This document shows, piece after piece, positions 1-64,000 of a stretch of 64,000 nucleotides of DNA (its first letter is position 1; the number at the start of each line of letters is the position of its first letter). This DNA is from Trichoplax adhaerens. Its lineage: Eukaryota > Animalia > Placozoa. Below the pieces are notes generated by a model that was given only the letters and a program-made list of their open reading frames with translations, ran no database searches and was not told the origin of the DNA. The position numbers and the translations under genes were made by a program. The DNA lies in NCBI RefSeq assembly GCF_000150275.1, contig NW_002060947.1:4870267-4934266 (forward strand), read 5' to 3'.

Positions 1-766
1 ATCCTTGCACGTAGTACATGACTAACAACGTCGAGAATATCATTCATTGCTATCTTCTTACATCAGCAGCTCTCTGCACAATTTTATCGTCTATATCGGT
101 TATCCCCATTACCATAACGATGTCAATATCGAAAAGGTCAGTCATGATTCGGCGAATAATATCAAATTTAACATAGGAGCTAGAATAAATTCAAGAACAT
201 TGTACAAACTGTTATAACTATGATACTTTGTAGAAAGCATATGCAACGCAATGTGCATCTGACTGATGGTAACGACATTTGGCAGCTGATATCGTAAGAG
301 CTATGCAAGCATCGCATATTCAGTGTTGTAATGATCACGTACCTCGCATGACCTAAATGAGGAGAATCGTAAACAGTCGGGCCACACATATACCTAAACA
401 AAATGGATTGAAGACAGTATAGATTCAGTTGCATACAATGTAGCAAGGATCTCGAAGTGCTTCCATCATTCGTGCTATAGTAGTCTACAGTAAACAAATC
501 AATACAGGACAAAATGAAATACAACATGCTCAATCACTGTTAGCTATTTATTGACAGTTGAAATAGCTTATCTAACTCGATACAAACCATGTAGCCAATT
601 TATCTTGGGGTAATATTAATGAAACTTTGCTATTGGTTAAACTATTATAAACTTTAATTCCAGTATCATAGCCAGTCGGTTGAATCCATTGATTTATTCT
701 TCGACAATGGTGTTGAATGTAGAATTGAATTCTGCTTCTACCACGGTTAGTGATAGTTTGCAGCAT
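1..766 (-). CDS. CARS2: Cysteinyl-tRNA synthetase, mitochondrial type; 5' exons only (gene continues off the left edge)
   Basis: Spliced exons 766-588, 393-343 and 179-62 with GT-AG boundaries join in frame: [12 protein letters not shown]...[88 protein letters not shown], the HIGH-like HLGH and ITDIDDKI are CysRS signatures. The Arg-rich, acid-poor N-terminus resembles a mitochondrial transit peptide. Confidence 0.92.
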
Positions 767-2661
767 GACTTGTGCGTTCACTTCGATTTGATCGCTTACA
801 AATTGCAATGCTCAATATTCAAGCGTGAAAGCAGTCAAGAATAATATTCTACTAAAGGAGATATGCGTATCTGCGTCTCAGACTGTCAAGAAATGTACCC
901 TAGTTTCAAGGCGTTCCACTGCAGTATTTACTTGCAAGTGACACACACTATTGCTAATGAATATTTTAGTGGGTAATAGACAAGTTGATGAATGATCGAC
1001 CGGTACGTAACTGATCTGAGAACTATCTATCTATTTTCTTTCCATTTCTCTTCATCTTACGATAACGATTTGGTGCAAAGTGCACATTAAATAGGTTGCG
1101 CAGCTGGATTTGGATTTATACCTTTTGCCAAGGCTTACCTTTCTGTATCCAATATACTAAGTAGTGGTGCGGCTTGCGAGTCTACCCACCCTAGGTAACT
1201 ATACTATATACCGTATTACCAGTAGTGCTCATTGATCAGGTGGTTATTTCGTCGATGGTCTACAGTACAGTAAATTGGAGTACTGTAGATTGTGCAGGTG
1301 CAGACCATACATTACAGTACATAGTACTGTAATTCGAGCTGAGAAAGGTTCAGTTGTACTGTACTGTATTTCCTATCTAGTGATCGAGTCAACCCTGGAC
1401 GGACAGACACCTCCCACCTCATTTCCTCCTAATATTGTGCCAAAGTTGCCAAACACTTCCTTAGGACTCTACTTTAAGTATATAGACGGTCGATTCTGAA
1501 TGGACTGATTTTTTTACATTGAATCTTGTTATCTATTACTAAAGTGGTTGTTGGAAACAGCTCTATAAAATCGTCAATGTTATTTAAATTAGTACCAGTG
1601 ATATTGTAATAGACGTGTCTCACAAAAACTGTCTTAGTCAATGGTATTTTCTAAAAAGACTCTTATTACAAGGATTTAGGAATAATAGTGCAATACTTCA
1701 TTACTACAAAAATCTTGTCTAAAATCGACAGTATTCCGAGCTCAAAACGAAGTGAAATCTCCTCTCTCTTGCGAGCTCATTTCTGCAGTTCTTAAATACA
1801 TTTCGCTAAATCCATTTATGACAACTTGATTAATCTACAACCAGACATGAGTCGTCAAACAAAATGCTTTTTCGGAAATAGAACATCACTATCTTTCACA
1901 ATCTATATCATTCTACTTAAGATATCACTACTCTTCTATTAATGTCCAGCATCTTTCGGTGTTGGGCATCTTCACAATTACAGTGTTTCTAGTCTCATAA
2001 ATCCTATACCCATTACTCGTCAACTGGCTAACATTAGTCATCCACAATTTCTAATATAGTAGTTATTAATCATCTAATATTAGCTTCACCATAATATCCA
2101 TATATCTTTCTAAGTAACCTAACTATATCAAATATAGCTACTAACACAATCAAATGTAGCTATCCCAATAATCAAATATGAGGTGCATCACTACAAATAT
2201 AAAAAATAACACGGAAGATCCATGCTAAGTAGTCATTTTTCGACATTAAACCGCCTCAATTACTCTAAAAATTTTGTCCATCCGAGGAAAAGAATCAGTC
2301 CAGATTTCTGGTAGTCTGTACAGTGAGTGTAAAGTATTGAAAACATAGCGGTTGTTTTGACCTCTATGATTGAAAATTTGGTCTCCATAGAAACAGGATT
2401 GATAAACCGGACGCTCGAAGCATTAGCGCTACTGCAGCATACCCTGCGTATACAGAAATAGCTAACAGCATAGGCGTATATCCAAAATAATTCTTGCAGA
2501 TCAGTGCGATTTCAGCTACTTACTGGACATTGAACAAAAAAAATTATTTCTCTTTTAATTAAACGAAGAAAATAGGTACGACGACAACATCCTCCTATCG
2601 TTTTAGTTAAAATTCAATACTGTTATCCACTCATGAACAAGCGTGCTCTAATTTGACCGTG

Positions 2662-4042
2662 ATGCACCGTCAAAATTACCCACTCTCAGTGTCTGCTGGA
2701 GGAAGACGATCCCACGGTCCTTTGGTACTTTGTGGAGAAAGATGCCATGTTAGGTACGCAAAAGACCAAAGGAGTCTCGATTTTGATTAGATAATACAGG
2801 AGTTGGCTTGGACACGCAATAATATTTATAGTTAATAGAAATTGCAGTAATCATGCTCTTGCTCAAGATTATATGGTGACTGTACACGAATGTAAAAAAT
2901 AATAGTATTTGATATCCATATATATGATTATATTTACGTAGTATCAACAGCTATTTCAATTGTCGCATATTTTTCATATTATAATTTGACCTAATTTAAT
3001 TGATGTTGACATCATGTAGCTAGAACATTGATTCATAGCGAACAGTCGATTTATTTTAGGTTCACTCAGTTTAGTCTAGAGATCGGATTTTTAGTTACTG
3101 TAGCCATATGAATTAGGAGAAGGAATATCAGTAATAATTTTTTTAATTGTACTGTTGACAAATGCCTTGGTAAGCATTGTGAGCAATGGAATTGCATTTC
3201 TTTACTCATTATAGACTCTGTTTGTAATTATGAGAGTAATCTACATCACCATCTTATGGGAACCTACAGTTTGAAATAAAGTGTTACTGTTTTCTTCATC
3301 GTTTCATTTATTTTAAATACATTTAGCTGAAAAATTGTATGTCTAGCATAAAGTATCTATGTAAGAATTGACTAATTTTCATTTTTATTTCTGTATTGTA
3401 TTTAAAAGGCGTAAAGCCAGCACCCACAGGACAAAATCAGAATTAACAACAACAACTTTAAACCTTTCGCAAAATGTATTAAGATCGACTAGGGGGAAAG
3501 TTAAAGAGGAACAAGATCGCAATGGGGGCTTGAATGACTCAATGCAAAACGAGGAAATTTACGTTAAAGCCTTAGTTAATAAAATCGACGAAATGTTAGC
3601 TGAATCATCACCGAGAGATACATTTAAATCTAATCAGATAAATTTTAATGTTAATGAATCTAATCAGATAGACAACACGATTATAAATTCGTCAGAGTTT
3701 ACAACGACGCCTAGCGTGTGCGGATACAATAAAACAAGCTATACAGACACTGATATTAAGAGTATCAGTAATTTTTCTAATGAAGAATATACTAGCCCTT
3801 ACGAAGGAATACTTACGAAACTGAAATTGAAACAGCTTAAACTAGAAGAATCGAGTCTTTTGAAAAGGAAAGAAATTATTGAGAAAGAAATGAATAGACC
3901 GCCAAAATCTAAATGGTATGAGAGTAAAGGAATTGATTTTCATGTTGAATCTCGGCTAAACAGCTCAAGACTATCAAAAAGCCTTGACAGTGGCACAACA
4001 AATAATTCTACATTGTTGGCTTATTCTCAAGACTTTATTTAG
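2662..4042 (+). CDS. Uncharacterised two-exon protein (~241 aa), divergent from CARS2
   Basis: ATG at 2662; exon 2662-2753 (MHRQNYPLSVSAGGRRSHGPLVLCGERCHV, donor GTACGC) splices in frame (AG|G = Arg) to the acceptor at 3408/3409 into the 224-codon ORF ending TAG at 4042. A coiled-coil-like stretch (LTKLKLKQLKLEESSLLKRKEIIEKEM) is followed by RPPKSKWYESKG. Confidence 0.6.
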
Positions 4043-6541
4043 ATTTTTTAATGACAAGCAGTATCATCTCTATGTGCTATACTCGAGAAGCAGGTAGATA
4101 AAATAATTGGCAAAGGTAGTATCAGCTGCCTTCTACAAGTTATATTGCAAGGCCAATGCCAGTTTCATCTTGATAGCAGCAACATTTACAGAGATCTAGG
4201 TAAAGAATTATTAAATTTTAGATAACTATATGCAGAATTAAACGTTTACATCAGCAAAAATTAATTTTTTGGTAGTAAATGATAATTTGACAACTAAAAT
4301 CATTCTACTGTATACTGAAGTTCGATGATTGGTTAATCCGTTAAATTGCCGTTTCATTCAGAATTAGTTATCTCGATATCAAGTACATAACCATATTTAT
4401 GCAACTACATTATGCCATTTCATTTATTATAGCTTTATCAAGTAGATATAGACATCAATTTTATATAATTCACTGTATAGCAACTTCGATATAGAATATT
4501 CTATCACATTACTATGTGTTATGTGATGAAGATTCTTGTTTTTGTATTTTAACCATAATATACTCCATTTTCTCTGTAAAAGGCTCGATAAAATTAGTTA
4601 AAGTTATACCTTTTTATTCTTATCGCACAGATGGTACGTTCTGTACATGTAATTAAATTGCACTATTGAATCTCTGATAGCAATAGTAGGTTATAAATTT
4701 ATACATTTATGCAATTCATGTTATGAAAAGCTATAATCAGTTATTATATGTACGTATTCTAATTTGGTCAAACATAGCTTCAAATACTAATCTATATGAT
4801 AAAATTCTACATGAAGCTGATACTGGAGAACACTATAATTATATAGAATGTTATTATTGAAAATCTTATTCAGTATTTGTTATATTATCCGTTTACATAA
4901 TGGTGCTGAGCATGCTAACGATGCAGAACACTGAACAATAAAAGACATGGAAAAAGTATTTTGAATATCGACGTAAAAGCTATAATTTCCTGACAAATGC
5001 TATTTAAGCCATAGATCTGCTTTCTTGATCCATAACCAATTCATTAAGACATTGTTAATGCTTCAATTACAAATGCTGCTTATGGAAGCCCGTGATTCTC
5101 CTTTATTTTGTTAAAATTTAAAACGTTCGATGTGAAATTTATTAAATTTGGACGAGGTTGTACCTGTAAAATAATTTAAATTTCTTCTCTAAATCATAAA
5201 GTATATACAACAACATGAGTGGTTATAACCATAGATTCATTATGATTTATTAATAAATACAATGTCGCGTAAGACAATTTCTCATGAAAATTTAATATGC
5301 CTTTCATTGTATCAGAAAAAGAATCTGTTGCGGATCATTCTGCGATACACATTACCTAGAGTCTTATGATTTCTGTCTATCCATTAGAAATTTGATGGTC
5401 CAGACAAAGTATAACTGTAAACTAGCTTTTTTAGATGGTAACAAAACAAATAAAAACCCATTGCTTTCAATTTAGCGGCCATCAAGTATACGTTTTCGCT
5501 TCACACAGAGTTGAGAAAAAATCTTACAGACACCAAAATAGTAGTATATTTATATGAGTTACTAGGTCTACCGCAGAAGTCCCTGCTCGGTTCTACAATG
5601 TAACAAACAATAGCCAACTATAATCAATTGATCTATTTTAATATTTATTATTATCTGCGAGTGACTAACATACGAATATTTTATTTATTAAATGATTTTG
5701 ACGTCGTAATATTAATGTTGTTCTATGCAATTAATCGAGACAGTAGACTGTAAAGTGATTGGATAGCTGATAATCATATTGTTTCTAGTCATGTTTACAA
5801 TATTGAAACTTTTTGACTTCGATTTAAAGCTTTATCGTTCAATTTTTTTACAATACTTCGGATGTTGAAGATAGTTAAAATAGAGTTTTTAATTTATAGG
5901 TCTTAATATTCACGCTCACACTTACCTATTTTGAGGTAAATTAATGTATAGATCTTAGATAAGCTAAAATTTATTAATAATTATAATTGTAAAGTTTTAT
6001 ATCTAACTTTTAAAATAACTCAACTGCAAAATGCATACTTTAGGAATTTTCAACTGAGTCGGTTGCAATGGCAAAAGTTCGAAATTGTTTTATACCTCTT
6101 ACCTTCTTTTCCTTACGCGCCAATATATGGCTATTTTTGATATTATTACAGAACTTATTGCTTAATCTAATGGTCCATTTATAAATATTACAGTAGTTTG
6201 GTCACTGTTAAGAGGATAGAACCAATAGTGCTAACAGTGCTAGATTTCTATAATGTATAATACTTTTAAATATTTCCTTCAAGTTACCAAAGTATTTGTA
6301 AATCATTCGTGAGCATTTTAATTTTAGGCTATTATAATTGCACAAGTAATAAGGCTTTTAATAATAAACCATTTTTATATTCCGTTGTTAATAGTGAATT
6401 AAACTATTTACTTACAGATCTTCTACACAACAGAGCTACACATGCCGAAACGAAATTATTAAATCACATTCAGGTCTCCTATTTGTCATTTACTATTCAT
6501 TTTTCCTATCTACAAACTGCGCTTTAAAGTTATCAGTCATC

Positions 6542-9500
6542 ATGTACCTTTCAATTTGGAAAATTATGGTTATTATTCTGAATGTCTCTCATCAGTTAGT
6601 GGGTAAGTGAAGATAATTTAAAATGCTACATTGAGCGTTACACATGATTGACAAAGATGTTAATTTGAAACAGTAGCACTATTTGAATATCATAGTCATT
6701 CAGTTTCATTTTATGGATCGATCATTTATAGTCAAAACGTTATGAAAAGTTCGATCAATTTTTAGAACTTTTAGTACTTATACCATCTGAAATATTTTAA
6801 TATTATCCTTTTAAATATTGCATATTCAGCAACATCGAATAGCTGCAACCCGTTTTGTTCGTGTACAAAGGAAAAAATTCAGTGCTCAAATTATCAGCTA
6901 CAAACAATTCCTGATATTGACATCGCTAAAGCAAATATTGCATCCATGTAAGTACCTCACTTTAATAGCATGATTTTGTACAGATATGAGAATTCTTAAG
7001 TTATTATAATAGGTGGATAATGTAGAAGTAGGTTGAAACAAGTAATATTATGAAAATATGAGATGATCTTAGTTTACATTAGATTTAGATTAAATTCTCT
7101 ACGATAATCTCTCTTTGATCTTACCAGTGGTAAAGTAATAAATTGATATTGAAAATTTTTTGATTTCATTGGCCGTTATCCTGTCACATTTTTCGTTTAT
7201 CAACTTCAACGCTACATATGTTCTTATCGCATTTGGGATAAATATTCGAAAACTTCACGAAAGATCAGTATTATTTTAGGCTAATTAATAATCATCCCCT
7301 TAAAAGCAACCTTGTTGTATTAAACAGACACACTTGGTAAAGTTCATAGTTTTCTCTTTTTAATTATCCTTCCATAGATGCCACTCAAATTTCATAATCA
7401 ATCACTGACAAATTCATCATTGAAAGATTTATTTTAGCAGATTTTAAAGACTGGGAAATATCTTTCAAAATAATGCATTAATACTGTCTGATAACATTTT
7501 TACTTTAAAATCTCTACCATAGCAAAGTTTATTTCCAGATATAGGTGTACAAAGTCATCACAACGTTATATTTTTCACCGAAAAATATGTATCGCTGCAG
7601 TAAATGAAATATTTTAGATGTCATTAAGAATATATTATTATAACAAATTCTCTCCGAAGGGCTTAAACAACTTAATGAGCACAGATCTTATCAAGTTGAA
7701 TTAAAATTTCATATTTAATTCAAGCCTATCACATTGACTGATGCTGTTGATATTAAGTTATGTAAGCAAAATACTTACAGAAGTGTAACTAGACTAATCT
7801 GTTCATAGTTAATTTACACTGAAAAATGTCGAGTTAATTTGAAAAATTTGACCTTTCTACTTAAGCTACCTTTCGTTTGCTTAAAATTAATCCATGATGA
7901 AATCCATAACTGTTCACGATACTTCAGATTAGAATTTAAATCATTGATCGATGCTATGGCAGCTATACACTACATATTTTAAATCATATCTAAGAGCAAT
8001 AAATGAATGAATCATCAACTAGGATGCTTTAATTCGTAATCATCAATCCTAGATATCGATTTAATTTATTTATTTCATAGCTAAAACGTTTGCATATGGC
8101 GGTTAAGCGAAATTATCCAATAGATATCGCTACGTTTGCAATGGCTCAATTCTTCCATTCTATCTGTATTACTTGTATCTAATACGCACACTATACGCTA
8201 TTTTGGTTAAGATTAAGGAAATTTCCAGAAGCTGCGTTGAAGAATAGTACAGTTAAAGATGTAAATAGCCTTAAGTAAAAGCTATTCACGAAGGAATTCA
8301 TTTCTTATCTAGCCCAAGTTCTACTAAAATCATACCAAGTAATTTTAAGATTCAAGTATCCAAAGCTTATTAGTAGAGGAGTGGGAATGATTATGATATT
8401 GTTAATTGTGTTGTATCAAACTGATGTGAGGTTAGAAGTTTTTATTCTAAGAAAATTTCCGCCAGAGATAATATGAATAACCTTGTAAAAACTTGATATG
8501 GTATTTTATGAGTATCATATGAACCATGGAAAAGAGTCCAATCTAAAATCTAGATTTACTCTTGTATATCCTGTACGAGTAAAAAAATATTTTTAATTCT
8601 TTTTATTAATTATTGTTCACATTTAATGGTCACAATATCCTTCAATCCATTATTCAAGACCTGCCCAAGTTAGCCTTTATGTTTTATTGACATATTTCTA
8701 TGATATACTAAATTCAATGGAAATGTCATATTTAAAGTATTTTAGTTCCATTTTTAAAGATTGATTTAAAAAAAGGTTTCAGGAAGATGTTGAAAATAAT
8801 GGTTAAAAGGATATTTAAGACTACAAAATCTGATATGAATCGCTATCTTTTTACGCTTGTATATCCTTCTTAGTAAAGATAACATTGAGAAGAAATATGT
8901 AAGCACTCATTGTTTTTGCATAGGTTGATTTATTTCGGTATATAGAAGCAAGGCAATTTTATTTATTGTTACATCAATCTAAATCGAAATTTATTGCCAT
9001 CTGTTTCATTGTTACTACTTATAATTTCACAATTATGTGATAACAAGACGAGTTTAAATGAAAAATAATTTTGCAATCAAAGAGAATGACGACATTTCCT
9101 ATTCTTTTGATCACATAACTAATTCGTCTCTGTTCTTATTAATAAGCGCTAATAATAACATAAGAAATAACCACCTACTCAGGGAAGGTGAATTTGCGTT
9201 GTAAAAAGAAGATCAAGATTATCTTAAAAAACTTTTGGGCTAAGAATTACATTTATTATTCCGAGTAGAAATACAGGGGCTAGGCGACAAAAGTAAAATT
9301 TTAACAATTTTATTATTAAAACATTTTGATTCTAATTTATCAATATGTAAATACTAAAATGTTACCATTAGGCTTTAAACTATATTAATTCTAGGTACTC
9401 TGATTATTATTACCTCACGGAATGCGAACACAGTAAATAACTGATACCGTACTAAAAGATTTTCCTTCGATTTTATTTTCAACCTTACTTACAAATATCA

Positions 9501-12500
9501 AATTTATGCGAGCCAGTCTCAAAACTACAACAAAAAAATCATAATGCAATTGAATAGGTGCAAATTGCTATGATGTAAAAGTGAGCTTAGCATTACAACC
9601 TCTTTCAACTACTACAAACACGCTGATGATCCTAATATTTTAGAAAATCGAGGGCTTAAAGCTTACTAGTAAAACTCTCACATTTATCATCAATGTTACT
9701 AAAGCGATTTATAGATTTAAAATAAAACAATTAATATTATTAACCAATATACACTGCCCTAACTGTTACCGGTATATAACTAGTTAGATTGATATTTAAA
9801 ACTTTTTCGATAGTAGCCACAAGCGACAGAAATTTATTTAGAGTTATGCAGCGTCTATATTAATTCATCACAGATTTAATTGCTGTCATATGAGTTGTAT
9901 CTATTTATAACTTTATCAATCACTGAAAATATTTTTGTAAAATCAATCAAGTAGAAATAAATTAGATTACATCTAATGTCATTTAGATTCAAATCCATTT
10001 TCTTTAATTTGTTGCTTGTGTCCACATGTAGGATTATTTACCGCGTTTCTATTGTTCCATTAGCATAAAAATATTCTTGTGATACCTACCGTATAGATAT
10101 CTATTTCATTGAAGCTGTAAAAAGTTTAAAACTATAAGAAGCAGCATACGTACTGTCCTTACCGTAGACGTCTAGAACTTTACGTAAAAGGATGAAAACG
10201 TCATGAAAAATTATAAAATTCGTTCATTAGATAAAATTTAGGCCTGTACCAACAAAATTAAAAAAAGATAAGTTAAGATGAGTGAGACAGTGATGGTATT
10301 TATGCTAATTAATAAATAACCAGTATGAAAATCATTCTGCTAAATTAATGTGTTAAGATTAATTTTCGTAAGCGATGATCAAATGATAACACTGGTGAAA
10401 TAATTAAAACGACTAAGGCGACATCGCGAAGTGACTTTTGTAAATTACTTATCTTATTTTCGATAGTAAACATAATTTGGTATTCATTGATACCACCGTT
10501 ATCTACTAAGTTTTTATAGTTTTATAGTATCATCTATGTAGTAACAATTAATATTTATTCACATTTACTTTAAATCAGTAGAATTTTTTATTAAGGATTG
10601 GCTTAGTTTCATCACAGTGGGGCGTATAATTTACCATAGCCTTCTGACTAGGCGAAGATTGCCAGTATTTATAGTCGTACTGTTGGTAAATGTAAGAGAG
10701 GGAATTTCTGACAGTAGGCTCGAGGTTTTTAACTTACTAGACTTAGTTAGATTTCTTTGTATAAATTTCCATTTGTAATAGGCGATGATTTTGTTTATTT
10801 TAAAATAATTTAAAAAGAGACTTCATCTGGAGATACAGAATGAACATTTTAAATGATTAGACATGCATATAACCTTTTACTTTCCTTGCTTCATAACGAA
10901 ATGCTCAATTATTAAAATTCTTAACACTTACGAGTGTTCAGCTCTAAGTAGAAATAGGCACAGTAATTCTAACTGAGACGATATTGCACTGAGTTGTTAA
11001 TTGGAAATCAAATTAAATTCAGACTTTTCAAATTTAAGTTTCGTAAGCAAGGTATCTGCTATTACTGATACTTGCTTTTTAGGTTTACCACTGGCAATAT
11101 CAAGAATACTGCCCATAAGAATTAGTGATACTGTACTGAAAGAATTTTATCTTTACTAGAAAACTTTTAGTAGGACAACTGATTATGAATCACGTGGCTT
11201 TGTTAGCGACTCTTACATACGTTAAACAAACATTCGTTGTTAACGCAGTGCTATTTGAATTTGAATTTTAAGAAGTGGAAGCGGATACAGTCACTATTAT
11301 AATAAATATTCAAGTAACTCTAGCTGAATTATCAAATTCAAAATTTCCAACCACTTTAAGGTTACAAATCAATATTTGTAATCGCTTTTATTTCCATCCA
11401 ACTTTCCTCATAAAATTTTCTTACTTCATGTTTGTCTCCATCGTTCATCTAGGGGTTTGCCTTTAAATAGCTTTAACAACAATCGATAGCAATTACCAAT
11501 AAATTAATTCCTGATTAGTCATGATGCGTCTTTCATGATATTGATTACATTACTTTACAAACAATTTGTAGGAAATGCAACCAGTACGTAATATTTTCTT
11601 AAACTTTAAATTTTATACTTTAAATTTTATAGATTAATAGTTATCTAATTCTTTTTAATTAACATTAATAAAGGATTAAAAGGAGTTTTTCATAAGGTAA
11701 ATTTTTATGCTAGCTACATCTAAATCCAGATGATATAATTAATATTCACATTTACTATAAGTCGAAAGTTAAAAAATATTTTAAATGACAAAGGCCGAGA
11801 ATTATTTATAATTATTGTGACGTACTGTCGATATGTCTACTCCAGTCAGTAATAATTATGTGTTATGTCATTACCATATTACGCAAATGAAATGATTTAA
11901 TGATACCGCTTACAATGTATAGAAAAAATTCTCGTCTAATATAATTTTGCTTCCTTAATTGAGCTTTCCAATGGCACTAAAGAAGAGAGATTTTTTTTAA
12001 TTTCAATATGGAAAGCACTAGTTCATAACATAACAAGAGCAGATGTGACCCGCGTCTTCATAAAAGACATTACCATTTAAATATCGGATCATACCTAAAA
12101 CATAATTATCGCGTTGCATCGAAATAAAAAATAAGATAGATGAGGTTGATAATATAAAAATATAGCGTTAGAGAAAATACAGTTGCTACTACTTTAATGC
12201 AACTTAATGTTCAGTTATGGCAATATTATAACTTGGTATATTCTAATTTATATCGATACAGTCCGAAGCCATATTATAGAACTAGATAATCTATAGAATT
12301 CAGGTATTATATACCATTAGATACATTTCCACATACTGCAGATTATTCTATTTTAAATTATTGCTTCGCTTGTATATGTCTTGGCCTTCTCTACAATTAT
12401 AGTTCATGGGGATACTATAACTATGCACCCAGAAATAACTATGCCAATTTAAATAGTTAATGATAGAATACGTACTTGTACGCATATGATTCTACTGCCA

Positions 12501-15500
12501 AGTTTCCTTGAATAATTAATTTTTCAACTGAATAGCTGTGAGGAAACGAATATCTTTTGAATGGGAAGTTTACTTTCCATACATCAAATTTTGCCTAAAA
12601 AATCGCCAATTCGGAATTGCTTAAAAATATTTTATAACAAAGATTATGATTACTTACAGTAATGATTCTTCCATCATTTGCTACACAGGATAGTGAATCG
12701 CTTTTAAGACAAGATATTGTTATTACTGTTGTGCTCGAGGCAAATTTCCTCCGTTACAAACATTTTAAAACTTAAATTAAACATTCTCGTATATGTCAAA
12801 TCACAATGACTTTTACTGTTCAAACATCTTCAGCTATACAGAGGGTAGTATACATATAAACAAGTACAATAGTTACTGACATTACCTCTTAAAGTTTGGC
12901 TTTTATGAAGCTAAGAAAATTATCAATACTTTTTCATACGCAACACTAGTTCACTAAAATTCTTGAATAAGTTAAACTTCAATGCTGATAACTCCAAGTG
13001 TATAATTTTCTTTATTGCATCATACATAATACGACGATAAATAGGTCCTAATGAGTAGAGTATAAATAATAAAATAATTTTAGAGGTATGCAAACTTTCT
13101 AGCAGGAAATGTCATGCAACAGAATATAAATCTATTTAGATACGTCCGACTACTAAAATACATAGCTTATATGCTCCATGATATAATAATTCCGTGATAC
13201 GCTATCAAAAATAGTTTCAATTAGCATTTAAATTATAATTATAGACAAAAAGTAGACCGTGGGTCTTTATTTATATACTTCGCATCACGAAATAAATACT
13301 CAGAATTTTTACTAAATGAAGAACTGCGTCGCGAATTACAAGTAGATAATCCGATTTCGAGAATAGATATTATCTATTGATATTGTAAAGCATTAAGTTC
13401 TGAAGGTAATAACAATTCAAATTAAAGCTAATTTTGTTCTCCGTATCCGTACACTCAAGGATTGAAATGATTATAATGTGTTATTATTACACAATATGAA
13501 AGAATAACATATAATTGACGTTGGCATTGACTTAAGAATAATAAACTACAACAAAAATGAGATTTAATACATGAAGTAAATGAATTGCGCAGCGACTTCG
13601 TTCAATGAGCCATTCATAACGTCAAGGATAGTTGGTTTACTGTAAAATTATCTTCTGTTACCCTATAGTAAAGATACCATAAGATTAAAATTAGTTCATC
13701 GTATTTAGTTTACTGCCTTATTAGCGCATATTTCGCTCATAAATAATTTTAATTTACAGAAAACGCAAACAGCATAAGTTTTATTTTATCTCAAAGATAC
13801 TCTGTAGTTTTTATTAATTAATTTATCCGCAAAATCATATTCAAATATCATTACCTATTCTGATAACTGTGAAAAGAGGTATTGGTTTTTAATTTTCTCT
13901 ATCACTGATAATTGTTTCGTAAGTAACAGAGTAAAAACTGTAAATCTTTGATTACCTGAAACCTAATCACTTATTTATTTTAAAACAAACGGAGTCTTAT
14001 TAATATTATCTATTCTAATTATATTCTTAGGTCTATCGTAGATGCAAATCTTATTACATTAAGATCTAATAGCTTTGCTAGCTATGCAAATCTAGTAAAC
14101 CTGTAAGGCTGATTTTCAATTTTAATTTAATGTTAAAAATGTGATTATAGATGATCTTTATAGCTAGTAGATTTATATTTTATCCAAAATATGTTTTAAA
14201 AATTTAATGATATTTGTTGCAGTACTATAGTCGATAGTAAAATACGAAGTTTGCAAGATTACGGATTTTCAAATTTAAGCCATCTTATTAATTTGTAAGT
14301 CATTGTATTAATCATCTCATAAGGTAATCATTCACGTTATAGCGTATTTACACATTTTCAATTAAATATAGATAAAGTTATGGTTAGTTGTGCTAAGTCA
14401 CTATATAACTGCCAAATAATATAATTTATATGACTACACCCCAGGGATCTTACCTATAATGAATTGGATAGCTTGAAATCCCCGGAAACATTCTACGGAT
14501 TAGAAAATTTGCGAACATTGTAAGCTGTCACTCATTCACATCTTTTATTGATGTCGGCATAATTTATTTGGCTTGTTACTAAAGGCAGGTATTTCTTGAT
14601 GTACATTTATAATTAGGAAAATTGTATTTAATCGAATTCACTCCGTGGATTATGGCGTCTTTGCAGCTCTGAAAAGTTTAACATCTTTGTAAGTAGCATT
14701 AGAACTATTTAAAAATAATTATATCTATTTGTAGAAACTACTAATACCTATAATACCATCAGAATCTGCCTTGTAAAAGGGTTACTTGCAGCTGATTAAT
14801 GCCTTCAGAAGGCGCTTACTGAATTTGATTGAACAGTCCTCAATGATGATTAGTTGAAAGACTGTTTATTCGCGAGACTGTTAGCGAATTATAACGATAT
14901 TAATGCTAAAGCTGAGTCAATTCTTGATTTTAAGAAAGTTAGAGGAATAATTCTGAATAGACTTCAACATAGTTATCGCTTGCAAATACTCTAATTGATT
15001 TAAGAAACATTTTAGGATCATTTTAGTACGTTGTACAAACTGAAGTTACCTTAGGTGTAAAGCTCGGTTTATGTGTGGTAATTCAGGTATCGATAATCAT
15101 AATATACGGTAAGAAATTTAAATAGTTTTGGCCTTTATCAACAAACTTTCTCCAACGATTTCACCTTACTTCTGCATATTCATTTCTGCACATGATATTT
15201 CAAAGTATAGCAGTCTAGATATTAATGACTAAAGTAGAAAAAATTTCTTCATTAGCCGAGATATTAATTGGGTATATTTCCGAAGATAATTTAAGCATAT
15301 AAGTGTTAGAATATAACAGCAGGAATAAAACTACTATGCGAATTGCGGTTGATAGTACTCGATTTGATAAAATATCGCAGGAGCATGTCAGGCAATCATA
15401 TTGCAAGCCTAGATCGGATACATTTCCACGGGTTAAGCAATCTAGCCGATTTGTAAGTGATAAATTTTGTTAGCTCTGTTATTAATATAAAGAAAAACCT

Positions 15501-18500
15501 AATAGGAAGTTCTATATCATCTTAGCACATTTTCTATTTTGTAGGCGCCTATCTGGTAATCAGTTAACAACAATTCCATCAAGCGCTTTTATTAATCTAC
15601 CGAATCTGGAGCTAATGTAAGATTTTCTCTTTTACTTAACTAATCATTTAAATCAGTTTTAGTTTTTCTAATATAAACCAGTAAACAATTCGCTTGTAAG
15701 AATATCTAATAATCATGTCATAATAATTTTTCCAATATTACGATAATTTGCTATAACACAGATTAATTGTTATGATCTGTCTGCTAATTCATAACCTGTA
15801 CTTGTTTCTATTATTTAGTTTTTTAGCTTTTAACTTTATCGAAAATCTGAACGAAAAAACGTTTGATAATCTTGGGAAACTTCAATTCTTGTTAGTCTAG
15901 AATTTGACTTTGCAGTTTATTTTGCAATATTTGGCTGAGGTAGATCCAGTCTTAAGATTAATTAGCTCTCGTAAATATTTTTCATCTTCGACAGGCAATT
16001 GGGAGCCAACCGAATAAAAAGATGCAATCATAAAGTATTTTCGACTTTGCGAACATTACAGATATTGTAAGCTAGCAATAATTAAAATCAAAATTTGTAA
16101 TTGAAAAAGATGCGATAAATACCATGGTTCATTTTTCAGGGATTTATCCGTTAATCAATTATCCTTTGTTGAAGATTATTGCTTTAAAGACATGACTTCT
16201 TTATATGGAGTGTATGTATTTAACGTTTTGATAATACCTACCATCTTAAGTTTTACCGGTAGTAGTAATAACAATAATTGTTCATATTGATAATGAACTA
16301 AATTTTAATGTCTTCGCATACAATCAATGTAATGTATGCATTATTCATGAATCGATGTTATCGAGCAAAATGCTTATATCTCGAACAAAACTTCCTACTA
16401 GTCAAATTACATATTATAACAAATGTAGGCTTACAATAATAACTATTGTGCCTATCTTTTTAAAAAGCCAAAATATCCAATCAGAGCAATCTATACAATG
16501 CTGTATGTTATGTCCTTTAAATTCTAAATAAGAAGATAAAATTTCAAGCTTCCGAAGTTGTAATTACTGTCATGAAATGGATTAAGTGGTTTTTAAAGTT
16601 AAATGACGGATTGAAGCAATTGCAACTGAAACAATTATCACTCACTATAATAATTTCAGATCGTTAGCTAAAAATCAACTTAAAACAATTGGCTCCAATT
16701 CATTTTATGGCTTGAGAAATTTAGTAGAAATGTAAGAGCTAATTATATCAATTAAGAAGAAAATTTAAGTTGTATTGAAACGTCATAAAGTGTCCAATGT
16801 TTTCTACAGGTTTCTAGATGCCAATCAAATCCAAGATATTCACCCTAATGCTTTCAGACACCTTAATCGAATCAAATTAATGTAATATACTTTATGTTTA
16901 ATGAGCAGTATCTTTATTGCATTTATACATCAACAAACCTATTTAAGTATGCAACTTTGACAGAATGCTACAGGATAACCGACTGCAGACGATCGAGGAC
17001 AATTACTTTTCCAATTTGAGTACATTGAAAGAACTGTAAGGGATTAAGATGAAACTACTATTACTACCAAATATATATATATACCTTTACAAAAAAGTAC
17101 AAGCTAGTGAACTAATGATATCTCTTACCATTTAGTTACTTACAAAGAAACAGGATTGAAACGATAAGCGATCAATCATTTACGGGATTATACAGCCTAA
17201 ATATAATGTATTATGAAAAAATTTTTCCTTTATTAATATATAACGTTTTACGGCATTTAAATTTTTAAAGAGCTTTAAATATTAGTTCTTATACTTATCA
17301 AAGTATTATAAATATCATAAAGCATTCTTGAATTATCCTTCAGAAATATTTCCAGCAATCCAATACATCGGATTGCTAGCCAAGCTTTAAATGATTTACA
17401 TAATTTAACGATACTGTAAGTTAAAGCACTTATTACACTTTTAGGCTATTAAAATAAATACAAAATAGGATATCTTTATTACTAGTACTAGAAATTCCTT
17501 AGACTATTTTATAAACAGTAAAACTTAAAAGTTAACTTAAAATTCTATTAACTATTAACCAAGCATAATTTAATTGATTAATTGATACAATGGAGCAAAA
17601 TTATATATTTTATCGTCTTTATTTGTCAGTCTTCAAGTTATAGTAAATCTGCTAATCTTTAATGAATAACTACACAGACATAGTTTAGAATTATATCATA
17701 TTGTAGTTGATTAGAATTGTTGTAGTTGCAACGTATAACAATTATATTACTGTCCTAACATATGGCTCTAATATAACTTTAGGAGACTCAAAGCGATTTC
17801 CTTAGATGCCATTCCATATGGTTTATTCCGGTCTACATTCAATTTAGCAACTTTGTTAGTTGTTTTCCAACTTATTTAAATTAAATTGCGTCACTTTAGT
17901 AGTATCATCCTAGGAAAAATTCAATTGTTAGCTTATAATTGATATATGATTTACTTACACAGCTGTTAGATCTATAGTAACCACACTTTATTGATAGGGA
18001 CTTGACAAACAGCGGCATAAAACGCCTTGGAAGCAACAATTTCAACAATTTATTTCATTTACAGTCTATGTAAGATTTTGATGACCTTATAATATTATAC
18101 AGATAATACTATAATAAATATTGTATACTAAGTATGAATAATATAAAGTGTAAGTAATTTAAGTATATCCTCCTGAAAAAAATTCGGTATACGTATTTTA
18201 TCCTATAGGGATTTATCCTCAAATGGAATAGGTTATATACCCCCATACGCTTTTAATGTTTCAGATCCAAGCCATGTCAATCGATTGTAAGTATCTAAGC
18301 AGTAATTTTACGCAGAATAGAAGCATCAATTGGTATTATGGTTTGAAATGCTAAACGATGCGGTCCAAAAATTCCCCGATTAAAATGATATTTCTTCTAT
18401 GTTTCAGCTTTTCTGTTCGCTCTTCTGAGTTACTAATTTAGCTAGCCTTATATTGATAGTAAAGCGATGTCAGCTGCTATATCACCCTCTCATTTTATTT

Positions 18501-21500
18501 AGTGACCTGAAATATTTTACCTTATTCTAAGATAAAATACTTCGATAACAAAAGTTTTACTAGATTTATTCTGAATTATATAATCAAATTTGTACTAATA
18601 TGCATCAATTATTGATACTTAGGCAATTACAAAACAATTTTATCTCCGTTCTTGATCGACATGCTTTTGATGGGTTATATTCACTACAAACTTTGTAAGT
18701 AAAGTTTATATATAGTGAATACGTCCATACCTGTCATTACATCTGCTTAAATTTTATAGTTTGTTCCTCTTGAACATGATTTATTTACATGAGTATTCAA
18801 GCGAGAGTTTACAATTCCGGAAATTGTCGAAGCATTAAAATTATAGCACATCAGATATCCAATTTATCTAATCAATTTAAACATGATATCAAAGATATAA
18901 TTTCTATAGTCTATATTTAATAATAGGAATAGAAGCTTAGATCGTTAGAAACGACAGTAGAAGAAATAACAAAAATCCTCCATACGGCTGTCAAAATTTG
19001 TAGTTTATTAGTGTCACAAAACAGCTTTGCAACAAGATAACGCAATATACGATCAATAAGTCAATTCCTTGAACCTCGTATCAAGGAACGATATCTGTAC
19101 TATCACGAACACTTTTGTTCTACTAGCAGACTACACTAAGACTTTAACGCCTCGTATTTTACGTTAAACACTAAGTTGGAGAAATTATCTTTATTTCACG
19201 ATATACTGCATTTATATACTACTCCTCAATAGTTCATGAGTCATAGTTAATACAATTAATATTGGAATCATTTACTGAATTAGGTATTAATTTTAGCTAC
19301 TGCTCCCTTAATGCAGACAACAGTATTTACGAATATTGACATATAATGACTAATACAGAATAGTCAGATTACGATATGTCCTATCACGGAACATTTCCAT
19401 GATAATTTACTGTCTACCATAAGTATATTACAATCACAATGATTCGAACTGTAAGTAGATGATTTGCATTCCCTATTATAACTATTAATTTCAGTATGTG
19501 TATAAGTATCACTGTCATAAAAAGTCAGTGCTATATTAAAACACAGTATATCCAAATTAGAAGTTAACTAAATAAGGATAGTCTAACAGAATTATCCTAA
19601 CATAGTTATTTCTACTGTAATACAGTATTTAACACTGTAACAATTAGTAATACAAAAATACAGTTTTAGTCAAAGATATTTCCGAATATATAAATATGTT
19701 GGATTATAATTTAGCAGTAGTATTCCTGTTCTTTAAGCAATAGGATTGTTCAAAGAAATATAATCAATATTTATCAGTTAAGGAAGATTATATGTATATA
19801 GGAAATTTTTCTATCGTAATTTTAAATGCTTGGTTACGGATATGTGATGTTAAAAACCTGATAATGATTTACAAATTTGCATAAGAAATGAAATGTAGCT
19901 TTATGTTTGAAGTTAATTAGCATACAACAAGCGATATTTGTTTTTATGACTAATGAATTTCATATCATGTAATATCAGATGTTTAGAAAGAAATAAGCTC
20001 CTGCGAATTCTTGATGGAACGTTTTCATCACTGACTTCACTAAAAGTCTGTAAGTGCATAATACAAGATCNNNNNNNNNNNNNNNNNNNNNNNNNNNNNN
20101 NNNNNNNNNNNNNNNNNNNNGTTGTTAATAATTGTGAAATATAACTGTATTTGAAAATGTTTTATCTCTCGGTATTTTATTTTATGTTAAGTTGGTTGGA
20201 TGGCAATAAGATACAATCTCTTTATGAAATTAATTTGCGAAATTTTCCATCGTTTCAATATCTGTAAGTCATATTGTAGTACATCGTAATGGAACTTGTA
20301 ATACCATTTACCGCAACTGAAATTATTTTAGCTCCTGTCTTATTAGTAGCATATAAATACAGTCAAAGTTGATTAAATGCATGAAATTAGCTACAAAATC
20401 AGTTATCGAACGAGACCAAAATGTTTAAGAAATCTAGACAGTTTACTGCTACGGTAACCTACAGAGTGCAGACCTAAAATAACTCTTTAAAGTTGTTATT
20501 TTAGTAAAGTATTCTGTCACATTTTCCTAAATTACAGTGGTTTATCAAGAAACTCATTATCAGATGCAGAAAACACACACAATAGTTGGGTTTTAACCTC
20601 AAGTCGAATCCTTTACGTGTAAGTTAATTATATTTGCAAATTTCTTGTATAACAAGCCAATCACAATGATTGGCGAATCTAATAATTATCGGTGTTCTTA
20701 ACACGGATTTCATTTGATGTTTAACCCCATTCTTTAATATAGTGATTTGTCAAATAATGCTTTAAACCAAATGCTATATTTAGTTGGAATCGAACACGAT
20801 CAAATTAAGATGTTGTAAGTATCGTACTCGTATTTTTCACTAATTGAAATTACAGTATATTTTGATTATGTCGATAAAGACTCTTACGAAATTGGCAATT
20901 ACAGCCTTAAAAAACGATTTAAAAGAACTATCGTACTGTATTTAATTAATATTGTGAAATTTAAGTCAGTTCATTAAGATAGGCACTTTAATTTATCATG
21001 GTTACATATAGAAATGTAATTAGACAGATTTTTAATTATTCATATAAAGTATATGCCTTGTAGTAATTCATAGTTGCTGATATTAAGCAGATAAATTATC
21101 ACTACTACTAAATGTAGTGAAGTCTTTAATAATCAATATATGTTTATGGCAATTTACCGCTTTTTTTCGTATAGCCTCCTATTTCCAACTTAAATTTCTA
21201 TAATTTATTAATAATTAAGTACGATTTAATTTTATATTTACACAGAAATTTGTCTGGGAATTACCTTACTTCTGAGTCGCAAATCGACTTGCATCGATAT
21301 AAATCGCTGGTTCAGCTGTAAGATTTTACGATCACTATCAAATTTATAATTACGACAAAGGACTTCATGAATGATCTAACTAAAATAAATTTTTAATGCA
21401 TACTATAGAGATTTATCTAATAACAGAATTAGTGAGATGACAGTTTCTTGGTTTGGTGGTTTACCAACTTTCTTGAGGCCATTAGCAAGCTTGTACGCTA

Positions 21501-24500
21501 GCTAAATCACACTAGTATAGCTGACGTGTAGAACTTCAATCAATAATAGTCCTTTGACTCTTTTTTAACAACGTAAAATTAAAATGCTGTTAATATTACG
21601 ATTTCCATAGATACATCAATAACAATCATTTGGAACATATTCATACTTCGGCCTTTCAAGCATTGCAAAATCTTTCAACTTTAATGCTGGACTTTAATTC
21701 TTTAAGCGATTTAACATTCCTGTCCAAATTGAACAATTTACACACACTGTATGATTTTATATCATATACTTTCGTAGCATTAAATTAAAAATAATCATCT
21801 CTGAAGTTAATCACAATAAAATTAAGTTCTAGCTATTCTAATATAAATTCTTTGTTCATTTTAAACAAAGTTATCTCTAATTCAACAGTTCTATTCGCAA
21901 TAATTATCTATCAAGTATAAAATTGGAATCATCCTGGAATTTTTCTAAATTGAAAATACTGTTAGTATACAACCTTTGTTTACCTTACAAGAATGTTACG
22001 ATTACAATGGTAAAAAGTCTAAGGTAGCATATTCTATTCATAAATAATGTGTTTAGGAATTTAGCTAACAATTACATCGACACTCTTTACAATGGCACAT
22101 TTGCACCTGCTACAAACCTAACGATTTTGTAAGTTTCAACTGTATGGCGAAGTTTTTATAACAAATACGATAGTAATTTACTTATCATCCGAGGCTATTC
22201 TATGTTTCAATAAATTACGTAGTAATAAATCGGTAATATTTTGGATACGATTCTAGACATTGTTACAGGTGAAAGTTATTGGAATTGCGTATTAATATAA
22301 ATAATTACGTCGATATTAATATTAGAACCCTATCAGGAAATCTTATTCACTCCATTTCTGAATTCGCTTTCAAAGATCTAACAAAATTAACGGAATTGTA
22401 AGTTGATCTGATAGTTCTATGTCTTAATTTAAAGTTATTGCTTGTTTGCGAGATCTTAAAGTAATGAAAATTATAGCTAAAGGCAATAATTTCGATTTTC
22501 CCGAAAGTAAATTCTACGTGATTTTTTAGGGCTAGCTGGTATAATCTGTATTGCATAATTGTTACCGTAGTGATTAACTTGTTTAATCACTATAACTAAT
22601 CAATTTATGAAATTCAAACATTGTCCAATTTGATTTACTTTAGTAATATTTAAAAAATATTTGATGTAATATTACTCATTGCCTATAATTAATGCAGCAA
22701 TCTATTTGTATATGCTATGCTGTCTTGCTACTTGATTGAATACAATTGCTCTTAAAATTTGAAAGGAAAAGTTATAAATCTGTTGATGCAAACTATTCTG
22801 TGATTATCTTCGAATAGAAGCTCTTTCATGCTTTGATCTTCAATCTCTACTTTAGATATTTAGCAAACAATCGACTCAAAAATATCGAAAGGTTCCTACG
22901 AAATGATTTTAGATGTTTGAATACGCTGTAAGTTGATTTAGTTAGGACTGATGGTCACATATAATTGTTTCGGATCGATTAGTTATTGTTGAAGAAAGTT
23001 TAGTTACTTTAATAGTGTTCTATGTCTTTAACTTCGTTTTGTTTAAAAGCTAACTATTATTCAGATTTCAGTTTAGTTGCTTTCATTTCTTTAATTGTCG
23101 AATTTGAATGTAGCTGTTTGATTATAATTATGTTATTAATATTCTGCATACAGCAACTTTAGTACTTCATACCTATCGGTTAGTCTTTATTTTCTACATT
23201 CAAATTCCGATTTTAGATTAAGCAATAGTAATCAATTTTAATATTACTTTTACTATTACTTGTCTTGGAGGTTATAAGATGTATAATTTTGAAACTATTA
23301 TTATTAGTGATGTTTCTTCAAATCAGATCCAGTTTATTTCGTCAGAGGCTATGCATAATTTGCCGCAACTTCAAAGATTGTAAGTAAAGTCTTAGATAAT
23401 CAAACTACTAAATAGATCATATTAATAAGGAATTCTGGTTTAATGTTACTCTTACAACACAATTTGTTACTAGCGAGTAACGTAACACTTAATATCTTAC
23501 CTATAATCTCCCGGTTTACAGATTATTACCTAGTTGTTTTAAGTGTCTTTAAAAATTTACTGTAACATTGAGCAGATATACGCTTACGTCTACTTCGAAT
23601 TAATATTCAGATTCAAGCAAGTCACATTTTAAGTAAAATACAGATATAAAATTGTTATGTATACTATATGTGAACTTAAGGTATTACTCGTAATTGATAT
23701 CAGTATTCAAGCATTTTATCAATGAGATATTAAACTGAAAGCTATTACTTTAATCCTAGAATTCTAGATCATAATCTATTGACTGCAATACCATCTAGCG
23801 CTATTGGAAAGCTGATCAGTCTGGCACTAATGTAGGTGTTAATATCATAGCATAATAGATTTCATATAATATCGTTATATTGAAATATACATGTCTGTGT
23901 GATACGGCTGCTTATAGTATAGTAATGTTTATAATATTTGTAACGAATTATTTACAGATCTATCAATAATAATCGGTTGAACAATCTAACATGTAAAGGC
24001 TTTTCCAAGAGTATAGTTGAAATGTAAGTCATTCCACTTATTATTAATTAATTCTTAATTTAGGCTTCAATTAGTGAGAAAAACCAAAATTACGAAGATC
24101 TTTGATCTTCAATGTAAAGAATGTAACTTTAATATTAATTTAAGGTCTTAGATTCATATTGTAACTTTGGAGATTTTTAAAAGTAACTTTACAGTAACTT
24201 AGAGATACTTACCTTAGAAGATATAGATTACTATAGAAATGCAGTTTATTTAGAGTAGATATCAGAATAAGATTTTATACTTTTAGGAAGCATATTTTGA
24301 TTTGAAACTGAAATGGACCTGCTAGACTATTTACAGTATATAAATATATGTACGTTTGAATACTTCAGTAATTTTATAATTTTCGGCATCATTTCACTAG
24401 TACAGCATATCCGTATATTCGTATGAGATACGTTTGATAAATATAGCCACCAATAATACACATAATGCTAGTATCCCAGAAATTTTATAGAATATTTTCC

Positions 24501-27500
24501 ACAAATTCTTTATACTACATCCATTAGTTCTTTATATGTAGTATAATCTAAACTGCTAAACGTTACTACTATGTAATTACTTATATACCACTAGTATATC
24601 TAACAATTAAAGTTTGGGATTATTTATAATTCTATCCACATTTTTGATCTACTAATTGTAAAGGCAAGTTAGCCATAACCAGATTGAAAGTATTGATGCA
24701 AGCTGTAATGAAACATTCAAAAGATTAAGGAAAATGTATGAACACAATTACTTACTAATTATATTCTATCCTTATCACTTAAAATTTGTGGAAATTTGAA
24801 AAAGTGATAGTTTTGTATTAAATCGGATGCATCAAGATTTATTTAACTGATCTTTCAATTTGCCGTGGTTTTAGAGACGTTAGTTTTAATAAAATGGAAG
24901 CTCGTGGTATTAACATATATGATCAAATACTAAGCAAACTGGCGGCATACCCTAGAGTTGTGTGAGTAGTTTCCATTAAATCCAAGTAAATTATTTAAGT
25001 CGTGCTACGTGACTATCCTGGTGTATGCATTCGTTACATGGTAAATTTTTTAATCTTTATAGAATTAAGTAGTAGAACGTAAAATTTGTATTTACATCGG
25101 CGTGCGTAAGCTCGATGTGAGCATACTTCCCTTGCCCTTCCTCTTTTACAGTTTCACTAACAGAATATTGTTACAGTGTTATACACGGTAATATCGAGAT
25201 TATAGTAGAAACATCTATGTTAGGATGATTTTGTTGATTTACTCTTATATGAAGAGTCTCTAATTTAGATATGTGATATTTAAATATAGCATTAACTTTT
25301 ATGGTGATATATACAGCCTACTGAAATTAGCAGTTTAATTAGGGAATCGAGAATAATCTTCTTACAATTCAAATCACTGTGATTTGTAATTTACTTATGG
25401 TACATTATAGATTATCGTAGAAATGTTCCGTGATAGGACATATTGTAATCTGACAATTTTGTATTAATCATTCGATGCGTATGTTCGTAAATACTATTGT
25501 TTCATTATGTTGCAGTAGATAAAATTAGCTTTTGATTCATTATCAGGTTTCAACGTTAACATTACTCACTAGGATGTCTTTGCTATTGTAAAAGAGTATA
25601 CAAATGCGATAAATCGTATAATAAAATTAGCTCTTATGATTGGTGTTTAACGTAAGATACGAGGCGTCTAAGTCTTTTTGAGTCTACTAGTATAGGAAAA
25701 GTGTTCATGAAAGAGTACATACTGCTCCCTGATACATGGTTCAATGAATCGACTGATTAATCGTGCATTATGTTATCTTGTTGCAAAGCTGTTTTGTAAC
25801 AAATATCCATAATTATTTTCTAAATAAAGGTTACTTTTTTTCTTAGAAATATTGCTGGAAATGACCTTCATGACATTCCAGTCGATTATTTCAGATTGAA
25901 TTTATTTCTGCGATCCATGTGAGGATAGCTCGTTACTTAATTGACGGATATTTACAATTCATAATCTTACTTGTGTCATCTTTCACATAATGTTATACTT
26001 CATAAAGCAGTTGTAACTTATTAAATCTATAATTTCTTTTCGCGTAATCTTGCACCGATTCATCTCTTATTCCGAAATTTTAGTGATATCAGCTACAATC
26101 CATTAACCTTAGAGAAAATAGTCCAAATCGTTCAAGCATTATTCATCTCGCAAGACTGTCTCGAAAATTCGCAATTATTCCAATGCGGATACTCTATGTA
26201 ATGTTTCGTTATTATTACATTCATAGCAGAATTTTACAGATCAAAAATATTTTAAATCAACCTTGTCTTTCAACTGTAGCAAACTTGCCGGCATCAATCT
26301 TACAATGATTCCAAATTCCATTTTTTCACACATTAATGGCTACATTTCAGAATTGTAAGTATGTCTTCAAGCCCTATATTTGTACGTATTTCACTGACCA
26401 GTTGAAACTATAATGATTAGTGCGATAATTTTCTGGGTAGTATCATTTTTGCAATTAAAATCGAAGAAAGTTCTTTACAACATTTTACGTGATAGAGAAT
26501 ATACCGCAGCTGGTTCGATATGTTATTTGATGTATTATAAACAATCCAGATAGTGAGATTATTAAAATAAAATTTAAAATGCTACAATTTACAAGTCATA
26601 AAAGTATATCATCGTGATCTCCAATAGAATGGATTTATGGCTTTATGTTAGTTTTAAGATTAGAGTAATCTTCGTAAATGCAATTAGGTAAATTAATTAT
26701 GGCTACATCGATGAAATTAAGACAAAAAATTATTGTTAAACTCTATGAATAGATTATTTGTGATAATTTAATTGATGGATAGAAATATTATTATCTACAT
26801 TAGGAACCTTAACGACAATAATTTAACCTCTATGGATGGATCGGATATCTTCCAAAACTATGATGATAACCTAAAAGAACTGTAATAATAAGTTTGAAAT
26901 AGATTAAAGTTCTTATCCTCTAATAGTATTTCATGAGAACTTTTAAAATTTTTTAATTTTGCAAGACAACTAGCTAACAATAATATCAAGAATTTTACGA
27001 ATTATAAGCGTGTGGAATTTCGAAGTTTGCATACTTTGTAAGATTTTCTAAAATGAATAGGTTTAAATTGTAACTAAAGCTACAAAAATACAACTTTTGC
27101 AATGCTTGTTTATTTATTAATAATTTAATCCATTTAATTGATAAGCATTGATCTAAAATATGCATAAGGTGTCCTATATACGCGTATATTTTATTTTATT
27201 ATATTACTTCACTAATTTTATTAACTCATTTGAAATGTTAATTAACTATTATTTGATCTTTTCATAGGAATATTTCCGATAATTTGATAACAACCGATCT
27301 GTTAATGGAAGTTTTATCAATTTGCCCAAATTTAAACCAACTGTAAATCTATTAAGATATATCTTTAAAATTTAAATAATACGCTCAGAGTGATACCTTA
27401 TTTGAAAGATTCTTATAAAAACCGCAAATATTGACTTTTAACTGATTTCGTTATGTTGATAATATTCTAGTTACGTCAGTAATAATAATATTAGAACGTT

Positions 27501-29818
27501 AAAGGATCGATTTTTTGAACAAGTACCACATTTGCAATTATTGTAAGTCATAAATTAAAACTTGTTATGCTTGATTTGCTTCAATTATTATGGCAAAAGT
27601 TTGTTAATATTTGCAATAACGTACAGTAGCTGGCATCCTCATTGCTATTTTATTAAATTAATGATTAATTTTTATAGATCTATCGCAAACAATCCCTTAC
27701 TAAATATTTCATCGGAATCGTTTTTTGGTCCAGCTCAACTCAGTAGCATGTAAGGCAAAGTACTCACTTTGGCTATATTTCCTTTAAATTTAGAAAATTT
27801 AACCAATGATATATTATTTCGAAAGATTTACGATAATTCAAAAGGCAACAGCTTAAGATTAGAAGGCAGCAAAAGTAAAATTTTTCGGCTGAGTACCCTA
27901 TAATATAAACTGACTGACATATGTGTTATAGTAATCAATACCACAGTTCGATATTCGTATTATTACTACAAACGAATGATACCGCTTTAAGGTTGCATTT
28001 ATTCTTAGACAGAATATGATTACAGTATCATGAATTTAAAGACCACAAATATGAGTAAAGTATACTCGTATACTGTTATTCTGAAGGCATATTCGATCTT
28101 CTAAAAGAATTACATAATTTTATTTATAACGGAAATAATATTACATCATAGATTGAGGTAGACCATTAAAAGTCTCGTCTTACGTGATGATAATAAATGA
28201 ACTTATGAATTTTTAATTGCTAGATTTTGTAATATTGATATCTATTTAAGAGCAGTGAATTGATGATTGGCTTTATATCATTTATGCATTAATTGTTTAG
28301 TACCGAACTTCCTTTCACTATCCTTGACTGTCAATAGCCCGAATTTTCTTAGTTTAACTGCATATTATTATTATGTGGCATAAATCAGCATAGATTTCTT
28401 ATAATATTGTTTTCATTGGGTACTTTAATACGAGCCAATCCGATATGCTCTGTCGGCTTAAAGCTAACTAATTCTAAGGGTGTTAATTGAGTACAAATAC
28501 GGTACTATTTCTGCAATTTCTTTATTAAGTACGCCTAAATGATATTTTCTTCGTACCAACTTTCAATTTCTTTGTAGATTTACAGATTTCACTGATCGAT
28601 AACAATTTATTATTCACATTTTATGCTAATAGATTTTCTACCAGGGATTATCTTTGCTGCATTGTACCTGCGAAAGTTACACATTGTATACCATTACCTG
28701 ATCAAGATTCTCTATCGACATGCAATAATATCTTACCTCATTTTACTTTGCAATTATTCGTTTGGATTATTGGTATTGCAGCATTAATTGGTAGTATTAT
28801 GGTCCTGATACGTAATCATTGCTTTTATAGCAATCGCAGTAACCGAAAACGTGTTCCCGTTTTGTTAATATCAAATCTAGCGGTAGTCGATTTACTTATG
28901 GCATTATACTTATTAATAATCGCTATTGCTGATCAGTATTACCGGGGATTTTATGGCTCACGAACAGAAAAGTGGTTAACTAGTATTCCGTGCTACTTTG
29001 CTTGTTTCTTAGTATCATTATCAAGTTTAATGTCAGTTTACACCATCGGTTTCATTTGTCTTGATCGTTATATTCATATTGGTGTGCCATTCGCTCAAAA
29101 ATTTTTAACAATGCAAACAGCTCAAATAGCTTTAGGTATCGGCTGGCTATTTAGCATTATATTTGTCATTATTCCAGTTGCTAACAGTGTGGGCAAGTAC
29201 GGTGATCAACGCATTTATAAATACAGCAGTGTGTGTGTACCAAGTAATGTAGAGAATTTAAACTATCGGAAATGGTTAGCAACATTCACTTTGTTAACCT
29301 TAATCATATGGATTATGACTGCTACCATTTATATTTTGTTCTTGATATCATTGAAAACTTCCAGAAAGTTATCTAATCGGAATATTGATCGAGGAGAGAA
29401 ACGTTTAACATTGCGAATTTTATTAATTGTAGTAACAAATTTTTCATCATGGATGCCATATTATATCTTAATAGTTCAATTTCTTTGGACCGGATGGTTT
29501 AATATTTATGCATTACAATTTATTGCTATCTTTGCATTACCTCTTAACGCGGCACTGAACCCATACCTATATACATTTACTAATCCAGCTGTGACATACT
29601 GCTATCCTTGGCTACAATCTAAATTTAGGCGATTTCTACGACCATTAGTTACCGCTATAGGCCATATTTTTTCACGTAATCATAAATCTAAAATGTCATC
29701 AAGCACAGAAGTTAAATTATCGTCAAAGGTAATTTTTCAATCTTCCGGCATCTATCAAACCAATCAGATAGAAACTACCACTACTTTTACGACTGCAACT
29801 GTAGCTAATGATTTATAG
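6542..29818 (+). CDS. Giant leucine-rich-repeat GPCR (LGR; RXFP/GRL101-like hinge, no LDLa seen), ~44 exons, ~1490 aa
   Basis: Signal-peptide exon 6542-6602 (MYLSIWKIMVIILNVSHQLV) and LRRNT exon 6830-6947 (CNPFCSCTKEKIQC). Then 41 GT-AG phase-2 LRR exons start at 14031, 14445, 14617, 15381, 15545, 15819, 15995, 16140, 16660, 16810, 16964, 17136, 17344, 17783, 17998, 18209, 18623, 19979, 20192, 20538, 20743, 21246, 21409, 21611, 21889, 22057, 22326, 22856, 23308, 23760, 23958, 24664, 24875, 25847, 26084, 26280, 26804, 26966, 27268, 27471 and 27678; 29 are exactly 72 nt (e.g. RLSGNQLTTIPSSAFINLPNLELM). The terminal exon 28633-29818 encodes the hinge YLCCIVPAKVTHCIPLPDQDSLSTCNNIL and a class-A 7TM (SNLAVVD, LDRY, SWMP, NPYLY). 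Confidence 0.85.
19012..19642 (+). mobile_element. ~630-bp TG...CA element, copy A (solo-LTR-like or non-autonomous transposon), in an LGR intron
   Basis: Begins TGTCACA and ends TGTAACA. Flanked by the 5-bp direct repeat ATTAG (19007-19011 / 19643-19647). Closely similar along its full length to 31419-32052. Confidence 0.88.
20071..20120. other. Assembly gap (50 N)
   Basis: Run of n characters inside an LGR intron; true size unknown. Confidence 0.99.
25169..25801 (-). mobile_element. ~630-bp TG...CA element, copy D (more diverged, inverted), in an LGR intron
   Basis: Perfect 7-bp terminal inverted repeat TGTTACA...TGTAACA. 5-bp TSD AATAT (25164-25168 / 25802-25806). The reverse complement shares blocks with copy A (ttatcttgttgcaaagctg, atacgaggcgt, ttccgtgataggacatat). 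Confidence 0.82.
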
Positions 29819-30872
29819 TTATATTAGTAAACTATAATAGCTAAATAGCAAAGAAAATTTATTTTGTAGCACACGATTACCCAATAATCCAATGCATGCT
29901 ATCAAATAAAGCAGATTAATTTTATACTTTGCTTCGAATATCTGTATGCTAGTAGGACTCTCATGTATTCAATGTCTTTACTACTTATTGCTTGTTATAT
30001 GTTAATGATATATAAATAATAAAATTCAACAGTTTATTCTTGACATAAGCTAAAAGTGAAGCATTCAGAGTTCGGTTAAGAAATGATTTAAAGAATTGCT
30101 GCACTTAAATTAGGATGATTTCCAAAACTCTACTCAAATTTGTAGACCTTAGTCATATTAGAAAACACTAATCAATTATTTTAAAATTATATAAGTGAAT
30201 TATATCATAGTATGCAAGTTACAGATACTATAATGCGTAACTATGGTATGTTGAAATTACTAAACTCTACACACTATAATCGTCATAGTGACCATCGTTG
30301 GACTCTCATGTAGCAATGTGCGTAATGTATAAAGTTATGATTACGATCTTAGTATAGCTTTATGGATTATTCTACATATAATTAAAACGACATTATATAG
30401 TTACGCATCTTGTATTGCATACAATAGCCATACTAATTTTTGTTGTTATTAGTTAACATTAAACCTTTCATAGCTGTGGCACTCTGATAAAGCTATGCAT
30501 CATTTGATAATTGGGGTATTTTCTACGTAATATAATGCACGTCTTGATTACGATTACTTATTGTAACTATAACTCAAATATAGATCGTATCTGTGCAGCA
30601 ATATCATTATAGTTATATGCAGTAGGCCTACCGTGTATATAAATTGATAGACTTGTATAGCAATCTGGCGCGTAATTAGTACATTTCGGTTAGCATTACT
30701 AAATGTCCTTTCAGTTATTTTCTCGTATAGAGATATATAATGAATCATTCAATAGTTCCTCAAATGCGTATTGCCATAAAACATTTTAATCATTACTTTT
30801 ACAGTAAATATAACCGTTTAATGTATCAATCATCAATTCTTCAATATAGACAAACTATCTATTGCTGTGAAC

Positions 30873-31101
30873 AGAAAATTATCGATAAGATATATTGCTA
30901 TATAATGACGCTATCATCGTTTATGCTACACATACAACTGTGCGATATAATAAATATATCATCATCAATTTTTCAATACACACTGCTATAGAAAATTACC
31001 GATAAGACATGTTGCTATGTAATGACTCAATCATCATTTATGCTACACATAAAACTGTGCGATATAAGATATCATCATCAATTTTGCAATACACTTTGCT
31101 A
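30873..31101. repeat. Tandem duplication of a ~115-bp unit (2 copies, with degenerate remnants downstream)
   Basis: agaaaattatcgataagatatattgctat...tatgctacacatacaactgtgcgatataa...caatacacactgctat recurs at 30990. tcaatcatc-type fragments continue to ~31400 and again after 32070. Confidence 0.75.
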
Positions 31102-31418
31102 TCTAGTTTCGGAACCAGATCTTCCCTAATATGCTCTGCTGTATATAGTATTTCAATCATCGCTTGACTAATGCATACAACTAAAGTATATAGTGCCTCA
31201 GTCAACATTTCTCCAATGGATGTTGCTATGTAGTATCTCAATCATCACTTCTGTCGTCTATACTACTGTACAATAAATGTAGCTATCTAGTGTCGCAGCT
31301 ACAGTAATGATACCGTACTATATATAGTGTTTTAGTCTTCGATGATTTTTGAATTGATGCAGGGATATTGCACACATATAATGTTTCAATCATCACTCCT
31401 GCTACTTTTGAAGATACA

Positions 31419-32052
31419 TGCCACAAAATAGCTTTGCAACAAGATAACGTAATGTACGATCAATAAGTCAATTCCTTGAACCACATATCAAGGAACGATA
31501 TCCGCAATATCAGAAACACTTTTTGCTTTACTAGCAGACTACACAAAGACTTAGACGCCTCGTATTTTACGTTAAACACTAGTTGGAGAATCCACTTTAT
31601 TACACTATATACTGCATTTATATACTACTCCTCAATAGTTCATGAGTCGTAGTTAATACAATTAACATTGGAATCATTTACTGAATTAGGTATTAATTTT
31701 ATTTTAGCTACTGCTCCCCTAATGCAGACAGCAGTATTTACAAACGTAGACATGTGATGACTAATACAGAATAGTCAGATTACGATATGTCCTATCACGG
31801 ACCATTTCCATGATAATTTACAATCTACCGTAAGTAAATTACAATCACAATGATTCGAACTGTAAGTAGATAATTTGCATTCCCTATTATAACTATTAAT
31901 TCAGTATGTGTATAAGTGTCACTGTCATAAAAAGTCAGTGCTATATTAAAACACAGTATATCCAAATTAGAAGTTAACTAAATAAGGATAGTCTAACAGG
32001 ATTATCCTAACATAGATATTTCTACTCTAATACAGTATATAACACTGTAACA
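31419..32052 (+). mobile_element. ~630-bp TG...CA element, copy B, between the LGR and Dachsous 3' ends
   Basis: Begins TGCCACA and ends TGTAACA. 5-bp TSD ATACA (31414-31418 / 32053-32057). Co-linear with copy A, with scattered substitutions. Confidence 0.88.
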
Positions 32053-33439
32053 ATACAGTATACGTATAATTTATCAATCATCAACTCTCAATTCCTTTAT
32101 AGAGTATAATATTATATATGCGCAATAGCAATCATCTCGACTCTGATACGTTTAACTATTTATTGTAGCAAATTCAGCGCTTCTCTTATTGATACGCTAT
32201 CATTGTCGCATTTTATGATTATTCTTAATTCGATATAGCTGTAGCTGTTCCCTACATTATATTGCAGTCATCTTATTCCGTATGAATAATTAACCAATTA
32301 TAATTGTTAGTAATCTTCTTATTAAGCTGGATTAATTTTCGAAAAGTAGCCAGAGATTGAACGTTGCTTACTTTGTGCGCTCTCTATTTATCCATGTATT
32401 CGTACTACAGGATCATATTCAATCTATTATTATTAGTATTATTGGAACGATTCATAATATAATTGTAATGGAAAGTGTAAAGACTAATCAGAATCTGTAT
32501 GTTCTTGAAACTGCAAGCTGTAAAATCACCTCAATTTTATTCTCTAAGCTGTTCATAGACAGTAGATATTTATGATTAAAAATATATGCCCCGTTTTCAT
32601 ATTTATCGTGAAAGCGTGCGAACGCATGAAGTTTATGTTGTTACAATGTATAAATTTATTATTATCGTTATTAATTTTATACATACATATATACAAAACC
32701 AGCTTGATGTTACTGCAAATAAGCGCCATATAACCTTGTACACCATGGATACGAAAATGCTGCTATGTCAAAAACAGCTAATAAAGTTACAACAACCTTT
32801 AGAATGTTCATACCATTTACGTGCTTTGAATAAAATAATGAAACGGATGTATATTTTTAAGAAAGTCTTACTACAAATCTTATATTTAAAATATTACAAA
32901 AATTAAACTAATTACATTATCTTTACAATAGAAACATCTATCCTGCATATCAAAAATACTGCATGAAACCGGGTAATAAGATTACATATGTATGAATATA
33001 GAGTGAGACCCTATATTACGATATGTGTATTATATATATATACAATTTAAATATCTTGTATGAAAATAGGAAAATATTTTTCACTTTATACCGTGTAATT
33101 TGATGCATATTATGATGCCGTCACTACTTATAAGAAAGTAATATTGCTAATAAACTTAAAAAGCAAACAATAATTATATTGTTCACAATGTATTAGCAAT
33201 ACAATTGATAATGTAGACGATGTTCAAATTTTTCTAATAACAGTTATGACTTGCGTTTGAAATGTAATATCGTGTTGAAAGATATATTTTGTCGATATAA
33301 AAATTAAAGTACTGTTTTTTTAGTATCGTCTACAATAGCCGTTGGATGGATGTTAACCGTAGCTAAAAATATCTATTTGTTATCAAGAATTATATTTCAC
33401 TAATAAGATAACGAATACAAAGTATGAAAAAATTGTTAC

Positions 33440-36400
33440 TTATACGTTGATAGCATCAGCTGACTCAGGCATTGATGGTGTTCGTTGTGATGATCTCATG
33501 CTAGTCATTTCCATTTGTACAGGATTTGGACGGAAACTGTTGCTATGCTGCCGATGGTGGATATGACGATCCTTCATGTTATCGACTGGATTAACAGTGG
33601 TTTGCATGCGGGATTTATCTTTATTATACGTGCTCATTACTGACGTCTTCGGTTTTGATCTCGAACAATCTGTGGCATTAATACCGTTTACATTACGTGA
33701 CAGTCGAGAGTTTGAGTACTGATTACGATCAACTCTTGAAGGAATTGAGGAAAAAGTATCATCTTTACTATCAAAGTTGTCTTCAAGGCATGATTCATTA
33801 CTTTCATAATAAGGTTGATTATATCCAGCTGAACTATACATGCCTTTAGGATAATTTCCATCATGCCTAGTGATCATAGATTGATCTGAATCAATGTCAC
33901 TATGGCTATGAACTGAAGGATTTCCAAGTCCCATAGTCGATGATGCTCTATTGGAATTATTATTATGCGAGATTGAATCCAATGAATGACCGTAATATTC
34001 GTTACTTGGATTAATTGATGAATGATTGGATGCTTCTGATAATTCTTCATCACTGTCTTTAAAATGTTGTTCAGTTAAAGGTTGATTTCTAATTGAATTA
34101 CTTAACCTATTCGATGTGGGACGATAGTTTTTGTGATAGCTAGAACGATGTGGATGCATATGATCTTGGTGTTGCATTGATAGTGGCCGATGATGATTGT
34201 TAATATCGCGACTACTATCCGTTATAATTCCGCTTAGGTCTATTTGACTATCCATTGTCGATATCGGTGATGCTATATTAGTCGATGATGGAGGTAAAGG
34301 TGACATCATATGTGAAAGATTATTTGAATGAATCAGTGATTGATAGGCATCCGAGTTGTAATTTATCCTTGGAGGATTAGGGCTACTCGATTCAGTCTTT
34401 GGAGACTTTTTATCTTTTAAACTTAACTTATGACCGCCTTTGAGATCAATATCTTCGATATTGTCCGTATCAGTTTTTGTTGAAGCGATATCGTCCACTA
34501 TATCCTTAACTGAATTATAATTAGGTTCAAATTTGCTGGGGTTAAAATCACCCTGCAATAACTCTTTCTTGCTAATCATGTCATTAGTGTATTCATAATG
34601 CCATTTTCGTGGTTTTGTAGTTGACTTTATTGATGTGCCACCATCGTCGTCATAATCATTTTCTTCTAAACTATCAATAGCTAGGCTTGTCGTGCTAAAA
34701 TCTAAATCTTGACCATCAAATTCACCACCTCCTTCAATAGTAAAATTATGAGTACTTCCAAGGTGTGGCAAACAACTTCTTAAATCAGCATCGGAATTAT
34801 TTAATATTTGCCTACCAATATCTTCCAAATAATTAGGATTATTACCTAAAGGTAAGTTGATGTTATCTTGGCTATGATAGACTGTGTTTAAATCAGCAGG
34901 CAAACTTCGATGCATATCTGGTAAGCCGGTTTCTTCATCATAATCGGGTTCATTATCGATATCATGCAAGTGGCTTTCAGATGAACCTCGACCACTTGAA
35001 GATGAATCATTATTATAGCTTGCTCTATGTACTTGTGTTAATCCTCTTTCCAGTTGGCTACAATCAGAGCCATCTTGTGCAGCAGTATTATCGTGTCCTC
35101 GTAGATTCTGAGGACTATAGTTACTACTTTGAATCCCCTGATTATCGATGACGTTTGTGAAAGGTCCTTGAAGTGACTGATTCTTTCTTTTATTCCAATA
35201 TTTTACTTTAATAACGATAAGCACAATAATTAGCATTGATACCAATAGGGCTACTCCTAAAGCTATGATAATGATTAATGTCTCTTGAGACATATTTGTC
35301 GGACACTTGATACACGTAGCATTTATCTGGATGTCTACTTTTGTGATATCATAAATTGTTGAATTAAAACTTGGTCCAGCTCTAATGTACATGCGCTGGT
35401 CACTTTGTGGATATTCTCCAGTTCGATTCAGTATAATTTGTCCAGAAGTAGAATTTAGCAAGTAACCGATACGGTCACTTGTTGGCATAAAAAAATAATA
35501 AATTTCACTACCTCGACCAGCATCGAAGTCATGAGCAATTACTTTTCCCACGATATCTCCATTTGAAAAATTAGATAGCACATGAAATAGATACGATGAC
35601 TGTTCAAATTTGGGTGGAAATTCATTTTCTCCTGTAATTGTAACAATGACTGGCACAATCGCTCGATTAGGTGGAACGTAATTATCTTCAGCTTCAACTT
35701 GGAAGTAATATTTTTCTTGTTTTTCTGTATCTACTTCTTTTGCTAGTGCAATAATACCGGTTAATGAATGAATTTGAAAATAAGTGTCATCTGATGGATG
35801 TGATGGATTGGCGATCAATTTATAGGTTATTTTATCCGCAGTAGAACTATTGGCATCGATAGTCATCACCGTTGATCCAATTCGGCTATTTTCCGCAATA
35901 CTTCCAAAATATTGTTGTTGACTAAATCTTGGTGCTTGTGGGCTTTTAGATATCGTGATGGTCACTAATGTTGTACTGTTTCTTGTACCAATAGCTGCGC
36001 CATCGCTAGCTAATATTGTTAAATTATAGACACCAATATCTTGCTGATTTAGGATTCGACTAACAGTAACAATTCCTGTCGTTGGTTGTATTTGAAAGAG
36101 TTTTTTGTTATTACCAGAGATAATAGAATACTTAACTTGACCATTTGCTCCGTGATCTTGATCATTGGCATGCAATTTAATAACAATGTCAGTCTTGTTA
36201 GCATCTAAGGTAACCAGTGCTTGATATTGGCTAACATTAAATTTTGGAGCGTGGCTATTTGCGTCATCCAAATAAATTTCAGCTGTAACATAACCTGATT
36301 GTGGTACTGTACCTTGATCTCGTGCTTGTAAGGTTAGTACAAATAAGCGGTCGTTTTGACCGTTAACATTTAACCGTTTTATATTTTTAATTATACCTGA

Positions 36401-39400
36401 TATATTATTCATTTCAAATAATCCATAATTATTACCAGAAATAATGCTATATGTGATAATAGAATTACGCCGTGAACGATCTAGATCAGTAGCATGAACT
36501 TGTAATATTTCAGTTCCAATAGGTACATTTTCTGGTACATGTTGTATGTATTTATTTTTATCAAACACAGGTGCTTTATCATTGACATCAGTAATTTGTA
36601 TACGAACAGGCACTAATGCAATTAATTGAGGAAAGCCATTATCACGTGCTGTAATTACTAATTGGATGATTGGCATGTTAGGATTATATTCAATAGTTCG
36701 ATCGGTATAAATCGTTCCTGTTGTTGAATTAATATAAAATTGATTTGTAGACGTGATTTCAATGGAGTAAACTATTCTGCTATTGTCACCAGAATCTTGA
36801 TCGGTAGCATGGACAGTTACAACAGGCTGATGAGGTGGTGAAAATTCTTGTAAAGTTGCTTCATAAGTTGGTTTATCAAACACTGGTGCATTATCATTGT
36901 AATCCAAAACATTAACAATGAGTATTGTTTGCGCTTTCTGTATTTGATCCGTTGCTTGTACAATAAGTTCATAGCTGGTAATTCTTTCGTAATCTAAGCG
37001 TCTGGCTAAAGTTATTAAGCCGCGAAATGAATCGATGCTAAACGTATCATTACCATTGCCATTCGGCTTAAAGCTATAAGTTATATTGGATCGTACATCA
37101 GAGTCCGACGCTGTGACAAGGGTAATAATAGTTCCAACTTGTGTATTTTCAGAGATGTTGACTGGTGGAACATAATGAAATAATGGTGGACTATCATTCA
37201 TATCAATCACGGAAATCCTAACTGAACAGGTACTGTAGAGCGTTGTATCGTTATAGTCATAAGCTTTTACAATTAAATCGAACGATGGATATTTTTCGTA
37301 ATCTAAATTTTTCATCGTATATAACTGGCCACTACGTTCAGAAATGCCAAACGTCTGACCTAAATTCCCAGCAACGATCTCGTAACGGATTAAAGCAAAT
37401 TCATTAGAATCACGATCAGTGGCGACTATCGGATAAATAGCCATACCGGCTCGTGTAGATTCATCGATAGTTAAATGATAATACTCATGCTTAAATCGTG
37501 GCCGATTATCGTTAACATCGGTTAAATTAATTTGCAAGGTTAGATACCCATTAACAATGGATGGCGAATTAATACTAGCCACAATAATTAAATTAAAAGA
37601 TTTGTTAATTTCATAATCAAGTTGCTTGCTATCAGCAACCGTAACATCCCCTGTAATAGCATTAATTGCAAACGCATTACCAGTATTGCCACTAGTAATA
37701 CTATACGTTACGCTATTGCTGTTCACATTACTAGTTTGAACTTTAGTGATAAAAGTACTGCTTGGAGAATTTTCTGGTACAGTTGTGCTTATAACGTTGG
37801 GATTAAATTGTGGTTTGTTAAGTGCAAAATTGCCAACATTAACTTCAACGTAGCCTGTACCACGTAGTGCAGGATTACCGTGATCGGTTGCAATTAATCT
37901 TAACGTATATCGATAATTAGGCCTATCACCAAGTGAAGCAATAGTTTTAATAACTCCAGTGGATGAATTAATTGAAAATCTTGAAGTTGATACATCAAAT
38001 GAGTAACTAATTTGACCATTCGAACCAAAATCATTGTCAATTGCCTGTACGCTTATAATGGAAGTTTGTGGGCTAGTTGATGACGAAATGTTAACCACAT
38101 AAGGAACTTGAGTAAAGGTAGGTATAACGTCGTTAATATCAGTAACTCTGACATCAACACTAACTATTGCTGTTCGAATTCCAAATGGTGACATATCGCT
38201 AGCATTGACCAGAAAATTATAGCTAAATCGTGAAAAAACATAAAATGCAGATATGAGTCAACGCTTAACATATAAAGCAAATATATAGAATTAAAATAAG
38301 ACTAAAGTGATCTCTGTTGACTGTCGACCTAATACTAATGTTTCATACTAAAGACCATTTTTACATCAGAAAATTTTCCTTCTTATATAATTCTAATCCT
38401 ATCATATCGTATTAGCGTTATAGGTCATAAAGTGAAATTACAGTGCAGATACTATTTTCTTTCTAAAAATTGGTCATTTACTCGTATAAAGAATAAGTAG
38501 CAATTGCATAACAGACAGGTATCCTCAGATCACAGAGAAAGTTTCATTAAAGCTAAGAAAAGACTATTGTCTAGGTTTATCAATCACGGCATATTATCTA
38601 GCTTACGAAGAACTATTTAATAGCTGACCATAAAATTTAAATATTTAAGTCGGGTAAGGTAGATAAAGAAAGTAAAAGAATTTATTTCTATTTATGCTGG
38701 CTGACCTTGCTATAGTTTCTCGATCTAATCTTGCAGCGGTTGCAATGCGCCCAGTAACAGGATTAATGGTAAATGCTTTATGGACATTATCGGTACCAAT
38801 AATTGAATAACGTATAATTTGGTTTGGTCCACTATCGGCATCGGTAGCGTAGACAGTGGTAACCGTTGTATTTATGGCTACGGATTCAGCAATAGATGCG
38901 CTGTATCTTGTCTGATTAAATTTAGGATCATGGTCATTTTGATCAGTAACAATAACAGTAACTTTGGTTGTAGAATTTAGAGATGGACTACCGTTATCTT
39001 TAGCCATGACAGTTAATTGATACTGAGCGATACGTTCACGATTTAAAGATTTAGTTGTTGACAACTCGCCAGTTTGAGGATTGATTAAAAAACTGTTATC
39101 CACATTACCAGATACGATACTATACGTAATTCGACTATTGCTATCTTTATCCTTATCGACGGCGATAATACGATCCACTTTTGTGGGTGGAAAATTTTCA
39201 GGAATATAAAAAGTATGGCTTTGATTGCTGAATTGCGGTGGATTATCATTAATATCTAAGACTGTGATAACAACTTGTGTTGAGCTATATTTCGACGGTA
39301 ATGCATTATCATGAGCATCAACAGTCAAAATGTATTGTGGATGTTGTTCACGATCCAAATATTTTGCAGTTGTAATACGACCAGCCTGACTATCGATCTT

Positions 39401-42400
39401 GAATGTATCATTAGCAATACCGGATGGTATACTGTAAGTAATTTTACCATATTTACCAGTATCTCGATCATAAGCAGCTACGCTTGCAATAAATGTATTT
39501 AATGGAACATTCTCGTTAATAGATGCTGTATAGATTGTTTTATTAAAGGTAGGTGCATGATCATTGACATCAACAACGTAAACTGTTAATTTCATGTAAG
39601 AGGATCTCCTTGGAATACCTTTGTCGGTAGCCGAAATATTAAGTGCATATTGCTTCTTACGTTCATAATCTAATTTGGAAGCAATGGATAATACACCATT
39701 ATCAACGTCAAGAGCAAATTTACCCTCATTATCGCCTTCTACGATGTGATATTCGATGTTGTTATTTTGACGTGAATCATCATCGACAGCTATAATTTGT
39801 GCAATAGTTGTACCAACACTTTCGTCTTCGTTGACAGCTTGAATATGACTTGTGCCGATAAATCGTGGCGCATTATCATTTTGATCAGCTACCCATATTA
39901 CAACATTAACTAAGCTAGTTTTCCTTTCAGAAATATTGACTGCTTGATCAGTAGCACTCGCAATAAGGTCATACTTGTAAACATTTTCATGATCAATAGC
40001 AGCAGCAGTATAAATGCAACCAGTAGTAGCATTCATGATGAAATGGCCGGTAACTGGTAAAACATTAACTATACCATAGCGAACTTTACCATTTTGGCCT
40101 AAATCTTTATCACTGGCATTAACGCAATTGACTTTAGAACCTAAAGGAGAATTTTCGGTTATACCAAAGTAGTAAGCACTTCGATCAAATGCTGGAGCAT
40201 TATCGTTGACATTGATAATTTGTATGGTAACTTCTACTACATCAGGTCTTGTATTTTTAATAGCATGACCTCGAACGTGATTTGTAGCCTAAAGGAGAAA
40301 AAAATAGTTTTTTTATATTTTTATAAACATAAGTAATGAACTAAAAATGTTATAGCGCTTTTATGTTTAACGTTGAACTGATACATGTTGCATAAATGAA
40401 AAGTATAATGAAGTTATTACAAGCTTTATATGATTTAGTAGTCGTAACGATCACGTATGTAGAAAAAAAATTTGATCATAGTAAGTAAATTCTTTCTTCA
40501 GGAGCCTCATAAAAATTGATAATATGAAAAGACTAGAGCTTAAGTTTTCTAATTTAATAGTAATATAATAACGACTATCTTCGAAGATGAAAATTGTGAA
40601 GAAGGATATTTACAATTTATCTCAATTAAATCACGTCTAAAACTCGAAATTACGCAATGGTAGTAAAACTTACCTCAACTAGCAGAGTATAACGTTGAAT
40701 TAATTCATAATTTAATGGCTTAAGATTGATGATCTTTCCGTTCTCCCGGTCAATCATAAATGTATTCCCAACATTGCCACTTTGAATCAAATAAGAAATC
40801 TTACTAGCACTAACGTCAGCATCAGTAGCTTTAACTGTAACAATGGTAGTATTTAATGGGATATTTTCCTTAATTGCAATAGTAATTTCTTGCTTTGTAA
40901 AGGTAGGAATATTATCATCCACATCGGTAACATTTACTTGAACAGTACACCAATCCATTTTAGCGGTTGCGCCTTCATCGGTTGCAGTCACATTAAGTCT
41001 ATAATATTGCCGTTTCTCAGCATCTAACGGACCATGGGTAGTAATTCTTCCAGTAGTTGCATTAATTATAAATGCGTTATTCGGATTGCCGTCAAGAATG
41101 GCATAAACAATTGATCCGCTTTTACCGATATCTTTGTCACTTGCTTGAACTTGTACAATCAATGTTCCAATTTCGACATTTTCAACAATACTGACAGGAT
41201 AATTATGCTTTGCAAACACTGGTAGATAATTGTTAACCTCGCCAACATTAATGATAACTTCTGTGGTTGCATTACGAGGAGTAATTCCTTGATCTCGTGC
41301 TATTACGGTTAAATTAAAAATTGATTGTACAGTACGATCAAGTAATGTCTTAGTTGTAATGATACCGGTTACTGGATTGATGGAAAAATTAGTGGAGCTA
41401 CCAGGTGCGCTAGCTTGCAAAAATTGATACGTAAGTTGAGCATTGAGACCAGTATCATCATCACGAGCATCAACATGTCCGACCCATGTGCCAATCGGTT
41501 GGCCTTGACTAACGCCAAAATTATAACTTATTTGTTGAAATTGAGGGCTATGATCGTTTTCATCCAAGACATGTATATCTAACGTTAAGATTGCTTGTCG
41601 TGGAGGATGGCCAGCATCTTGAGTTTTAACGAAAAGTGTATACGAAGATCGATTTTCATAATCTAACGATTTTTTGATGGTAATTCTGCCAGTGGTAGTA
41701 TTAATATCGAAATGATTATTTTGTGTTACATTAACAAATGAGTATGATAACTGGCTATTTGTACCAGCGTCAGGATCAGTCGCTTTTACTTGATAAACTA
41801 ATGTACCGGCGGTACTTGCTTCGCTAATATTGACACTAACGTGTGATTGTTTAAACTGTGGAGCATTATCATTATTATCTAAAATTTGAATCGTTAATAA
41901 CATCCACGATAGAAATTTATCTTGGCTACGATCAGTGGCAGTAATATTGAGTGTTATAATATTCACCAATTCACGATCTAACGACTGCATTAAGGTAATA
42001 TTACCATTTCGACTATCAATAGCAAAAGAATTGAAAAAATTCTCGACTATACCATAGGTAATTTGACCATTTTGGCCAGAATCTTTGTCATGAGCGATAG
42101 CCTGATATATAACAGTACCGATTGTCGTATTCTCGAATAGTTGAATAGCTTGATTTGATTTGTCAAATTGTGGATAGTTATCATTGATATCATTGACTTG
42201 AACTTGCGCTTGTGTTTGTCCAACAAGTGGTGGTAATCCACTATCTTTGGCATTAATTGTTAGTGTCAATTGAGATACTGTTTCACGATCGATTGCTTTC
42301 TGTGTTGTAATATAGCCAGTTTGATTAATCTGAAGTAAGTGTTGTGGATCGCCTTGGCTAATCGAATATCGTATTTGGCCAGTGGTACCTTGTTCACTAG

Positions 42401-44795
42401 TTTTTGCACTGACAATACCAACAATACTACCGATTGGTTGATTTTCCGTGATTGTAAAATTATATAACGGATAATCAAATACAGGCGGTTGTTCATATGG
42501 ACCTACAATACTAATGCTAACATTGGCAGACTGATTGGATTGCAAGTTACCATTATCGATTGCTTGAACCAATAATACAGTGTAGTTTATTTGTGTATGG
42601 TTAATCTTACGTTCTAAGAAAATTTGACCAGTAGTCGAATTCAGTCGAAAATGATCATCCAGGGGCGGTAGAAATTGATAGCGAATAATTGCATTATTAC
42701 CTTGATCTTGATCGCTTGCACTAAGTGTACAGATTAATTGACCAATGGGTGCAATATCACGTAGGTTGATATTATAATGCAAAGGATTAAATATAGGCCG
42801 ATTATCGTTAATATCATTGACTTGAATACGCACTTCAACTTGAGCACTTCGACCACCTTGATCTTGCGCTACCACATAAAATGTATAATTATTGATAGTT
42901 TCTCGATCCAATAATTGCACTGTACGTATAACACCATCGCTTTTACCGACAGTAAATACTGAGCTGCCTTGAAGTTGGCTCATAGAATAAGTGACTTGGT
43001 TGTCAACAGTGTCAGGATCGATAGCTTGGACAGTAATAACAGGTGTACCAATGGCTGCATTCTCGTCGACGTTGCCTGAATACGATTGAAATCGAAAGTA
43101 TGGCGGATTATCATTGGCATCTAAAATGGTTATGTTGACATTGCAGGTACTAGTGTAGAGTCCATCGCTAGCTTGAATGATTAAATCAACCTTTTTAGTA
43201 ACATCATAGTCCAATTGATCAACTGTTTTAATCATACCGGTAGTAGAATTGATAGCAAACCAATTAGAGTAAGCGCTAGTGACAATGGAATAAGTAATTT
43301 GAGCATTAGCACCTTGATCACGATCATTTGCTTTCACAGTCACTACTTTCGTACCAATAGGCACGGATTCATTGATACTGGTAGAATAAACGTTTGGATT
43401 AAAAACAGGTGAATTATCATTTGCATCTTGGACATGGATGGTTGCAACTTTACTTGTCGACAACGTTGGCTGATTTCGATAGTAGGCAGTAATATTTATA
43501 GTATAATTGGATTGAGTTTCGCGATCTAATAATTTTTGTAATACTACAAGCCAGCTGCGTGGTGATTCAGTAGTATTTAATTGGAAATAGCCCTGCCCGC
43601 CGGTTAAGGTTAAGATAACATCTTGATATTGGCTACTTGAATCAATTTGGGTAATATCAATTTTAATAACCTTAGTATTAACTTTAGCGTCTTCATTGAC
43701 GTAAGCACCGCCACTATGATAGTAGGTTAGGGCAATAACTGGAGGCTTATCAATAATATTGATAACTTGAATTGTTGCAAAGCTTGTGGTTGGACTATCA
43801 CCGGGATTATTAGCACCAATAGTTAAGCCATACGATGAACGGCTTTCATAATCTAATTGTCGTTGAACTTGAATTTGACCAGTTGTTGAATTGATACTAA
43901 ATGCTTGACTAGATGGTTGACTTATTATACTATATAGAATTTTAGCATTGTTGCCAGCGTCGCGATCGCTAGCATAGACGCGTAGAACAACGGTACCGAT
44001 GGTAGCATTTTCCACAACTTGACCATTATATTGGCTTTGATTAAAAGTTGGACGGTTATCGTTAGCATCGACAACAGTAACATTAACAATCATGGTATCT
44101 TTCAAGGATGGCTGGCCACCATCTTCAGCTTGAATAGTTAATTGATAAAATGGTAGATGCTCACGATCGAGTGGTTTTATAATCATCAAACTAACAAAGT
44201 CGAAATTAGTTGAAGTTGAACGTTGTACTTGAAGTGCAAACGCTTGATTTTTGTTACCACTTTGGATTGTATAACTTAATCTACCATTAGCGCCAGTATC
44301 AGGATCAGTAGCAGCATCGATTGCTTGTGTTGATCCATTAGGGGCAATCTCGGAAAATTGGATTGCTAATTGATGTCTTTGAAATACAGGTTGATTGTCG
44401 TTAACATCATTAACATGAACGGTGATAATAGCGGTCCGTGGACCAGGTGTAATGCTAGCGGTCATAATTAAACTTGTTTGTACTTCACGATCTAAAATTT
44501 GAGTAGTATAGATAATTCCTGTCGTCGAATTAATATTAAGTTGGCTACTGCCGGTTGATTTTGTATATCGAGGATCATTGAGATCGGTTTGCGTGATATT
44601 GCCAACTATTGTTCCAATTGATTGATTTTCTGCAATGTAAAATGTGTATCTTTGTATCGTACCTTGACCATTAGCAGTAGGTATCCAATTAGCCATCGAT
44701 AACCATGCAATAAACAACATGGCTATAGTTATTGGACGATGATGGCTAATCATCTTTAGTCGATCAACATGGCCACTACAAGTTGCAGTAGCCAT
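33440..44795 (-). CDS. DCHS: Dachsous-type giant cadherin (~3495 aa, ~27 cadherin repeats, single TM)
   Basis: Three exons, 44795-40674, 40288-38706 and 38222-33440, join in frame at GT-AG sites (VE|ATNH; IA-S-YNF). Signal peptide ...ITIAMLFIAWLSMANWIPTANG; repeated DxNDNxP, DRE/DYE and AxDxD motifs; no EGF or LamG before the TM (IIIIALGVALLVSMLIIVLIVI). The cytoplasmic SSGRGSSE, EGGGE and FEPNYNSVKDIVDDIA resemble conserved Dachsous motifs. The start could instead be the downstream ATG at 44753. Repeat count estimated from length. Confidence 0.9.
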
Positions 44796-45721
44796 GTTGA
44801 GATGAAAGTAATTTGATGCGATTTTAATGTTTTTTTTGGGCTTGGTTACTCGATTACTGCACAATGATTAGTAGATTGAGTTATTGAAATATCAATCTAT
44901 ATTAGAGTACAGCAGGTAATAATGAATTACCGAGATATTGAGAATTGATTTAGTTGTAAAAAAGATTACGATAAAATAGTATTCTTTAAAATTACCTGTC
45001 TAGCGAAATTTTTAACGATGATTATAGTTCGACATTACATCTTGTCGTGAAAAGAATGTACTTTTTTGTTTCATGAAGAAATATCAAACTTGGACGCTAT
45101 ATTCTTTAATTAAGCAGCGCGGTTATGTGAAAAATTAAAATTTTGACGGGTAAAAATTTTCCATTGCCTATAAATTTTATCTTTATAAGATTAAGATGAT
45201 TGAATAATAGGCAATTAGCTAATTAATAAGGCAGTGATTGACCACGACGACGCTGAATTTTCACGATAAAATAAAAAAAGGTAAGGTTTAAACCAAGTCG
45301 GGATTACCCAGAATATATAACCGCTTGTTATTAACTCAATAATGGGAAATGGCTCAAATTAATTGGTTCTAGTGTTGTAGAGAAGTGAATTCTCTATTTT
45401 TTTTTTCGACGTCTCGATATAAAAATAATTCTTTAATTCACTCCTTAACATTAATAGATATGCGAGTTTATTGATATAGACGATTGACCATCACCATATG
45501 CACAGTTATTTGAATACGGAAATCAAACATAATCATAGGCAGATTTCATGATTAAGATTGAAGTAACGCCGGTGGATAAGTAGAAGAATCGTAAAAGACA
45601 AAGTAAGAAAATAAGTAACAAGAATTAGCAAGTGTTTAATAGAAATCGATTGCAGGATTACTTTCTATTTGATCATAAAATAAAGTTGTTAATAATACAT
45701 ATAGCCAGTTTAAGCTATCGA

Positions 45722-45739
45722 TGTGTGTGTGTGTGTGTG
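45722..45739. repeat. (TG)9 microsatellite upstream of Dachsous
   Basis: tgtgtgtgtgtgtgtgtg. Confidence 0.9.
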
Positions 45740-46993
45740 ACGAAAGTCTCTCCTTGTATTAAATGCAAGTGTCCATTACAATATCGTAGACTAATCTATG
45801 AGGATGTCTTCTATCTAATCCAATTTGGGCTTCACTTTATAGTATTGTTACGTTATATATTTTATTTAGAATAGATTTTCAAATTTGTCACACGAATTAA
45901 TCCTACAGTAAATAGTGTCATGGAGCGAACTGCGCGTATGACCACCTTTTCATCCTTATTCTCTACTAACCGACATAAAAGTTGCCGATTCTTACATTCT
46001 GGTGTAAAAAAAAATGAATTTTTTTAACCGTTACTTTATTAATGTGAGTTATTACTAAATGACAAGGTGGTGTCAGTGTCTACTTGCATGTCATGAAATC
46101 AAGTAAAAACTATCGATGGCAAAAAAAATAGAGAGGAAAAACTTTAAAGTTAAATTTATACTGAAAATAAAAAAAATGAGGTTGACTTTATACAATGGCG
46201 TCGACAAGGTTCGTGGTCATTGTTTAAGGCTTCAATTATATTAGTATGACTGGATAGTTACCGTTAAATTAAGTTAAATTGATTACCGTGTCGATCAATT
46301 TGGAGAATAGGAAAAGGAAGATTGGCAATCGATTGAAGACTAGACAGGTTTATAGATGGTGTGAAAAGATGATGGCAGTTGAAAATTTTGCATCATTTGC
46401 AAGTGATGCTTGTTATCCTACCCAATTCTAAGTTTATGCGTGTAATTAACAAAGCATAACAGGAAATATTAACTAAGTTTCAAATGAGTGCTTTTATGAT
46501 GTTTGATACATGTTTGTACTGAACTGCAACATGCTCTTCACAACGATCAAGACTGGCTAGCTCTCCCATGGAAATTAATATTCAATTACTACCAAGTTCA
46601 ATTCAATGATGCAATTAACGCGTGGTGATTTAGAAGTAGTTGCTAATCTACTTATTTTCTATTTCTTTTACCTAATTTTGAATCCAACTTTCTTCTTTCT
46701 CCTTCCCTCACTCTCTGTCTTGCTTAATAACAAGCGATGCAGTCAGAAGTAGCGTTCTTCAAAGACTCCAGTAATCTTCCCCTTTTGACTTTCAACGTAG
46801 TCAATTCACTATAGGGCTGGAAATTGTGTACACGTTGAGTGGGTGTTTTTACCATATCTATTGTTATCTAGTGCCTCTATTACCATATCTAGAAACTATT
46901 GTTTAGTAATTACGTTCAACAATACATAACTTTGATGACCACATGATCACATAATAATAGACACGTCGAAAAGCACGAAGAAAGGCACGATCG

Positions 46994-47841
46994 TGTACAG
47001 TACTGTACAGTTCAATACTATAGGAGTGTGTCAACGGGCGAAACCAAACCACACAGTGTACAGTGTACAGTTCTGTACTGTACATTGCGCAAAACCTTCC
47101 TTGTTACTTTATACTGTAGCAGTTGGCGTACTTTAATGAATGATTACGACTAAAGTAGACGTCTTAGTTGTATTTTAACGGCGGATTCGTCTACATGAAC
47201 TCTTTCTCTATCGGCTGATATAAAACTTACTACAAGATCAAACTATTTTTATGTATTCGTTTCTACCAACATCCTTGATACTGTACGGTACACTGAGAGT
47301 ACAGTGTACAGTACAGTACGGTCCACCTTGTACTGTACAGTAGTACTGTACTGTAGAACGTTCAGATTTTAAACTGCAGGAGTAAAGTGGCCGGTCAATG
47401 ACCGGGTGACTGTATACAGTACTATATATCACTGCAGTCTGCTTGTGACATTGCAGCCTCAGTGGTATGCATTGGATGGCATTGTGCCAATAACTAGCGA
47501 TCGTACCAGTGGGACATGACCAATGTCCAACTGGTCAACAACCAATTAGGACCGACGTAACTAAGCCTTGCCATCATCTCCTTTCCACTTTTTCCCAGCC
47601 GGTGGTATCCCACATGCAGGATCACAGCGCGTTCCATTCGTTCCTATTCATCCAATTGGAAATGTTTCGCTGAATCCACTCTAATGAATAGTACATATAA
47701 GTTGACTTTTGTCTCTTCTGTCAAGAAAAACAGGCATCGATTGATGGGCCTCTTAATTGATTAAAGTATTGTATCATGGACTGAAATGGAAGTGATTGCT
47801 CAACCGTTCGTTGTACTGTACACTAGTGTACACTGTACAGT
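46994..47841. promoter_or_regulatory. Cluster of GTAC/TACAGT palindromes upstream of Dachsous (putative regulatory region)
   Basis: Perfect 16-bp palindromes TGTACAGTACTGTACA (46994-47009) and TGTACACTAGTGTACA (47817-47832), plus dense tgtacag/ctgtac arrays at 47055-47084 and 47280-47356. Function is inferred only. Confidence 0.4.
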
Positions 47842-50800
47842 AGACTCAGACAATCATGGACTACTCGATGCATTGTAGTTTAGTAGTCATTGATGGAATA
47901 ATCTTCATCCATTGCAAGTCTTACACCAATGTGTGCAATCATCTAGTCTAAAATCACCGGCAATACCGGCATGACTCATGCACAAATAATTTCCTACGCG
48001 TTAAACTACCAGCTCAAGACAACGCTGCCAACATAACACAATAAATTAGCTGTACATATTATACTGTACGCTGCCGAGAAACTACTAACTTCACCATGAT
48101 GCGATCAGGCACTACCACACCGCTACTTTCTAAAAAGCAAACACAGCCTTTAAACTGTATCGAACATACATAGATGCAAGTCCATCGATCTTGCATTCTC
48201 TCGTATTTATTTATTTATGGTGAAATATTCATGGGAGAGAGAGAAATATGTAGTGAAGCTTTGTTTCAACCACCATTATTGAGACTTACTTACTTTGTTT
48301 AATTCAATTTTGGTAAGTAAAGCGATCATTTAGAATCACACTTCGATTTGAAAGAACACAAGAGCAAGTCAATAAATTATTTTTGATCGTCATCTATTCA
48401 ACATTTCATAAATTCCATCCATAGTGCTGACGACATGACTAAATCATTAAAATTATCACAGTTTGAAATCGCATGGCAGACAGGGCTGGATGTCGTCTAT
48501 TTTGCAACAATGCATGACTCCGTTGGTGTCCTACATTCATGCACTTTGAAATCAACAATGCCAATCTTGCCCTAGCATTGAATATTTCCATTATTGCCCA
48601 TGGACCAGAATAGCCAAATGGATCGCACAAACTGCTAAAATTACCAAACTAGGCCATAGAAGAGGATTCTAGTTTTACCCATTCAACATAGCTTGTCGAT
48701 AAATCATTTATCCAACGATCGAGTGAGTCATTTCCAGCTTTCTTAACTTACTCAACTGTATTGGTTGACTCATTAATAAAATAAAATCGAAATTGACCCA
48801 TAGATTACATCACTCCTAAATTCATAGGATATTTGTCATTGCCAAATTGACTCAATCTTAGCTACTACAACAATATTGATGCTTTCATTACTAATTAAGA
48901 TCTCATATTTGCATTAATTAATAGACGTCCAAACGACTACAGCATTTGTACATTGATTGATAAAGCCCAAAAATAGACCTAGACCTGATAGAAGTAGTAG
49001 AGTCGTAGACTACCGGTATATCAAGTCATGAGAAGGTTGTTGCTTTCCAGGATACTTACCGGTATATGCGACTAATAGAAGCTGGTTACTGATTTATTCG
49101 TTGCGTTGAGCGCGCAAACTTACAAGTTACGGGAAATCAACGATAATTATAATAGTATATAATTGGATAGAAGGTTCATTTCATTCATTGACCTCGTTGC
49201 TTATGCGCTTACTGCAGGCAATCGGGTTAAGCAAAGTATACAGTATACGGTATATCCTCTTAAGATATAATTTAATGATCAGCTCTACTGAAATGGACTC
49301 CATTTGAATCGCAAGGTTCATTACTAAAGAATTTTTGATGACTACATAAAAATCGCTGTTGATATTCTCTACATATAGTAAACCCATTAATAATAATGAT
49401 AAACAACACGAAAAGTCGATAAAAAAATGATGTGACACAGTACAACATTCAATTTACTCTTCATACTAAAGTCTCGAGACTACACGCATTCGTAGCAGTC
49501 TTTATACACATACATGCTTACCATCCTAAATGATATCAAACACTACTTTGATTAGGTAAAGACAGCAAGATAATAATGATAGAAACATAGGGTGATTTGA
49601 TTCATTAATTCATCCTAAATATTTTCCTGACAGGTCATGCAAATAGGTACAGCTGCATAGTGTTGCATACGCTTACTTTAGAAGCGTTGAATACTGACAA
49701 AAATGGGCATCGCATTGTGCGTATACTAGGTCATAAGAGAAAAGAAAAAAATCTAGAGTTATTTTTAATTTTCTTAACTCTTGTTGATTACTTCCATATC
49801 ACGCTATACAAGTTGTATTCACCTTCGATATTTAAATAATAATCGATATATTATTTGCATTACAGTTGATTGATAGGGTTTATGCATACATGCATTATGT
49901 CATGTATACCTTTGGGTTGATCTAGATGTTGTTTATTATATTACCGATTAATATATAGCCGATCAAAATAGGTTAATGTTTATCTACATGTAAATCACGA
50001 CTTCTTTGAGGAAAACCCGATTTCGAAAATATGTGTAAAACGGTCATGAGTATAATAGCTCTAGATCAGCATAATTTATACCATCCGTTGCAAATGAAGA
50101 TCATTCATGCAAAATTGTAAAGTCTATAGTTTAGGCCATATACTACATCAAATTGTTATACAGTGCCTTTCGTATAACAGTTGTTCCATTAGCAGCATTA
50201 GATAAACAATTTGATGGCATAAATTAACAATGATATGTAACAATAATAGCCTACATCATTAATTTCAACATAACTAATCAAGACATAACAGAGAATTAGC
50301 AACGTTAACCCATAACGTGAGTTGTTATTTCTTTTGATAATAGAATTTTTTAACATGTATTAGTGCTCTAATCTTTGCTTGTTTTATGATGTAGTCTTAA
50401 AGTAAGATAACTTTCTCTTAATGAAATGCAACTGATTCCAATAGTTCTACTGATCTGCTGAGAAGGAATGACTTCCAAATTATTATCGCATCTTCGTAGA
50501 AATCAAAACTTAACTTCATACTCGTATAGTTATTAGATACTAATTAATCAAGGAATACTGCGATTAACAAACTTGCTTGCATACAGCAAATAGAAAAATT
50601 AGACTATCTCGAGCACTTACTATTTATATATTCTGCCAGTTTTTTTTGCATTTACTTTAGTGCATGTATATATAGTAATTGTCTATAATTTGCTTGCTCT
50701 TTTGAATGTTATTTTCTGCAAAGGCAAGCCCACATAGCGAAAATATTTTCACTATGCGACGCACTTATCATAAAATTCGATTAATACGTATGAAGTGGAC

Positions 50801-53443
50801 AGAAAGAATTTATTTATAACTAATTTAATTAATGCATTTCTGCGCAGATCATTCGTTGAACCGATTTGGTGAGGTCAATTAATTAAAGAGGTTTGCATAT
50901 CATGGAAGAACTTAAGTTTAATATACAAATATACTGAATACAGATGGTTACAAATGATTAAATATTAGGTTTTTCTTAAGGTTAATAATTAATTATAGTC
51001 ATACTAAAGCCAAATTCTACTTCCAGGTTAATGAAAGGGAACTTTATGTTTGTTAGCGAACTTTCCTATCATGTATCCCGATGAATATCATTATGATAAA
51101 CTTCATTTAAAGAACAAGCTTCAAATCGTAGCTTTCCAAGGATAACACTGAAACATAACAGCCGCACATTTTTTTTCTGCTACAATTAAATTAAAAACCG
51201 ATGACATTTTCCACATTATTTTAGCCTGCAGAGCATAACAAGTCATTAAAATAATTATTTTTAATTCTTTTAGTATGTTTTATTTGAATCTCTGTTATCC
51301 TTTTGTTTAATTAAATATATTGTTCAGTTTCTTTCATCTTTAATTAATTACTCTCTCTTTAATCAATAATGTTCAAATTTAACACACCTTAAATAATATC
51401 TCGTATATAATTAACAGGTAGCAATATAGACTGTAACTGAGTCTGTGTTGAAGTAAGTATAGTTAGCAACGATAAAAAGGTAGTATTGCTCTAATAAATG
51501 GTCTTGTGTAGCAAATTTCATCTAATAACTGCCGCTATCGTCATGCGTAGAAATAAAAATTGCTACTATCAAGTTTACGAATAAGCAACTCGTCAGAGCT
51601 TATTTTGCATCTTACAATTTTCTTTACATTAATAATATAATCAATCAAAGGAATGGTGGACAACCTGATATTATATTAATCGTAAATTCTTTTCTCTTTT
51701 GAGGTTTAACATCGGTTATATTAGCTAGGTCATTTACATCAATACATGATACCGGTAGTGAAATTTAAACTATCAGTTCAAAGTCACTAAAATTAAAATG
51801 TTATTTATTTTCTGATTGGTGAATACGGTATTCTCAGTGATATTACGAACTAACTAGCCTATATATCATACAGTAGCTTTACAATTGCTTAGACGGCAAA
51901 GGAAATGCTGTAATGTATGAATATACCAGATCATTCAACATGCATTACTAAAACATTACAAAAACGATTTTGATTAGATAATGTAGCTATCACAAGCGAT
52001 AAATGATCACTAACCAATTGAATATCGGAATTTATAAAGCAATCGATGTTAATGCAAGGAGGATTAGCTACTTCAAGAATCAAGGCATTATTGCAAGCAA
52101 ACACTAAATTAATTAATAAGTAAGCTATCAGCTAGATATGATATTGTAACAACAAGTACGGCATGGGGTAATGGAAGTCAATAGGTGCAAACTAATTTCA
52201 CTCTCGCAGTAATAGTTTCTCATAGGGTGTCGTTGAAATGCCAACTAAAATCATAAAGTATAATCAGTTTATTGATAATGCATAGCTTGTGTATTGTACT
52301 GATAATTCAATAGCTCCAATACAGAAACGTGTAATTAATATTCCCTACCGCGTTTTGATACCTAACTGTGAGTTTCTCCCGTTTTCTCCGCCCTTTAAGA
52401 CAATTTTAAGTGCAGCATTATGCGATATAAGAAAGAATATTTGGTAAAGTTATTTAGATGAACCTAAAGTGATGGCTTATTTATCTCATTTATTGCTCGA
52501 TGACCTGTAGGTAATAAATTATACCATCCATGTACTTTGTCTGGAGCTTTTCGCATCCATACCTTTGAAATATTTAGTTATAGTTTCTATAACATATAAC
52601 TACAATTTCATCTCAGATTCAAAATTTGCATGCTGGGGAAGTTTAAAAAATGTCTTACACATTTCGAAAGTTCTAGTAATGAAGTAGCCGAAGAAAATTT
52701 TTTTAGATAGAGATTAGTGGCCTTTATGGTAACTTTTTTTTCGAAGTATTGAACGTAGATAATAGTATCACACCTCATTCGCTGGTACAACTTGTATCAT
52801 TAACATAAAGTAATCAATTAGTAAAGGATATTGATGTGTTGGATTTAAATTGAGTGATATATTCAGCGTCCCATTATGTGACCATGAATACACATAGCTA
52901 TTATCAGGCACGATGATAAATAAAATGTCGGTAATAGAAGTAAAAATTTAATGAATCAATGGGTTATTTTATACAAAGAAGTTAATAAATATAAAAGTAC
53001 AATTCGTTGATCTAATACTCTTAAACCGAAATACTAACTCGCCTATCAATTTGTATTTTTGAGCTTTAACTAGAGGCAATTTATTAAGGCTTTGAATTCT
53101 GTTCGATAGCTCAATCGGTACCATTTTATAGGAGGTTGCTATATCATATTGCACGCGTCGCGAATTATTTGTCATAAATCAGCTTATTTGAGGCATAGAG
53201 TCTATTTATCATCTTTTTGTTAACGTGTAGTACTTCTACCTAAAACAAAAGTTTTCATAAAATTCATATTCAATTGAATTACTAAATGTATTTAAGATGT
53301 CATGCTGTTATACTAATGATCAAATTTGAAGGGTTATGGGTATGAGGTCAGGACTCGCGATTGGGTTTGAAAGGACACTAATAACTTTAGAATTTTGCAT
53401 ACAGGATTTACTATTATTTGCTATTAGGATTAGATTGTATGCT

Positions 53444-53867
53444 TGTGACACAGTTATATACTGTATTAGAGCAGAAATATCTATGCTAGGATATTTTTGT
53501 TAGCCTATCCTTATTTAGTTAACTTCTAATTTGGATATACTGTGTTTTAATATAGCACTAGCTTTTTATGACAGTGACATATATACATGTACTGAAATTA
53601 ATAGTTATAGTGAATGATTCCAAAGTTAGTTGTACTATGACTCATGAACTATTGAGGAAGAGTATATAAACGCAATATATTATGTAATAAAGTTAATTCT
53701 TAAACTTAATGTTTAGCATAAAATACGAGGCGTCGAAGTCTTTGTGCAGACTGCTAGTAGAGCAAAAGTGTTCCTGATAGTGCAGATATCGTTCCTTGGC
53801 ACGTAGTTCAAGGAATTGACTTATTAATCGTACATTACGTTATCTTGTTGCAAAGCTGTTTGTGACA
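53444..53867 (-). mobile_element. TG...CA element, copy C (424 bp, internally deleted)
   Basis: Reverse complement of both arms of copies A/B joined near 53610, with about 200 bp of the middle missing. Both termini are intact. Flanking direct repeat TGCT (53440-53443 / 53868-53871). Confidence 0.85.
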
Positions 53868-55187
53868 TGCTTTACAGTAGAATTTTTGGCATAGTAGCTA
53901 GTAAAATCATATCAGTAGAATTTATTGTTGTATGAAGTACATTACCGGTATGAAAAAATATAGAAGTTAGAATCGTGAATTGATACATCCTCTTGTCTAA
54001 CAGGTATCTCCTATAAGAAAAAACCAGAAGGATAGTGTATTATTGTATTCTTATCTACTAATAATGCAGTAGTATTTACGAGCTGGTCAAACGTAGCTGT
54101 TTATTAATGTAGACACTAGCTAAGTAATTAATTTACATGCTAAGAAAGGTAAGTTCATTTAAGGGAATGTAATATTTAGTACTCTTCTGCTTTAATTCAT
54201 AACGGAACATTGCTGAATTTTATGAATAAGCAATAATTCCCACCAGTCTCGATAGTTTACATTCTATGGGCTCTGAAATAATGATGATGCAAAGGAAAAC
54301 TAATGGACTAGTGCATACGCATTCCAATGTCAATGTCTAATGCTTTTACGTATTTTTAATATGTTACATCAAGAATAACAAAACAATCCAAGCTTCATTT
54401 CCTAGGCCTATCAGTATTCAAGCATTTTAATCTGATATTAATAAAATGCTAAGAAATTAATAAACTTATTTGCAAGATTTCTAGAATAATAGAATTGAAA
54501 TTTAGAGATATCATGCTAAATTTGTATTAACCAAAAGATTACGTTAACTATTCCATGAGCAACGATCCCGAGTAATCTCAGCGAATAGATCGTACTTCAA
54601 AATTTAAATGTAGTTCTTTAGTGTACACATCTTTACGTCTAAATTCGATTGTTTAAGCCCTAAGGTATTATGAGCTATAGCATTACAAAGCTTTTGATCG
54701 TATTAGCTTTAAAAATATGTAATAGGCATGGAAATGATTCATAAGCATTAGTAATCTCAGTATTAGTAGTTCTATTAATCTAAATATATATTTTAGATGC
54801 TTCCTGGCCAGTAACTTGGAGGACAGCCAGAATTAAGCGTAACAATTCTTTCTAACAAACATGGCTATACGCCTACGATGGTAACAAGATACAGTTTCAT
54901 CATCTTGTATAAGATAGCACAACAGCTACTACTTTAGCTTTAAGATAATAAATTTTAGCAATGAAATAATTACAATTGATACCATGTATGTTATCTTTAC
55001 TTATGCATTATTATAACAGCTAAAGGTGGTTAAATTAACATCAAATAGCTATATCAATTGGAAATTTTATGCTGAGAAAAGTTAATAAAATTGAAATATT
55101 CACTAACGGATGTTGTTGCTTTAGGGTCTACAACTTTAGGCCGATTATCAGATATTACTATGTTACCTAATGATTATTCCTAGTATG

Positions 55188-58100
55188 TTACAGCTTGCTA
55201 TTCTCATACAACAGTTGGAACGATGGATGAATTATATCAATTAAATCTGATACTATCATCGATCTCCCTTTCAGTTTGAATGCAGCTTCTGCACAGGTCT
55301 TGACTAATAAGCATGCAGCATAGGCAGCAGTAAGAGTTGGAGATAACGTATTCATCCTAAATGAATGCAATATGGGTCTTTAGTAAAATTAAACAATAAT
55401 TAAGCCTATGAATTGCATAGGAGAGACAACCACAATACTAACACGTTTTTTATCATCATTTACGTATGATTTTAAGAAATAAGGCAAATTGAAAACAAAT
55501 TTGATAAAAATAGAATTTATTTATAGCGTACCTGCTATCGTTTCTACTAGTTTCTTTTTCATTAGTACGAGCCCAATGCAAAAATGTGCCCATTGAGCCA
55601 GATAAGATATCACCCTGACCGCCACATCTGCGCGAGCAACCAGCTGCATCGCATATCAGATCTAAGAAGTTTAATATTTTATGTTATTAATGACGATTCA
55701 ATAGCTAAAAGCTTTCGAATTTATCATTTCGAACAGTTAATCACCGTCTGTTACTGTCTACTGTAATATATAAATTTCTAATATGGTATTTGTCTGGCTC
55801 TAACCTTCAATTCCATTGGAAATAATGTCACGGCTACCTTTTTGTACTACTGTTACATTTCCCAGCGCATTTGCAACATCTTTAGTATTGGATACACCAA
55901 GGTTTGCATCTGGAGATTTACCCATCTAACAATGTAGTAATTATCTTTAGGAGTTTGACGTAATAATACCTGTAAAGGCTATTTAACGGTACTATAGCGA
56001 CTAAAACAATTAGCAATAACTGATATGGTCAGTACATCATAAACATACGAGGGTTGAGTATAAACGAGAAAATTCTACTTTGTTTGGCGTGAGAATAGCA
56101 AACTTGTAGCCTTTGATTATATCTGGATATTTAGTAACGATGTATAAGCCATCCTATTGTGTGAGGTAAAAGGTAAATAAGTTGTCGCAATTTATGCAGA
56201 TTGCTACTCCAGATTATATTCTTAAATATGGATCGGTTAAAACTTAGACAATAGTTTCAATCATGGCTAAAGTTAACAATGACGGCTGTGGATTTAATCC
56301 GATTTATAACGTTTCAATACTTTATAAAATAAGAACAGCATCAATAATTTCTGGTAAAAAAGATTTAGTGCTATAAGTATTAAGATAGCAAGAAATGTCA
56401 TCTTTAAATGCAAGGACATCAAAATCATGTACAAATATTAAACTGATTAAAAAGGCTATGCCTCGGAGATAAACTGATCTCAGTTTGTAATAATAGAAGG
56501 AACACTTCAGTATGTCTTAGTAACAGACAGGATAATAAGAGAAATCTATATCTTAGAATATGTACGTTCTAGAAAGGGTATTATCGCAGCAAAGGTTACA
56601 ATCATCTTTGCGTCCTCGTATACAACTGTACATTGAAATACTTACAGCATCAATCACGATGTTAACTTGCTTTGCTTTTGCTTTAGCAATTATTTTCTAA
56701 GGTAGTAACAATAAAGAAATGGTTTCGATCAGAATCTTGCATGTTTTGTAGCAGGATAGTTCAGGTATGCATAACACAAATCTACGGCTATTGAGGTTCA
56801 TTACTGTCGCAACCTTTTAACCTGTTAGATTAATGTTCATCAATAGAGTATTGTATCCTCTGCTTTATTATGCTGTACTAGGTCGACGATCTGGTTATTA
56901 CTAAGTGATAAGGATAATTAGTTCAATAACCTTTACTGTTTCAACAACTTCATCATCTCTGCCCAATCCAGGTCCAATAACAAGACAGTGCATCCGTGGT
57001 AGCCATTCATCGAAAATGTTGACAGCATTTTGATGATCTCTACAAATCGAGGACGAATGGAAATCTCGTTACCTCTGAATATTTCATGATATGTATAATA
57101 CTGTACATCATCATCAGATATTTCATTAATTCATATGCATACAGCATCGGATGGACAATCAACTCTGGACTATAGGTTTTTATGGGAATTCCAGCATCAG
57201 CAGTGCAAAATATATGAGATAGATCACCCCCCTGTCAAATGGATAGAAAACTTGTAAGTGAATATATATTTTAGGATACAATAATGCATTACTAAATTAA
57301 TTTGGAAGTTGCCTTGATCTATCAACGTTTTAAGTAGAGTACATACATCTTCATTACTTAATTAAAGGTAGAAAGTTACAGCTGGAATTGTAGTAGCTAT
57401 CGATAATAAAGACTAGAGTCTCATTAGAAGGAGAGATTATAATGGGCAATAGTAGCTTTTAATAGTATTCTTTTAATAGTATTCTTGGTTAAGTCTCATT
57501 AGAAGGAGAGATTGTAATGGGCAACAGTAGCTTTTAATAGTATTCTTGGTTATATATATAGTAAAATGTTAATTGCGGTCACCATACAATTGCTGACTGC
57601 ACTTTCAAGTCATAGGCAACAGTAGCTTTTAACAGTATTCTTGGGTACAGATACAGTAAAGTGTTAATTGTGCTCACTATTCAATTGCTGACTGCAAGTT
57701 CAAGTATTAGGCAACAGTAGCTTTTAACAGTATTCTTGGGTACATATACAGTAAAGTGCTAATCGCGGTCGCTATTCAATTGCTGACTGCATGTTCAAGT
57801 TTCGTTACTCTAATAGTAACGATAGTACGAATAGATTAATTTATTAGTTGATTTCAAATACAGGATCACTGCAGTCATCCTCATAATGTACAATATTTAC
57901 CACTATACTGCTAGTCAATGAATATAACGCTAAGGAGCAGAATTTTACAAGTCCTGTTTAGCAAGCCGCTAGATGTGTAACAGTAGCAGCCAGCATAACT
58001 GATCAATTAATATATGATCCATTCATTATAACTTACGGTTCTTAAAGCAGAAATACCAGCAAAATATGGAGCACCAGTATATCTAAAAATATTAAAAAAA

Positions 58101-58414
58101 AGAGAAATAGAGGCAATAGTTGAAAAATTCTTGTAACTAAGTGTGTCATGTATTAAGAAATTTGTATGCAATGAGTAAAACTTGAACACTATTTGATGCT
58201 TATCCTACTCGAAGCAACCACCGATGATAGCAATTCTACCACTCTGACCTTTATGACGATCAGAGGATAAAGGAGGTAGCATTGTACGTATTGATTGCAA
58301 AACTACTTGGACTTTGCTTTCATTATGTTGATACGCGGACTGAGATAGATTGAAGGCTTGGCTGGACATATTTCTAGCTTGAAGGAAAGATGAAATGAAT
58401 AATTGCAACCTCAT
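55188..58414 (-). CDS. NAXD: ATP-dependent (S)-NAD(P)H-hydrate dehydratase (CARKD)
   Basis: Nine exons: 58414-58209, 58082-58037, 57231-57143, 57039-56931, 56696-56646, 56153-56049, 55925-55805, 55661-55532, 55356-55188. Motifs [66 protein letters not shown] and [12 protein letters not shown]. Confidence 0.95.
57418..57800. repeat. Compound tandem repeat in NAXD intron 2 (~75-bp duplication overlapping three ~95-bp units)
   Basis: gtctcattagaaggagagatt(a/g)taatgggcaa occurs twice; ggcaacagtagcttttaa(c/t)agtattcttgg...caattgctgactgca..ttcaagt occurs three times. Confidence 0.88.
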
Positions 58415-58754
58415 CTAGTTGGAACTATTTTGCTTCCCATTGCCTAGTTGCAAGGGATGAACGAATTGCTTTACCCGCATACGATATTATACTGTACCGC
58501 AAGGGACTTCTTCGGTACAGTAAGTAGTCTAATGCCCCAAACATGCTATGACAATATATCATGAACTATAAACAACCACTGTCTGCGTACTGGATGACTG
58601 GGAAGCAAGTACTGTACACTGTCGTTACAGTATACGCATTACCGGTGTATCCGTATCAATAATTCTCTATAGTAATACCTCTACCGTATTGCTCCTACGG
58701 TACAGCAACCTGTTTTACACCTGCAGCATCTTAGGTCATCGATCTCAATATAGG

Positions 58755-59455
58755 AGGATATCGCTTGGTTTAGCTACTTTGGCAATTAATTATACGTATG
58801 ACTTAATCTGATTAATTGATACTGCATGTATGTGTATATATATATACTATATATATATTTTAGTATGGCTTATTCGTCTAATAGAGCCATTTTCCTTTAT
58901 TATGATGGTACTACCTGTAATAATATCTTGTTTAAAGTAGCGTAAAGTATTTTAAGGTAGACGATGATAGAAGGTATAAAGGATTTTATTGAGATACAAG
59001 TTATAGGCTAACAATGATATGGTTGTTATAGATAAGGTAGTTGAGATAGCAGGAACGTAGGAACTGACTAACGAGTTAGCTTATAAGGGTATTTATAGGT
59101 TTTAGATGAGATTGAGATAATGTCTTTATATGTATAGCATGTCGTCTATATGTCGTCATGATGTCGTACATTAGGAATGCAATACAATACAGTACAGTAC
59201 TTAAACGGTATATGATAAGTATTCGCATATTAGGATATTACTATACTAGGCATCTTCTATATAAGATCATAATGTTACACTACCTAAATATTGCATGTAG
59301 GATATTGTAGGATATCGCTTGGTTTAGCTACTTTGGCGATTAATTATACGTATGACTTAATCTGATTAATTGATACTGCATGTATGTGTATATATATTGT
59401 AGTATTTCATACTCGTCCAATAGAGCCATTTTCCTTTATTATTATGGTACTACCT
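58755..59455. repeat. Dispersed direct repeat, ~150-160 bp (58755-58916 and 59309-59455)
   Basis: aggatatcgcttggtttagctactttggc..ttaattatacgtatgacttaatctgattaattgatactgcatgtatgtgtatatat...aatagagccattttcctttattat..tggtactacct occurs twice. The copies differ mainly in the TA run. Confidence 0.88.
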
Positions 59456-60900
59456 AAATACTGCATGTTTTTTACATGCGAGTATTTTAGAATACTGCTT
59501 GCTTAGCTTTAGCTATTAATAGTAGGATAATAGTATATCATTTATTTACTTGAGGATATTTTAAAATATTACCTATTTAACTTTAACTATTAATGTTAGC
59601 TATAGTATGCCATTGAATGAAGCGAGGCACCAGTGCGTTATTGTAGAACATACTGCACCTGTATAACTTATTAGCTTTGATTTGAAGCGTATTTTAATGT
59701 TGATTTTAATAAACTGGTAAGTGCACACCATCAAAGAACGGGATGCTGATATAAAACATTTACTATCGGAAGGCATTCTTATCGTAATACAAAATATTAT
59801 CATTTAATGGACTGTAGCACCTTTATAGGATTGTAATGTTATATTTGACTGCTAATAAGGACCATAAATTATTTATTTACTAATTGATAAATGAATGAAA
59901 GCGTATGCGGATTATAGCATCTAACCAAAATGGTCAAATATAAGAATATAGTAATTAGGAACTCAAAGTTTTTTCTTACTGTTGATAACAAATTTAAAAA
60001 ATGAAAATTAATTCCGTTGGTGATATGCTGCTCACGTATTGAAATAATATCCTTATTTCATTTCATAGTCAGATAAATTGAAGATAGGTTTTGCTACGAC
60101 CTGACTGCAAAAACTGATTCTAATGAAGCCATATTATTCAGTCTAAAAGTACAGAAATTGACTTGGGAAAAATGTCAGCGTGAATGATCAAAGCTGGTAA
60201 GTTATCCTAATTTTTAAGATCGATATAACTCATCAGAATATCAACACTGAAGCCAATGCAAGTAATCATGCCTGTGGCTAAAATATTACGTATATAAATG
60301 TTATTAAATTTCTTTCATTTATTAATTAATTATTGTTAAAGTCTTTTACATTAAATACATAATATACAGTAGTAATTAATTGAAGAATAATGAAATAATG
60401 ATCTCCATTTTACACTGGTGAAATCAATCTCCCAATGTCTTCAGCTTGATACAAATTAATACCATTGGTAACATAAAATATAAATGTATGGGCAAAGTCT
60501 TGCCTTTTGTAAAAAGGAAAACGCTACAAAATGAACCTTGTTGTAGTAAAAAAAAACATAATTTTAATGACTATGTATAAATCTTCCCTATGTATATTTT
60601 CAACAATTTCGTAAGGGCAAAATTTTCTAAGAGTTAATATGAGCTGGTGAATATCAGGAATAATGCTTTCGAATCTGATTGGGTCAAATTCAGTATTCTT
60701 ATAGTATCAAATAATTACGCCAGCGCAACTCCACCACATATCAACGATACAACGTTGAAGAAAATGAGCCATATTATTCAGTGGCTTATGTTTATACAGG
60801 TTTTGTCAATTTTTATAAACAAAGACTTCTATCACTACAGTTTGTGGTACTACAAAGGCAAATTTCTATTCTAATAGTACCACAAATACAAGAAAAAATT

Positions 60901-63900
60901 CTAAAACGGATTTATTAACGCACCAGAATTTAGTGGGGAAAATGGGTTGGCTAAAGCCCACATGATAGCATTATTCAGAGCCATACATGACTGTCCGTTT
61001 TCTAAAAAGAACGCACTCCCCTAGAAATCATAATATCACAAGTAGATATTAGCGGTGATAATTTCTGTGACAATTGCACAGAATAAATACAGCTAAAACA
61101 TACATGTATACGAGTATCGGTGACACTGCAAAACTTTACGTCTGAATGCGAAGGATAAGATGATCCACTACAAATTACAGGACCACGAAGGGACTCACTG
61201 GTGAGTTCACCTAAGGGATAAATATTAGAACTTCATATATCTACTACTGTATATAGCGTGACGTTATGTCAAGGTCTGCAAATAATTTAGTAAGAATTGT
61301 TTTACCAATTGGATCGTAACTAACCTGCAAGCTGATACAGCTCATCCAATATCTGTCTTTGTTTGTGATCATCGAGCTTTAAATTATCCATATTATCGTT
61401 TAATAAGACTGTTGGGGCTTCATGGCTTCAAACAATAAGTAATATCCAATAAAATAGACATTTAAAGAAAGAACTGTTTATTAAATCTAAAAAAATCTGT
61501 TATTATTAGCATACTTCGGTGACAAAGTTCTCGCTTGCCAAGCCAAAATGTAAGCATTTATTTGGGTGATATTCAATGGCAGTTCAAGATCTTCTCTTTG
61601 CATTAGCGATCTTAACAATCGAATACATGCACACAAATCAAACTCTCTGATAATGTCACGAGACAATGTCGTGCAAGGAAAATCTTTAGCGCAGGGATTT
61701 CAATTCTATTTATCAAATGCGATACTAATAAAATCTTACTTTGCATTTAGAAACAATGGCCGAACAAGACTATCGTAACTCATTCGGACACACATAAGGG
61801 CACCCACAATCGATGCTAAAGCCAATAATTCCGACCTTTGCCTGAAAATATGAAACAACAAATAATGATATATACAGTATTATAGCACTGAAATAAACAA
61901 TCAATCAGCTATTAATATTGCATTTAATATCTAGATTTTATAAAGACCTCGAGCAGCTGGAGTCTTGTAACTTCTCTGGTCTTATGCAACTAAGATATTG
62001 TATTATCTCGAACACTTCATTTAAATTCCACTTCGGTTTTGACATCATTCCTATTCGACGCCATATTATGATATTAAGTAATACTGTAAGCTCAACAGTG
62101 AATTACTGGAGGTAGACTAGATATTTTCAGTAAGAACCTTTCATGGCATTTATTCCTATATCCAAAGCATCCTCAGGATTAGAGGAAAGGATGCAATTTT
62201 CTAGTCTTTCTATTAGTGGTGAATTTTCATTTTTACTTTTCTTATCGTAATATTCTATATCTGATAAACCAGCCTAAAGAATAAAATAATACAAGAATGC
62301 AACATTATTGACATTGCAAGATTTACCTTGAAAGATTTTGGTTTACGTTTACCATTTTATGCAAGGCGTTAATATTTTCTGCATTATTTGAATATCTCGC
62401 ACAAGTCATGACAAGCCATGGTTTTGAATTAGTTAATTGATTCAACATTTGAATCGCCAAATCCCTATGAAGACAGATGTTAAAGCTTAGTAATAACTGT
62501 ATTCTAATAAATAGTATTCTGTAATCTAGTAAATATCACACTGCCGTCATACCATTTCTTTAATTTTTCACACTTTCTAGCTAGCAGCCTTGCAGCAATC
62601 TCAAAACATTCATATGAGCAACGTTCTTTTAAGACTATTCCAATGCTGACAGCCAATTCTAATTCATTACCCATAATCAATCTTGACATAGCCAACTACA
62701 AACAGGGAAGCATTACAAATTCCGATATTTAGTCATGCTGTAGCAGCTTTTTTAGTCTCAAGATACTTTTCACTTACGTCATACTGATCATTCGATAGAT
62801 GGCAATTCGCTGCCATAACCGGCCGGCCGCTGGTAAAGTATCTGTTTGCAAGTAGATTTACAGTATCGTCCAGCAACCTACGTACCACATTCAATAAAAT
62901 TTATATCAGATGTAGCCAAATAACAACGTCTCAATAAGTACAAAAATCCTGCATGTCGCCAAATTACTTTTTAAAGGGAGAACTCTTAGTTTTAAGACTT
63001 GGAAGGTGTTTTGCAGCTGTTGCAATAGCAGATTCATCGTAATTTACGGGGTCAGCTTGCGCTATTTGAGCTATTAGAACCGCTTCATGCAGCCTTGCTT
63101 TACTTTTTAATAATGTAATCAGCTACATAGTAATATAATTTTATATCGAATACAGTCATTTAGGTACTACATCATAAGCATGATTACATTAAATATATAC
63201 GTAATACGATTTAGTACTGATGATAAAAAACATACATTTTCATAATTTCTGGTAGCAATAAAGTATGGTACACAATCCTCGGAGTCCTCACTGGCAAGAT
63301 ATTTAGCGTGTCTAGTTAAATGAAATATAGCGTTGGTTAATAAATACATGCAAAAAGTACTATGGACTGAAACATGCCGAAAATTCTATATGCCCGCATA
63401 TTTACCTTTCCGCAAGATTTTTCCAGAAGGTAAGTGATACTGAAGGAGCTACTGCTAAAGCTTTATCCCACTTTATGAATAATAAGCGAGATTTTAAAAT
63501 TATCAAAAACCTTTGCTTTACTATGGAAACATGAATGGACTGAAAATAGCATAAAATATCATTTCATCACATTACCTCTCCTATCTCGATTAATAATTCA
63601 CAATATTTTTGTGTGTGACCAAGCTGTAAGTATAGAGCTGCAGCTTTCCGTAATTTCTCTTCCTTACTAGTATTACCAATACCCCCGCTAAATTTTGACA
63701 TCTTGGTAGATTCCAGCTCTTGAGCTTGCGACTAAGCAGGTGATAATAAGTACGGAAAAAAATTCAGCGAAATCACTAAATCGTTTAATAATTATAAAGT
63801 TAGGAGTAAGGAAATATTTTTATTGGCACGATATTCGTTAATCATTGCCTATTGCAGTACTTATCATCAGCTTAAAAGTTAGCTAAGTAAGCCCACTCTA

Positions 63901-64000
63901 TGCTTTGCCATATCATACATACAACAATGATTAAATAAAGGCTTACGATTTTATATTTTGAAATATGTTTGACGTGCATAATCCCTTCGCTGTAATCCGT
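60901..64000 (-). CDS. WDR17: WD repeat-containing protein 17, 3' exons (gene continues off the right edge)
   Basis: Spliced exons give YSEGIMHVKHISKYKI, SQAQELESTKMSKFSGGIGNTSKEEKLRKAAALYLQLGHTQKYCELLIEIGE, WDKALAVAPSVS, GSSYPSHSDV and the terminal GSAFFLENGQSCMALNNAIMWALANPFSPLNSGALINPF* (stop 60901-60903). These match the WDR17 C-terminal region as I recall it. Confidence 0.9.

Follow-up and report, generated by a model that had tools for sequence, protein, structure and literature searches.

A window of 64,000 nucleotides of Trichoplax adhaerens DNA contains a G-protein-coupled receptor exon preceded by a long series of very small exons for leucine-rich repeats (LRRs), with a gap in the assembly among them, and so raises the question whether this is one receptor gene, two genes or a broken one, and whether its architecture is new. 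We conclude that the region is very probably one expressed gene encoding an orphan, placozoan-specific LGR in which about 48 LRRs, behind a putative signal peptide and LRRNT cap, lead through a hinge to a seven-transmembrane (7TM) domain. The original prediction, a single co-oriented gene whose product runs from a signal peptide and LRRNT through a very long series of LRRs and a short hinge to a 7TM domain, is thereby upheld in its main lines.

Exon layout and spliced transcripts

On the plus strand, a putative signal-peptide exon and a putative LRRNT exon precede an intron of 7.1 kb; beyond it come 42 frame-symmetric LRR exons visible in the assembly and one 7TM exon (Table 1). The LRR unit of 24 residues is repeated in tandem, with almost one LRR per exon; nearly all of these exons are 72 nt long, and all of them are in phase 2 at both ends, with AG/GTAAG boundaries. 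As a strict LxxLxLxxNxL regular expression was unenriched, the scan relied on a longer motif together with a home-made HMM. A chance origin of the LRR exons is excluded because the strong HMM matches are confined to the plus strand between 14 and 28 kb, where the strong donors are concentrated too. A tblastn search of the window with Trichoplax paralogues recovered the 7TM exon alone, exons of 24 amino acids being too short for it. An independent scan gave 41 LRR exons, the number originally predicted, and comparison with the orthologue from Trichoplax sp. H2 added another, 26084-26197. The accompanying estimate of about 42 repeats and 1490 aa was too low: with the 42 visible LRR exons and five more predicted within the gap, the full protein comes to about 1635 aa and 48 LRRs. 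When the exons were joined locally to count length and stops, both halves of the chain proved free of stops; for database searches, the H2 protein (P0162) served as a proxy for the joined product.

Table 1. Features of the receptor gene, in window coordinates
Feature	Position	Strand	Basis or remark
Putative exon 1: Met and hydrophobic signal-peptide-like stretch MYLSIWKIMVIILNVSHQLV	6542..6602	+	GTAAGT donor, exit phase 1
Putative exon 2: LRRNT cysteine cap ..SCNPFCSCTKEKIQCSNYQLQTIPD..	6830..6947	+	Ends in phase 2
7.1-kb intron without LDLa or other Cys-rich exon	6948..14030	+	Six-frame scan
LRR array part 1, 19 exons	14031..20049	+	H2 orthologue matches, two RNA joints
Part 1 exons i	14031-14102, 14223-14294, 14445-14519, 14617-14688, 15381-15452, 15545-15616, 15819-15890	+	
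Part 1 exons ii	15995-16066, 16140-16211, 16660-16731, 16810-16881, 16964-17035, 17136-17207	+	
Part 1 exons iii	17344-17415, 17783-17854, 17998-18069, 18209-18286, 18623-18694, 19979-20049	+	
Intron as assembled, with N gap 20071-20120	20050..20191	+	Five further 72-nt LRR exons and one base predicted inside
LRR array part 2, 23 exons	20192..27749	+	P0162 identity, nine RNA joints
Part 2 exons i	20192-20263, 20538-20618, 20743-20814, 21246-21317, 21409-21492, 21611-21748 (two LRRs)	+	
Part 2 exons ii	21889-21960, 22057-22128, 22326-22397, 22856-22927, 23308-23379, 23760-23831, 23958-24023	+	
Part 2 exons iii	24664-24735, 24875-24961, 25847-25918, 26084-26197, 26280-26354, 26804-26881	+	
Part 2 exons iv	26966-27037, 27268-27342, 27471-27542, 27678-27749	+	
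Doubtful 60-nt exon MDLWLYVSFKIRVIFVNAI, not LRR-like	26628..26687	+	Used by the H2 and JGI models
Last exon: short Cys hinge DYLCCIVPAKVTHCIPLPDQDSLSTC, 7TM, C-terminal tail, stop codon	28633..29818	+	Pfam 7tm_1

The last exon matches Pfam 7tm_1 at 2.2e-20 (73.7 bits, cut-off 30.5), keeps the rhodopsin-type motifs DRY, SWMP (W-x-P) and NPYLY (NPxxY) intact, and is 100% identical to the JGI model TRIADDRAFT_56600 and to residues 1180-1573 of P0162. The JGI model is the gene's own product, annotated as a 462-aa stub that comprises the last three exons only.

The gene is expressed, and the exons covered by RNA joints are spliced in order. Contigs of spliced RNA in runs X1, X10 and X12 give, among the junctions listed, 11 of the GT..AG type, all between consecutive exons: two in part 1 of the array (18286>18623 and 18694>19979) and nine in part 2, from 20049>20192 through 22128>22326. 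The length arithmetic of the X10 contig covers 17136 to 18286, and the RNA runs contain 53-95% of the words of the last exon. The LRR ectodomain and the 7TM domain lie on the same polypeptide, the LRR exons being chained by the RNA contigs and the join 27749>28633 being taken from the JGI and H2 models.

A contig from a related placozoan (L007) carries the last ten exons in the same order, with the exons conserved and the introns not. It bears on two exons on which the gene models differ. Exon 25847-25918, missing from the H2 model, is identical there at 22/23 residues and has strong splice sites; the doubtful exon 26628-26687 has weak splice scores (0.5 and 0.7), and no counterpart was found in the orthologous 141-nt intron of that contig. 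Frame does not decide the membership of either, because every LRR exon is frame-neutral. The same symmetry would suit an array that serves combinatorial exon skipping, with many receptor isoforms from one gene: any subset of the LRR exons would keep the frame, their lengths all being divisible by 3 and their phase 2, and the models already disagree on two exons. We nevertheless consider this quite improbable, as no skipping joint occurs among the 11 listed (contigs drop rare variants, and 9 further joints lie outside the listing) and as phase-2 exons of one repeat, with one large 7TM exon after them, are the usual structure of LGR genes, known from the glycoprotein-hormone receptors.

The assembly gap

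Exon 19979-20049 is 71 nt long as assembled, one base short, and its literal join to the next exon shifts the frame and leads to a stop 43 codons later, at residue 561. The RNA joint 20049>20192 also has 71 letters on the side of this exon, and the locus could accordingly be read as a frameshifted pseudogene, or as the source of a truncated secreted LRR protein only. Such a reading is very improbable, since a contig ends 21 bases from the defect, the joint is marked 'between: not known', and the downstream part is open throughout, with 100% conservation. Moreover, residues 461-581 of the H2 protein (121 aa, five LRRs), through which the orthologue reads without interruption, have no counterpart in the window and fall exactly at the gap. 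The X12 RNA contig, from this species, consists of 885 letters, 524 placed and 361 unplaced, and 361 equals 1 + 5x72; the match of the X2 DNA contigs ends exactly at 20049 and resumes at 20123, with 1561 unplaced letters that extend 1.56 kb into the gap. From the extra H2 residues, the unplaced RNA letters and the DNA contig together it follows that the 71-nt exon is a contig-end error and not a frameshift.

Both the apparent frameshift and the run of 50 N are thus defects of the assembly. The gap stands not for 50 bases but for a real sequence of at least about 1.6 kb, and the length arithmetic combined with the H2 protein suggests that it hides five LRR exons. Giving exon 19979 a length of 75 nt, with a GTGCAT donor at 20054, would keep the frame, but this was rejected, the RNA joint being at 20049 and the H2 protein reading ..SLKVL.. 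at this point. Searched with the gap flanks, the same genome yielded neither a haplotig nor a second copy that closes the gap; when the whole H2 protein was compared with this genome, 7TM exons alone appeared among the best 30 candidates scored.

An unsized gap between the two halves and a JGI model confined to the 3' end might also point to two genes, one for an N-terminal LRR protein before the gap and one for a shorter LGR after it. The original prediction had named transcripts ending or starting near 20071 as the sign of two genes; single RNA contigs from X1 (2461 nt) and X12 bridge the gap with exons on both sides, and the H2 model is continuous. As the RNA joints include 20049>20192 across the N gap, we are dealing with one transcript, and a pair of genes is scarcely credible.

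The 5' end

Exon 1 joins exon 2 in frame (phase 1 to 6830), and exon 2 would continue in phase 2 to 14031 without stops. The motif of exon 2, CNPFCSC..C, is of the form C-x-x-x-C-x-C...C and matches Pfam LRRNT with E=1.5e-4 and 21.7 bits, below the cut-off of 25.8; its acceptor is weak. Both exons are absent from the H2 and JGI gene models. Five of the paralogous 7TM exons have an LRRNT-like exon 16-31 kb upstream on the same strand, a position that a random hit would take in about 0.8% of cases. Reading frame, motif and the layout of the paralogues point to exons 1 and 2 as the probable 5' end of the gene, and the junction 6947>14031 between exon 2 and the first LRR exon is predicted from sequence.

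The transcript might instead start elsewhere, for example within the 7-kb interval, and exons 1 and 2 (6542-6947) might be a relic or part of another transcript. The H2 annotation starting at 14031, the LRRNT score and the weak acceptor speak for this; the open in-frame join, the signal peptide that a receptor ectodomain requires and the recurrence of the same type of exon upstream of the paralogues speak against it. Beyond two strong donors, the interval 6948-14030 contains neither a further strong donor nor another candidate for an exon, and no LRR-HMM match above 8 bits. We therefore regard another start as unlikely and retain exons 1 and 2 as the putative beginning of the receptor. The predicted absence of an LDLa exon was confirmed: a six-frame scan of this interval for Cys-rich and LDLa motifs was empty apart from one minus-strand chance fragment, and the H2 orthologue has no PF00057 match.

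Orthologue, family and other LGRs

The orthologue is a 1573-aa protein of the sister strain Trichoplax sp. H2, present in GenBank as RDD42337.1 (P0162) under the name 'G-protein coupled receptor GRL101-like protein', which it owes to its similarity to type C LGRs. It was recovered as a member of the P0155 cluster, a word search with the paralogue P0007 having missed it, and it matches Pfam LRR_8 at 9e-160. In 40 LRR exons it is 100% identical to the T. adhaerens gene or has one mismatch, and it agrees over the whole 7TM exon and in exon order; 22-24 of the 23-25 residues are matched in each part 1 exon, and the part 2 exons are 100% identical except 25847-25918. It differs in that it lacks the signal-peptide and LRRNT exons, starting at 14031 with an artificial 'MK', in that it omits exon 25847-25918 and includes the doubtful exon 26628-26687, and in that it holds the five LRRs hidden by the gap in the H1 assembly.

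By analogy with other LGRs, an extracellular protein or surface ligand would act on the LRR solenoid, and the signal would pass through the short hinge to the 7TM domain and the G protein. One may speculate that an ectodomain of about 48 LRRs is longer than a flat horseshoe for hormone binding could be and forms a pattern-recognition or cell-contact sensor on a G protein, with exon-skipping isoforms, in a GPCR repertoire of about 50 genes for innate recognition in placozoans; we hold this to be improbable. Trichoplax is an animal without neurons; in its genome we find about 50 intact single-exon 7TM paralogues with 36-52% identity (E<1e-57), taken to be orphan many-LRR GPCRs.

Hauser, Koch & Grimmelikhuijzen (2022; PMC9545775) describe 41 of 46 Tadh-LGRs as Trichoplax-specific, with unusually many LRRs; their example Tadh-LGR-15 has 34, fewer than the approximately 48 found here, and their supplementary Table S2 names the LGRs by TriadITZ ids only. 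With this clade the gene shares the species, a position outside types A, B and C, many LRRs, many paralogues and a short family-specific Cys hinge unlike that of placozoan types A and C, and on the strength of these shared features it probably belongs there. The architecture had been proposed as unclassified; this does not hold, as the family appears in PMC9545775 and the 1573-aa H2 protein is an orthologue already described, its LRR number being comparable.

Receptors of this kind, their expansion in Placozoa, their unusual LRR number and the near-identical H2 protein were thus already known; new are the putative 5' exons, the predicted hidden exons and a number of repeats that surpasses the published example. 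With a standard annotation limited to a 462-aa fragment and an assembly that hides five exons, the size of placozoan LGR ectodomains is underestimated, and the gain lies in a better annotation, not in a new receptor class.

The best ten PDB sequence matches of the 7TM exon are all LGR-type (E 7e-25 to 3e-21), nine of them being LHCGR, RXFP1, FSHR or TSHR and the tenth a class-A receptor with the same hinge box. The best solved relative is LHCGR (7fig, E=7e-25). In the hinge of about 30 residues and four Cys, a CC box and a C-x-P-x-P-D box stand 9 residues apart, and the pattern 'CC ... C-x-P-x-P-D ... C' aligns with the LHCGR box 'C-A-P-E-P-D-A-F-N-P-C'. The C-x-P-x-P-D...C box before TM1 is common to this gene and types A and B (LHCGR, FSHR, TSHR, LGR4-6), which differ in having 7-9 or 16-18 LRRs (14-18 at the widest) and a long hinge loop specific to the type. 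The expectation that the LRR number would be more than double that of the canonical types is borne out.

Type C receptors (RXFP1/2 and Lymnaea GRL101) resemble the gene in their LGR-type 7TM domain (RXFP1 7tmw, E=6e-23) and short hinge, but have LDLa modules, absent here, and about 9-10 LRRs. RXFP1 also lacks the second hinge Cys retained in this gene, so that the hinge, originally taken to be RXFP/GRL101-like, aligns instead with the glycoprotein-hormone-receptor Cys box and resembles type C in its shortness alone. There are also long-LRR GPCR predictions from other animals, such as a 1457-aa protein of Amphiura filiformis (P0174) and ENA proteins of 1200-1450 aa, which likewise contain LRR_8 and 7tm_1 domains only, with ectodomains of about 30-40 repeats; these are uncharacterised, show just 25-31% LRR identity and are likened to the gene by domain content. 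With about 48 repeats, the Trichoplax receptor would have one of the longest LRR ectodomains predicted on the GPCRs examined.

Exon chain and refined gene model

The region is AT-rich (GC about 28%), and the sole long frame in the ORF list for this gene is 28748-29818. Strong leucine-rich-repeat (LRR) matches, found by a motif scan and by a small HMM made from the matches of that scan, are confined to the + strand at 14-28 kb. A listing of all AG...GT segments open in phase 2, combined with splice-site scoring, yielded 41 LRR exons spanning 14031-27749. Almost all are 72 nt long, and each has a length divisible by three except 19979-20049. In every one the first base completes a codon and the last two bases open the next, and GTAAG stands directly 3' of most of them. 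The chain of signal exon, LRRNT, LRR exons and 7TM that the original prediction had described was recovered with its coordinates and its 41 LRR exons; its total of about 42 repeats is an undercount, as there are about 48 once the hidden exons are counted.

Exons at the two ends of the chain and exons added to it
Feature	Position	Strand	Remarks
Short first exon	6542-6602	+	reads MYLSIWKIMVIILNVSHQLV; phase-1 donor, compatible with the acceptor at 6830
LRRNT-type cysteine cap exon	6830-6947	+	frame reads ..SCNPFCSCTKEKIQCSNYQLQTIPD..; strong donor after 6947
LRR exon	26084-26197	+	overlooked by our own length limit, exposed by the H2 protein
20-residue non-LRR exon	26628-26687	+	in the H2 protein and the JGI model
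Last exon	from 28633	+	Pfam 7tm_1 at 2e-20

The annotated T. adhaerens protein TRIADDRAFT_56600 is 100% identical to the last exon, and its model has 462 aa only, made of three real exons and a doubtful first one. It shares a 90% cluster with RDD42337.1, a "G-protein coupled receptor GRL101-like protein" of 1573 aa from Trichoplax sp. H2, which agrees with the exon translations at 100% or with one mismatch in 40 of the 41 LRR exons, their order being kept, and matches the whole 7TM exon equally well. A second paralogue, TRIADDRAFT_53796 (JGI, H1), has 952 aa versus 1270 aa in its H2 orthologue, which is itself partial, at 99% identity; judged by these protein lengths, shortened LGR ectodomains seem to be systematic in the H1 gene set, with two paralogues affected.

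Exon 25847-25918 is absent from the H2 protein. In a related placozoan, a genomic contig with a 7TM region 77% identical to that of the gene preserves the order of the last ten LRR exons, between introns that cannot be aligned; it holds a 22/23-identical copy of exon 25847-25918 with strong splice sites and leaves no space in which a counterpart of 26628-26687 could lie. On the strength of this comparison we retain 25847-25918 in the model and regard 26628-26687 as doubtful.

Continuity across the assembly gap

Contigs from four sequencing runs were mapped onto 17120-23100. Spliced RNA (runs X1, X10 and X12) documents eleven GT..AG joints, each linking one exon to the next, over the series 18286>18623 to 22128>22326; one of them, 20049>20192, spans the run of Ns. 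Transcripts ending at the gap at 20071 would have meant two genes; single RNA contigs cross it, one from X1 (2461 letters) and one from X12 (885 letters), and so both sides belong to one transcript, in keeping with the single gene first proposed. Since the exons are frame-neutral, exon skipping could in principle yield combinatorial isoforms; this idea finds no support, as all joints seen link neighbouring exons, in contigs that can miss rare forms.

Exon 19979-20049 as assembled has 71 nt, and its literal join leads to a stop after 43 codons, which would make the gene a pseudogene by frameshift. The defect sits 21 bases from the contig end, and three observations show that the true size of the gap is not 50 bases. 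The H2 protein carries 121 residues, 461-581, which make up five LRRs, between the exons ending at 20049 and starting at 20192, and none of their 8-residue words is found in the window. The X12 contig of 885 letters has 524 that can be placed (63+72+81+72+71+72+78+15, pieces and a loose end), leaving 361, which equals the one missing base plus five 72-nt exons predicted from the H2 residues. Matching of X2, a DNA-like run, ends exactly at 20049 with 39 letters over and restarts at 20123 in a contig with 1561 further unplaced letters. The pseudogene was therefore set aside in favour of an assembly error. When the gap flanks were used as queries against the same genome, no further copy of the region turned up. 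Adding the 361 letters hidden in the gap, as given by the X12 length arithmetic and the H2 protein, to the 42 visible exons and exons 1-2 yields about 1635 aa and about 48 repeats, and both halves of the spliced frame are stop-free.

Two further features of this region were observed. Intron 17208-17343 is retained in X10 contigs and entered by X12 for at least 32 nt, and an X10 contig continues past the donor at 18286 (18287-18544); such sequence is unspliced or partly spliced pre-mRNA from a random-primed library. Within the 1284-nt intron 18695-19978 lies a sharply bounded interspersed repeat (19012-19642, about 630 bp), matched at 90-99% identity by hundreds of contigs that end at 19010-19012 and 19642-19646; its summed depth exceeds 200,000 in X2 versus about 90 at the flanks, and in the RNA runs the depth is elevated by a factor of 10 to 250.

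The 5' end and the neighbouring genes

Exons 1-2 (6542-6947) are very probably the 5' end of the gene, a reading that four points support indirectly. The predicted joints 6602>6830 and 6947>14031 are in frame; exon 2 has a Pfam LRRNT match (E=1.5e-4, under the cut-off); a scan of the 7.1-kb interval turned up hardly any strong donors and neither an LDLa-like nor a Cys-rich frame, in keeping with the earlier remark that no LDLa exon is visible; and the layout recurs in paralogues. In genome-wide searches (105.6 Mb, 1414 contigs), the LRRNT exon had seven weak matches elsewhere, five of which lie 16-31 kb upstream of a paralogous 7TM exon on the same strand, a placement expected by chance for about 0.8% of random matches; the corresponding distance here is 21.7 kb. 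The H2 model begins at 14031 with an artificial MK.

Upstream, a hydrophobic segment (3104-3211, + strand) precedes a Ser/Asn/Lys-rich open frame of 224 aa (3368-4042); no LRR signal was found in 3104-4042, which may be the 3' end of a membrane-protein gene. On the minus strand, three open frames of great length at 33440-44864 (1584, 463 and 1404 aa) are packed with cadherin-type repeats (..DxNDNxPxF..). They also encode a signal peptide, a single TM segment and a long tail, and by its predicted domains the locus is a giant FAT/protocadherin-like gene adjoining the LGR.

Receptor class and known LGRs

The 7TM region is of LGR type, its best solved relatives being LHCGR, RXFP1, FSHR and TSHR. 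About 50 intact single-exon 7TM paralogues (36-52% identity) occur in the genome. Two such exons lie on the minus strand of the window's own scaffold (G000:C1410:4845454-4846401 and 4821435-4822382), 24 and 48 kb ahead of the window, and a third on its + strand (C1410:5213563-5214516); tight clusters of six to nine LGR paralogues on contigs C1380, C1394 and C1413 indicate tandem expansion of the family.

We suggest that the protein would sit at the cell surface as a receptor and bind an extracellular protein or surface through its LRR solenoid, the signal passing through a short disulfide-bonded hinge to a 7TM domain with intact DRY, W-x-P and NPxxY. The hinge between the last LRR and TM1 has only about 30 residues (DYLCCIVPAKVTHCIPLPDQDSLSTC). 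It is short as in type C, yet it has the cysteine box of type A/B: its C-x-P-x-P-D...C aligns with CAPEPDAFNPC of LHCGR, whereas RXFP1 has Ser in place of the second Cys. Contrary to the original prediction, the hinge is therefore not specifically RXFP/GRL101-like. An LDLa domain is absent from the window and from the H2 protein (Pfam, frame scan).

Nor is the reading as a new or unclassified architecture supported, since both the family and a near-identical H2 orthologue are already public. In their re-annotation of T. adhaerens, Hauser, Koch and Grimmelikhuijzen (2022; PMC9545775) reported 46 LGRs, two of type A, none of type B, three of type C and 41 placozoan-specific, listed in their table by TriadITZ ids only; the example drawn, Tadh-LGR-15, has 34 LRRs. 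Long predictions joining LRRs to 7tm_1 are also present in other animals, for example a 1457-aa brittle-star protein.
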